A DNA stretch of 64,000 bases from an uncultured delta proteobacterium (GCA_963766715.1 CAVYBH010000002.1:32001-96000), one strand, 5' to 3'. Counted from the first letter of the stretch, positions 1-64,000 are shown. The notes: generated by a model not told the origin, from the letters alone. Made by a program: numbers and translations.

Positions 1-3
1 AAC

Positions 4-398
4 ATGCGACGTGCATCGAGCTGGTTGGCTGGCCTGGCCGTGGTGGGACTCGCAGCGTGCGGAGGGAGTGACGGAGGTGGAACCACGGGGGGCAGTTGCA
101 CGCCCTCGCTCGCGTCGAACGTCTCGATCACCGCGGCCGGCGTGTCGCCCAAGGCCGTGTGCATCCTCCCGACCGGAACGGTCACGTTCACGAACAACGA
201 CACCGTCCGCACGACATCGAGGCGGACGTCGGTTGCACGCCCCTGAACCTGGGCGCGATCGCGCCGGGCGCGAACAAGGTGGCGACGTTCCCGTGGGCCG
301 CGACCTGCGCCTACCACGACGCGCTGAACGCGACGAACGCGCTCTTCCAGGGAACGGTGGCGGTGAGCCCCGCTCCGGTGACCGGTCCCGGCTACTGA
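4..398 (+). CDS. Cupredoxin-like lipoprotein (frameshift near 210)
   Basis: Lipobox LAAC; VTFTNNDTV continues in another frame as HDIEA...ATFPWAATCAYHD...FQGTVAV, a plastocyanin-like strand pattern. Confidence 0.6.
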
Positions 399-405
399 GC
401 CGACG

Positions 406-1053
406 ATGAACGCGGCCCGGCGACTTCCCTGGCTCGCCGTCCTCGCGGCCACGTGGCTGGCTCCGGCGGAAGCGGCCCACGCCAGCCCGAGCCGGTGGTC
501 GGCGGCCCCTGGCCGGAGCCGGATCACGGTCCACGTCTACAAGAAGGGCTTCCTCTCCGGCATGGCCCACGACCATCACTTCGCCGCCGGGAGCTTCCGC
601 GTCACGGCCACCTCGACGGAGCGGCGCCCGCCCAGGCGAGGTTCGAGGTGACCATCGCCGCCGGCTCGCTCCGGGACCAGCAGCCGGACCTCTCCGACGA
701 GGACCGCGCCAAGGTGGACGCACAGGCGGCCGGCGCCGACGTGCTCGACGCCGCCCGCTTCCCGGAGATCCGGTTCGCGCCGGAAGGTCCGGCCGAGTCG
801 GTCGCTCCGGCTCGAGCCGGACGGCAGCATCGACGGCGAGCTGGCCGGGACGCTGTCCCTGCGCGGCAAGCAGCATCCGGTCGCCGTCCGGGTGCACGCG
901 ACGAAGGAAGGGGAGGCCTGGCACGCGCGAGGCTCTGCCCGGTTCAAGCAGAGCGACTTCGGCATCGAGCCGTACAGCGGCTTCCTGGGCGCGGTCGCCG
1001 TCCACGACGAGATCCTGGTGGAGTACGACCTGGTGCTGGACCAGGCCGGGTGA
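406..1053 (+). CDS. YceI-family periplasmic lipid/polyisoprenoid-binding protein (frameshifted)
   Basis: Signal peptide; SRITVHV..GFLSGMAHDH, VLDAARFPEIRF, GTLSLRG, FKQSDFGIEPYS across three frames; TGA at 1051. Confidence 0.8.
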
Positions 1054-1112
1054 GAGGCGGTCGGGCGTCCGCCCGCCACAGCAGGGCCTGGGGGCCCGGA
1101 GGAGGACGGGAG

Positions 1113-2240
1113 ATGAGCCGGAAGATCCTTGGAAGGGTCGCGATCCTGACGGGAGCGGTCGCGATGGCGCTCGCCGGATGCTCGGCCAGCACGGCCGACC
1201 TTCAGCCGCTCGCGTGGCAGAAGGTGCAGGGCCCCGGGCCTGGCGGCGCCCTGCTCGGCCTCGACGGGGCGGGAACCTTCGACGAGCGCGCGAATTTCAC
1301 GGTAAGTGCGTTCAAGGACGCCGGCGTCTACTACCTCTACTACGGGGGCAGCGATGCCACCGGGGCCTGCGCCGGCATCAACGGGTCGCACTGGCGCGTC
1401 GGGCTCGCGCAGTCCACCGACGGCGTGAACTGGACCCGCGTCCCGGGTGTCGAGACCGGCGGCGCAATCCTGGACAACGGGAGCCCGGGCCAGTTCGACG
1501 AGTTCCTCACCTACCGCCCGTTCGTGCTCAAGGACGGGGCCGTGTTTCGCATGTGGTACAACGGCAGCACCGAGCCCTTCAACTGTCCCATCGGCACGCT
1601 CGCGCTCAACCGGCGAATCGGCTACGCGGATTCGTCCGACGGGATCCACTGGACCAAGCACTACGACGGTCCGGGCCCGGGAGGCAGCGTCCTGCCGCTC
1701 GGCGCAACCGACGCCATCGACGGTCAGCAGGTCGGGTACGTCTGGGTCCTGAAGGACGGCGCGCAGTACAAGATGTACTACTCCGCCAACGACTCCGGGA
1801 ACTTCTGGCGCGTCGGCCTCGCGGTCTCCACCGACGCCCGCACCTGGACCAAGGTGCCCGGCAAGCTGGCCAACGGCTCCATCCTGGACCTGGGTCCGGC
1901 GGGCAGCTTCGACGCGGCCTGTGCCTACCAGCCGTCGGTCGTGAAGGAGCGGGAGAACCTCTACCGCATGTGGTACCGCGCCTGCGCGGCGCCCGGGAGG
2001 TTCGGCGGCCCGAGCGGCGGCGTCATCGGCTATGCCGAGTCGAACGACGGGATCACCTGGGTCAAGATCCCGCAGCCGGGCCCGAGCGGCGAGGCCCTCG
2101 GGCCGGGCGCGGCCGGCCAGTTCGACTCCGGCGGCCTGACCACGCCCTCCGTGTTCATCGACGGGAATGGCTGGGCCATGTACTACGCCGGCTTCGACAC
2201 GGCGGGGCAGTTCCTCAGCGGTCTGGCCAGGGCGCCCTAG
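1113..2240 (+). CDS. Lipoprotein with glycoside-hydrolase-like beta-propeller repeats (GH43/32/130-type fold)
   Basis: GGAGG RBS, lipobox LAGC; repeated (Y/F)xMWY/YY...(I/V)GxAxSxDGxxWT motifs. Confidence 0.7.
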   Translation: MSRKILGRVAILTGAVAMALAGCSASTADLQPLAWQKVQGPGPGGALLGLDGAGTFDERANFTVSAFKDAGVYYLYYGGSDATGACAGINGSHWRVGLAQSTDGVNWTRVPGVETGGAILDNGSPGQFDEFLTYRPFVLKDGAVFRMWYNGSTEPFNCPIGTLALNRRIGYADSSDGIHWTKHYDGPGPGGSVLPLGATDAIDGQQVGYVWVLKDGAQYKMYYSANDSGNFWRVGLAVSTDARTWTKVPGKLANGSILDLGPAGSFDAACAYQPSVVKERENLYRMWYRACAAPGRFGGPSGGVIGYAESNDGITWVKIPQPGPSGEALGPGAAGQFDSGGLTTPSVFIDGNGWAMYYAGFDTAGQFLSGLARAP

Positions 2241-3020
2241 ATGCCGGGGCTCCGTCGCGCCCTGTGGATCCTGCTCGCGGTGGCCGCCGCGGGCCCGGCG
2301 AGCGCGCAGACGATGCTCGACCAGGAGCAGCGGCTCATCCAGATCCACTCCCTGCTCCTGGACCTGCCGCCGGTCCAGGCGCCGGGCGCGCTCTCCCCCG
2401 GCCAGCTCAGCCTGGGGCTGGAGCTCATCGGCATCCCGTACATCGACGGCACCACGGGCGGGAAGGTCCAGATCACCGCCTCCGATCGGACCCGGATCTT
2501 CCCGCGCCCGCGCATCGCGCTGGGGCTGCCGGCGCCGGAAGGCTTCCGGACCTTCGTCGGCCTCTCGTACATCCCGCCGATCCCCATCAACGGCGTGAGC
2601 ACCAACTACTTCGGGCTCGAGGCGGGCATCGCGTACGCTCCGGGCGACCTGGCGATCGGGCTGCGCGGGCACGGCGTGTACGCGTTCTCGAAGTCTCCCG
2701 TCACCGATCCGGCGACCAAGGACACGCTCGAGACCTGGGAGTTCGGGGCCGATCTCTCGGCGGGCTACCGCTTCGACCTGGGTCCGGTCAGCCTGACGCC
2801 CTACGCGGGCGCGGGCGTGGTCTACCTCGACGGGCACTTCACGGTGACGAGCGACGGCGTGCTCCTCCAGAGCCAGTACACCGGCCTCTCGCTGGAGGCG
2901 GGGCTCCGCCTGGTCATCGTGAAGCACTGGGAGGTGGTCGGCGAGGTGGACGCCTACCCCGGGCGCCTCGTCCACGTCGGCGTGCTCCTCGGCTACGCCT
3001 TCAACCTCTGGGGCCCGTAG
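2241..3020 (+). CDS. Secreted, probable outer-membrane beta-barrel protein
   Basis: Signal peptide ASA|Q; alternating Gly/aromatic strands; near-terminal LGYAF. Confidence 0.6.
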   Translation: MPGLRRALWILLAVAAAGPASAQTMLDQEQRLIQIHSLLLDLPPVQAPGALSPGQLSLGLELIGIPYIDGTTGGKVQITASDRTRIFPRPRIALGLPAPEGFRTFVGLSYIPPIPINGVSTNYFGLEAGIAYAPGDLAIGLRGHGVYAFSKSPVTDPATKDTLETWEFGADLSAGYRFDLGPVSLTPYAGAGVVYLDGHFTVTSDGVLLQSQYTGLSLEAGLRLVIVKHWEVVGEVDAYPGRLVHVGVLLGYAFNLWGP

Positions 3021-4023
3021 AGCCGGGGCTCCGCCGGGCCACAGCATCGCCGCAGCGTCGTCGGCCACGGTGGACGCGGCCAGTTCCGTCATGCAGCGGT
3101 GGTGCCCCTTGGGGCAGCGGGCTCCGCCGTGGTTGGAGCACGGGGCGCAGTCGATGGGGTGGGTCACGGCCTTCCCGGGCGGGGGCGGTCCCCAGCGCTC
3201 GGGGGAGGTCGGGCCGAACACCGCCAGCACCGGCGTCCCGACCGCGGTGGCCAGGTGCACCGGACCGGAGTCGCAGGCCACGAGCAGGTCGACCGCTGCG
3301 AGGCCAGCCGCGAGCCCCTCGACCGGGAGACGGGTGAGATCGCCGCTCGATCGGGGCGCGGCAGGCGGCGCGGAATCCGGCCAGGGCCGCCTCGTCGGCG
3401 GGACCCCCGGCGAGCACGATGCTCGCCCCCCGCGCGGCGAGCGCGTCCGCCACCGCGGCGAAGCGCTCGGGCGCCCAGAGCTTGGTGGCCTGGCTCGCCC
3501 CGGGCGCCACCGCGACGCGCGGCCGTCTCGCCCCGGCGAGCGCCGCCGCCGCCGCGTCCCGGGCGTCGCCCGGGAGCGCCACCTGGATGCGGCCAGGCCG
3601 GTCGACGCCGAGCGGGCGGAGCACGTCGGCGTAGAGCTGGGTGGCGCCCGGGCCGCGCACCGGCGGGTCCACGCCCAGGAGCGCCAGCGCCGATTGCCCG
3701 GGCGTGCGGCGCCGGAACACGAGCTGCCTGCGCCCGGCGGCCCGGGCCACGATGGCGCTCTTCACCTTGTTCTGGAGGTCGATGGCCAGGTCGAAGCGGC
3801 CGCGCAGCTTCACGGCCAGCTCGACCGCCTCGCGCAGCCCGCCCCGGCCGAGGCGGTGCACGCGGGCGAGCCCGGGAAGACCCTCCAGGAGCGGCGCATA
3901 GGCCGGGGAGGTGACCCATTCGATCCGGGCGTCCGGAAAGCGCGCCCGCAGCGGCTCGAGCACCGAGGTGGCGAGCACCACGTCGCCGAGCGCGCTGTAG
4001 CGGATGACGAGGACGGAGCGCAA
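3018..4023 (-). CDS. Glycosyltransferase family 9 (LPS heptosyltransferase-like), frameshifted; 3' end approximate
   Basis: VLVIRYSALGDVVL, FDLAIDLQ, APGASQATKLW, then DSGPVHLATAVGTPVLAVFGPT and CAPC...CPKGHHRCM in a second frame. Confidence 0.85.
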
Positions 4024-4069
4024 CGAGGTCTTGTACCGGCGGAGGCGCGCGGCGCGCAAGGCGCCCCGG

Positions 4070-4088
4070 TGATAGGTTCAGCCTATCA
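4070..4088. promoter_or_regulatory. Candidate OxyR/LysR operator (ATAG-N7-CTAT)
   Basis: Perfect inverted repeat TGATAG-gttcagc-CTATCA overlapping the oxyR start codon. Confidence 0.7.
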
Positions 4089-5081
4089 TGCGCTCGAGTC
4101 CTCACCCCTTCACCCTCCGGCAGCTCCAGTACGCCGCCGCCGTGGCCGACCTGCGCTCCTTCCGCCGCGCCGCGGAGCGCTGCCACGTCTCCCAGCCGTC
4201 CCTCTCGGCCCAGGTGATCCAGCTGGAGGAGGCGCTCGGCGTCCGGCTCTTCGAGCGGGGCTCCCGCAAGGTGCTCATCACGGCGGCGGGCGAGGCGGTG
4301 CTGGCCCGGCTGCGCAGGCTCCTGCTCGAGGCCGACGACCTCTCCGACAGCGTCCGGCAGCTCGGCGACCCCCTCGCCGGCACGTTGCGGCTCGGCGTCA
4401 TCCCGACCGTCTCGCCGTACCTGCTCCCGGAGGTGGTTCCGGAGCTGCGGGCGCGCCATCCGGGACTGACGGTGGTGTGGGTCGAGGACAAGACCGAGAA
4501 CCTGGTGGAGGCGCTCCGGGACGGGCGGATCGACGGCGCGCTCCTGGCGCTCGAGGCGCCGCTCGGCGAGGTGGAGAAGGAGGTGGTCTGCGAGGACCCG
4601 TTCGTCCTGGTGGCCGCGCCCGGCCACCCGCTCGTGCAGTCCGACGCGCCGGCCACGCCACAGGACCTGCGCGGCACCGGGTTCCTGCTCCTCGACGACG
4701 GGCACTGCTTCCGCGACCAGGCGCTCGCGTACTGCGCCTCGGCTCGCGGCCGCGAGCTCGACTTCCGGGCCACGAGCCTCGGCACCCTGGCCCAGATGGT
4801 CGCGGGCGGCGCGGGCGTCACGCTGCTCCCCCGGCTCACGCTGCCGGTCGAGAACCGCCGCTCCGAGCTCGCGGTCCGCCGCCTCGCCAGCCCCGAGCCG
4901 CACCGCACGCTCGCGCTCGATCTGGCGCCCCCGCTCCCCGATCGGGCCGGCGCTGCGCCGGCTCGCCCAGACCATCCACGAGGCGTGCGTCCGCTCGGAG
5001 GAGCGGCTCGAGGCGCTGGTCGGAGGGCGGGGCGCTCCCGCCGCGAAGCCCCGGCGCGGCGCGGTGCGGACGCGCGTCTGA
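4088..5081 (+). CDS. oxyR: Hydrogen peroxide-inducible LysR regulator OxyR (frameshift near 4920)
   Basis: LysR HTH LRQLQY...FRRAAERCHVSQPSLS; GHCFRDQALAYC (CX8C redox pair); FRATSLGTL. Confidence 0.88.
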
Positions 5082-5201
5082 GCGGTCGCCAGCCCGGTTG
5101 CGAGCGATCCCCCCACCAGGGATGGGCGCCCCCCCTCCGGCACCGTAGGATCCCCGTCACGTTCGGTTTCACCACGCCGCACCGTCCGCAGGAAGGGGCA
5201 C

Positions 5202-6618
5202 ATGCACTGGCACTGGGCCTGGATCCTCCCCATCGCCAACTGGTCGATCCGGCTCTGGGCCATCTGGGCGGTCCCTCGCCGGCGGTCCCCGAACGCGGCC
5301 CGCGCCTGGCTGCTGCTCATCGTCCTGCTGCCGATCCCCGGGTTCGCCCTCTACTCGATCTTCGGGCGCGCCTACCTGCCGAGCAAGCGGCGGGAGCGGC
5401 AGAGGCAGGCCACCCGGCTCATCCGCGATTCCCCGGCGCTCGTCGGGGTTCCGGGCTCGGTGCAGGTGGGGGACGCGCAGCAGGCCACCGCGCACCTGGC
5501 GCCGGAAGCTGGGCGCCTTCCCGGTGGTGGCCGGCAACCGGGTCGAGCTGATCGACCACTACGAGACCTCGATCGACCGGCTCGTCGCCGACATCGACGC
5601 GGCGCAGGAGAGCGTGCACCTGCTCTTCTACATCTTCGAGCCCGATCGCCACCGGTCGCCGGGTGGCCGACGCCGTGATCCGCGCGGCCGGCCGCGGGGC
5701 CACCTGCCGCGTGATGATGGACGGCATGGCGTCGCGCCCCGGGCTGAAAGCAGCTGGCTCCCGGGCTGCGCGCCCACGGCGTGGAGGTGCTGTCGATGCT
5801 CACCCCGGGCACGCGCCAGGCCCGGCGCGACCTGCGCAACCACCGGAAGATCGCCGTCCTGGACGGACGGGTCGGCTACACGGGATCCCAGAACCTCGTC
5901 GACGCCTTCGACTACAAGGGGCGGGGACTCACCAACGAGGAGCTGATGGTCCGGGTCGAGGGGCCGGTGGTCCGGCAGCTCCAGGCCATCTTCCTCACCG
6001 ACCGCTTCCTGGAGGACGGAACGCGGGTCGACGTGGAGCCGGCTCTATCCTCCGGAGGCCACGGCCGGGACGGTCCGGGCGCAGGCGCTGCCGAGCGGTC
6101 CCACCTACGAGGCCGAGAACAACGAGCGCACCTTCGTCCAGATGCTCTACGGCGCCCGCAAGCGCATCGTGGTCACGTCGCCGTACTTCGTCCCCGATCG
6201 ACCGTTCGTGGAGGCCATGCAGGCGGGGGCCGCCCGCGGCCTGGAGGTCCACCTGATCACGCCCCGGCAGGCCGACCAGTGGCTGGTGCGGCTCGCCCAG
6301 GAGTCGTTCTACGAGGAGCTGCTGGCGGCCGGGGTCCAAATCCACCTCTACCGGCCGAGGTTCCTCCACGCGAAGCACCTGTCGGTCGACGACGACATCG
6401 CCGCCATCGGCTCCTCCAACATCGACATGCGATCCTTCACGCTGAACGAGGAGGCGGTGTTGATGTTCTACGACCAGGGCGTGGTGGCCGACCTGGCGCG
6501 CATCCAGGACCGCTACATCCGGGATTCCGACCTGCTCACGAAGGAGGAGTGGCAGCGCCGCAAGCCGCTCCGCCAGACGGCGCAGCAGCTGGCGCGGCTG
6601 GTCGACTCGCTGCTGTAG
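5202..6618 (+). CDS. cls: Cardiolipin synthase (PLD family), several frameshifts
   Basis: Two N-terminal TM helices; HKD motifs RNHRKIAVLDG and LHAKHLSVDD; TSPYFVPD; GSSNIDMRSF. Confidence 0.88.
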
Positions 6619-6781
6619 CCGAGCGCATCCCCACCACGTCGCCGGGACCTCGCGACGGGCCAGAAGCTCGACAGGGGCAGGGATCGGGTGGACGATCCCG
6701 GGACGACTGGCCGGCGTCGGTGCAGCGGGACGGGGGCGGAGGCGGCGGTGGAGACTCGGGAAGATCTCGGACGCGACGGAC

Positions 6782-7472
6782 GTGGAGCAGGCCCTCGACC
6801 TGCTCTTCGGCGCCAACCGCCCCACGGCCACCCACGGGGATACCTTCCGCCGGGAGGTCCGGGAGGCGTTCCGCCGGCGGCGCCCTCGACACGCACCCGG
6901 ATCGCGCCCAGGCGCTCGGCCGGAGCGAGGCCAGCCTCGCCGAGGACTTCCGGCACATCCTGGAGGCCTACCAGATCCTGTCGCGGGAGGAGGCCGTCCC
7001 GGCGCCGCGCCCGGTCGCGCAGCCACCCCGGGAGCGCGCCTCCCGCCCGCCCCGGGATCACGTTCACCGGGCGCCCTTGCCTCACCGGCCGCTGCTCTTC
7101 GCCGAGTTCCTCTACTACTCGGGCCGCGCCTCCTGGCGGAACCTGGTGGAGGCCGTGGCGTGGCAGCGGCGCCAGCGCCCCGCCATCGGGCGCATCGCGG
7201 TCGAATGGGGCCACCTCTCCGACGAGGAGGTCCGGGAGCTCCTCGACCAGCGCCGCCGGGAGGGGTCGTCCGCGGAGCCCTTCGGCGAGTACGCCCGGAA
7301 GAGGGGCTTCCTCTCGGCGGCCCAGCTCCTGGCCCTCCTCGGCCGGCAGCGGCGCCTGCAGCGCAGGATCGGCCAGTTCTTCGTCGAGTGCGGGATCCTG
7401 GCCGAGACCGAGATTCCCTCCCTCGACCAGGACCTGTCCCGCCACAACGCGCGGTGGCGCCGGAGCGCCTGA
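6782..7472 (+). CDS. J-domain protein with C-terminal MshEN-like repeats (frameshift near 6880; start approximate)
   Basis: EVREAFRRR + ALDTHPDR...FRHILEAYQILS gives a J-domain with HPD; repeated G..(L/I)S..(L/V)..LL..Q helices. Confidence 0.72.
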
Positions 7473-7559
7473 GGCCGCGCCCCGTACGGGTGCAGTCCCC
7501 GGTGGAGCCCCTCCCGGCGGTACAATCCTCCTCTCTCCCACATCGCGGAGGCCAACCCG

Positions 7560-7853
7560 ATGGCGACCAGGGCCGAGTGGTTTCGCTACAACACCGAGCG
7601 CGCGGGGCCGAAGAAGGCGAAGCAGGTGAAGAAGCCCAAGCCAGGCCCGAAGCCGCACAACCTGGCCACGACCGACCGCAAGGCGCTCTACGCGTTCGAG
7701 GACTTCGCCCCCGGGGCCAGGCCGTCGCGGAAGTCGACGCGCAAGGGCTCGAACCGCCAGAAGACGGACGCCAAGTTCCGGCTCACGCGGGCCAAGTCCG
7801 AGGTGGTGCCGAGGAAGCCCGCCAAGCCGCGGGCCGGCGCCAAGAAGGGCTGA
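7560..7853 (+). CDS. Small Lys/Arg-rich hypothetical protein
   Basis: GGAGG RBS, upstream TACAAT at 7521, typical GC3-rich codon usage. Confidence 0.7.
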   Translation: MATRAEWFRYNTERAGPKKAKQVKKPKPGPKPHNLATTDRKALYAFEDFAPGARPSRKSTRKGSNRQKTDAKFRLTRAKSEVVPRKPAKPRAGAKKG

Positions 7854-7957
7854 TCCCGCCCCGCCCGGGACGACGGGCCCCGCCGGGCCGTCTCCACGGA
7901 ACGTGGAAGCGGTCTAGACTGTGGGGCAACGTCGGGGTGAACCCAGGGAGGCGGTCG

Positions 7958-9128
7958 ATGGCGGCTTCGTTTGCGAGGTGGATGGCGCGGTGGTCCTGGG
8001 TCGCCGCGCTGGTCGTGGCCTGCGCCGGGGCCGGTTGCACGTCGTCCGGCAAGACCTGCCCGACCGGCCAGCTCGCCTGCTCGGGCGCCTGCATCGACCC
8101 GGCCACCGATCCCCTGCACTGCGGGTCCTGCAACACCGCCTGCTACTCCGGCTCGAGCTGCGTCGCCGGGGCGCTGCGAGTGCCCCGCCGCGACGCCCGA
8201 CACGTGCGGCATCCGGTGCGTGAACCTCCAGACCGACGCCGCGAACTGCGGAACCTGCGGCCACGGGTGTGGCCTGGGCCAGTGCGTGGGCGCCAGCTGC
8301 GTCTGCGACGTGAGCCCGGTCCTCCCCAACACAATCACGCTCTGTCCGCCCGGCGCTCCGACGACGGGCTCGTGCGTCGACACCGCCACGAACGGCGCCA
8401 ACTGCGGCGCCTGCGGAAACGTCTGCGTGCCGAACAACGTCTGCAGCTCGAGCACCTGCCAGTGCCTCTCGCCCAACACCGCCTGTCCGGGCGCGGTGCG
8501 CGGGATCGTCGATCTGCACCGACACCAGCACCGACCCCACCAACTGCGGCCTCTGCGGAAACGTCTGCTCGGCGGACCAGATCTGCAGCGGTGGCGCCTG
8601 CTCCCTGGCCTGCGCGAGCGGGCTCACGCTCTGCAACGGCAACTGCGTGAACCTCCAGAACGACGTCGCGAACTGCGGGGTGTGCGGGCGCACCTGCTCG
8701 TCCGGGCAGACCTGCTCGGCCGGCACCTGCCAGGCCGCCTGCGCCACCCGCACCTGCGGCACGACGTGCTGCGCCGACAACACGGCCTGCTGCGGGTCGT
8801 CGTGCCCGAACCGGCACCAGAACTTCATCGGGACGACCAGCGTGCAGACCTACTTCGACTGCACGCCGACCGGGACCTACACCGCGACGACGGCGGAGAC
8901 GGCCGCCCGGAAGTGGGCGCCGAACGGGCTCCAGCTCGAGCAACCTGTCCTGCCCGATGGTGGGCGGCGGCACGACCTGCTTCCAGCTGCAGAAGCCGAC
9001 CGCTCGGGATCGACACGGGCTGCGGCGTGTGGTGCTACCAGGGCCCCTTCGCCGGGACGCTCTCCGTCAGCCCAGACTTCATCTGCTCTTGCCCCACGAC
9101 GCCGCTGGGGACGAAGGACTGGGACTAG
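7958..9128 (+). CDS. Cysteine-rich repeat lipoprotein (myxobacterial/Stig1-like repeats), several frameshifts
   Basis: Lipobox GAGC; repeated C(V/I)(N/D)xxxDxxNCGxCGxxC units. Confidence 0.8.
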
Positions 9129-9131
9129 CGG

Positions 9132-9824
9132 TCACTGCCCGAGGATGACCCGGTCGTAGTACTGGGCCGCGGGCACGCCGCTCGCCTTCGCCCGCGCGAG
9201 CGCGGCGTCGATGGCGCTGCGGAAGGCGGCCGCCGGCTGCGCGCCGACCACCAGCGTGCCGTTCACGACGAAGCTGGGGGTGCCGCCGATGCCCACCTGG
9301 CGGCCCAGCGCGGCGTCCGCCTCGATCCGCGCCTCCATGGCCGCCGGGCTGGCGCGGCAGGCCTGCCACGCCGCCACGTCGAGACCGGCCTGGGCGGCGA
9401 ACGCCTCCAGGTCCGCGTCGAACCCGCCGTCGAAGAGGGTTCCGGCCCTCGCGGCCGCGAAGACGAGGTCGTGGAACTCCCAGAAGCCTCCCTGGGCGCG
9501 GGCGCACTCGGCGGCCACCGCGGCCGGGATCGCCCGGGCGTGCTGGGAGAGCGGGAAGTGCTTGAACACGTGCCGGACGTCCGGTCCGTACTCCGGAAGG
9601 ACCTGCGCGAGCGTCGGCTGCACCATCACGCAGTACGGGCACTGGAAGTCGGAGAACTCGACGATGGTGACCCAGGCGTCGGCCGGTCCGTCCACCGGCG
9701 AGTCGGCCACCGGGACCCGCAGCACGCCCGCGGTGGCCTCGGTGGTCGTGCTCGAGCCGCACGCGGCGAGGAGGAGGGCCAGGGCGGTGACGAGCGCGGT
9801 GGCGAGGACGGATCGCGTCCTCAT
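9132..9824 (-). CDS. DsbA-family thioredoxin-fold lipoprotein
   Basis: Lipobox LAAC; VTIVEFSDFQCPYC; KHFPL; GIGGTPSFVVNG; GAQP. Confidence 0.9.
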   Translation of the reverse strand: MRTRSVLATALVTALALLLAACGSSTTTEATAGVLRVPVADSPVDGPADAWVTIVEFSDFQCPYCVMVQPTLAQVLPEYGPDVRHVFKHFPLSQHARAIPAAVAAECARAQGGFWEFHDLVFAAARAGTLFDGGFDADLEAFAAQAGLDVAAWQACRASPAAMEARIEADAALGRQVGIGGTPSFVVNGTLVVGAQPAAAFRSAIDAALARAKASGVPAAQYYDRVILGQ

Positions 9825-11265
9825 CGCTTCCTCCCGGGGCGCTCTCCGCGCTGCCTTCGCGGGCGCCCGGCGCGCCGCCTTCCGCGCCGCGGGGGCGGCC
9901 GGCCTGGCGGCCAGCTCCTCGTACAGGTAGGCCGCGGCGAGGATGCCCCGCTGGTAGTTCTCGAGGTCGAGCCGCTCGTTGGGGGCGTGGCTGTTCTCGT
10001 CGGGCAGGCCGAAGCCCATCAGGATCACCGGCACGCCCAGCGCCTCCTGGATGGTGGCCGTGAAGGGGATCGAGCCGCCCTCCCGGATGAGGACGGGCTT
10101 GCGGCCGAAGGCGCGCAGGAGCGCCCGCTCGGTGGCCTGGAACTCGGGCGCGTCGGTGGGGCAGAGGAAGGGCGACCCGCCGTGGAGGGCGGTGACCTTC
10201 ACCTTCACCGTCTTCGGCGCGACCTTCTTCACGAAGGCCGTGAACTTCCGCTCCGCCTCCTCCGGCGTCTGGTCGGGGACGAGCCGCATGGAGATCTTGG
10301 CGCCGGCCCGGGCCGGGAGCACGGTCTTCGCGCCCTCGCCCTGGTAGCCGCCCCAGATCCCGTTCACCTCCAGGGTGGGCCGGGCCCAGATGCGCTCGAG
10401 CACGTGGAACCGGGGCTCGCCCCAGGCGCGGGGCGGGTTGCCGGCCCCCTCCAGGAACGACTTCATCGTGAAGGGGAGGCGGCGGACCTCGCGCCGCTCC
10501 CGCTCGGTGAGCTTGCGCACGTTGTCGTAGAAGCCGGGGATCCGGACCTTCCCGTCCTGGTCCTTCAGCTGCGCGACGATGTGGCAGAGCGCGTTGGCCG
10601 GGTTGTCGACCGCGCCGCCGAAGCTGCCCGAGTGCAGGTCGCCCGAGGCGCCCTCCACGTCGACCTGCATGTACATCAGGCCGCGCAGCCCGTAGCAGAT
10701 GGAGGGGATGTCGTGCCCGAACATGGGCGAGTCGGAGACCACCACCGCGTCGGCGGTCAGCCTCGACCGCTCCCGCTGGAGGAAGGGTCCGAGGTTCTCG
10801 CTGCCCACCTCCTCCTCCCCCTCGAAGAGCATCTTCACGTTCACCGGCGGTCCACCGGCCAGGCGCCAGGCCTCGAAGGCCTTCAGGTGGAGCCAGACCT
10901 GTCCCTTGTCGTCCACGGCGCCGCGCGCGTAGAGGTTGCCGTCGCGGACCTCCGGCTCGAAGGGAGGGGAGGTCCACAGCTCGAGCGGCTCGACCGGCTG
11001 GACGTCGTAGTGGCCGTAGACGAGGACGGTGGGCGCTGCCCGGACCGGCCTCGAGCCATTCCCCGAGGACGATGGGGTGGCCCGCGGTCGGGAAGATCGC
11101 GACCTTCATCCCGAGCCGCTCCATCTCGATCCGGAGGTGCTCGGCCGCGAGGAACATGTCGGGCTTGTGCTCGGCCTGGGAGGAGATGGACGGGATGCGC
11201 AGGAACTTCACGAGCTCGTCCACGTAGCGCTGGCGGTTCTCGCCGATGTACCGGGTGATGTCCAT
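9821..11265 (-). CDS. M20-family dipeptidase (frameshifted)
   Basis: FLRIPSIS, YGHYDVQP, ARGAVDDKGQ, EGEEEVGS, DLHSG, GGSIP, HAPNE. Confidence 0.9.
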
Positions 11266-11328
11266 GGGGCGAAAAGCTACTCCGCGGGCCGCCCGCCGGT
11301 GGGAAAAAAAGGAGGGGCGGACCGGCCG

Positions 11329-11928
11329 TCAGGGCGCCAGCAGGCCCAGGCGCAGCAGGTCCTCGGGCGTGTTCACGTTCTCGAAGGAGCGGCCGTCCGG
11401 GTCGACCTCGCGCCATTCGCCGGCCGTCACCACCCGGGCGCCGGCCTCCCGGGCGATGGCCCGGATCGACGGATCGCCCTCGCGGAGCATCCGATCCACC
11501 ATGGGCAGGAGCGCCCGCGACCAGAAGGCGTGGAGCCCCTCGAGCCCGCGATCCCATTCCACGATCGCGGCAGGCGCTGCCCCCCGGCGCGTCGCCAGGA
11601 ACCGGATGCACCCCTCGGACAGGAACGGCATGTCGCAGCCGGCCGCGAAGATCCAGCCGGTGCGCGCGGCTCCGAGGGCGGCGTGCAGGCCGCCCGGGGC
11701 TCCCTTCCCGGGAATCGCGTCGGGGACCACCCGCACGCCCAGGGAGGTCCACGGTGCGGGGTCGTTCGCCACCACCAGCACCTCCCCGAAGAGCTCGCGG
11801 AGGAGCGCCACCGATCGGGCCGCGAGCGTCTCGCCGCCGAGCCGGGACAGGGCCTTCGGGGACCCGCCCATGCGCCGGGCCTGGCCGCCGGCCACCAGGA
11901 CGCCGGTGCAGTCGGGGATCCGCTCCAC
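11329..11928 (-). CDS. mobA: Molybdenum cofactor guanylyltransferase
   Basis: LVAGGQARRMGGSPKAL, GAPGGLHAAL, GCDMPFL, FENVNTPEDL. Confidence 0.88.
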   Translation of the reverse strand: MERIPDCTGVLVAGGQARRMGGSPKALSRLGGETLAARSVALLRELFGEVLVVANDPAPWTSLGVRVVPDAIPGKGAPGGLHAALGAARTGWIFAAGCDMPFLSEGCIRFLATRRGAAPAAIVEWDRGLEGLHAFWSRALLPMVDRMLREGDPSIRAIAREAGARVVTAGEWREVDPDGRSFENVNTPEDLLRLGLLAP

Positions 11929-11998
11929 GCCGGGAGCTTACCTCGCCGTACCCCGGCCGCGGTGGCGAAGGGCCGGTCCCTCTGCTACAAGACCGCGC

Positions 11999-12328
11999 GT
12001 GACTCCCGAGCAGCGCCTCGAGGCCTTCCGGAAATTCGTCGAACGAAGCCCGGACGACCCATTCGCGCGCTACTCGCTGGCCATGGGCCACCGCGGCGCC
12101 GGACAGCTCGAGGAGGCCGTCCTGGTCTTCGAGGAGCTGGCGCGGCGGGTCCCGGGCTACGTCGCCACCTATCTCATGTGGGGCCAGACCCTCGAGGCGC
12201 TCGACCGCGTCTCCGGGGCGGCGAAGGTCTACGAGCAGGGTATCGCCCGGGCGACCGAGGCGAGGAACGAGCACGCAGCATCGGAGCTCGAGCAGGCCCG
12301 TGCGGCGCTGGCGGCGCGGGAAGCGTGA
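11999..12328 (+). CDS. Small TPR protein
   Basis: PDDPFARYSLAM...EEAVLVFEEL...PGYVATYLMWGQTL. Confidence 0.8.
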   Translation: MTPEQRLEAFRKFVERSPDDPFARYSLAMGHRGAGQLEEAVLVFEELARRVPGYVATYLMWGQTLEALDRVSGAAKVYEQGIARATEARNEHAASELEQARAALAAREA

Positions 12329-12355
12329 GCCGGGCAGCCGGCGGGAAGGGATGAC

Positions 12356-13141
12356 ATGAGCGGATTGATGCAGGGGAAGCGGGCCTTCGTCACCGGTGTC
12401 GCGAACGACCGCAGCATCGCCTGGGCGATCGCGGAGCGCTTCCACGCGCAGGGGGCCGAGCTCGCCTTCTCGTACCCGGGCGAGGCCATGGGCAAGCGCA
12501 CCATCCCGCTCGTGAAGACCCTGAACCCGGCCGCCATCCTCGACCTCGACGTCTCGAACGACGCCCAGATCGACGCGGCCGTCCAGGAGGTCGGGAAGGT
12601 CTGGGACTCGGTGGACGTCCTCGTCCACTCGATCGGCTACGCGCCGCGCGAGGCCCTCGACGGGCGCTTCACCGACGTGACCACCCGCGAGGCCTGGCGC
12701 ATCACCATGGACGTGTCGGCCTACTCGCTCATCGCGCTGGCCCGCGCCTTCCGGCCGCTCCTGAAGCCCGGGGCGAGCATCCTGACCCTCAGCTACTACG
12801 GCGCCGAGAAGGTGGTCACGAACTACAACGTGATGGGCGTCGCCAAGGCCGCGCTGGAGGCGTCGGTGCGGTACCTGGCCGAGGACCTCGGCCGCGAGGG
12901 CATCCGCGTGAACGCCATCAGCGCCGGTCCGCTCAAGACGCTCGCCGCGGCGGGCATCAAGGGGATGCGCAGCATGCTCGGCGAGAACGCCTCCCGGACC
13001 CCGCTCCGGCGCAACATCGAGCACGACGAGGTGGGGCAGGCCGCGCTGTTCCTCTGCTCGTCGATGGGCTCCGGCATCACCGGGGAGACGCTCCACGTCG
13101 ACGCCGGCCAGAACATCATGGGCGTGGTGTCGATGGGGTAG
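12356..13141 (+). CDS. fabI: Enoyl-ACP reductase
   Basis: GVANDRSIAWAIA, VHSIGYAP, YNVMGVAKAALE, NAISAGPLKTLAA. Confidence 0.95.
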   Translation: MSGLMQGKRAFVTGVANDRSIAWAIAERFHAQGAELAFSYPGEAMGKRTIPLVKTLNPAAILDLDVSNDAQIDAAVQEVGKVWDSVDVLVHSIGYAPREALDGRFTDVTTREAWRITMDVSAYSLIALARAFRPLLKPGASILTLSYYGAEKVVTNYNVMGVAKAALEASVRYLAEDLGREGIRVNAISAGPLKTLAAAGIKGMRSMLGENASRTPLRRNIEHDEVGQAALFLCSSMGSGITGETLHVDAGQNIMGVVSMG

Positions 13142-13159
13142 GGGCGGGCGCCCCGGGCC

Positions 13160-13812
13160 TCACATGAAGCGGCCGTGCGGGGCGTCGTCGCCCGCGTACG
13201 GATTGGCCTTCCGCTCGGCCCCGAGGGTGCCGCCGGGCCCGTGGCCCGGGAAGAAGCGCACGTCGTCGCCCAGCGGGAAGAGCCGCTCGCGGATGGAGCG
13301 CAGGAGCTCGGGCGCGTTCCCCCCGGGAGGTCGGTCCGTCCCACCGAGCCGGCGAACAGCGTGTCGCCGGTGAAGAGGATCTCGTCGTCCGGGAAGTGGA
13401 AGCTCACCCCGCCCGGGCTGTGACCGGGAGTGTGGATGACCCGTCCCTCGTGGCGCCCGACGCGAACCGCGTCGCCGTCGGCGAGGAAGCTCTCCACCTC
13501 CGGAGAGGCGGTCTTGCCGAAGCCGAGCCCCGCGGCCTGGCCGGGGAGGGCCCGGACGAAGGGCTCGTCGCCTCGGTGGATCTGGAAGGGTGCGCCGGTC
13601 GATTCCCGCAGCGCCTCGACCCCGAAGATGTGGTCGACGTGGCCGTGGGTGGCGAGGATGCGCCCGACCCGGAAGTCCGGGAGCGCGAGCCCGAGCACGC
13701 GGCCGGTCTCGCCGCCCGGGTCGATCACGAGGGCGTCCCCGGTCTCCGAGTCGGCGACGAGCCAGGTGTTCTCGGCGAAGGGGCCGACGACCGCCTGGCG
13801 AACGACCAGCAA
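13160..13812 (-). CDS. MBL-fold metallohydrolase (glyoxalase II-like), frameshift near 13320
   Basis: THGHVDH, HTPGHSPG, FTGDTLFAGSVGRTDLPGG, PGHG. Confidence 0.9.
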
Positions 13813-13814
13813 CG

Positions 13815-14198
13815 CTAGGCCGAGAAGGACGAGCCGCAGCCGCAGGTGTTCTTGGCGTTGGGGTTGATGAACTTGAACCCGGCGCCCTGGAGCCCCTGCA
13901 CGTAGTCGACCGTGACGCCCTGGAGGTACATGGCGCTCATCGGGTCGACGAACAGCCTGAGGCCGTCCTGGTCGAGGACGATGTCGCCGTCCTTGGCGTC
14001 GTTCTCGAAATCCATCGTGTACTGGAAGCCGGAGCAGCCGCCGCCGGCGACGCCGATCCGGATGCCGTGGCCGGCGAGCCCTTCCTGCTCGATGGCGGCG
14101 CGGACCATGTCCACGGCCTTCTGGGTGAAGCTCACCGGGTTGGGCGCCTCGCCGGACGGGCTGGAGGTGGCGGGGGCGGCGGTCGTGGCGGTGTCCAT
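13815..14198 (-). CDS. A-type Fe-S carrier (HesB/IscA/ErpA family)
   Basis: GGGCSGFQY and NPNAKNTCGCGSSF. Confidence 0.93.
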   Translation of the reverse strand: MDTATTAAPATSSPSGEAPNPVSFTQKAVDMVRAAIEQEGLAGHGIRIGVAGGGCSGFQYTMDFENDAKDGDIVLDQDGLRLFVDPMSAMYLQGVTVDYVQGLQGAGFKFINPNAKNTCGCGSSFSA

Positions 14199-14302
14199 GC
14201 TTACTCCTGAAGGGATTTCGGGGCCTCGCGCCCCGCTCGGGTCGGATCCATTCTTAATGGACCGGACAGGTCCAGGCAACGGCGGAATGACCGGCCCTGG
14301 GA

Positions 14303-15007
14303 TCAAGGGGATACGCCAAGGTGCCGGCCGCCGTCCACCGGAACCGTGGCCCCGGTCACGAAGGGCGAATCGGCGAGGAACCGGACCGCGCGGGCCACGT
14401 CCTCCGGCTCTCCCACGCGCCGGAGCGGGATCCGCCGGGACAGGCGGCGACGTGCGCCCGCGGTCAGGCTCTCTGGCCAGAGCACCGTGCCGGGGGCGAC
14501 GCCGTTCACCCGGACCTCCGGGGCCAGCTCCAGCGCCAGCGATTCGGTCACGGCCCGCAGCGCCGCCTTGGAGGCGCCATAGGCCGAGTAGGCGGCCCAG
14601 GGGACGAGCGCCCCGCCCACGTCGACGACGTTCACGACCGACCCTCGCGCGCGCCGCAGGAGCGTCAGGAGCGCGCGGGTGAGGAGCAGGGGCGCTCTCG
14701 CGTTGAGCGCCATCTGCTCGTCGAACAGGTCGGCGTCGGTGTCCTCGAGGTAGCGGCGCTCGAAGAGGGCGGCGTTGTTCACGAGCAGGTCGAGGCGGGC
14801 GAAGCGCTTGCGGAAGGCGCGGGCCAGCGACGCCGGGCCGTCCGGCGAGGCGAGGTCGCCCCGGATGCCGAGCAGGGAGCGGGGCGGGCGGTGGCTGTGG
14901 AAGTGGGCGACCACCTCCCAGCCGTGGCGCGAGAGGTCGAGCGCGATGGCCCGGCCGACGCGGGTGCCGGCCCCGGTGACGAGCGCCACCCTGCGCCGGG
15001 GGGCCAC
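14303..15007 (-). CDS. SDR oxidoreductase, pteridine reductase/FolM-like
   Basis: TGAGTRVG, LVNNA, YGASK, RVNGVAPG, VDGG. Confidence 0.85.
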   Translation of the reverse strand: MAPRRRVALVTGAGTRVGRAIALDLSRHGWEVVAHFHSHRPPRSLLGIRGDLASPDGPASLARAFRKRFARLDLLVNNAALFERRYLEDTDADLFDEQMALNARAPLLLTRALLTLLRRARGSVVNVVDVGGALVPWAAYSAYGASKAALRAVTESLALELAPEVRVNGVAPGTVLWPESLTAGARRRLSRRIPLRRVGEPEDVARAVRFLADSPFVTGATVPVDGGRHLGVSP

Positions 15008-15008
15008 G

Positions 15009-15566
15009 TCACGTCCCCCTGCGCGGCTGCCAGGGCGTCTCGGCGACCCCTGCGCGAAGGTTCGCGACCCGGGCGGCCTCGAAGAGGAAGTCGGAGAGGC
15101 GGTTCAGGTAGACCACCACGCCCGGGTCGATGGCGGCGAGGTGGGACAGGGCCACCGCGCGCCGCTCGGCGCGGCGGCAGGTGGCCCGCGCGACGTGGAT
15201 CGAGGCGGCGAGGCGGCACCCCCCGGGGAGGATGAAGGAGGTGAGGGCGGGAAGCTCCGCGTCCCATTCGTCCATCCGCCGCTCCAGCGCCACGGCCCAG
15301 CCCGCGTCCACCGCCGGGATCGAGTCGTGCGCCTTGCTCTCGTGCGGGGTCGCGAGCTCCGCCCCCACCGAGAAGAGCTCCGACTGGATGCGGGCCAGGT
15401 CGCCCTCGATCTGCGGGTCGGCGGCGAGGGAGCGGGCCACGCCGACGGCCGCGTTCAGCTCGTCGACCGCGCCGTAGGCCTCGACCCGGGCGTCGTCCTT
15501 CGGGACCCGTCCGCCCCCGAAGAGGCTCGTCTCACCCCCGTCGCCGGTCTTCGTGTAGATCTTCAT
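15009..15566 (-). CDS. pduO: ATP:cob(I)alamin adenosyltransferase (PduO type)
   Basis: KIYTKTGDGGET, YGAVDELN, FILPGG, CRRAER, YLNRLSD. Confidence 0.92.
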   Translation of the reverse strand: MKIYTKTGDGGETSLFGGGRVPKDDARVEAYGAVDELNAAVGVARSLAADPQIEGDLARIQSELFSVGAELATPHESKAHDSIPAVDAGWAVALERRMDEWDAELPALTSFILPGGCRLAASIHVARATCRRAERRAVALSHLAAIDPGVVVYLNRLSDFLFEAARVANLRAGVAETPWQPRRGT

Positions 15567-15592
15567 TCACAGCCTTGGTATCAGCGCTCGAC

Positions 15593-16939
15593 ATGCCCCG
15601 CAACGCTCCCTTCAGCCCCGACGAGCTGGCCCGCATCGGGACCGAGGCCGCGCGCCTCGCATGGGCGGACGGGATGACCGTCCGGCGCCCCGACGGGGAG
15701 GTGGTCCCGATCCCCCTCGTGGCCGAGCCGGAGGTCGTGGACCGGGAGCGGCTCGCCTGGCTCGCGGCCGAGTCGAGGGCCATCCTGTCCGGCTCGGTCA
15801 AGCTGGCGCGCGCGCTGCTCGACGGCGGCGATCCCCGGGACGTGGACGCGCTCCTGGGCCCGTTCGAAGGGCTCGAGGCCGAGGCCATGTCCCGCCTGTT
15901 CTCCGAGGCGCCATGCCCGGCGGTGGTCTCGCGGGTCGACTTCCTCCCGCCCGGGGACGGCGGCCTGCCCCGGGCGCTCGAGCTCAACGCCACCATCCCG
16001 GCCATGCCGGCCTACGCCGACCTGGCCGCGCACGCCTGGCTCCGCGCCGCGGCCCGGGCCCGGGGCTTCTCGCCGAGGCAGGAGCGCGACCTGCTCGCCC
16101 GGACCGGCAGCCACATGGAGTCGCTGCGGGAGACCCTGGTCTCCTTCTACCGCTGGCGCGGCGGCTCGCGGGAGCGCCCGTCCATCGCCATCGTGGCCCG
16201 TCCCGGAGACGCGCAGATCGGGGAGCTGGGGCGCCTGGCCGCCCACTTCCGGCAGATGGGGCACGAGGTGGACGTGCTCGTTCCGGACGATGCCGACCCC
16301 GATCGCCACGACCTGCTCTACCGGCACGTCTGGGCGCACCGGACGCCGCCCGCATCCCCCTTCGCGCGGGCGCTCCGCGAGCCGTCGCGCTGGCCGCTCG
16401 CGAACCCCGTGAACGGGATGCTCGAGGCGAAGGCCCTCTTCGCGCGCCTCTCGCAGGCCGCCGAGGACCGCTCCCTCTCGGATGCGGCGGCGCTCGACGA
16501 GGCCGAGCTCGCCGCCGCGCGGCGCCTGCCCTGGACCCGCATGCACTCGGAGTCCCTGGTGCCCCGGCTGCTCGCCGAGCGGGAGCGATTCGTGCTGAAG
16601 CGCAGCTGGGACTACGGCGGGAAGAGCGTCCACCTGGGCGCGGAGACCGAGCCGGCCGCCTGGGAGCGGGTGGTGCGGGAGGCCGCCGCCGACCGCCGCG
16701 GCGGGGGCTTCGTGGCGCAGGAGCGGGTCTTCGCGGCGCGCCGTCCGGCCACCCGGATCACCCCGTCCGGGCCGGAGCCGGGCTCGCTGTACCGCGACGT
16801 CTCCACGTACGGCGGCCTCCTTCCCGTGCATCCCTCGGGAAGCGTGGTGCGCGCGGCGGCGTCGCCCATCGTCAACATCCTGGGCGGAGGCGGGCTCGCG
16901 CCGGTGGTCCCGTCCGACGTGTGGGAGTCCCTCGCGTGA
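15593..16939 (+). CDS. Circularly permuted ATP-grasp / glutathionylspermidine-synthase-like ligase
   Basis: SRVDF...LELNA, FVLKRSWDYGGKSVHLG, FVAQE, IVNILGGGG. Confidence 0.65.
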   Translation: MPRNAPFSPDELARIGTEAARLAWADGMTVRRPDGEVVPIPLVAEPEVVDRERLAWLAAESRAILSGSVKLARALLDGGDPRDVDALLGPFEGLEAEAMSRLFSEAPCPAVVSRVDFLPPGDGGLPRALELNATIPAMPAYADLAAHAWLRAAARARGFSPRQERDLLARTGSHMESLRETLVSFYRWRGGSRERPSIAIVARPGDAQIGELGRLAAHFRQMGHEVDVLVPDDADPDRHDLLYRHVWAHRTPPASPFARALREPSRWPLANPVNGMLEAKALFARLSQAAEDRSLSDAAALDEAELAAARRLPWTRMHSESLVPRLLAERERFVLKRSWDYGGKSVHLGAETEPAAWERVVREAAADRRGGGFVAQERVFAARRPATRITPSGPEPGSLYRDVSTYGGLLPVHPSGSVVRAAASPIVNILGGGGLAPVVPSDVWESLA

Positions 16940-17331
16940 CCGAGCTCGAGCAGGTCCTGCGCAAGGAGTTCTCCCGCGCCGCCCGCTACCGCGAGCCGCT
17001 CGCGGTCCTGCTGCTCGACCTCCAGCCGACCGGCGAGCTCCTCGGCGCCATCCGGGACGGCGTCCGGCTCTGCGACTGCGTGGTCCCGGACGGGCCGGGC
17101 CGGCTCGCCGTCATCCTGCCGGAGACCCCGCTCGCGGGGGCGATCCAGGTCGCTACCCGTCTCGGGGGGGTCCTCGCGCCTCCCGGTGGCCCCGACCCCA
17201 GCGCGGGGATGGCCATCGGAGTCGGGGTCTTCCCCTCCGCGCTCGCAACCGACGCCGCAGCGCTGCTTCGCTGCGCGGAGGCCGCGCTCGCGCAGGCCAG
17301 GTCGCGCGGCGGCGGCGTGGCCGTTCGGTAG
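16936..17331 (+). CDS. Stand-alone degenerate GGDEF-like domain protein
   Basis: EFSRAARYREPLAVLLLDL...VILPET...IGVGVFP...LLRCAEAALAQAR; GGDEF position reads GPGRL; GTGA overlap with upstream gene. Confidence 0.7.
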   Translation: MTELEQVLRKEFSRAARYREPLAVLLLDLQPTGELLGAIRDGVRLCDCVVPDGPGRLAVILPETPLAGAIQVATRLGGVLAPPGGPDPSAGMAIGVGVFPSALATDAAALLRCAEAALAQARSRGGGVAVR

Positions 17332-17496
17332 CCCGACACGCCCCACGAGGGACGCTCCTGAGTCGGCGCCCCCGGCGCGACTCGGACCCGGGTATAAGTA
17401 TGACCCAGGGGTATCTGGGTTCAATACCCTGGAATCTCGCTACCCACGGGTGCCTGCGACCTGGACCGGGTCGTGCAGACACCGACAGGCGCGGCC

Positions 17497-19027
17497 ATGG
17501 AAAACGTCACGGACATCCGGCATCCGACCGTCGCCCTCTCCCGGGAGGCGGCCGTCCTGGTCGTGGACGACGACGAGCACGTGCGCCGTTCGCTGCGCCG
17601 CGTGCTGCGCCGGACCGCCTGCCGGGTGCTGGAGGCGCCCGAGGCCGCCACGGCGCTCCGAGATCCTGGCGCGCGAGCCGGTGCACGTCGTGGTCTCCGA
17701 CTACCGCATGCCCGGCATGGACGGGGTGGAGTTCCTCCGCATCGTGAAGGAGCGCTACCCGGCCACCCAGCGGGTGCTCCTCACCGGCCAGGCCGACACC
17801 TCCGCCATCGAGGAGGCGGTCAACCGCTCCGAGATCTTCCGCTTCATCTGGAAGCCGTGGGACGAGAGCCACCTCCTCCTCACGGTCCAGGACGCCATCG
17901 ATCAGTTCTGGATGACCGAGGAGAACCAGCGGCTCCAGAACCTCGTCGCCGCACGGCAGGCCGAGCTGGAGCGGCTCAACCGGGAGCTCGACGCCAAGCT
18001 CGAGGCGCGCACGGAGGCGCTCCGGCAGGCCGCCCAGGAGTGGCGCACCTGCTTCGACGCCATCGGCGACCCGCTCGCCATCATCCGCGACGGCTGCGAG
18101 GTGGTGCGCGCCAACGCGTCGTTCGCCCGCCGCGCCGGGGTCGGACTGGGCGCGCTTCCCGGCCTGCGCTGCAGGGATCACGCGTTCGGCGACCTGCCCT
18201 GCCCGCGCCAGCACCTGGCCGAGTCGCCGGAGCGCGTCATCACGTTCCGCAACCGGGCCTGGCTGATGCGGGCCTTCCCGTTCGGGGGCGACGCGCTCGT
18301 CGTCGTCTACAAGGACGTCACCCAGGAGCGCGAGGTCACCCGCCGCCTCTTCCAGGCCGAGAAGATGTCCGCGCTCGGCCAGCTGGCCGGGGGCGTGGCC
18401 CACGAGATCAACAACCCGCTCGGCGGCATCCTGGCCTTCGCGCAGATCATGAGCCAGGACGAGCGCTCCGCCGACGACAAGGAGAGCCTGCGCCTCATCA
18501 GCGACGCGGCCATGCGCGCCAAGCGCATCGTCGAGTCGCTCCTGCGCTTCTCCCGCATCCCCAAGGAGCACGAGCGGGGGAGCGTGGACCTGGCCCGGGT
18601 GGCCGAGGACGCGCTGCTCATCCTCCAGGCCAACCTGCGCGACGGGAAGCTCACCGTGGTCCGGGAGCTCGAGCCGGTGCGCACCGTCGGCAACGCGAAC
18701 CAGCTCCAGCAGGTGGTGGTCAACCTGGTCGTGAACGCCTCGCAGGCCGTGGGCGCCAAGGGGCGGATCGTGGTGCACACCGGGCCGGGCGCGCCGGGTC
18801 GCGCCCTCGTCACGGTCACCGACGACGGTCCGGGCGTCCCGCCCGACCTGGTGGAGCGGATCTTCGAGCCCTTCTTCACCACCAAGCCGGAGGGGCAGGG
18901 CACCGGCCTCGGCCTCTCCATCTGTTACCGGATCGCCGAGGAGCACGGCGGCTCGGTCCGCCTCGAGAACCTCAAGGAGGGCGGCGCGCGGTTCGTCGTC
19001 GACCTTCCCTCGGAGTCCGCGTCATGA
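17497..19027 (+). CDS. Hybrid sensor kinase REC-PAS-HisKA-HATPase (frameshift near 17660)
   Basis: VLVVDDD, VVSDYRMPGMDG, AHEINNPL, DDGPG, FEPFFTTK, GTGLGL. Confidence 0.92.
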
Positions 19028-19041
19028 CGCAAGGAGAAGCC

Positions 19042-20514
<1,473 letters not shown>

Positions 20515-20517
20515 CCG

Positions 20518-21166
20518 CTAGGCGCGCCGCGCCCAGGGCAGCAGGAAGTCCCGCGTGAGCGCGACGATGCGCTCGAGCGAGCCGGTCAGCTCGTGGCCGT
20601 CGTCGACCACCTCGAGCCGGGCCCCCGGCGTGCGCGCCACCCAGGCCTCCACGTCCTCCAGCGGGACGGTGTCGTCGCGCCGGCCGGCGATGCAGAGCGC
20701 GGGGATGCCCACCTCCGGGAAGGGGGGCCAGCGCGCCGCATCCTCGAAGAACGGCCAGCCAATCCGGCGGGGTCGGTTCGAGGCGTGGTGGTGGACCTCC
20801 ACGCTGCCCTCCCGGCGCCATCGTTCCAGGTCGGCGGGGCCGAGCCGCGATCTCCACCTCTCGTGAAGGCGGAACGCCGGGGCGAGCAGGACCAGCCGCT
20901 CGACCGACGGGATGGCGCGAGGCCGCCAGCGCGGCGAGCCAGCCGCCCAGCGAGCTGCCGACGATGGCGTGCGGCCCGGGGCCCGCGGCGAGGAGGGCCT
21001 CGGCCTCGGCCAGCATCGAGGAGGGCGTGCTGCGCTCGAACCCGTCCGGGCCCGGCGTCAGGTCGGCCCGGACCACGTCGAGGCCGTCCGAGGCGAGCCC
21101 CTCGGCGACCGCGCGCGCCTTGGTCGATCCGGGTCCCGAGGCGAAACCGTGCAGGTACAGGATCAC
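20518..21166 (-). CDS. YqiA/YcfP-family alpha/beta hydrolase (frameshifted)
   Basis: YLHGFASGPGS, GSSLGG nucleophile elbow, DDTVP, DGHEL. Confidence 0.85.
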
Positions 21167-21274
21167 GAGGTCTCCTTCGCGTTGCCGCAGGGCGTCATAC
21201 CCATAAGGGGAGGGTGGGAGAGGAGTGCGCTCGCGGCGACGGCGGGATATGGCGCCCATTCACCGGAGGTGGCA

Positions 21275-21739
21275 ATGGACCTGAAGGCCAACACGCAGAC
21301 TCCCCTCTCCCAGGTGCTCGCCAGCAAGGGCCGGGGCTCGTCGACGCTCAGCACCTCCCCCGACGTCACCGTGGCCGCGGCCGCCGACCTGCTGGTCCGC
21401 AACAAGGTGGGCTCGGTGCTGGTGATGGACCAGGGCCGGCTGGTGGGGATATTCACCGAGCGTGATGTGCTGCGGCTGGTGGCGGAGCGCCGGGACCCCG
21501 CGTCCACGAAGATCGCCGACGTGATGACCCGGGACCTGGTGGTGATGCGCCCGTCCGCGTCGGTGGTCGACGCCATGCGGGTCATCTCGGAGAAGCGCAT
21601 CCGGCACATCCCGATCGTGGAGGGGGGCGCGGTGCTGGGGGTGGTCTCGCAGGGCGACCTGAACCACTGGCTGGTTCGCAACCGCGAGGGGCAGATCCAG
21701 GACCTCGTGGACTTCGTGACCGGGAAGTACCCCGCATAG
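21275..21739 (+). CDS. CBS-domain protein
   Basis: GGAGG RBS; GIFTERD, VMTRD, RIRHIPIV, GVVSQGD. Confidence 0.9.
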   Translation: MDLKANTQTPLSQVLASKGRGSSTLSTSPDVTVAAAADLLVRNKVGSVLVMDQGRLVGIFTERDVLRLVAERRDPASTKIADVMTRDLVVMRPSASVVDAMRVISEKRIRHIPIVEGGAVLGVVSQGDLNHWLVRNREGQIQDLVDFVTGKYPA

Positions 21740-23054
21740 CTACTTCTTGGTCCCGGCCCGGAGGCGGGCCAGCCGCTCTCCCAGCTCCTTCTCCAGCCCG
21801 GAGGTCGAGAGCTCGACGACGCGGCTTCCGCGCAGCACGTCGGGCAGGTACTCCTCGGCGACGTAGTGCCCGTCGAAGTTGTGCGGGTAGCGGTAGCCGC
21901 CGCCGTACCCCATCGTCTCCATCAGCTTCGTGGGCGCGTTGCGCAGCTTGAGGGGCACGGGCAGGGGACCCTTCTCGAGCACCAGCTTCCGCGCCGCCGC
22001 GTACGCGGCGATGACCGTGTTCGACTTGGGCGCGAGCGCCAGGTAGGTGACCGCCTGGGTGAGGGGAAGGACGCCCTCGGGCATGCCCACGAGCTCGAGC
22101 GCCTGCAGGGCGGAGGTGGCGACCAGGAGGGCCCGTGGATCGGCGTTCCCCACGTCCTCGCTCGCGAAGATGACCATGCGCCGGGCCACGAAGCGCGGCT
22201 CCTCGCCGCCCTCGAGCATCCGGACCATGTAGTAGACGGCGGCGTCGGGGTCCGAGCCCCGCATCGACTTGATGAAGGCGCTCGAGAGAGTCGTAGTGCT
22301 GCTCGCCGGCCTTGTCGTAGGGCAGCGGCTTGTGCTGCATCGCCTCCTCGGCATCGGCGAGCACGATCTCCTCCCGGCCGGCCAGGCGCACCGCGGCCGC
22401 GGCCGACTCGAGGGCGACCAGCGCCCGGCGCGCGTCCCCGTAGGCCGAGCGCGCCATCGCCTCGCGGGCCTCCGGCGACAGCCGGACGGCTCCGGCCAGG
22501 CCCAGCGGCGAGGCGACCGCCCTCTCGAGGAGCGTGCCCACCTCCTCGTCGGTGAGGGCGCGCAGCGTCACCACCCGGCAGCGGGACAGGAGCGCGCCGT
22601 TGATCTCGAAGGAGGGATTCTCGGTGGTGGCCCCGACGAGCGTGATGGTTCCCGCCTCGACGTGGGGCAGGAAGGCGTCCTGCTGGGAGCGGGTGAAGCG
22701 GTGGATCTCGTCGACGAAGAGGATGGTCCGCTGCCGGTGGAGCCGCTTGCGCTCCCGGGCGGCGGCCACGATCTCCCGGATCTCCTTCACGCCGCCCAGG
22801 ACGGCGGAGAAGGGGACGAAGGTGGCCCCGGTGCGCTCGGCCACGATGTGCGCGAGCGTGGTCTTCCCCGTCCCGGGAGGGCCCCAGAGGATGAGGGAGG
22901 GGACCTGGTCGGCCTCGATGGCGCGCCGCAGCGCGCTCTGCGGCCCGAGCACGTGCTCCTGGCCGACGAAGTCCTCCAGGCGGCGGGGCCGGAGCCGCTC
23001 CGGGAGCGGCTTCGACGCGTCGTCCCGATCGAGTGCGTGGTCGAACAGGTCCAT
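21740..23054 (-). CDS. rarA: Replication-associated recombination protein A (frameshift near 22290)
   Basis: PLPERLRP, WGPPGTGKTT, FVDEIHRF, GATTENPSF, SAFIKSMRGSDPDA, ASEDVGNADP. Confidence 0.93.
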
Positions 23055-23082
23055 GGGGCCGGGACAATATATATTGCCGCGG

Positions 23083-23925
23083 ATGGAAACCCTGCCCTGC
23101 TCCGTGCCCCGTCGGGTCGGCATCGTCCCGAAGAAGTCCTCGGCGGAGGCCAGCGAGACGGCCGTCTACGTCGAGCGCTTCCTGCGGCAGAAGGGTGTGG
23201 AGGTCCTCCTCGACGAGGAGGCCATCGGGCGCGACGCCGATCTGGTCGTGGTCCTGGGGGGCGACGGGACCCTCATCCACGCGGCCCACCTGCTCAAGGG
23301 ACGCGACGCCCCCATCCTGGGCGTGAACATGGGCAGCCTGGGCTTCATGACCGAGGTCCCGCAGAGCGAGATGTACCCGGCCCTCGACCTCGTGCTCGCC
23401 GGCAAGGGCACGGTCTCGCCCCGCATGAAGCTGCGCGTGCACCTCCACCGCGGCGGGCAGGCCGGCGCCCCCGAGCTCGACGCCGAGGTCCTGAACGACG
23501 CCGTCATCTCCAAGGGGGCGTTCTCCCCCATGGCGGAGCTCGACACGTCGTACGGCGACGCCTTCCTCACCACCTTCAAGGCGGACGGGGTCATCGTCGC
23601 CACGCCCACCGGCTCCACCGCCTATTCCCTGGCGGCGAACGGCCCCATCGTCTACCCCACCATGCGCGGCGTGATCCTCACGCCCATCTGCCCGCACACC
23701 CTGACCCAGCGGCCGCTGGTCGTGCCCGACGGCCAGCGCATCAGCATCGTCCTGCTGAACGACGCGGCGGTGTACCTGTCGCTCGACGGGCAGACCGGCG
23801 TGCCCCTCCACCGGGGCGACAAGGTCCAGGTGAAGTCGTCCCCGAACCGGGTGCTGCTCGTCCAGAACCCCAACTTCCACTTCTTCGGGATCCTCCGGGC
23901 CAAGCTGCGCTGGGGCGAGCGCTGA
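23083..23925 (+). CDS. nadK: NAD(+) kinase
   Basis: LGGDGT, GVNMGSLGFM, LND, DGVIVATPTGSTAYSLA, PICPH. Confidence 0.93.
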   Translation: METLPCSVPRRVGIVPKKSSAEASETAVYVERFLRQKGVEVLLDEEAIGRDADLVVVLGGDGTLIHAAHLLKGRDAPILGVNMGSLGFMTEVPQSEMYPALDLVLAGKGTVSPRMKLRVHLHRGGQAGAPELDAEVLNDAVISKGAFSPMAELDTSYGDAFLTTFKADGVIVATPTGSTAYSLAANGPIVYPTMRGVILTPICPHTLTQRPLVVPDGQRISIVLLNDAAVYLSLDGQTGVPLHRGDKVQVKSSPNRVLLVQNPNFHFFGILRAKLRWGER

Positions 23926-23940
23926 GCCCCGGGCCGAACG

Positions 23941-24486
23941 TCAGGGGAAGCGCAGCCCGAAGGTCGCGACCGCCATCACGCCGTCGAGCTTCACGGTGCC
24001 GAAGGAGTAGCTCGGGGCCAGCCACAGGTACCCCGCCTCCGCACCCAGGGTGAACATGTCCCCGAAGATCAGGTCCAGGCCTCCCGCCCGCCTGGGCGGT
24101 GAACGCGACGGCGTCGAACTGGACCAGGTCGAGGTTGGCGCCGAGCCGGGGCGAACCCCACCCCGCCGTAGAGGTAGGGCACCACCATGCCGAGCGGGAG
24201 GCGGAGCCGGGCCCGCGCCATCATCGGGAAGCAGTTCTCCTGGAGGAGGACGCCGGCCTGGGTGCTGACGATGCCCGCCCAGGCCGAGGCGGTGAAGTAC
24301 TCCCAGTCGTACCCGGCCGCCACCGTCGCGGTGGCCCGGGTCTGGAGGGAGCCGAAGGCTGGACGTGCCGGTGGGGACGTAGGCGCCTCCGCCGATGGCC
24401 GCCCAGAACTCCGCCCGGGCCGGGGACGGCGCCAGCGCGAGGAGGACGAGCAGGGGAGCGAGTCGGGCGGCGCGGGGGAGGGTCAC
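23941..24486 (-). CDS. Small outer-membrane beta-barrel protein (frameshifted)
   Basis: Signal peptide ARA|E; PYLYGGVG; LGAEAGY; terminal GLRF. Confidence 0.65.
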   Translation of the reverse strand: MTLPRAARLAPLLVLLALAPSPARAEFWAAIGGGAYVPTGTSSLRLPPDPGHRDGGGRVRLGVLHRLGLGGHRQHPGRRPPPGELLPDDGAGPAPPPARHGGALPLRRGGVRPGSAPTSTWSSSTPSRSPPRRAGGLDLIFGDMFTLGAEAGYLWLAPSYSFGTVKLDGVMAVATFGLRFP

Positions 24487-24548
24487 GCAGTGAGCCTAAC
24501 GCCCTGGGAGCCGCGCCTCGCATCCGGAAGCGGGAGCTGAACGGGTCC

Positions 24549-24578
24549 ACCCCTGAAAGCTTGCGCAGTGTCAGGGGT
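24549..24578. promoter_or_regulatory. Inverted repeat containing a CTG-N10-CAG candidate LexA box upstream of recN
   Basis: ACCCCTGA-N14-TCAGGGGT; CTGaaagcttgcgCAG at 24553-24568. Confidence 0.5.
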
Positions 24579-24596
24579 CGGTGGCACACTCCGCCC

Positions 24597-26415
24597 ATGC
24601 TGACGACCCTGCGGATCACGGGCTTCGCGGTGGTGGACCAGGTCGAGGTGCACTTCGGCCCGGGCCTGAACGTGCTCACCGGAGAGACCGGGGCCGGCAA
24701 GTCCCTGCTGGTCGGTGCGCTCCACCTGGTCCTCGGCGGTCGCATGAGCGCCGACCTCCTCCGCGAGGGGGCGGACGAGGCCTCGGTCGAGGCGATCTTC
24801 GAGCTGCCGGGCGACCACCCGGCGCTGGCCCGGGTCGAGAGCGCGGGCCTGCCGGCGGGGGAGACCTCGGAGGACGGATCGGTCGAGCTCCTCGTCCGGC
24901 GCGTGGTGACGCGGGCCGGTCGGGGCCGGGTCTTCGTGAACGGGGCCCTCTGCACCCTGGCCGTGCTCGAGTCGACGCTCCGGGGCGCCGTCGACGTCAC
25001 CGGCCAGCACGAGCACGTCTCGCTGCTCGACGCCACCACCCACCTCGACCTCCTCGACGCCTTCGCCGGCGCCGCCGCTCCGGGGGGCCTCCGGGCGCGC
25101 TACCGGGAGCGGTTCACGACGCTGGCCGGGCTGGTGCGGGAGGAGCGGGTCCTCGCCGAGGCCGAGGGCGAGCGGGCGCTCCGTGCCGGCTACCTCTCCT
25201 TCCAGCTCGACGAGCTCGAGGCGGTCAATCCCCTTCCCGGGGGAGGACGCCACCCTGGAGCAGGAACGGAAGCTCCTCGCCGGAGCGGCCAGGCTCGGCG
25301 AGGCCGCGCGGGGCGCCGAGGCGATCGCCTACGGAGAGGAGGGGAGCGCCGCCGAGCGGATCGGCCAGGCCATCCGATCCCTGCAGGATGCCGCGCTCCT
25401 CGATCCCCGGCTCGACGAGCCGCTCGGGCTTCTTCGCTCCGCGGCGGCGGAGGTCGAGGAGGCCGGCCGTGGGCTCGCCCGGTACGCCGGAAGCCTGGAG
25501 GGCGATCCCGAGCGCCTGGCCGCGGTCGACGACCGGGTCGCGGCGCTGCGCGCGCTGGCCCGCAAGCACGGGGGAAGCCTCGAGGCGGCCCTCGCCCGCC
25601 GCGAGGCCATGCGGGTCGAGCTGGCCAGCCTCACCGGCGCGGAGGGGAGGCGGGAGGAGGTCGCACGGGAGGCCGCGGTCCTCGCCAAGGAGGCAGCGGC
25701 CCTGGCCGCCGACCTGGGTCGCGAGCGCCAGCGGGCGGCGCGGGCCTTCTGCCGGGCAGTGGCCGAGGAGCTCGAGGCGCTCGCCATGGCCAGGTGCCGG
25801 GTCGAGGTGACCTTCTCGCCACCGGGCGGGTCCATCGAGGTCGCCGGGCACCGGCTCGGGCCCGCCGGCGCGGAGACGGCCGAGATCCTCATCGCGCCCA
25901 ACCCCGGTGAGCCGGCGAGGCCGCTCGCCCGGGTGGCGTCCGGCGGCGAGCTTTCGCGGGTGCTCCTGGCGGTCAAGCGGGCGCTGTCCCGGGCCGACCC
26001 GGTCCGTTCCTACGTCTTCGACGAGGTGGATGCCGGCATCGGCGGGGCGGTGGCCGAGGCGGTGGGCAGGGCGCTCGCCGAGGTGGCCAGGGACCGGCAG
26101 GTGATCTGCGTCACGCACCTGCCGCAGGTGGCCGCCTTCGCCGACCGGCACGCCCGGGTCGAGAAGCGGGTGGCCGCCGGCCGGACCACCACGGCGGTGG
26201 TCCCGCTCGACGCCGAAGGCGAGCGGCGCGCCGAGGTGGCGCGGATGCTGGCCGGCCATACCGTCACGGCCTCCGCGCTCGACCACGCGGCCGCCCTCAT
26301 CGCCGGCGCCCGGGCCCGGGACGGCCGGAAGGGGGCTGTCCCCGCCCGTGCAGGTGCGGCCCGCGGGGCCCGGGGGCCCGCTCGCGGGAGGGCGGCGGCG
26401 GTGGCCCGCGCGTGA
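24597..26415 (+). CDS. recN: DNA repair protein RecN (frameshift near 25240)
   Basis: LNVLTGETGAGKS, GQHEH, NPGEPARPLARVASGGELSR, FDEVDAGIGG, QVICVTHLPQVA. Confidence 0.95.
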
Positions 26416-26430
26416 GGCGGTGCGCAGTCG

Positions 26431-26460
26431 TTGACCCGCGCTGGAGGGCGGGGATACCAT
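26431..26460 (+). promoter_or_regulatory. Candidate sigma70 promoter of the PP2C gene
   Basis: TTGACC-N18-TACCAT. Confidence 0.5.
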
Positions 26461-26471
26461 CCGCGCCGCTC

Positions 26472-27239
26472 GTGGCCCCCTCTCGACCATTGTCCATCGC
26501 CGCGAGAGGCGTGACCGACGTCGGGCGGCGCCGCGAGCACAACGAGGACGCCCTGCTCGTCGACCACGAGCTGGGGCTCTTCGTGGTCGCCGACGGGATG
26601 GGCGGGCACGCGGGCGGCGGGACGGCATCGTCCATCGCCGTCTCCACCATCCAGAAGAGCGTGCGCGCGGCGCGCTCCTCGGCGCCGGCTCCCGAGGCGA
26701 GTCCTTTCCCCACCGTGCTTCGCCTGGCCGTCGAGGACGCCTGCCGGGCCATCTACCGGGCCGCCCAGGAGGATCCGAGCCTGGCCGGGATGGGCACCAC
26801 CGTCACCGCCGCCCTGCTCGTCGGGCACAACATCTACCTGGCCCACGTCGGCGACAGCCGCTGCTACCTGGTCCGGGGTGGGCGCATCTTCCAGCTCTCC
26901 GAGGATCACTCCCTCGTGAACGAGCAGCTCAAGGCGGGCGCCATCACCGAGGCGGAGGCCCGCTCGAGCCGCTTCCGAAACATCATCACCCGGTCGGTGG
27001 GCTTCGAGGAGGAAGTGCTCGTCGACGTGGTCGAGCTCGACGTCGAGCGGGGGGACGTGATCGTCCTTTGCTGCGACGGCCTCTCCAACCTCGTCGCCGA
27101 CCCGGAGATCCTGGAGATCGCCTCGGGGGCGCCGCTGGACGATGCGCCAGAGCGACTCGTGGCGCTCGCCAACGAGCGTGGCGGGGACGACAACATCACG
27201 GTGATCGTGGTGCGGGTGGACGGGGAGAAGAAGGCGTAA
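26472..27239 (+). CDS. PP2C-family Ser/Thr phosphatase (Stp1/PrpC-like); start approximate
   Basis: TDVGRRREHNED, VADGMGGH, MGTT, HVGDSR, DHS, CCDGL, GGDDNITV. Confidence 0.93.
   Translation: MAPSRPLSIAARGVTDVGRRREHNEDALLVDHELGLFVVADGMGGHAGGGTASSIAVSTIQKSVRAARSSAPAPEASPFPTVLRLAVEDACRAIYRAAQEDPSLAGMGTTVTAALLVGHNIYLAHVGDSRCYLVRGGRIFQLSEDHSLVNEQLKAGAITEAEARSSRFRNIITRSVGFEEEVLVDVVELDVERGDVIVLCCDGLSNLVADPEILEIASGAPLDDAPERLVALANERGGDDNITVIVVRVDGEKKA
27196..27239 (+). repeat. Copy 1 of direct repeat (native PP2C 3' end; putative att core)
   Basis: TCACGGTGATCGTGGTGCGGGTGGACGGGGAGAAGAAGGCGTAA. Confidence 0.85.
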
Positions 27240-27243
27240 CGTT

Positions 27244-27277
27244 CCGGCATCTCCCTTTCGCCGCAGGGGAGAGCCGG
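27244..27277. terminator. Hairpin between convergent PP2C and AraC genes
   Basis: CCGGCATCTCCCT-ttcgccgc-AGGGGAGAGCCGG imperfect stem; no clear U-tract. Confidence 0.35.
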
Positions 27278-27309
27278 CAGACGCTGACGTTGCGCCCGCT
27301 CGCCCCCCG

Positions 27310-28359
27310 TCAGCCCGGGTCGCGCCCCGTACGATCCATTCGCGCCCGGCGCCGCCATCCGGCAGGAGGAACGCCAAAGTGACGCTTGAAGGCGCGGCCA
27401 AACGCGGCCTCGGATTCGTAGCCGGTTCCCTGCGCGATTCCCTTCAGCGGCTGGCTTGTCGTTCGCAGGAGGTTTGCCGCGACCTGGAGACGCCATCGTG
27501 CGAGGTAGTGCACGGGGGGCATACCAAGCCGGCGCGTGAAGCGCTCGGCGAGCACCGTGCGGGACACCCCCACGCGGCGGGCAAGCGAATCGACGGTCCA
27601 CGGATCGGCAGGTGCGCGGTGGATCAGCGCGAGCGCGCTCGCGACGACGGGATCGCCAGACGCGGCCAGCCATCCGACCCGGGCGTCGCCGGCCGAGCGC
27701 ATGTGGTCGCGAAGGACCTCGACGAACATCAGCTCGACCAGGCGCGAAATTACCGATCGGGAACCAGGGCCGGGGCGAGCGGCCTCGTGGGCGGTGTATC
27801 GGATCGCGGTCGCCAGCCAGCGGGCGCGCGGATCCGAACCGGGGCGGGCGTGAAGCAGGAGAGGAAGGTTGCGAAGGAAGGGATCGAGGAGAAGATCCTC
27901 GCAGCTGACGAAGCCGCAGACGATCCTCGCCAGGGCTCCCTTCCCGCCGTGGCGCACCAGGGGCGCCTCATCCCACGGCGGGTGCGGGAGGACGGCTCCG
28001 ACGGGCTCCGTTGCGGCCTCCTTCTCGCCGCCAAGACGGTGGCCGGAGCCCTGGGGGAGGAGGACGGCCTCGCCCGCGGAGACCCGGACGCGGGTCCCGT
28101 CGCCTGCATGGACCCAGAAGGAGCCCTCATCCGCGACGTGGAAGGGGACCACGTTCTCCACGCAACCGGGGAGCATGCGCGCCATGTCGCGAGCGTCCGG
28201 GATGGCGATCCCCCAGGGCTCCCTGAACTCGGCGCGGAAGAGGACGGCGCCCGAGATGTGCACGGTCGCGAGCAGATCGGAAAGCACGTCCACCTGGGGC
28301 GTGCGCGTCGGGGACGAATCCTCCGACGTCCCAGCATGGATTCCCGGAGACCCGGTCAT
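27310..28359 (-). CDS. AraC-family regulator with Cupin_6 sensor domain
   Basis: DVLSDLL...PWG, FHV..GS.W, GEAVLLPQG, WTVDSLARRVGVSR, GYESEAAFGRAFKR. Confidence 0.9.
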   Translation of the reverse strand: MTGSPGIHAGTSEDSSPTRTPQVDVLSDLLATVHISGAVLFRAEFREPWGIAIPDARDMARMLPGCVENVVPFHVADEGSFWVHAGDGTRVRVSAGEAVLLPQGSGHRLGGEKEAATEPVGAVLPHPPWDEAPLVRHGGKGALARIVCGFVSCEDLLLDPFLRNLPLLLHARPGSDPRARWLATAIRYTAHEAARPGPGSRSVISRLVELMFVEVLRDHMRSAGDARVGWLAASGDPVVASALALIHRAPADPWTVDSLARRVGVSRTVLAERFTRRLGMPPVHYLARWRLQVAANLLRTTSQPLKGIAQGTGYESEAAFGRAFKRHFGVPPAGWRRRARMDRTGRDPG

Positions 28360-28436
28360 GGCCTCGCTCCAAAGCACGGCTAGTAGACCTTCGCCTGTCG
28401 GGAATGACCCCGACCGAATTGCGAAGGAGCCTATCC

Positions 28437-28805
28437 ATGGCCGAAGAAGCGCGCAATCTGGTGGTGATGATCACGCATGGAATCGACCACGAGCTATCGT
28501 CGGTCGGCTTCACGCTCGCATGCGGGGGGATGACGGCTGGGATGAAGGTTTCGGTCTTCTTGACGAGTTCAGGCGTGGACATCGTCAGGAAGAGTGCGGC
28601 GGACACCACTCACGTGAAGCCCCTCGACCCGCTCCTGGATCTGATCCACGACTTTCTACGTCGAGGTGGGAAGGTCTGGGCGTGCACGCCCTGCGCGAAG
28701 GCACGGGGTTACGGGCCGGAGGATCTCATCGAGGGCGTGGAAATCGCGGGCGCAGCGGGGATGCACGCCTTGCTCAAGGCCGGCGCCGCGTCGCTCTGCT
28801 TCTGA
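28437..28805 (+). CDS. DsrE/DsrF-like protein
   Basis: AAGGAG RBS; VSVFLTSSGV, GGKVWACTPCAKARG, LIEGVEIAGA. Confidence 0.85.
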   Translation: MAEEARNLVVMITHGIDHELSSVGFTLACGGMTAGMKVSVFLTSSGVDIVRKSAADTTHVKPLDPLLDLIHDFLRRGGKVWACTPCAKARGYGPEDLIEGVEIAGAAGMHALLKAGAASLCF

Positions 28806-29018
28806 GCCTTCCGGTGCCACTCGTTCCAGAGCTTCAACCCGACGGGGCCCCGGCTCATAGTGGGCTCGGGGCTCTGGTCGTTGACGGGCGCAACGGCGCC
28901 GGAGGAGCCGATCGATGATGAGCGATGGCGGTTTCCCGTTCCCACTCCGTTCCCACTGCGAGGCCTCCCAGGAGCCCCTGGGAGCGATTTTCGGACCCGC
29001 CCCGGTACGCAGCTACTG

Positions 29019-29087
29019 GGAGGCGTACCCCGGACCATCACCCTCACGGTGATCGTGGTGCGGGTCGACGGGGCGGGCCGACCCTGA
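29019..29087 (+). repeat. Copy 2: conserved arm plus PP2C 3'-end copy
   Basis: GGAGGCGTACCCCGG-accat-CACCC then core 29044-29073, 29/30 identical to 27196-27225; stop codon at the same offset (TVIVVRVDGAGRP*). Confidence 0.88.
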
Positions 29088-29157
29088 CGGCCTGGATCGG
29101 CCTCACGGCCCAGACGCGCAGTTCCCCAGGTAGGGATTGAAGGCCGCCCTGCGGACC

Positions 29158-30174
29158 TCACGACGAGGGGTAGGCGTCGGCAACGCTCAGCACGCGCCCC
29201 AGTAGCGCCGGGTCGGGGCTGAGCGCTCCTCGCGAGATGGCTCGCACCGTCTCCACGATTGCCGCGTTCAACGGTACCGGAACGCCGCTCTGGCGCCCGC
29301 AGTCGACGACGTAGCCGTTGATGAAGTCGATCTCCGTCGGGCGTCCCTGCTCGAAATCCTGGAGCATCGAGGGCTTCACGTCGCCGTAGCCCCGGAGGAC
29401 CTCCGCGAGCCACGCCTCGTAGGCGGGGCCGGGCCTGGGCGGAGGCACCGCCTCGACCAGCATGGGCTCCGGCCGCACGCCGGTTGCCAGGGCCACCGCC
29501 AGCGCCTCTTCGTAGGTCGCCTCGAAGAGGGCTCGGCCCGCGGGTGCAGAGAGGTACTCGCGCAGGGTCAGGCCCGCGACTGCGCCGATCGTGGTGACCG
29601 AGCAGTTGAGCAGCAGCTTCGACCAGACCGCGCCCTGGATGTTGGGCGTCACGCGGACTTCGACGGCGCGCCCCAGCCAATCCCGGACCTGCTTCGCCCG
29701 CGGGCTGACCCCGCCGTCCAGTTCCCCGATGAGCAGGTGGCCGGTGTTGCGCTGCGCGTACACCCCCGGCGCCACCATCGTCGCCCCGAGGTTCGAGAGA
29801 CCGCCAAGAACGCGCCGATCCCGGAGCCGATCGGCGATGGCTCGGGCGACGCCACCGTTCTGGATGGGCAGGAGCGTGCCGGCAGGCGCCAGGAGACGGG
29901 CCAGCCGCGGCGCCACCTCGACCGCCTCACGAGCCTTCGTGGCCAGCACGATCAGCTCGAACGCGTCGGCCGGGTGGTATTCGTCCGCCGCCGCGACCTC
30001 GGGGGTGTCCACCTGCACGGCGCCGCCCAGACCCGTCACCCGGAGACCACTGGCCCTGAGCCTTTCCGCCGACTCCCGGGTCCGGGTGGCCAGCCGGACG
30101 GGCGAGCCGGCCGCTTGCAGGCGAGCCGCTATCAGGCCTCCGAGCGCACCGATCCCGACCACCAGGGTCTTCAT
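29158..30174 (-). CDS. Ketopantoate reductase family protein (PanE/ApbA)
   Basis: GIGALGG, LATK, IQNG, WSKLLLN, SMLQD...TEIDFING. Confidence 0.88.
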   Translation of the reverse strand: MKTLVVGIGALGGLIAARLQAAGSPVRLATRTRESAERLRASGLRVTGLGGAVQVDTPEVAAADEYHPADAFELIVLATKAREAVEVAPRLARLLAPAGTLLPIQNGGVARAIADRLRDRRVLGGLSNLGATMVAPGVYAQRNTGHLLIGELDGGVSPRAKQVRDWLGRAVEVRVTPNIQGAVWSKLLLNCSVTTIGAVAGLTLREYLSAPAGRALFEATYEEALAVALATGVRPEPMLVEAVPPPRPGPAYEAWLAEVLRGYGDVKPSMLQDFEQGRPTEIDFINGYVVDCGRQSGVPVPLNAAIVETVRAISRGALSPDPALLGRVLSVADAYPSS

Positions 30175-30367
30175 GGCGGCGCAGTGTACCTCGCGGGTCT
30201 TGCGGGTGATGCACCCTGGACCCGGGGTTCCCGCGTCGCCGGCCGGGACGTCCTCGCTGCGAGAGGCGACGGCCGGTTGGGCTCCCAGGTCCCTGGCCCC
30301 CGCGATGCATCAATCAGGCGCGCCTGGACAGGAGCCTGGGTCCGCGGGCTCCCCCAGCGGAGACACC

Positions 30368-32446
30368 GTGGGAATCAAGCATTCGACGAGGCTTCTCGCC
30401 GCAGTCATCGCGTTCGTCGGCGTGGCGGGGTCGACCGTCGGTTGCTCCAGCGGCGGCGGCGCCAGCAAGACTCCGACCTACCCGATCGACTCCACCGTCG
30501 CGAAGACGACCGCCCGGGTGCTCCGGTTCCCCGTGCCCGTGCAGCCAACCGGCCCCGGCTCGACCACCGGCCTCTACAAGACCGAGCTCGACCAGGTCGG
30601 GAACTACGGCCGCTTCGACCCGCCGTACGGCGCCTGGACCTACAGCTCCGAGGGCCTTCCGGTGGTCCAGCGGACCGACCTGATGCCGGCCCACTTCATC
30701 CCGGGCTCGCTCCCCCGGATCCAGCACTTCGCGAGCTTCTTCGCCATCACGGACATCCACGTCACCGACAAGGAGGCGCCGAACCAGTTCATCTACCTCC
30801 AGCAGGAGAACGCGACGTTCTCCGGCAGCAACACCTCCATCTACTCGCCAGTCATGCCCTACACGACGCACGTCCTCGACGCGGCCATCCAGACGGTGAA
30901 CGCGCTCCACGCCCAGGCGCCCTTCGACTTCGGACTGTCGCTCGGCGACGCGGCCAACAGCACGTCGCTGAACGAGCTCCGCTGGTACATCGACGTCATC
31001 GACGGCCAGTGGATCACCCCGAGCTCGGGCGCCCACCTCGGGGCCAGCACGGTCGACTTCCAGAAGCCGTACCAGGCGGCGGGGCTCGACAAGGCGATCC
31101 CCTTCTACCAGGCGCTCGGCAACCACGATCACTTCCAGATCGGCTCGTTTCCCGTCTACGCGGACCCGTCGCTCGGGCTCGCCGAGGCGTACGTGGCCGG
31201 CGCCGTCTGGGCGACTCCGGACATCCTCGTCCCCTGGCCTCCGAACTTCCCGAGGATCGCCAACATGGACAACCTCCGGAACCCGGCGCCTCCGGTGCCC
31301 TCCGCCCGGTACTACCAGGGCGTGATCGACGGCGGCTCGGCGACCGGCGCGATCACCGGCGCGGGACCTGTCGGATGGCTCGACGCCCCACCGCCGGTCG
31401 CGGCCGATCCCGCTCGCCGCTCCCTCCTCAAGACGGAGTGGATCCAGGAGTTCTTCGACACGACGTCCAACCCGGTCGGCCACGGCTTCGCGCTCGTCGA
31501 CCCCGATCAGCCGGAGGGCTTCGCCTGCTACAGCTTCCTGCCGGTTCCGGGCGTGCCGCTCAAGGTGATCGTCCTCGACGTCACGCAGTCGGAGACCGAC
31601 GGCTCGAAGGACATCCACGGACACGGGTACCTCGACGCGAACCGCTGGGCCTGGCTCCAGCGGGAGCTCGACGCCGGACAGGCCGCGAACCAGCTCATGG
31701 TCATCGCCGCCCACATCCCGATCGGCGTGTCGGGCGTGGCGAGCGGCATGGAATGGTGGGACTCCGCCGCGGACCCGGACGTGAGGCCCGAGGCGCAGAA
31801 CGCGGTGTCCCTGACGGAGCTGGTCGCGAAGCTCCAGGCCACGCCGAACTTCCTGGTGTGGCTCGCCGGGCACCGCCATTTCAACGTCGTGAAGGCCTTC
31901 CCCCCGGTGGACCCCGGCGAGCGCGAGAGCGCGCCCTGGAAGGGGTTCTGGCAGGTGGAGACCTCCTCGCTGCGCGACTTCCCCCAGCAGTTCCGCACCT
32001 TCGAGGTCTTCCTGAACGGCGACTACTCCGTGTCGATCGTCACCACCAACGTCGACCCGGCGGTCCGGGCAGGGACGCCGGCCGCGACCTCGCGGGCCTA
32101 TTCGGTCGCGGCCCAGCAGATCGTCCAGAACGACCTCGTCGCGAACAACGTCAACCAGTCGATGATCGACAAGGCGCCCTTCGACGCTCCACCGACCTAC
32201 TACCCGCCGGCCTACGCTCCCATCCCGACGATGGATCCGACCCGGCCGCAGATGCCCGCGGGCTGCTACGTTCCCGTCCCGCCGGCCAGCCTGAACTGCA
32301 TCCAGTCCCTCTACCAGGACCCGAGCATCCAGGTTGGGGCGGTCCCGGGCGTTCCCTACGTCGCCTCGTACAACGCCGAGCTCTTCAAGCAGCTCAGCCC
32401 GGCCATGGAGAGCTATCTCCGGACGAGGTATCCGCCCCCGCGCTGA
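30368..32446 (+). CDS. Metallophosphoesterase lipoprotein (TIGR03768-like)
   Basis: Lipobox TVGC; TDIHVTDKE, LGDAAN...ELRWYIDVIDG, GNHDH, AAHIP, AGHRH, VETSSLRDFPQQFR. Confidence 0.85.
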   Translation: MGIKHSTRLLAAVIAFVGVAGSTVGCSSGGGASKTPTYPIDSTVAKTTARVLRFPVPVQPTGPGSTTGLYKTELDQVGNYGRFDPPYGAWTYSSEGLPVVQRTDLMPAHFIPGSLPRIQHFASFFAITDIHVTDKEAPNQFIYLQQENATFSGSNTSIYSPVMPYTTHVLDAAIQTVNALHAQAPFDFGLSLGDAANSTSLNELRWYIDVIDGQWITPSSGAHLGASTVDFQKPYQAAGLDKAIPFYQALGNHDHFQIGSFPVYADPSLGLAEAYVAGAVWATPDILVPWPPNFPRIANMDNLRNPAPPVPSARYYQGVIDGGSATGAITGAGPVGWLDAPPPVAADPARRSLLKTEWIQEFFDTTSNPVGHGFALVDPDQPEGFACYSFLPVPGVPLKVIVLDVTQSETDGSKDIHGHGYLDANRWAWLQRELDAGQAANQLMVIAAHIPIGVSGVASGMEWWDSAADPDVRPEAQNAVSLTELVAKLQATPNFLVWLAGHRHFNVVKAFPPVDPGERESAPWKGFWQVETSSLRDFPQQFRTFEVFLNGDYSVSIVTTNVDPAVRAGTPAATSRAYSVAAQQIVQNDLVANNVNQSMIDKAPFDAPPTYYPPAYAPIPTMDPTRPQMPAGCYVPVPPASLNCIQSLYQDPSIQVGAVPGVPYVASYNAELFKQLSPAMESYLRTRYPPPR

Positions 32447-32466
32447 TGGGGTCGATGGGGCGACCC

Positions 32467-32534
32467 GGAGGCGTACCCCGGGCTCGCACCCTCCCGGTGG
32501 TCGCGGGGCAGGTCGGCGGGAGAAGAAAGCCTGA
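32467..32534 (+). repeat. Copy 3: conserved arm plus degenerate PP2C 3'-end copy
   Basis: GGAGGCGTACCCCGG-gctcg-CACCC then TCCCGGTGGTCGCGGGGCAGGTCGGCGGG-AGAAGAAAGCCTGA, 33/44 to copy 1, still encoding EKKA*. Confidence 0.8.
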
Positions 32535-32688
32535 CGCTCCGCGTCGAGCCCGGGTGTTCCCCTATCGGTCCCCGACACGCCCGACATCCTTCCGGGACGT
32601 TCGGCGTGCGGGGGGAGGGATATCGAGCTATACCCCCGCCACTACTGGGAACCTACGCGTCGCGAAGGCGCCCACATGCCAGAGTTCG

Positions 32689-32718
32689 TTGACACTCCCC
32701 GAGGGGCTCTGGTACCCG
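32689..32718 (+). promoter_or_regulatory. Candidate sigma70 promoter upstream of M23-secA
   Basis: Consensus TTGACA, 18-nt spacer, weak -10 (TACCCG). Confidence 0.35.
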
Positions 32719-32788
32719 TTGGCCGTCCGGGTGGCAGGGGACAAGGTTTTCCGACCCGTTTCTCCGAGCGAAGCCAGACCCTCCAAGA

Positions 32789-33700
32789 ATGCCCACGACC
32801 CCCGACAACCGCCAGTACACCCTGATCGTGGTCAGCGACCACTCGCAGGCGGTGCGGAAGTTCCGCCTGCCGCGTCGCTGGCTGAAGAAGGGCGCCATCG
32901 GGGCGGCGGTGGTCCTGGTCTTCGGGCTCGTCACGGTGACCCACTACTTCACGCTCCTGTCGGCCGCCTCCGAGAACCGGGTGCTGACCGAGGAGAACGC
33001 CCAGCTCCGGTCGCAGGTGCTGCTCGTCCAGGAGAAGGTGGCCCACGTCCAGGCGACGCTCGACCGGGTCGAGCGCTTCGACGCCAAGCTCCGCAGCGCC
33101 GTCACGCACCTCCAGGACCCGGAGCGCAACCTGGCCATCGGCCCCCTGGGCGCTCCCGAGGCGGCCCCGCCGGCCCCCGCGACCGCCGCGCGCGAGAATC
33201 CGGCCGCGCTTCCCGGGCGCATCGCGTCCCTCGAGAACGAGGCCCATCGGCAGGAAGCCAGCCTCCGCGAGCTCTCCGAGTACTTCGAGGACCAGAAGTC
33301 CATGCTGGCGTCCACCCCGTCCATCTGGCCCACGCAGGGCTGGGTGACGAGCGACTTCGGCGTCCGCCTCGACCCCTACAACGCCGACCGCTCCATGCAC
33401 CAGGGGCTCGACATCTCCACGCCGCACGGACAGTCGGTCATGACCCCGTCCGACGGCACGGTCGTCTTCAACGGCACCGAGGGCGGCTACGGCAAGGTCC
33501 TCGTGATCGACCACGGCTACGGCGTGAAGACCCGCTACGGCCACCTCTCCGAGACCTTCGTCCGGCTCGGGGAGCGCGTGGCGCGCGGCCAGAAGGTGGC
33601 CGCCGTGGGCAATACCGGCCGCTCCACCGGGCCCCACCTCCACTACGAGGTGCGCGTGAACGGAATCCCCGAGAACCCCAGGAAGTTCATCCTGGAGTGA
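32789..33700 (+). CDS. M23-family peptidoglycan endopeptidase
   Basis: TM + coiled coil; [29 protein letters not shown]. Confidence 0.93.
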
Positions 33701-33845
33701 TGGGCCCGAGGCGGGGCGTCCGTCCCGCCCATTTGCTTTTGGCTGGCGCGGTGTTAGCTCGGAGAGTAGCCTCCGCGCGCCGTCGCCGAGTGCTTCGCGC
33801 CGCGCCTGCGGACCCCCCGTCCGCCGCTCCGCCAACGAGGAAACG

Positions 33846-36669
<2,824 letters not shown>

Positions 36670-36689
36670 CGGCCCCGGGGGCGCGGGGA

Positions 36690-37244
36690 TCAGGCCCCCT
36701 CGCGCTCCGGGTGGAAGGCGAGCTCGGGCTGCGGCGGGAGGTTCAGGATCTCCTCCGGGCAGAGCTCGACCAGGAAGTCGATCAGGTCCCGGGTGGTGAT
36801 CATCCCCACCGGGACGGCCTGGTCGTCGACCACCGGCACGTGGCGGAAGCGCCCCACCGACATCTTCTGGAGCGCGTAGGCCACGCTGTCCTTGGGACGG
36901 AGCCGCTCCGGGTCCCGGCTCATCACCTTCTTCAGCGGGAGGCGCGAGAGCCCGCGGGTGGTCCCCGAGCGCAGCAGGAAGTCGCGCTCCGTGAAGATCC
37001 CGACCAGGCGCCGAGGCTTGCGGGCCTCGACCACCATCACCGCCGAGACCTTCTTCTTCGCCATCGTCTCCACGGCGCGGCCGACCGTGACCTCCGTCGA
37101 CAGGCTCACCGGCGCCGTGCGGCGCATGACCTCCGCCACCCGCGTGAGCAGCAGCATGCGCCCCACGTCGGTGTGCCGGCCGACCTCCGGCTCCTCCTCG
37201 TCGCCTTCGAGAACCTCCACATCCTCGTACTCGGTGCTGGCCAT
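36690..37244 (-). CDS. CBS-domain protein
   Basis: [21 protein letters not shown]. Confidence 0.88.
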
Positions 37245-37388
37245 CGTGTTCCTCCCCTGCCGCTCCAGGCGGTGGATCGATTGCCTCACCGCGGCGGGCA
37301 CGAGGCCAGATCCCATGCGGGGAGACCCCAGGGCGGTCGCCACCTCCGGGGCGCCCCGGAGAGGGCGGCGGCGGCCGGCGGAGGTGCT

Positions 37389-38309
37389 ATGACACGGGAC
37401 ATGCGGGTGCCCGCGCCGTTCGACCTCGAGCGAGTGGTTCGCAGTCACGGCTGGTACGACCTCGCCCCCTGGGGCTGGGACCCGGTCCGCCGGGTCCTCT
37501 CCCGGCCGCTCCTGCTCCCGGGCGGCCGCGTGGTCCAGGCGGAGGTGGCGGAGGCCGGACCGGCCGAGCTGGCGCTTCGGGTGACCGCACGGGGCAGGGT
37601 CGGCGTCGCGGTCGCGGCCGAGGCTCGCCGCGCCATGCGGAGCGCGCTCGCCCTGGACGAGGATCTGGAGCCGTTTCGCGTCCGCGCGAGGCAGGTCGAG
37701 GGGGAGGCCGGTGCCCGCCCGGTGCAGGCCGCGCTCGACCGGGGGCTGGGGCGGCTCCTGCGCTCCCCCACCGTCTTCGAGGACGCGGTGAAGACCCTCT
37801 GCACCACCAACTGCTCCTGGGCGCTCACCCGGAGCATGGTGTCCCGCCTGGTGGAGGAACTGGGGGAGGAGGGCCCGGCGGGTCGCGCCTTTCCGTCCGC
37901 CGCGGCCATGGCGTCGCGGAGCGAGCGCTACTACCGGGAGCGGATCCGGGCCGGCTACCGCGCGCCGTACCTCCGCGCGCTGGCCCGGGCGGCGGCGTCG
38001 GGCCGGCTCGACGTCGAGGGCTGGCGGGATCCGGCCATCCCGCCGGAGGAGCTCGAGAAGCGCATCCGCGCGCTGCCGGGATTCGGGCCGTACGCCACCG
38101 AGCACCTCATGCGGCTCCTCGGGCGGCACGCGGGGCTCGCCCTCGATTCCTGGACGCGCCGGAAGATCGCGGAGGGGAGGGGGCGCCGCCGCGTCCCCGC
38201 CGACGCGACGTTCGGCAGGTGGTTCGCCCCCTGGGGCGAATGGGCGGGGCTCGCGATGTGGCTGGAGGCGACCGCCGACTGGCACGGCGACGCACCCGCC
38301 TGGCCGTGA
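37389..38309 (+). CDS. HhH-GPD-family DNA glycosylase (AlkA/OGG1-like)
   Basis: [44 protein letters not shown]. Confidence 0.8.
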
Positions 38310-38321
38310 TAGGGAGATCGC

Positions 38322-38570
38322 ATGCGATTCGCGTTCGTGCTGCTGCGCGTGGAACCGGGCCGACTCGAGCAGGTGGCCAACGCCGTCATGGAGATCGACG
38401 GCGTCTCCGAGGTCCACTCGGTGACCGGTCCGTTCGACCTGCTGGTGAAGCTGTACGCCCCGAGCTACGACGATTTCGGCGACCTGATCCCGGACCGGCT
38501 GCAGAAGGTGCCGGGGATCCGCGACACCGAGACCCTGCTCGCCTTCCGGGCCTTCAAGGCTTCGGCCTGA
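38322..38570 (+). CDS. Lrp/AsnC ligand-binding domain protein
   Basis: GVSEVHSVTGPFDLLVK...GIRDTETL. Confidence 0.88.
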   Translation: MRFAFVLLRVEPGRLEQVANAVMEIDGVSEVHSVTGPFDLLVKLYAPSYDDFGDLIPDRLQKVPGIRDTETLLAFRAFKASA

Positions 38571-38877
38571 CGCGCCCGCGGAACCAGGCGATCGCCGACG
38601 CCACCGTGGCGATGGCCAGGACGGGCCAGACGACCAGGAGATCGACCCGGATGGGCGCGGTCACGGACCGCTCCCAGGCCCGCATCCGCAGCTCGTAGGC
38701 GGCGTAGGCCAGCCACAGGACCGCCGTTCCCGCCGGCCAGAGGAAGGCCGGTGCGTGGCGGGGGCGCGCGCGGACCGCGAAGGCCATCGCTGCGAGCGCC
38801 GCGGCCGGGAGGAGCGCGAGCCCGGGCCGGTCGTGGAGGACGCGGGCGGGCAGGAAGAGGACCTGGAGGAACTCCAC
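38554..38877 (-). CDS. Small membrane hypothetical protein
   Basis: Three hydrophobic segments; WLAYAAYE...PIRVDLL. Confidence 0.55.
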   Translation of the reverse strand: MEFLQVLFLPARVLHDRPGLALLPAAALAAMAFAVRARPRHAPAFLWPAGTAVLWLAYAAYELRMRAWERSVTAPIRVDLLVVWPVLAIATVASAIAWFRGRVRPKP

Positions 38878-38878
38878 G

Positions 38879-39913
38879 TCACCACTCGTGCCAGGCGTGC
38901 ACCGTCGCGACCAGGAAGGCGAGGGTGAGCGGACCCGCCACCAGCCCCACCGGGCCGAACGCGGCGAGCCCTCCGAGCAGCGCGAAGAACACCAGCCCCA
39001 GCGGGAAGGAGACGCCGCGCCGGATCAGCATCGGCTTCACGAGGTTGTCGGCCATCCCGATCACCAGCACGCCCCAGGCGAGGAGGAAGGTCCCCGAGAC
39101 GTTGTGGCCGCCCCCGAACCGGAGGATGGCCAGCGGGAGCCACACGAGCATCGTGCCCACGGCCGGGACGAAGGACGTGAAGAAGGTGAGGAGCGCGAAG
39201 AAGAGGGCGGATGGGACGCCCGCGAGGAGGTAGCCCACGAGCGCGAACACCGCCTGCACGCCCGAGGTGGCGAGGGTCGACACCACCACCGAGGTGGTGA
39301 CGGTGCGGAGGTAGCCGAAGAGCACGGCCGTCTTGCCCTCCGGCAGCGGCAGCATCTCCTTCAGCCAGTCCACCAGCTTGGGACCGTCGGCGAGCAGGAA
39401 GAAGAGGGCCACGAAGAAGAGCAGGAGCTGCGAGAGGGCCGAGCCGGTGGCCTGGAGGACGCCGCCCACCGTGGCGAAGGTCCCGCTCCCCAGCGCCGTC
39501 TCGACCACGGACTGGATCTCCTGGGCGCCGTTCGGGATCCGCTCGGCGAGGCGCTGGGCCAGGGGCTGGATCGAATCGGGAAGGCGGGCGACGAGCCCCA
39601 GGAGCCCCTCGTGGCGGACGGCGCGGGTGAGCCACCCGACGGCCTCGGCCGCCTGTCCGACCACCATGGTGGCCATGGCCGCCATCGGTCCGACGAGCGC
39701 CAGCAGGAGCCCCAGCGTGAGGATCGCCGCGGCGGATCCCCGCCGGTCGCCCAGGCGGTGGGCGAGCCGGACGGTCAGGGGAGAGATCACGGTGGCCACC
39801 ACCGCGGCCATGAAGATCACGCTGGCGAACGGGCGCACCACGAGCCACGCCAGCCAGACGGCCAGCGCGGTGAGCAGGAGCAGGAAGTGCTGGGGATCGA
39901 AGCGGAAGCGCAC
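38879..39913 (-). CDS. AI-2E family transporter
   Basis: Multi-TM; FFLLADG, FVPAVGT, DNLVKPMLI, GGLAAFGPVGLVAGP. Confidence 0.9.
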   Translation of the reverse strand: MRFRFDPQHFLLLLTALAVWLAWLVVRPFASVIFMAAVVATVISPLTVRLAHRLGDRRGSAAAILTLGLLLALVGPMAAMATMVVGQAAEAVGWLTRAVRHEGLLGLVARLPDSIQPLAQRLAERIPNGAQEIQSVVETALGSGTFATVGGVLQATGSALSQLLLFFVALFFLLADGPKLVDWLKEMLPLPEGKTAVLFGYLRTVTTSVVVSTLATSGVQAVFALVGYLLAGVPSALFFALLTFFTSFVPAVGTMLVWLPLAILRFGGGHNVSGTFLLAWGVLVIGMADNLVKPMLIRRGVSFPLGLVFFALLGGLAAFGPVGLVAGPLTLAFLVATVHAWHEW

Positions 39914-39933
39914 GGGACCCTCCCGGGCCGGCT

Positions 39934-40644
39934 CTAGAAGTTCAGGTGGACCCGCTCCGGCGGGAACGCCGGCTTCCTTCAGCGTGCTCTTCACGTCGTT
40001 CACCATGGCGGTCATGCCGCACACGTAGGCCTCGCTCCCGGCCGGGTCGGAGCCGCCCAGCCCGAGCGCGCGGGCGACCTCCTGCACGCGACCCCGGACG
40101 CCGGGCCAGGCCTCGTCGGCGCTGGACGGGCAGAGCACGACGCGCACGCCGTGCCGCTCCCAGTCGAGGTGCTCGGCGCGGTAGGCGAAGTCGGCGCCGC
40201 GCCGCTGGCCGTAGAAGAGGGTCACGCGGCGGAAGAGATCCCGGTGCGCGATCACGTGCTGGACGAGCGCCCGGATGGGCGCGACGCCCGGAGCCGGCCG
40301 CGAAGAGCAGGAGGTCGCGCCCCTCGGCGCCCGCGAGCGGGAAGCCCTTGCCGAACGGGGCGCTCACCTCGACGGTCGAGCCGGGCTGCGCAGCCGCGAT
40401 CACCTCGTCGGCGATCTTCCCGCCGCGCTTCACGAGCAGGTCGGCCGATCCGTCCGGCGCCGGCGCGCTCGCCAGCGCGAAGTAGGCCTCGCCCGACGGG
40501 GCGCGGATCTTCACCACCTGTCCGGGAACGCCGTGGCTCGCCCGAGAGGGGGCCGAGGGCGACCCGGATGGAGCGAAAGGACGGGGTCTCATCCCCGGCG
40601 CCGAGCACCGGCACCGCCTGGTACGTCGTGGTCGAGTGGGGCAT
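39934..40644 (-). CDS. FNR-like FAD/NAD(P)-binding oxidoreductase (frameshifted)
   Basis: PGQVV, YFALAS, APFGKGF, FAAGSG, LFYGQR, AYVCG, terminal HLNF. Confidence 0.8.
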
Positions 40645-40654
40645 TCGCTCCAAT

Positions 40655-41868
40655 CTAGCAAGAAGGGGGTTCCCATCCCACGGCCGCCTCGGGGGGCCAG
40701 TCCCGCTCCCGGACGCAGCCTCGGCGAAGCTCGTCGAGCGGGTAGCGGGTTCCCCGCCACACGATGCCTCCGCGGGCGGTGGTGACGAGCGCGCTCGTGA
40801 GCACCACGGCGGCGAGCGCCGGGCCGGTGAAGGGCACGAGGACTCCCTCCAGGCCGCTGCCGCCCCCGAAGCGCCGGGCCACCGTCCCGACCACGCCGGC
40901 GGCGAGCGCCCAGCCGGCCAGCCCCACCAGCCGGGCCGAGGCCTCCGGAGCGAGGAGCGCGGCGAGCGGGGGGCCGAGGGAGGTGGCGAGGAGCGCCCCG
41001 GCCGCGGCGAGCGCCACGCTCCAGCGGTACTCGGCGCCGGCGAAGGCGTTCTTCACGAGCCCGAGCCAGGAGGCGGCGAAGCCGAAGTTCCACCGGACCG
41101 ACACGAGCCCCCCGGAGTCGACCGCGCCCTGGCGCACGCCGCTGCGCCGCAGGACGATGCCCAGCTTCACGTCGTCCACCGCCTCGAGCCGGAGCCTCGC
41201 ATGGCCGCCGGTCCGGAGGTACTCGGCGCGGCGGACCAGGTTGAAGGCGCCGATCCCGATGTAGGCGCGACGTCCCCGCGAGGCGAAGCTCCCAGGTGCG
41301 GAAGACCGGATTCGTGAGCGCCGCGAAGGTGGAGACGAAGGCGCGCTCCACGAAACCGGGGGCCAGGAGCCGAGGGAGCGCCACCAGGTGGCCGAGCCTT
41401 CTCGCCTCCGCGTAGGCCACCGCCCGGCGCAGCGCGCCGGGGGCGAAGACCACGTCCCCGTCGGTGAACAGGATCCACCCGTCGGGCGCGGCGCCGGCCC
41501 CGGCGGCGCAGGCGTGGTTCTTCCCGAGCCATCCCGCGGGGAGCTCGCGGAGGTGGAGCACCGAGAGGCGCGGGTCGGCGGTCGAGAGCCGGTCGAGGAT
41601 CTCGCCGGTGCCGTCGACCGAGCGATCGTCGACGGCGACCACGCGCAGCCCGGCGTAGTCCTGGGCGAGGAGCGACCGGACCGCCGCCTCGATCCCCAGG
41701 ACCTCGTCGCGGGCGGGGACCACCACCGTGAGCGCAGGCCAGCCGCCGGCCGGGGGGTCCGGCGCGCACGTCCGTCAGGCGATCGAGGCGCCGATCGGTC
41801 CGGATCCCGACCCAGGCCACGCGGAGCCAGGCCAGTGCGCCCGCCGCGGCGAGGACCAGCCAGGCCAC
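40655..41868 (-). CDS. Glycosyltransferase family 2 (membrane, HpnB/CrtQ-like), frameshifted
   Basis: VVVPARDE, VDDRSVDGT, GWLGKNHAC, FTDGD, GAFNLV, DDVKLG. Confidence 0.85.
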
Positions 41869-41870
41869 CG

Positions 41871-42398
41871 CTAGAACGTGACCAGCGTGTCGACCTTCTG
41901 GGTGCCGAGGCGCCGGGCGCCGTGGAGGAAGGAGAGCTCGACGACGAAGGAGTACCCGACCAGCTCGGCGCCCTGCCGGAGGACGAGCTTGCCGACCGCC
42001 TCGGCGGTGCCGCCGGTGGCGAGCAGGTCGTCGACGATGAGCACCCGTTCGCCGGGCCCGACCGCGTCGATGTGGAGCTCGAGGCCGTCCTGGCCGTACT
42101 CCAGCATGTACGTCTCGCGGATGGTCTCCCAGGGCAGCTTGCCCGGCTTGCGGGCGATGGAGAGCCCGGCGCCGAGCGCGTAGGCCAGCGGCGCCGCGAA
42201 GATGAAGCCGCGCGACTCGATGCCCACCACCTGGTCGATTCCCTTCGGCTTCCACCGGGTCACCAGCTCGTCGATCACCCGCCGGTAGACCGCGCCGTCC
42301 CCGAGGACGGGCGTGATGTCCTTGAAGACGATGCCCTTCTTCGGGAAGTCGGGCACGTCGCGGATGGTGCGGCGGAGGAGGTCGGCGATCGATTCCAT
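41871..42398 (-). CDS. apt: Adenine phosphoribosyltransferase
   Basis: [43 protein letters not shown]. Confidence 0.96.
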
Positions 42399-42414
42399 GG
42401 CGGCGGACTCTACC

Positions 42415-43165
42415 TCAGGGGAGGAAGGGAATGGGGTCGCGCGGCTTCGTTCCCTCGCGGACCTCGAAGTGCAGGTGGGGACCGGTGGTGCGGCCCGACT
42501 GGCCGACCTTGGCGATGGGCGTGCCGGTGTCGACCCGGTCCCCGTCCTTCACCAGGACCGCGCTGTTGTGGGCGTAGAGGGTGATGAGCGAGTCGGCGTG
42601 GCGCAGGATCACGATCACGCCGTAGCCGGACTGGGTGCCGGTGTAGATCACCTCGCCCGGCGCGGCGGCGCGCACCAGCGTCCCTTCCGGCGCGGAGAGG
42701 TCGATGCCGTCGTGCCGCTGCCCCTGCTTCACGCCGTAGCCGCGGTAGAGGACGCCCTGGAGCGGCCAGGCCATCTTCGCGCCGGGGTTGCGGCGCGGCA
42801 AGCGGAGGCTCGGGCTCCCGGGAGGCCGCCGAGCCGGCCGGCACGGAGGCCACGTCGACCGCGCGCGGCGCGCCGGGGACGAACAGCTCCTGCCCGGGGG
42901 CCAGCGTCTTCGGGTCGGAGATGCCGTTCGCGTCCATCAGCTCGCGAGGGTCGACGCCGTACGCCTTGGCGATGCGGTAGAGGGTCTCGCCCTTCTGCAC
43001 CACGTGGGTCGTCCCGACGAGGTCCGGCTCCACGTGCGGATCGGCGCTCGAGAGCGGGAAGGGGGGCTGGCGCTGGCCCGAGACCTCGGCCGGCGTGCGC
43101 TGCCGCGCGGCACATCCGGCAAGCGTCGCCAGGGCGAGCGCCCCGGCGACGAGGCGCCGCCTCAT
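42415..43165 (-). CDS. nlpD: LysM/M23 lipoprotein (NlpD-like), frameshift near 42800
   Basis: Lipobox [17 protein letters not shown]ysM; WPLQG, HDGIDL, LYAHN, HLHFEVR; follows surE. Confidence 0.8.
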
Positions 43166-43920
43166 GGGGCGGGCTCCTTGCGAAAGCCCGGCACGCTCCA
43201 GTCGCGCATCTCCTCCAGGAGCGTCTCGTGGGTGAGGTCGAGCTGGAGGGGGGTGATGGCCACGAGCCCCTCGTCGAAGACGGTGTTGCAGTCGGACCGG
43301 GGAACGTCGCGGTGGCTGGCGTCCCCGCCGATCCAGAAGTAGCGCTTCCCACGGGGGTCGACCTTCTCGATCACGTCGGCGCCGTAGGTCCGGTCCCCGA
43401 GCCGGGTGAAGCGATAGCCGAGCACCGGGCCGGCCGGCACGTTCACGTTGAAGAGCGTCGGGACGGGGGGCGGATCGGCGACGACGCGGCGCGCGAGCCC
43501 GGCCGCGAAGGCGGCCGCGTCCGTGAAGTCCTGCGGCGGGCGCGCAGCCAGCGAGACCGCGATCGAGTTCACCCCGAGCAGCGCCCCCTCCATGGCCGCG
43601 GCCACGGTGCCCGAGTAGAGGACGTCGTTGCCCAGGTTGGGCCCGTGGTTGACGCCGGAGAGGACGATGTCCGGGCGGCGTCCCCGCAGCACGTGGTTGA
43701 TCCCCATGTACACCGCGTCGGTGGGCGTGCCGTCGACGGAGTAGCGTCGGGGCCCGACCTCCACGAGCCGGAGCGGCCGGTGCAGCGAGATGGCGTGGCT
43801 GGAGGCCGACTGCTCCCGGTCGGGCGCGACGATCCAGACCTCGTCGTCCGGAAAGGCGGCGGCCAGCGTGGCCAGGCCGCGCGCGTCGACGCCGTCGTCG
43901 TTGGAGAGGAGGATCCGCAC
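43162..43920 (-). CDS. surE: 5'/3'-nucleotidase SurE
   Basis: ILLSNDDG, DGTPTD, SGVNHGPN, YSGTVAAAMEG, NVNVP, ITPL. Confidence 0.95.
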   Translation of the reverse strand: MRILLSNDDGVDARGLATLAAAFPDDEVWIVAPDREQSASSHAISLHRPLRLVEVGPRRYSVDGTPTDAVYMGINHVLRGRRPDIVLSGVNHGPNLGNDVLYSGTVAAAMEGALLGVNSIAVSLAARPPQDFTDAAAFAAGLARRVVADPPPVPTLFNVNVPAGPVLGYRFTRLGDRTYGADVIEKVDPRGKRYFWIGGDASHRDVPRSDCNTVFDEGLVAITPLQLDLTHETLLEEMRDWSVPGFRKEPAP

Positions 43921-43974
43921 CGGGGTCAATCTAGCAGCGCGCCGGGCCGGCGGCCAAAAACGGCGCGCCGTTCG

Positions 43975-44760
43975 TCAGCGGAGCAGGACGACGAGGAGGG
44001 CGAGGGTGGCGGCGCTCCCGGCGACCGCCAGCCAGCCGACCTGCTTGAGCCGCCGGGCCGGGATGCGGAGCCCGATCACTGCGAGTGACGTGAGCGCCAT
44101 GGGCGCGACCGCGGCCGGCACCGCGGCGGGGACGAGGCGGGCGAGCGCGAGGGCCACGGCGACGGCCTGGAGCCCCACCACCTGCGCCGCCGCCCTGGGG
44201 CCAGGATCCCGGTCCGGCGCGCGGGCGCGGGCCAGCACCGTCTCGACCGCGAGGGTCGCAGCGGCGAACCCGAGGCTCCAGGCGAGCCACGCCGCGCCGG
44301 CCGCGCCCGGTCGCGCTCCGGCCGCCACCGCGACCGGCAGGCCCGCCGAGGACAGGGCGACCGCCACGGCGACCTCGCCGGCGACCGTCCGCTCCACCCC
44401 CAGCCGGACGAGGAGCGCGATGCCCGCCGCGAGGAGGGGCGGCACGGCGGACGCCCAGCGCGCGGGCGGGGACGCCAGCGCAAACCCAGCGCCCGCCAGC
44501 AGGACGGCGAGCCCCAGGATCCCGGCGGCCAGGCGTCCGGCACGCCCGCCGTGCTCCTGCTGGGCGCGCCGGCCCCTCCGCCCCACGGCGACGAGCACCG
44601 CCTCGTAGGAGAGGAAGCCAGCGAACGCGCCGGCCGCGAGCAGCCAGGCGGCCGCCCCGGGCCGCCCGAGCGAGAGGGCGCACACGAGCGGCATGGCGAT
44701 CTGGCCATACGCGCCGTGCTCGTGCGGGAGGAGCGACCGTTTCTCCGTGGGGGTCCCCAT
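43975..44760 (-). CDS. YwiC-like membrane protein
   Basis: LPHEHGAY N-terminal motif; multi-TM; LKQVGW. Confidence 0.75.
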   Translation of the reverse strand: MGTPTEKRSLLPHEHGAYGQIAMPLVCALSLGRPGAAAWLLAAGAFAGFLSYEAVLVAVGRRGRRAQQEHGGRAGRLAAGILGLAVLLAGAGFALASPPARWASAVPPLLAAGIALLVRLGVERTVAGEVAVAVALSSAGLPVAVAAGARPGAAGAAWLAWSLGFAAATLAVETVLARARAPDRDPGPRAAAQVVGLQAVAVALALARLVPAAVPAAVAPMALTSLAVIGLRIPARRLKQVGWLAVAGSAATLALLVVLLR

Positions 44761-44790
44761 GCCGAGCCAGGATGTAGCTATGATCGCTCC

Positions 44791-45267
44791 ATGCCGCTCG
44801 CCATCCGATCCGCTGCGTTCCCCGATCGCGGAGAGATCCCGCGCATCCACACCTGCCAGGGGCAGGATCTCTCCCCCCAGCTCGAGTTCTCCGGCGTCCC
44901 CGCGACCGCCCGCACCCTGGCCCTCGTCGTCGACGACCCCGACGCTCCCGACCCGGCGGCGCCAAAGCGGACCTACGTGCACTGGGTTCTCTACGATCTT
45001 CCGGCCGACACCTCCGGACTTCCGGCGGGCGTGTCGGTCGCGGGCCTACCTCGCGGCACACGGCAGGGCTTGAACGACTGGAAGCGGGTCGGCTACGGCG
45101 GCCCGTGCCCGCCCATCGGACGGCACCGGTATTTCTTCAAGCTCTATGCGCTCGACGCCCTCCTCGGCGACCTGGGAGCGGTCGACAAGGCGGGGCTGCT
45201 CGCGGCCATGGAAGGGCACGTGGTCGCCCGGGCCGAGCTCGTCGGAACCTACAAAAAGGACGATTGA
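44791..45267 (+). CDS. YbhB/YbcL (PEBP/RKIP-like) protein
   Basis: SP.L, DDPDAP, YVHWVLY, YGGPCPPIGRHRYFFKLYALD. Confidence 0.92.
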   Translation: MPLAIRSAAFPDRGEIPRIHTCQGQDLSPQLEFSGVPATARTLALVVDDPDAPDPAAPKRTYVHWVLYDLPADTSGLPAGVSVAGLPRGTRQGLNDWKRVGYGGPCPPIGRHRYFFKLYALDALLGDLGAVDKAGLLAAMEGHVVARAELVGTYKKDD

Positions 45268-45387
45268 GGGAACCCGAGCGGGCCACGAAATCGTCACGCC
45301 GTCACGTTGTGCGCTCCCGGAATCGGCCGTACTATCAGCAGAACGGTGATCGCGGGGACGCCGTTTCCAGCAAATCGGAGTCGCATC

Positions 45388-45699
45388 ATGCAGCCAGCAC
45401 AGTCGGGGTGTCTCGTCATCCGGATGGACGGGGCGTTCGACATCGATTCGGTCCAGATCATCCAGAAGCGCATCGCGGACCTGCCCGGAGGGGCGGAGGT
45501 CTACGTCGACCTGTCGCGCGTCCGCGAGTTCCACGATCGTGCGGTGGCCATGCTGGCCGACGTGCTGGCGGCGACGCGGGCCCACATCTCGGTGCGCGGG
45601 CTCCGGCAGCACCAGTACCGGATGCTCAGGTACCTGGGCGTCACGCCCAGCGCGCTCGACCCGGGGCTCTCGCGTCCGGCCGTGTCGCTGGACCGGTAG
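45388..45699 (+). CDS. STAS-like small protein
   Basis: IRMDGAFD, VDLSRVREF, RMLRYLG. Confidence 0.65.
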   Translation: MQPAQSGCLVIRMDGAFDIDSVQIIQKRIADLPGGAEVYVDLSRVREFHDRAVAMLADVLAATRAHISVRGLRQHQYRMLRYLGVTPSALDPGLSRPAVSLDR

Positions 45700-45714
45700 G
45701 TCGCGCAGGGCGAC

Positions 45715-46170
45715 TCACCTTCGCCGGATCGCCGGGAGGTCCGCGAACGGTTCGCTGTGCGCCATCGCCTGGAAGGCCTCGGCGAGGTCGCGCGGCGGAG
45801 GGACGATCCGGCGCTGCTCCAGGTCGATCCAGGCGCCCGTCACGGTCACCGCCGCCATCTCGGTCCCGTCCGCCTTCCAGAGCCGGTGCCGGATCGACCA
45901 CCGCGACGCGTCGGGGGCGCACCCGGCGAGCGTCGCGTCCACGAGGACCTCGTCGCCCATGGCCGCCTCGCGCCGGTACTCGACCTCCTCGCGGAAGAGG
46001 ACCGGCCCGAGGTGGAGCGACTGGAACTTGCTCCACCCGTAGCCGAAGGAGGCGAGCAGCCCGATGCGCGTGTCGTTCGCGTACTCGGAGAAGGCGGTGT
46101 TGCGGAGGTGGCCGTTGCCGTCCACGTCCGACCAGCGCACCACGAACCGCCGGGTGAACGGGCCGGTCAT
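45715..46170 (-). CDS. Hotdog-fold acyl-CoA thioesterase
   Basis: VRWSDVDGNGHLRN, GPV...EVEYRRE, GAWIDL. Confidence 0.88.
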   Translation of the reverse strand: MTGPFTRRFVVRWSDVDGNGHLRNTAFSEYANDTRIGLLASFGYGWSKFQSLHLGPVLFREEVEYRREAAMGDEVLVDATLAGCAPDASRWSIRHRLWKADGTEMAAVTVTGAWIDLEQRRIVPPPRDLAEAFQAMAHSEPFADLPAIRRR

Positions 46171-48093
46171 CGCGGCGCCACCAGGTCGTCGCGGGATCCG
46201 AAGAAGTAGCGCCCGTCGAACTGGCCGCGGAGGAAGACGTTCCACGACGGGGACAAGCGACGCGTTGCCGTAGCCGGTGGGGAAGACGATCGGCGTGGTG
46301 AGCGGGATCTCCACCCCGAAGCCGAGCTGCACCATCGCCGCGAAGACGAGCTGGGTCGCGAAGGTGCGGAAGGGCGTCCACTCGAGCACCGGGAAGGACA
46401 GCGCGATCGACCGGAGCTTGGCCGCGCCGAAGTCGGAGGTCGGGTCGGGCGGCGGGCCGATGGGGGTGAGGATCACCACGTCGGAGAGGAATCCGTAGAG
46501 CACGGCGTCGACCTCGCGGCCGAGGACGACCTGGAGCCAGCCCACGCCGATCCCGAAGCTGCGCTCGTAGGGGATGAGGCCACCGCTCGCCGCGGCGACG
46601 CCCACCGAGCTGAGGGCGGCCGGCGACGCCAGCGCGAGGATCGGCCCGAGGATGAGGACGTCGCCGGGGATCAGCCAGAAGGGCAACCGCAGGTCGAGGC
46701 GCAGGCCGGTGCGGGCGGGGATGCGGGGGAAGAAGGCGCTCGTGCCGGCGATGGAGCAGATGTCGCCTCCGCTGCACGAGTCGGTCTGGGCCGACTGCAT
46801 GGTGATGCCGGCGTCGATGAAGGCGAGGCCGGTGCCGACCGACCCGGTGAGGCTCTCCGCCCCGAAGCCGAGGCGCACGCCTGCCGAGAGCGATCCGAAG
46901 AACTGCGCGGTCTCGGTGCCGACGCCGCCCCAGCCCAGGTTCCCGGTGATCGAGGCGAACGCGCCGATGAAGGGCCCGAGCTCCTCGCGGAAGCGGGGGA
47001 GGTGGACGTCGCCCTCGCCGCGGCCCGGGACGGGCAGCGCGCGGAGCGTCGGCGTGAAGTACTTCGCGATCCCGTCCGCCCGCGCCACGCTGGGCTGCTT
47101 CTCCTCGAGGCAGGAGTCGAACGCGAAGATCTTCACCGCCGGCAGGCCGAAGTCCATGGCGAGGCGGCCGAGCTCGTCGCCGGGCCGCAGCGCGGCGTCG
47201 AGCTGCTCCAGGCTGCGCTTCACCGCGTCCGACGCCCGCGACAGGTCCGCGTCGCGCATGAAGGAGTCGCCGAAGAGGATGGAGGGCTCGCCGCCCCAGG
47301 TCACGCCGTCGAAGCCGAACTCGTTGTAGTAGTCGTGCGTGCCCTTGCGCCAGGCGTCGCTCCCCCAGGTGCCCACCACGTGCCCGGCGGCGTAGGAATC
47401 CTCGAGCCAGTGGAGCGCGTAGCCCTCGGTCACCAGGATGCGCAGCGCCGCGGCGGGCCGCTCGGCCGGGGGCGGCGGGCTCACGGCGTAGCGCTGCGCC
47501 AGCTCGAGCGCGGCCATGTGGTACTGGAGGTACAGGCCGACGGCGTTGAGCGGCGCCCCCTCCTTCACGGCGTTGACGGCGTAGACGTTCGGGTCGTTTC
47601 CGGTCCGCGGCAGGAGGAAGTGGGCGTTGTTGGCGCCGGCCCGGCTCACGTACTGGGGGTCGGCGGCCTGGAGCTCGAGGTTGGAGGTGGCGATCGCGTT
47701 CAGCGACTGGTCCCGGTTCTTCGCCTTGTCGAGGTTGACCTGCGTCTTCGCCGCGACGCTCGCCACGTCGAGGATCCAGTTGCCCGGGAGCACCTTCTCG
47801 AAGACCTCCCGCGGGCTGCAGGCGTGGTCGCCGGACATGGCGGGAAAGGCGGCGAAGTCGATGCACTTCGGTTCGGTTCCCTGGTCCCCTTCGGCGGGCT
47901 TCGGGCAGAGGCGGCTCTCCCGGCCGATCCGCGCCTCCTCCCAGAGCGCGGTGAGTCGCGCCTGCTCGTCGGGCGGGAGCTTGCGGAAGGCGGCGTCGGC
48001 GATGTTGCGGTGCTCGGGGTAGATCCACGCCTGCCCCGCACGGGGAACCGCCGTGAGAGCCAACGCCAGGCAGAACAGCCGGAAAACGCGCAT
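46167..48093 (-). CDS. Secreted PLC/P1-nuclease-like protein with probable C-terminal beta-barrel (frameshift near 46250)
   Basis: Signal AGQA|WIYPEH; HWLEDSYAAGH; ends GRYFFGSRDDLVAPR* with ATGA overlap to the thioesterase. Confidence 0.6.
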
Positions 48094-48198
48094 TCATGCC
48101 GAGTAGCAGGCCCCGGAGGCGGCGTAAAGGTTCCCTCTTGGTGCGCTCCATCTGGCACTCCGTTGCGGGGCGGGGCCGGAAGGGTATGACCACTCCCC

Positions 48199-49377
48199 TT
48201 GCCCGCCCTCGAGACCCATGTCCGCGCATCCCTGTCCGACGTCCCGGCTGCGGAATGGGATCGCCTGTGGGCCCATGAGCCCGCCAGGGCCACCCCCTTC
48301 CTGTGTCACGCCTGGCTCGACGCGCTCGAGCAGTCCGGGGCGGCGTCGCCGTCGAGGGGATGGTCCGGTCGCCACCTTCTCCTCCGGAGGGCCGGGCGGC
48401 TGGTCGCGGCCATGCCGGGCTGGGTGAAGAGAGACTCGGATGGGGACTTCGGCCGGGACTGGCAATGGGCCGCCGCCGCCGATCGGGCCGGGATTCCCTA
48501 CTTTCCGAAGCTCGTCGTGGGGGTGCCCTTCACCCCGGCAACGGGCCGGAGGCTGCTCGTGGCGCCCGGGGAGGACCGGCTCGAGGTGGCCCGGGCGGCG
48601 GTCCGGGCCCTGCGGGACCTCTGCGGGGCCGAGGGGATCCGATCCATCCACGTGCTCCACCTCCCCGCGGAGGACGCCCTCGAGCTGGAGGCTGCCGGCC
48701 TCGCGCTCCGGGTCGACTTCCAGTACCACTGGCGGAACGCCGGCTACGCCTCGTTCGACGACTTCCTCGCCCGGTTCAGCGCCAAGCGCAGGAACGCCAT
48801 CCGGCGGGAGCGGGCCGCTCCCGCGCGGCAGGGGATCGCCATCCGGACGGTCCGCGGCGACGAGCTGGGGGAGGCCCCGACCCGATGGGCGCTCGAGGTG
48901 GCCCGGCTCCACGGCCGCTCGGTGTCCCGGATGGAATGGGGCATGAGGTTCCTCGACCGCTCCTTCTACGAGCGGGTGCTCCGCTCGATGCCCGGCTCTC
49001 TCGAGGTGGTCGAGGCGAGGAAGGACGGCCGGCTGGTGGGCATGGCCTTCAACGTCGCGTCGACCGAGCGGCTCTACGGCCGCTACTGGGGCGCGGCCGA
49101 GGAGCACCCCTTCCTCCACTTCAACGTCGCGCTCTACCACTCCATCGAGGAGTGCATCCGCCTCGGCCGGCAGGTCTTCGAGGGCGGGGCCGGCGGGGAG
49201 CACAAGCTCGCGCGGGGCTTCGAGCCCGCCGAGGTATGGAGCGCCCACGCCTTCCTCGACCGCCGCCTCGACGAGCCGATCCGCGCGCACCTGGCGCAGG
49301 CGCGCGCCGCGGCCCGGGAGGCGCTGGACAGGTGGAGGGAGGAATCGGCGGTGCTCAGGGACGCCGGCCCCAGGTGA
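48199..49377 (+). CDS. FemAB-like GNAT protein (COG3146/DUF482 type)
   Basis: PFL.HAWLDALE, DWQWA, YFPKLVVGVPFTPATG, QYHW, LYGRYWG, FEGGAGGEHKLARGF. Confidence 0.88.
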   Translation: MPALETHVRASLSDVPAAEWDRLWAHEPARATPFLCHAWLDALEQSGAASPSRGWSGRHLLLRRAGRLVAAMPGWVKRDSDGDFGRDWQWAAAADRAGIPYFPKLVVGVPFTPATGRRLLVAPGEDRLEVARAAVRALRDLCGAEGIRSIHVLHLPAEDALELEAAGLALRVDFQYHWRNAGYASFDDFLARFSAKRRNAIRRERAAPARQGIAIRTVRGDELGEAPTRWALEVARLHGRSVSRMEWGMRFLDRSFYERVLRSMPGSLEVVEARKDGRLVGMAFNVASTERLYGRYWGAAEEHPFLHFNVALYHSIEECIRLGRQVFEGGAGGEHKLARGFEPAEVWSAHAFLDRRLDEPIRAHLAQARAAAREALDRWREESAVLRDAGPR

Positions 49378-50110
49378 GGCGGACTTCCCGGGTCCAGGTG
49401 GCGCCGCCGCAGCGCAAGGCCAGGTCTCGGGCCTCGGCGAGGAGCAGGCCGAGCGACTCCGGTCCGAGGGCCGGCCCGACGAGGGAGATCGAGCGAAGCA
49501 CCGCCTCCAGGCGGTCCGGGTCGAGCACCTCCGCGTGGACGTGGAGCTCCTCCGCGCGATCCCGCGCGCCGGCGGCGTCGAGGAACTGGGCGAGCCGGGC
49601 CGGTGGTCGCGGACGGGCGCGCGGGTTGGCGCGTGCGAGCAGCTCCGCCATCCCGTCGGAGAAGGGCGAGCCGCCGAGGCGCGGCTCGACCACCGCGACG
49701 GCCCCGCCCGCCGAGAGCAGGCGCGCCGCCTCCCGGCCGGCCGCCTCCGGCTCGACCCACTGGATCGCGTCGGCGACGACCACCAGGGTCGCGCGGGCGC
49801 CGGGCAGCCCGGAGCGCTCGGCGGCGGCGTGGACGCAGGTGACCGGGAGGTCGGAGGTCGCCTCGCGGAGGATGGACAGCATGGCCTCGGCCGGCTCCAC
49901 CGCCGCGACCGGCAGCCCCCGCCGGGCCAGGGGAAGGGCGAGGAGGCCGGTGCCCGCGCCCAGGTCGACGACCTGCCCCGGCTCGCCCGCCAGCGCTGCC
50001 AGCCGGTCGACCAGGGAGCCCGGGTAGCCGGGACGCGCGCGGTAGTCGCTGGCGAGCCGGTTGAAGACCCACCGCCCGGACTCCTCCACGCCGATGGCTC
50101 TTCGACCCAC
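49355..50110 (-). CDS. Class I SAM-dependent methyltransferase
   Basis: Y..RPGYP, VVDLGAGTG, AVEP..AM, AIQW. Confidence 0.88.
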   Translation of the reverse strand: MGRRAIGVEESGRWVFNRLASDYRARPGYPGSLVDRLAALAGEPGQVVDLGAGTGLLALPLARRGLPVAAVEPAEAMLSILREATSDLPVTCVHAAAERSGLPGARATLVVVADAIQWVEPEAAGREAARLLSAGGAVAVVEPRLGGSPFSDGMAELLARANPRARPRPPARLAQFLDAAGARDRAEELHVHAEVLDPDRLEAVLRSISLVGPALGPESLGLLLAEARDLALRCGGATWTREVRLTWGRRP

Positions 50111-50145
50111 GCCCCAACCTTACCAGACCGGCTAGACTGCGCCCC

Positions 50146-51078
50146 GTGCCCGAGCCGGTCGTCCGACTGCGAAACCTCACCAAGCGCTACGGCGACTTCC
50201 TGGCGCTCGACCGGGTGGACCTCGACGTGATGCCGGGCGAGATCCTGGCGCTGCTCGGCCCGAACGGCGCCGGCAAGACCACCCTCATCAGCATCGTCTC
50301 CGGCCTGGTCCGCGCCACCGCCGGGAAGGCGGAGGTGCTGGGGCGGGACGTGGTGACCGACTACCGGTTCACGCGCCGTGCAATCGGGCTCGTTCCCCAG
50401 GAGATCAACTTCGACCCCTTCTTCACGGTCGAGGAGACCCTGCGGATCCAGGCCGGCTACTTCGGGGTCCGGCTTCCGGACGAGCGGCTGGAGGAGATCC
50501 TCGCCGCCCTCGAGCTGGGGTCGAAGCGGCACGCCAACACCCGGTCGCTCTCGGGGGGGATGAAGCGCCGGCTCCTCATCGGAAAGGCGCTCGTCCACGA
50601 GCCGCGCATCCTCTTCCTCGACGAGCCCACCGCCGGCGTGGACGTGAAGCTGCGCCAGGCGCTCTGGGCGTACGTGCGGCGGCTGCAGGCGCGCGGCACC
50701 ACCATCGTGCTGACCACCCACTACCTGGAGGAGGCCGAGGAGCTGGCCGACCGGGTGGCCGTCATCGACCGGGGTCGCATCCTGCTCGTCGAGCAGAAGG
50801 ACCGGCTCCTCGAGCGCCAGGCGGGCAAGACGCTCCACGTGACGCTGACCGCGGCGCTCGCCCGGCTTCCGGAGTCCCTCGCCGCGCTGGGCGCAAGGCT
50901 CGAGGCGGAGGGACGCGTCCTCGCCGTGGAGGTCCCGCCGGGCGGCTCGTTCGGGCCGGTGCTCGAGGCCGTCGCCGAGGCGCGGCTTCCGGTCGGGGAC
51001 GTCGAGACGAGGCGAGCCACACTCGAGGACGTCTTCGTGTCGGTGCTCGGCGCGGGCGAGCGGGGAGGGGACCCGTGA
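50146..51078 (+). CDS. ABC-2 transporter ATP-binding protein (YadG-like)
   Basis: GPNGAGKT, LVPQE, LSGGMKRR, LDEPTAGVD, TTHY. Confidence 0.93.
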   Translation: MPEPVVRLRNLTKRYGDFLALDRVDLDVMPGEILALLGPNGAGKTTLISIVSGLVRATAGKAEVLGRDVVTDYRFTRRAIGLVPQEINFDPFFTVEETLRIQAGYFGVRLPDERLEEILAALELGSKRHANTRSLSGGMKRRLLIGKALVHEPRILFLDEPTAGVDVKLRQALWAYVRRLQARGTTIVLTTHYLEEAEELADRVAVIDRGRILLVEQKDRLLERQAGKTLHVTLTAALARLPESLAALGARLEAEGRVLAVEVPPGGSFGPVLEAVAEARLPVGDVETRRATLEDVFVSVLGAGERGGDP

Positions 51079-51836
51079 ACGGCCTCGGGGTCCGGACCCT
51101 CTTCGCGAAGGAGCTGCGGCGCTTCCTGCGGGTGCCGGGACAGACGCTGCTCTCCCCGCTCATCACCACCACCCTCTACTTCCTGGTCTTCGGATGGTCG
51201 CTGGGGAGCAGGCTGCAGGAAGTGGACGGCGTTCCCTACGCGCGCTTCATCCTTCCCGGGCTGGTGATGCTGGGCGTGATCACGAACGCCTACCTCAACA
51301 CGGCCTCCTCCCTGTTCGTGATGAAGCTCCAGGGAACCGTGGTCGACCTGCTCGTGTCCCCGCTGTCGTACGGGGAGATCCTGGGCGCGTTCGTGGCCGC
51401 CGCCGTGGCGCGCGGGCTCATCGTGGGCGGCATCATGTGGCTGGTGGGGGCGCTCTTCACCGGCTTCGGGCTCGCCCACCCGCTGCTCGCCGCCCTGCTC
51501 CTCGTCGGGGTGGCCTCCGGCTTCGCCGCCCTGGGCTTCCTGACGGCCACCTGGGCGGCCAGCTTCGAGCAGGTGAACTTCCTCCCCACCTTCGTGGTGA
51601 CGCCGCTCACCTTCCTGGGCGGGGTCTTCTACTCCGCGTCGATGGCGCCCCCGGCCTTGCGCTGGCTCACCCGGGCGAACCCCATCTACTACCTCGTCGA
51701 GTCGTTGCGCTGGACGGTCCTGGGACGCTCGGATGCCGCCCCGGAGGCCGGTTTCCTGGTGGCGGGCGTCCTCGCGGCCCTGGCGGCGGCGGTCGCCTAC
51801 GCGGTGCTGAGGAGCGGCTGGCGCCTGCGCGGGTGA
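51075..51836 (+). CDS. ABC-2 transporter permease (YadH-like)
   Basis: KELRRFLR, FILPGL, TPLTFLGGVFYS, NPIYY. Confidence 0.92.
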   Translation: MNGLGVRTLFAKELRRFLRVPGQTLLSPLITTTLYFLVFGWSLGSRLQEVDGVPYARFILPGLVMLGVITNAYLNTASSLFVMKLQGTVVDLLVSPLSYGEILGAFVAAAVARGLIVGGIMWLVGALFTGFGLAHPLLAALLLVGVASGFAALGFLTATWAASFEQVNFLPTFVVTPLTFLGGVFYSASMAPPALRWLTRANPIYYLVESLRWTVLGRSDAAPEAGFLVAGVLAALAAAVAYAVLRSGWRLRG

Positions 51837-51924
51837 TCGTCGGCAATTGGGGATTTACTTTGCCCCCTCGTTGGTTATCCTACGGCCCCCTTCCTGAGGC
51901 CCAATTTTCCTGGAGGTTTTCTAC

Positions 51925-52735
51925 ATGCGTCTCGTTCTCGTCGTTCTGTTCGCGCTGGCCGTCACGGCTTGCAAGAAGCCGGATGCGCCTGCCGCGGCAC
52001 CCGCCCCCGGCGCCGCTGCTGCAGCGCCCGCCGCCGCTGGCGCCACGGTCGTTCGCGGCAAGGTCGTCGAGAAGATCGACGCCGCTCCCTACAGCTACCT
52101 GAAGCTCTCCGGCCCGGCCGGCGAGATCTGGGCCGCCGTCCCGCAGACCCCGGTCGCGATCGGGACCGAGGTCGTCATCGAGAATCCGATGGCGATGGAC
52201 GGCTTCGAGTCGAAGACCCTGAACCGCAAGTTCGACAAGATCATCTTCGGCACGCTCGCCGGCCAGGGCGGCGCGGCCGCCGCGGCGCCGGCCGGCATGC
52301 CTCCGGCGGGCGGGATGCCCCCCGGCGCGGGAGCCCCTCCCGGCGCGCCTCCCCCGGGCATGGCCGCCCAGCACGCCGCCGCGGCCGCCGGCCCGGTCGA
52401 CGTGGGTGACGTGAAGGTTCCCAAGGCCACCGGCGCCGAACGCCAAGACCGTCTCCGAGATCTACGGCCAGAAGGCCCAGCTGAAGGAGAAGAAGGTCAC
52501 GGTCCGCGGCAAGGTCGTGAAGGCCAACAGCGGGATCATGGGCAAGAACTGGCTCCACCTCCGCGACGGCAGCGGCACCCAGGAGAAGGCCGACAACGAC
52601 ATCACCATCACGACCGACGGCACGGCTGCCGTGGGCGACGTGGTGGTCGTCACCGGCGTGGTGCGGCTCGACAAGGACTTCGGGGCCGGGTACGCGTACC
52701 CCGTCATCATCGAGGAGGCGAAGGTCGCGAAGTAG
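51925..52735 (+). CDS. Lipoprotein with two OB-fold domains (frameshift near 52440)
   Basis: Lipobox VTAC; GKVVE..DAAPYSYL; RGKVVK...IMGKNWLHLRDG; DKDFGAGYAY. Confidence 0.75.
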
Positions 52736-52760
52736 TCGCGCCGTCGCCGCAGCTCTCGAG

Positions 52761-52795
52761 GGGCGGTCCGGGGAACCGGGCCGCCCTTCTCTTTT
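52761..52795 (+). terminator. Rho-independent terminator
   Basis: GGGCGGTCCGG-GGAA-CCGGGCCGCCC followed by TTCTCTTTT. Confidence 0.75.
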
Positions 52796-52803
52796 CCCGG
52801 GTC

Positions 52804-53403
52804 CTACCCGCCGTCAATCATCTGCTGCAGGGTCTTGTGGATCTTCGCGGAGAAGCAGGAGGTGAACTGCGCGTTCCAGGTGGCCGGGACCGCCTGGCCG
52901 GCCGGCACGGAGACGGATCCGGATACCTGGAGGCTCAGTCCGCCGTTGGCGAGGAGGTCGGAGAGGTTCGCGCCCGGGTTGTCGGAGTCCAGGGAGATGT
53001 GGGTGACGCCGGTCTGCGAGCCCCGGTCGTAGTGCGCCAGCGGCACCGACGTGGAGCCGGCGGGACCCTGCGCCTGGACCTCGAGGTTCGAGAGGAAGTC
53101 CATGTTCGTGCCCGGGCCGCCCGAGACCGAGGCGTCGAAGCTGAGGAAGTGCAGGACCCGGTCGCGGGACGGTCCGCCGAGGATGAAGTCGGGGAGCACG
53201 TTCGAGATCCCCACGTCGATGGACCCGGCGTACGTGCCGCTGAAGCCGCCGGGAGGCGCCACGCCGCCGCCGCCCGGGATCGTGATGGTCTGCGCGGGCA
53301 GGCCGAGGCAGAAGAGCGGCTGCTCGGCCTCGGCGTAGAAGGTGCTGCAGCCCTGGAGGCAGGGCGCGAGGGCCGCGACGGCGAGGAGGTGGATTCGCTT
53401 CAT
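52804..53403 (-). CDS. Hypothetical lipoprotein
   Basis: MKRIHLLAVAALAPCLQGC lipobox; beta-rich. Confidence 0.65.
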   Translation of the reverse strand: MKRIHLLAVAALAPCLQGCSTFYAEAEQPLFCLGLPAQTITIPGGGGVAPPGGFSGTYAGSIDVGISNVLPDFILGGPSRDRVLHFLSFDASVSGGPGTNMDFLSNLEVQAQGPAGSTSVPLAHYDRGSQTGVTHISLDSDNPGANLSDLLANGGLSLQVSGSVSVPAGQAVPATWNAQFTSCFSAKIHKTLQQMIDGG

Positions 53404-53417
53404 GGCGGTCCCGGCTT

Positions 53418-54074
53418 TCAGAAGAAGTAGAGGAAGGAGATGCGGGCCACCGGCATCAGCGACGAGGCCTTCCAGTCGCTGGTGGTGACCACGACGTTGC
53501 CGACCGAGCCCGTGCCCCCCTTGGCGTTCAGCTGGAGGTAGCCGATGCCGCCCTCGAGGCTGGCGGTGAATCCGCGCCGGCTGCCGATGGCGATGCCGAT
53601 GAGCCCGGAGAACCAGTCGTAGCTGGCGTTCCCGATGAGCGGCCACTGGGCCTCGGGCACGCCCGCCCACTTCTTGATCTGGTCCGCGGTCTGGCCGGAG
53701 AAGTAGTAGCCGTACTCTCCGCGGACGATGGGGGAGACGACGAAGTCGATGGGGCGGAACTCGAGGCCGAGCACGAAGCCCGGGGCGAGCGTGTAGGCGA
53801 AGCCCACGTCGGCCATCACCCAGTACCAGGGCGAGTAGGTGAAGGAGAGCACCGCGCCGTCCGGTGCACCCACGGTGAGGGCGAGGCCGAACTGCGGGTA
53901 GTCCTCCTCGGCGACGACGGCCGGTGCGGGCGCCGGCGCGGGAGCCGGAACCGCCGTCGCGGATGCCGCCGCGGGAGCCGGAGACGCGGCCGGCGGGGGC
54001 GTCTCCTGCGGCGTCGCGCGGGCCGCCAGCGGCGCGGCGAGCGAGGCCATCAGGACGAGTGGGGCGAGGCGCAT
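53418..54074 (-). CDS. Probable outer-membrane beta-barrel protein
   Basis: Signal peptide, Pro/Ala linker, alternating strands, terminal ISFLYFF. Confidence 0.65.
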   Translation of the reverse strand: MRLAPLVLMASLAAPLAARATPQETPPPAASPAPAAASATAVPAPAPAPAPAVVAEEDYPQFGLALTVGAPDGAVLSFTYSPWYWVMADVGFAYTLAPGFVLGLEFRPIDFVVSPIVRGEYGYYFSGQTADQIKKWAGVPEAQWPLIGNASYDWFSGLIGIAIGSRRGFTASLEGGIGYLQLNAKGGTGSVGNVVVTTSDWKASSLMPVARISFLYFF

Positions 54075-54202
54075 GTGGGGCTCCCGTGAAGCGTGCGTGG
54101 GTCCGAAAAGTCTGGCACGCGCCCAGAGGGGAACAAAGGTCGGACCGGAGCGCAATGTGGGTGAAGCGCTTACGACCCAAGGGTGCTACGGTCCCCCCCC
54201 TC

Positions 54203-54760
54203 TTGGCGTTGCCCGCGACACTGCACGACTTCCAAATCGAGCTCGCCCACGTCGACGCCGGGGAGAACCGTCGCGTGTCGCTGCGCGCGGCGCGCCATCC
54301 CTCCGAGTCGATGGAGCGGCTCTGGCTCCGCGTCCTCGCCCACTGCTGGCTGTGGCGGGAGGGGATCGAGCAGGGCCCCGGCCTCTCCGATCCGGACCAG
54401 CCCGACGTCGTCGCGCGGGACCTGACCGGCGAGGTCCGGCTGTGGGCGCGGGTGGGCCGCCCCGAGCCGGTCCGCATCCAGCAGGAAGCCGACCGGAACC
54501 CGCGAGCCGAGCTCGCGGTTCTCTTCGACTCGCCCCGTCGCATGGAGGCCTTCGTCTCGGAGGCGACCGCCGCGGCCCTCGGGCGGCTTTCCCGCGTGTC
54601 GCTCGCCGCCGTCGAGCCGGCCTTCCTCTCCGAGCTGGCGGCGAACGAGGAGCGCCGGGCCCGCCTGTCCCTCACCATCGTGGGCGACCACCTCTACGTG
54701 GAGCGAGAGGGAAAGACCCTCGACGCGCCGCTGCTCCGGGGCTACGTACCCGGAATCTGA
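54203..54760 (+). CDS. yaeQ: YaeQ-family protein
   Basis: MALPATL, ARHPSE, GLSDPDQPD, DLTG...W. Confidence 0.85.
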   Translation: MALPATLHDFQIELAHVDAGENRRVSLRAARHPSESMERLWLRVLAHCWLWREGIEQGPGLSDPDQPDVVARDLTGEVRLWARVGRPEPVRIQQEADRNPRAELAVLFDSPRRMEAFVSEATAAALGRLSRVSLAAVEPAFLSELAANEERRARLSLTIVGDHLYVEREGKTLDAPLLRGYVPGI

Positions 54761-54807
54761 GGTGGAAAGGTTGTCGTGCGCAAACCGGGACGCCGGTTAC
54801 ATTTCCA

Positions 54808-54834
54808 CTATCGGGACCTTTTCGGTCCAGATAG
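54808..54834. promoter_or_regulatory. Candidate Rrf2 (SufR/IscR-like) operator
   Basis: CTATCGGGACC-ttttc-GGTCCAGATAG (10/11 palindrome) 54 bp upstream of the suf operon. Confidence 0.65.
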
Positions 54835-54887
54835 GCTCCAACCCCAGGAACGCGGGGGGATGAGCCCCCAAAAGGGTGGATCGAGCG

Positions 54888-55336
54888 ATGATGCGCATGA
54901 CCAAGCTCGCCGACTACGGAATCGTGCTCCTCACGCACATGGCGATGGAGGAGCCCGGCTCCATGCACACCGCCCAGGACCTGGCGGGGCGCTCCCGGAT
55001 CCCGGTCCCCACCGCGTCGAAGCTCCTCAAGTCGCTGGCGCGCGCCGGCCTGGTGATCTCCCACCGGGGCCGGAACGGCGGCTACGGGCTCTCCCGCGGG
55101 GCCGACGACATCTCGGTCGCGGAGATCATCTCCGCCATCGAGGGGCCCATCGGGCTCACCGAGTGCGGCACCGGCACGGTGGGCGCCTGCGACATGGAGC
55201 CCTTCTGCGCGGCCCGGGGGCGCTGGGCCCCCATCAACCAGGCCATCGAGCGCGCGCTGCGCGACGTGCCGCTGTCGGCCATGCGGCCGCAGTCGACGCC
55301 GCTCGTGACCCTGCAGGGAGAGAGTGGAGTCGTCCC

Positions 55337-55340
<4 letters not shown>
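54888..55340 (+). CDS. Rrf2-family SUF regulator
   Basis: KLADYG, KLLKSL, SHRGRNGGY, IEGP, CX7CX5C; heads suf operon. Confidence 0.9.
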
Positions 55341-56775
<1,435 letters not shown>

Positions 56776-56779
<4 letters not shown>

Positions 56780-57590
56780 TTGAGAGCTCGAAGGGGATCC
56801 GCCGCCGTGCTGGAGGTGCGCGACCTGCGCGCCCGCATCGACGAGCGCGAGATCCTGAAGGGGATGAGCCTGGCCGTGAACCCCGGCGAGGTGCACGCCA
56901 TCATGGGCCCCAACGGGTCGGGCAAGAGCACCTTCGCGGGCATCCTGGCCGGAAAGGACCGCGCCGAGGTCACCGGCGGCACGGCCACGCTGGACGGCAA
57001 GGACCTGCTCGGCCATGACCCCGGAGGCGCGGGCGGTGGCCGGCCTGTTCCTGGGCTTCCAGTACCCGGTCGAGATCCCGGGCGTGGGAAACATGTACTT
57101 CCTGCGCACCGCGCTGAACGCCCAGCGCAAGGCCCGCGGCGAGGAGGAGCTCGACGCGGTCGACTTCCTCGGGCTCGCGCGCGAGAAGATGAAGCTGGTC
57201 GAGATGGACCCGGCCTTCATGAACCGGGGCGTGAACGAGGGCTTCTCCGGCGGCGAGAAGAAGCGCAACGAGGTCCTGCAGATGGCGGTGCTCGAGCCCC
57301 GCCTCTCCATCCTCGACGAGATCGACAGCGGCCTGGACATCGACGCGCTGCGGGTCGTGGCGAAGCGGCGTCGAGGCCCTGCGCAGCCCGTCCCGATCCA
57401 CCATCCTCGTCACCCACTACCAGCGGCTGCTCGAGTACATCGTCCCCGACCGGATCCACGTGATGGCGGCCGGGCGGATCGTCCTCTCCGGCGGGCGCGA
57501 GCTCGCGCTCGAGCTCGAGAAGAAGGGCTACGCCTGGGTGGACGAGGAGGCGAAGCGCGGCGCCTTCGGGGCGCCGGCTCCGGTGGCGCC

Positions 57591-57594
<4 letters not shown>
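56776..57594 (+). CDS. sufC: Fe-S assembly ATPase SufC (frameshifted)
   Basis: [49 protein letters not shown]. Confidence 0.93.
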
Positions 57595-60599
<3,005 letters not shown>

Positions 60600-60602
60600 T
60601 CG

Positions 60603-61179
60603 ATGGAGCGCCGTGAGCCGGTATCCCTGAGACGCGCCGTGGAGGTCACCCTCGTGCCCTCCGGGGAGAAGCACGTCCTCGCCGAGGGCGCCCTGGTGAT
60701 GCCGCAGCAGGAGCTGGGTGGGCACTTCACGGTCATGCTCGACCGGGGTGGCCTGGCGCGCCTCGCCAACGAGGACGCCGACGCCCTCGGTCCCACCTTC
60801 GCCGAGCGGGCCCGCAAGGTGGCGGAGGCGGAGAAGGAGCGGCTCGCGGCCGCCAGCGGCCAGCCCTTCGACGAGCAAGGGCGTCTGGGACGCGCTGAAG
60901 AAGGTCTTCGACCCGGAGATCCCGGCGAGCATCGTCGACCTCGGCCTGGTCTACGAACTCCTCCACGCCGAGCGTCCGGAAGGGGGCCGCAAGGTCACCA
61001 TCCGGATGACCCTGACCGCGCCCGGCTGCGGAGTCGCGCCGATGATCCTCGACGACGTGCGGGAGCGCGTGGCCAAGGTCCCGGGAGTGGCCGAGGTGGA
61101 CGTGGACCTCGTCTTCGACCCGCCGTGGACGCCGGAGAAGATGAGCGACGCCGCCCGGCTACAGCTCGGATTCTGGTAG
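60603..61179 (+). CDS. sufT: Fe-S maturation protein SufT (DUF59), frameshift near 60880
   Basis: VPSGE..., FDPEIPASIVDLGLVY, MTLTAPGCG, FDPPW...MSDAARLQLG. Confidence 0.88.
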
Positions 61180-63190
61180 CTCCTGGCTCGGCGGTGACGC
61201 CGGCCGGTCCTCGCGATCGTCCCCCGCCGGCGGGAAGCGGACGTGCACGGTCGTGCCGCGCCCCTCCTGGCTCTGCAGGTCGATCTGGCCGCCCAGGCCG
61301 GTCACGATGCCGTGGCAGACCGAGAGGCCGAGCCCGCTGCCGCCCCCGGTCGGCCGGGTGGTGAAGAAGGGCTCGAAGACGTGCTGGCGCGCCGCCGCCG
61401 GGATGCCGACGCCGGAGTCGCTCACCTCGATCGCCGTCCACCCCCGCGCGTCGGTGCCCGAGACCACGCGGACGAAGTGGTCCGCGGAGGCGACCGGCCG
61501 GGATCGACTGGGAGGCGTTCACGAGCAGGTGGAGCATCACCTGGCCGATCTGCCCCTGGCCGGCCAGGACGAGCGGACACGGGTCGAGGCGCAGGTCGAG
61601 CCGTGCGCGATGGACGATGTCGGCCTGGGCGAGGTTCAGGGCGGATCGGACCTCCGCGACCGGGTCCACCGCGATCCGCCGGCCGTGCGGAGGCCTGGCC
61701 ACGAAGCGGAGGTCGCGCACGATGTCGCGCACCCGGCGTGCGCCGACGGCGGCCTCCGCGGTGGCCGTCACGGCCTCCTCGACGTCCGGGTGGAGGCCGC
61801 GCATCTGCCCGAGCGCCTCCTCCACGAAGGCCAGGTTCGACGTGATGTAGGTGAGGGGGTTGTTGATCTCGTGGGCCACGCCCGCGGCCAGCGTCCCCAC
61901 CGCGGCCAGCCGCTGCTCCTCCTCGGCCCTCTTCCGCTCCGACAGGTCCCGGGCCGACCAGGCCAGGAAGTCGGAGCCGTCGAGCGTGAGGAACGCGAGG
62001 TTCACCTCGGCCGGGGTCCGCTGCCCCCCGGCGCCATCGAGGGTGGTCTCGTATCGCGCGGTGCCGATCGACCGCAGCTTCGCCCATCCGTCCGGTCCCA
62101 GTCGGGCGGCCAGGGAGGGATCGATCTCCGAGATCTCGGCGCCCACCAGGTCGGAGAAGCGGCGGGCCAGCAGCGTCCCGGCGCCCTCGCTGGCGAGGAC
62201 GATCCGGCCGTCGAGGCTGGCGACGACGATGGCCTCCGCGCCCCGGTCGAGCGCGTAGCGGGCGAGCTTCAGCTTCCGCTCGCTGCGCTCCCGGCCCGCG
62301 ACCTCGGCGGCGAGGATGAGGGCCGTGACGATGGAGAGGGCGAGGTAGAGCTGGACCACGGCGTCGTCGGGGGCCAGCGCCTGGCTGCCCGAGCGCGCCG
62401 TGGCCCACGCCGTGGCCCAGGCCGCGCCCACGGCGAGGATCGCGCTGCACGCCGTGACGCCGCGGGGCCCGAACCGCAACGCCGCCCAGGCGAAGACGGG
62501 AAGGACGAGGTGCTCCTGGACGAGGCACGCCCTTCGGCGCGTCCCGGAGCACCACCCAGTTGACGGCGAGCGTGGCGGCGATCAGGGCCGCGAACTCGAG
62601 CGGGCGGCGGCGGACCGGGCTCCACCCCGCGCCGTCCGGCGACGCCCAGGCGAGCAGGAGCGGCGTGACCACCACGATGCCCAGGCTGTCGCCGGCCCAC
62701 CAGTCGATCGAGGCGTGCCAGAGCGGGAACCCGGTGGTGAGGTGGGTCGCCGTGCCGCCGAGGAGCGCAGGCACCAGGGGAGACACGACGGCGCCGAGGG
62801 CCATCACCGCCAGCAGGTCGCGCAGGCGCCACATGCGCGGACGGGCGCGCAGGACCACGGCCTGGATCAAGGTCGCCGCGGTCAGGGCCTCGAGCGCGTC
62901 CCCCAGGACGAACGCCCCGGCGAGCAGCGGCCTGCGCCCGACGTGCCAGGACACGACGAGGTCGGCGGCCGCCGCCACGACCACGAGGCCGGTCCAGCGC
63001 CGGCGCTCGGAGAGGAGCAGGGCCCCCACGTAGAGACCGGTCGCGGGCCAGAACGTCGAGAACTGGCTCGACATGTCGGTCAGCCCGTCGGCGATCTCGG
63101 CGAGCGCGAGGTAGGCCAGGCCGAATGCGAGCCAGATGGCCCACGGGCCGCGGCGGGATCCGGCGTGCGTGAGGTCGGCGCGTTCTCCAA
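61159..63190 (-). CDS. MASE1-PAS histidine kinase (several frameshifts)
   Basis: FWPATG, WWAGDSLG (MASE1); PAS; AHEINNPL; DSGVG, FEPFFTT, GSGLGL. Confidence 0.85.
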
Positions 63191-63295
63191 GCCTTCGAGC
63201 CTAGACCACGCGCACCGGGGGCGATAGTCGCCGCCCCGGGAAGTCGCGGCGCGCGCTTGCGCGGGCGGGGCCATCGAATAGGATCCCGCCCCCCG

Positions 63296-64000
63296 ATGCC
63301 CCCCGCGAAGAACCACGGCTCACCCACGCCGGGCGGCCACGTCCCCGCCCTCGACGGCCTTCGAGGCGTGGCGGTCCTGCTCGTCCTCGTCTTCCACTTC
63401 GCCCACATCGACGGCGAGGGGGGCGGCAGTCGAGCGGGCCCTGCTGGGCGCCACCCGCGCCGGCTGGGCGGGGGTGGACCTCTTCTTCGTGCTCTCCGGG
63501 TTCCTCATCACCGGCATCCTGCTCGACGCCCGGGGAGGCAAGGGCTACTTCCGGGCCTTCTACCTGCGCCGCGTGCTCCGCATCTTCCCCCTCTACTACG
63601 CCTACCTGGCGGTGCTCTTCCTGGTCCTTCCGGCGATCCATCCGTCCCTCGACGTGAGGACGGACACGCAGGGCTGGCTCTGGACCTACCTGGGGAACGT
63701 CCTGTTCGCGCGGGAGGGAGGCTTCCACGCCAGCCCGCTGACCGGCCACTTCTGGTCGCTCGCCGTGGAGGAGCAGTTCTACCTCCTGTGGCCGCTGCTC
63801 GTGTGGTGGCTCCCGCGGCGCCGGCTCGCCGCGCTCTGCGTCGGCCTGGTGGCGGGCGCCTTCGCGCTCCGGTTCGCCATCCACCGGACGACCTTCAACG
63901 CGACCGCGGCCTACGTCCTGACTCCGGCGCGGATGGACGCGCTGGCCCTGGGCGCGCTGGTGGCCATCGCGGCGCGCGAGCCGGCCTGGTGGCCTCGCGT
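63296..64000 (+). CDS. Acyltransferase family 3 (OafA-like), truncated by window end
   Basis: LDGLRGVA, GVDLFFVLSGFLIT, FYLRRVLRIFPLYY, HFWSLAVEEQFYL. Confidence 0.92.
   Translation, partial: MPPAKNHGSPTPGGHVPALDGLRGVAVLLVLVFHFAHIDGEGGGSRAGPAGRHPRRLGGGGPLLRALRVPHHRHPARRPGRQGLLPGLLPAPRAPHLPPLLRLPGGALPGPSGDPSVPRREDGHAGLALDLPGERPVRAGGRLPRQPADRPLLVARRGGAVLPPVAAARVVAPAAPARRALRRPGGGRLRAPVRHPPDDLQRDRGLRPDSGADGRAGPGRAGGHRGARAGLVASR

Follow-up and report, generated by a model that had tools for sequence, protein, structure and literature searches.

The interval between a PP2C phosphatase gene and an M23 peptidase gene of an uncultured delta proteobacterium is likely a site-specific gene-capture hotspot whose enzyme is encoded elsewhere. 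It holds two recombinase-less cassettes, delimited by repeats of the PP2C 3' end and likely inserted one by one, and the explanation that we lean towards, with some reserve, is that such cassettes carry an attP site only and are moved by a recombinase in trans. The whole stretch of DNA analysed, here called the window (64,000 nt), belongs to a MAG of 4,196,528 b in 18 contigs, 84.6% complete and with 3.5% contamination.

Organization of the PP2C-M23 interval

An earlier interpretation of the window (the sequence-only reading) had reported three direct copies of the PP2C 3' end, at 27196, 29044 and 32492. All three were confirmed (direct copies 27164-27224, 29012-29072 and 32460-32520) and were found nowhere else in the 4.2-Mb genome; a repeat search returned the same spacings, that is, the cargo blocks of 1848 and 3448 bp. 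The identity of 29 out of 30 bases between the cores of copies 1 and 2 (from 27196 and 29044) and the EKKA-stop of copy 3 were also reproduced, and the gene labels (PP2C, AraC, DsrE, PanE-like and metallophosphoesterase) were upheld by Pfam, NCBIfam and TIGR matches.

The target gene, on the plus strand at 26412..27239 (predicted start), encodes a PP2C Ser/Thr phosphatase of the Stp1/IreP family, with matches to Pfam PP2C_2/PP2C and NCBIfam NF033484 (254 bits, cut-off 230). Its orthologues were present in 40 of the 41 genomes compared, and the M23 peptidase gene in all 41. The cargo of cassette 1 comprises an AraC-family regulator on the minus strand (27310..28377; Cupin_6 and HTH_18) and a DsrE-family protein on the plus strand (28404..28805; Pfam DsrE, 1.9e-15), followed by an extended right arm (28804..28933, plus strand) recognized by DNA comparison with other cassettes. 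Cassette 2 carries a PanE/ApbA 2-dehydropantoate reductase family gene on the minus strand (29158..30174; TIGR00745, 189 bits) and a TIGR03768 metallophosphoesterase of 691 aa on the plus strand (30371..32446, predicted start; 767 bits, cut-off 387), which has a lipoprotein-like N-terminus and whose ORF gave no match in the Pfam scan. Beyond it lies the old PP2C-M23 spacer (32535..32788, plus strand), aligned with G003, G008, G020, G021 and G024 and holding an M23 promoter-like TTGACA...TACC block that was found at empty sites too, and then the right-hand conserved flank, the M23 peptidase gene (32789..33700, plus strand; domain scan).

Copy 1 (27196..27239, plus strand; attL-like) consists of the core TCACGGTGATCGTGGTG... 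followed by the PP2C tail VDGEKKA-stop. In type this tail matches the cassette on its right, and the stretch 27196-27257 showed 84-95% identity to cassette left ends in G005, G008, L062 and L068. Copy 2 (28934..29090, plus strand), delimited by alignments and by a conservation profile over 28 units, is a full att-like module. Copy 3 (32463..32534, plus strand; attR-like) retains part of a unit (profile positions 54-111), in a decayed state, and a displaced tail; it is degenerate and has a 1-nt deletion, yet EKKA-stop is still encoded. An upstream arm is common to copies 2 and 3 and absent from copy 1; this arm of copies 2 and 3 had been missed by the sequence-only reading, as had the in-frame tail of copy 2.

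When copy 2 was compared with its own genome by BLAST, the E-values were 6e-58 (self), 3.7e-8 and 2.4e-7, the next match being at 1.5e-3, and in a search with the unit profile these three places on C2 were the sole matches at E<0.001. The paired GTTCCCAC motif occurred once in the genome with up to 3 mismatches permitted. Contigs from public runs (X2) agreed with the window, to within 0-2 differences, where PP2C meets cassette 1, over copy 2 and at the junction of copy 3, and contigs of two public studies joined the DsrE end to a variant unit and then to a left end unlike that of the window, a case of strain-level variation.

The repeated module

The 44-nt "core" described earlier is a real repeat, but it covers only the right end of a larger module. 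This module, of ~160 nt, starts with two GTTCCCAC repeats and a pair of palindromes and goes on to the PP2C core and a PP2C tail that replaces the original one, stop codon included. In copy 2 (plus strand throughout) the direct repeats GTTCCCAC lie at 28938-28945 and 28949-28956, the first palindrome, followed by TTTT, at 28965-28972 / 28977-28984, and the second palindrome at 29004-29010 / 29023-29029; the core starts at 29044, and the copy closes with TVIVVRVDGAGRP-stop, a PP2C-like tail in frame whose stop lies at 29085-29087.

Units from other genomes and from metagenome contigs were 78-93% identical to copy 2. Together with the right arm (28804-29073), it was 82-84% alike to FMN_bind_2 cassettes of G008 (4962-5231) and L068 (1855-2124) and 78% to the FMN_bind_2 cassette of G005, with different cargo in all of them. 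After 13 of 31 metagenome pattern loci and three of 10 genome pattern loci had been dropped as having no profile match, and seven genome-contig loci as duplicates of G genomes, 33 non-redundant loci contained 34 full units, seven partial units and 14 PP2C ends. Units sharing a contig were all co-oriented, with unit-to-unit spacings of 146-8733 bp (n = 20). A cassette opens with a PP2C-type tail and its stop; a short left arm, the cargo, a right arm of ~110 nt and the core follow in this order, and the module is the sole element common to the cassettes.

Unit identity was 84-92% between genomes whose PP2C genes share 78-84%; the unit is better conserved than its target gene. Conservation was blockwise in the profile over 28 units, and the median unit-to-unit identity was 84% (406 pairs). 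In a family-wide BLAST of 92 genomes, unit-length matches lay on the PP2C/M23 contig or on a short unlinked contig (C169 of G002), and elsewhere two core-only matches of 30-44 nt were obtained (G014 and G022). A GTDB-wide pattern scan found the module in this genus, together with three chance matches and nothing else.

Several other roles for the module were considered. The top strand of the 167-nt module folded better than shuffles (z -3.4, 0/200 equal), and the bottom strand gave z -2.5 (2/200 as good); its named helices were 69-86% paired, shuffles being equally so, and the RNAalifold covariation term was +0.57. A folded RNA or single-stranded attC-like site was not supported, with no covariation beyond shuffles and no Rfam family. 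No terminator was called by the terminator scan, which demands 5 T of 8 where the unit offers 4. A coding role was rejected: an ORF of 44 aa (28916-29050) is not conserved in other copies, which have TAG in that frame.

Empty and occupied sites in related genomes

The sequence-only reading had predicted that a comparison of relatives would reveal empty sites and differing cargo between the copies, and both were found: empty sites in 19 relatives of other genera or families, and ~30 different cargo sets across the 33 loci. Among 11 genomes from other genera of the family, nine had PP2C and M23 41-314 bp apart, and among 16 from other families, 10 had them 147-589 bp apart, whereas in genus relatives the gap was 3032-15256 bp (n = 7/13, both genes on one contig), the assembly being broken between the two genes in five more. 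Within the genus, arrays with between one and at least five modules occupy a position that sister genera leave empty. The serial integration hotspot proposed earlier is supported by these empty sites and by the variable cargo, recombination itself being inferred. Insertions in other genera, in G018 (8 kb) and G023 (4 kb), lacked PP2C-end repeats and were set aside.

Cassettes hold up to four genes, in divergent pairs and both orientations and with their own regulators. The cargo includes regulators, transporters, redox enzymes and a full SbtA-PII-PEP carboxylase-IlvD block. In G006 the sequence after the PP2C core equals that after the last unit of G008, so G008 has 13.8 kb extra exactly at the core. 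Cassette order also varied: the DUF1254/1214 cassette opens the array in G010 and G004 but comes second in G003 and fourth in G008; the cassette that opens the array of G003 stands behind an internal unit in G002; and the left neighbours of the SbtA cassette differ between L056 and L058. PP2C-type tails co-vary with the right-hand cassette, and since the tail moves with the cassette to its right, the PP2C end always stays intact.

For the AraC regulator of cassette 1, none of the 13 other genomes of the genus yielded an orthologue at E<=1e-40 (family best 59%), and on this sequence comparison the AraC/DsrE cargo is foreign to the genus. No DNA match to the PanE/ApbA gene was present in any of the other loci compared, while the metallophosphoesterase gene showed 85-87% DNA identity to G009, G006, G003 and G010, with M23 at an equal level. 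Cassette identity was 89.5-94.3% versus 78-89% for the flanks in 10/10 pairs, a difference that could reflect constraint rather than transfer.

Recombinase genes and possible helper elements

The window had been said to contain no recombinase; this holds, and none was found in any array either. Pfam scans of 134 ORFs from the relatives' and metagenomic loci and of the window ORFs yielded no tyrosine or serine recombinase, and the 261,637 b of array loci gave neither a six-frame match to a recombinase nor remnants of integrase, ICE or IME genes. PF00589 had no match near the arrays in seven genomes, and no relaxase or type IV secretion family was among the Pfam matches in arrays. The search for a recombinase beside the repeat, which the sequence-only reading had proposed, came back empty: no integrase adjoined any unit in the 33 loci, a scope limited by short contigs. 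The serine recombinase families PF00239 and PF07508 were absent from G000, G004, G008 and G011 and were found in one of the five genomes searched, G005, distant from its array.

Candidate cognate integrases were also rejected. The integrase of G008, G011 and G004 (91% identical between G008 and G011) sits at tRNA-Gly, and the integrase pieces of G000 sit at tRNA-Phe, tRNA-Gly (two reading frames) and tRNA-Arg; a core-like 18-mer (3 mismatches) beside the tRNA-Gly island is most likely a chance match. Two IMG/VR pattern scans, which addressed a helper phage, returned four arm-motif matches, attributed to low-GC chance and lacking any profile match, and none to the unit pattern. BLAST against PLSDB and INPHARED gave no helper plasmid or phage, and none of the 18 metagenome contigs was circular.

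Proposed mechanism

We propose that an attP-like module on a circular cassette recombines with the PP2C 3' end or with a resident module, and that cassettes would be excised as circles through recombination between two modules. The crossover may fall within a stretch of ~27 nt, from the core to the tail start. The GTTCCCAC repeats are putative arm-type binding sites of a tyrosine integrase, and the first palindrome with its T-run is a putative weak terminator that would insulate the cassettes. The enzyme may be supplied by a helper element that these assemblies lack, or it may be an unrecognised host protein.

A more specific version, which we advance as speculative and rather unlikely, is a genus-wide capture platform that is integron-like in its working but of a different build, in which attP-only circles, inserted behind the housekeeping PP2C gene, would bring whole regulated gene sets together with a single ~160-nt module that repairs PP2C. 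Its recombinase would be unlinked and not of a recognisable integrase kind, either a repurposed host enzyme or an undescribed recombinase.

Homologous recombination and gene conversion between modules act on top of this, producing mosaic modules. Two FMN_bind_2 cassettes are ~99% identical, yet 12 of 41 positions differ inside their units; units did not cluster by cargo; half-units recur, with breakpoints near unit positions 48-58 in G000, G008, G012 and an X1 contig; and units contain perfectly identical blocks of 17-40 nt while PP2C is ~80% identical between species. Mosaic repeat units show homologous recombination to be at work here as well. The mosaicism, the lack of clustering by cargo and the half-units are the pattern expected from homologous recombination, and this counts against a recombinase in trans.

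Alternative explanations

The same observations, together with the arrays lacking a nearby recombinase and G012 having the Xer pair alone, are what would be seen if the repeats were fossil att sites, the main rival explanation. Past integrative elements would have left the PP2C ends, and the ~160-nt repeats would now serve as portable homology only, an origin that we hold to be possible on a tentative footing. RecA-dependent crossover or gene conversion, also after cross-species DNA uptake, would then delete, insert and reorder cassettes with no need of a site-specific enzyme; we give this second part the same tentative standing. Such a history leaves unexplained how ~30 cargo sets each gained a module with a PP2C tail, and why conservation is blockwise, with the paired GTTCCCAC and the palindromes intact in 34 copies beside unrelated cargo. 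Nor does it account for the insertion distinguishing G008 from G006, which ends exactly at the core. Intact units, if functionless, should decay too, because decayed units exist.

It is improbable that these are Xer-dependent modules, like IMEX or the pdif of Acinetobacter plasmids, whose cores are recombined by host XerC/XerD. An Xer-like pair provides the sole tyrosine recombinases common to the six genomes of the genus searched (G000, G004, G005, G008, G011 and G012), and G012, which is 93% complete, has this pair and no other, but the same pair is present in empty-site genera. Modules of the pdif type and IMEX are small, recombinase-less, moved by a host enzyme and bounded by 28-bp dif-like XerC/XerD sites. 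What we take to be the dif-like site of the genome, at C12:556133, located with a dif motif, has AT-rich arms, and the GC-rich core of the module shows no likeness to it, unlike what pdif or IMEX sites would lead one to expect.

A remnant of a chromosomal integron, that is, an attC cluster without integrase (CALIN), has very little probability. The fixed entry site, the co-oriented repeats closing each cassette, the shuffling and the lack of a nearby integrase recall integrons and CALINs as characterized in passages of PMC4889954. Unlike integrons, however, the system has no IntI, and no integron integrase reached the cut-off in the genome of the window (TIGR02249, best 85 bits versus 265), which is 84.6% complete. 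Its units are conserved in sequence, not in structure alone as are attC sites (imperfect palindromes with R and L boxes), and have no covariation-backed fold or Rfam match; its cassettes, of 1-9 kb, carry multiple genes on both strands together with regulators of their own, where integron cassettes mostly hold one promoterless ORF in a common orientation; and its entry site lies inside a coding sequence that is repaired by each cassette. Chance similarity or an assembly artefact, conceivable in an incomplete and slightly contaminated MAG, has a negligible probability and is already refuted by within-genome E-values of 1e-7 to 1e-8, by the presence of the module in independent assemblies of nine other genomes and 18 metagenome contigs, and by the public-run contigs that reproduce the junctions.

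Comparison with known systems

By analogy, the locus may be regarded as a fresh variant of CIME, SCC or integron-like accretion. CIMEs, as presented in PMC5704250, lack integration and transfer genes and keep attL and attR, for example those related to ICESt1/ICESt3 at fda in Streptococcus thermophilus, and are seen there as ICEs or IMEs that have decayed next to an autonomous element related to them. The arrays resemble them in being stacked in tandem behind a protein gene whose 3' end reappears at each boundary, in having no integration or transfer genes (Pfam scans and six-frame check) and in a recombinase that would come from elsewhere. Unlike CIMEs, they yielded no integrase or transfer gene remnant and no autonomous relative; the cassettes are minimal, from 146 bp to 8.7 kb, and many (~30 cargo sets), and one conserved module serves the genus.

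Composite SCC and pseudo-SCC islands occur at rlmH (orfX) in staphylococci (PMC13739063; bioRxiv 10.1101/336396). They likewise use the 3' end of a housekeeping gene as entry, with direct repeats that delimit the cassettes, variable cargo and some cassettes devoid of a recombinase. SCC elements use ccr large serine recombinases, carried by some of the cassettes in an island. In the present arrays, by contrast, no cassette has any recombinase, serine recombinases are missing from four of five genomes, the target is PP2C instead of rlmH, and what recurs is not a short site but a ~160-nt module that includes arm-like repeats.

Tandem ssrA-specific genomic islands of Dehalococcoides are described in PMC3146451. 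As in the present locus, integration at a conserved gene end is serial and leaves repeats of that end. Each of these islands is said to have its own integrase. Their target is the tmRNA, whereas here it is a protein gene.

Implications

Island finders that are keyed to integrases would miss this whole class of hotspot. The compact attachment module offers a handle for finding its recombinase, and the locus provides a natural case for studying how a cargo acquires its att site, which is also asked of integron cassettes. If the cassettes are mobile, at least ~30 small self-contained gene sets would be exchanged among species of an uncultured genus of the Anaeromyxobacteraceae, through one chromosomal site that lacks the integrase by which sites of this kind are usually recognized.

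Three copies of the PP2C gene end in the window

A repeat search with alignment placed three direct copies of the PP2C gene end, as claimed from the sequence alone, at 27164-27224 (copy 1), 29012-29072 (copy 2) and 32460-32520 (copy 3), with copy-to-copy spacings of 1848 and 3448 bp. A BLAST search with copy 2 against the entire MAG from which the window comes (4.2 Mb, 18 contigs and 84.6% completeness, the window being C2:32001-96000) returned the three window copies at E values of 6e-58, 3.7e-8 and 2.4e-7, followed by a next match at 1.5e-3; a profile from related copies recovered the same three places and no others. Three of the window junctions were also present in contigs from one public run, with 0-2 differences. 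The earlier gene labels were confirmed by family searches: a PP2C phosphatase of the Stp1/IreP type, an AraC regulator and DsrE in cassette 1 (between copies 1 and 2), and a PanE/ApbA protein and a TIGR03768 metallophosphoesterase in cassette 2 (between copies 2 and 3).

In the alignment, the sequence upstream of the PP2C core was common to copies 2 and 3 and missing from copy 1, copy 2 ran on in frame into a PP2C-like tail with a stop codon, and beyond copy 3 lay the old spacer with an M23 promoter-like block, also found at empty sites of other genera. This layout matches the one expected when a circle integrates at a gene end: copy 1 would be gene, core and element; copy 2 element end, core and next element; and copy 3 element end, core and old downstream DNA. 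In the spacer before the M23 gene, positions 32567-32644 gave a weak Rfam match to the CcsR1 sRNA (23 bits against a gathering score of 65, E = 0.031), probably by chance, and a second, short M23 peptidase ORF (42418-42801, minus strand, 128 aa) was located 9 kb downstream of the first, beside surE.

The PP2C-M23 interval in relatives

Forty relatives, all of them MAGs with mostly short contigs, were searched with the PP2C and M23 proteins and their gene positions compared. The empty-site alleles that were sought were found in other genera and families: nine of 11 genomes from other genera of the family had a PP2C-M23 gap of 41-314 bp, and in 10 of 16 from other families of the order the genes were 147-589 bp apart, being on different contigs or non-adjacent in the remaining six. 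In two genomes from other genera of the family (G018 and G023), unrelated insertions with genes of their own spanned 8.1 and 4.0 kb of the interval, with no PP2C-end repeats found in them. Within the window's genus (n = 13), both genes were on one contig in seven genomes, 3032-15256 bp apart, an assembly break fell between them in five, and PP2C was not found in one (70% complete). Adjacency is thus the old state, and the window's genus has a site that is filled and variable. Two near-identical PP2C copies were seen in G013 (contigs C7 and C33, one at a contig end; contamination 7%), probably two strains in one bin.

Distribution and anatomy of the repeat unit

Copy 2 matched 14 of 92 genomes of the family by BLAST: 10 of the 13 genus relatives, its own genome, G092 from a sister genus and two with core-only matches. 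All long matches lay within the PP2C-M23 interval wherever linkage was visible. An exact-pattern scan of genomes of 185,579 species detected the window's genus only, plus three chance matches, and the same kind of scan of a metagenome collection, with matches then judged by profile, yielded 31 loci, 18 of them true. The non-redundant tally was 34 full units, seven partial units and 14 PP2C ends in 33 loci, with unit-to-unit spacings of 146-8733 bp (n = 20) and always the same orientation of the units on any one contig; G008, a genus relative, had five units within 13.8 kb, four of them full and one partial.

Over 28 units, the conserved stretch extended from 28934 to about 29090, comprising two conserved GTTCCCAC repeats (28938-28945 and 28949-28956), a pair occurring once in the window's own genome, then a palindrome with TTTT directly after it, another palindrome, the core TCACGGTGATCGTGGT, which is invariant, and the PP2C-type tail with its stop; some left ends had an extra TTCCCAC. 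The module folded better than shuffled sequences, yet covariation was not above controls, so a folded site is not established. Two cargo-less units stood back to back in G092 (L032:8497-8745) and in locus L070 (639-1010), with spacings of 146 and 261 bp; these 'empty cassettes' would be either integrated att-only circles or cargo deletions.

Cargo and apparent movement of the cassettes

Pfam scans of 35, 42 and 57 ORFs from relatives and metagenome contigs, filtered by codon-position GC (high GC3) with a minimum length of 80-90 aa, revealed the predicted variable cargo between copies, with about 30 different sets. They included DUF1254/DUF1214 proteins, FMN_bind_2, zinc dehydrogenases, a sulfatase, beta-lactamase-fold proteins, many TPR proteins, MerR, LuxR and TetR regulators, peptidase S58 with amidohydrolase, tannase, and a complete 6.8 kb SbtA-PII-PEP carboxylase-IlvD block (L065). 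The same block in G008 (L013, oriented coordinates 9800-13300) had partial Sbt_1 and PEPcase matches (profile positions 167-306 and 262-919), which would reflect decay or MAG frameshift errors. The only mobile-element gene observed in the arrays was an IS30-like transposase (HTH_38 + rve) in a metagenomic cassette (L066:365-1573, minus strand).

Several comparisons gave signs that cassettes move. The PP2C core of G006 was followed by sequence that in G008 comes after the last unit, and therefore the 13.8 kb extra in G008 starts and ends at the core. The DUF1254/1214 cassette led the array in G010 and G004 and took second place in G003 and fourth place in G008, and the first cassette of G003 stood behind an internal unit in G002. 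The window's AraC/DsrE cassette and FMN_bind_2 cassettes shared 62 nt at the left end and 270 nt at the right with different cargo, and no AraC orthologue was found in 13 other genus genomes. The tail and stop codon travelled with the cassette on their right, bounding the crossover to ~27 nt, from core to tail start. Between genomes with 78-84% identity in PP2C, the non-coding unit reached 84-92%. In all 10 pairs compared, the identity of the DUF1254/1214 cassette (89.5-94.3%) exceeded that of PP2C (78-84%) and of M23 (83-89%); this fits recent exchange, and constraint could also explain it.

Public runs were examined as contigs. In X1 and X6, from two studies (one contig each), the DsrE end was joined to a copy-1-type left end, not to the PanE cassette, with a variant of the unit's right half in between, a joint from 29009 back 1814 to 27196 with the left half of the unit retained before it. 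At this contig level the joint would fit a circle, a relative in tandem or a different neighbour alike. Past the joint the X1 contig was only ~85% like the window, against 98.7% on the DsrE side, and its joint is therefore read as a probable other neighbour or tandem relative rather than proof of a circle.

Search for a recombinase

The claimed absence of a recombinase from the window held among the 53 filtered ORFs scanned of 56, and no tyrosine or serine recombinase occurred among the scanned cargo ORFs of the other loci. Since the GC filter could miss foreign genes, two filter-independent searches were performed: six frames of 261,637 b of array loci against four tyrosine recombinases of these genomes gave nothing, and six-frame PF00589 searches of seven whole genomes gave no match near an array. 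Serine recombinases were present in one of five genomes searched. Two Xer-like genes, also found in genera with empty sites, were the only tyrosine recombinases common to the six genus genomes searched (the window's own genome G000, and G004, G005, G008, G011 and G012), and G012 had no other. The core is unlike a putative dif-like site located by motif (G000 C12:556133, outside the window, AT-rich, ATAA-N6-TTATG). That site lies ~19 kb from one Xer-like gene (C12:575067).

All other integrases of these genomes were located at tRNA genes. One associated with tRNA-Gly(GCC) occurred in L081 (G008 C20), L083 (G011 C119), L084 (G004 C206) and L086 (G000 C10), and is a separate island family within the genus; it was 91% identical between G008 and G011, and in G000 the match was split over two reading frames and may be frameshifted. 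No integron integrase was found at the cut-off in the window's own genome (84.6% complete), nor was the unit found in IMG/VR, PLSDB or INPHARED.

Recombination between units and the nature of the array

That the repeats are fossils whose cassettes are now shuffled by homologous recombination is the main rival explanation, which we consider less likely. It is favoured by three observations: the FMN_bind_2 cassettes of G008 and L068 had ~99% identical cargo, yet within the unit 12 of 41 positions differed, units did not cluster by cargo, and half-units recurred with edges near unit positions 48-58. The differences formed a hypervariable patch (unit positions about 7-47, window 28968-29008) in an otherwise conserved unit, resembling a gene-conversion swap. 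Units clearly recombine with one another, by homologous recombination or gene conversion, and this may be the only process that still moves cassettes.

The array is similar in logic to CIME accretion (PMC5704250), to SCC composite islands and to integron arrays without an integrase (PMC4889954), and departs from each in a defining feature: in these mostly short contigs, no decayed or autonomous parent element of the CIME kind was found, no ccr as in SCC, and no IntI or recognisable attC as in integrons. No published description of a PP2C-M23 cassette locus was found in literature outside subscription journals. With empty sites, variable cargo and no array recombinase, the finding is real and the sequence-only reading is supported. 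The best model, held with modest confidence, is that a trans-acting recombinase placed attP-only cassettes at the end of the PP2C gene.
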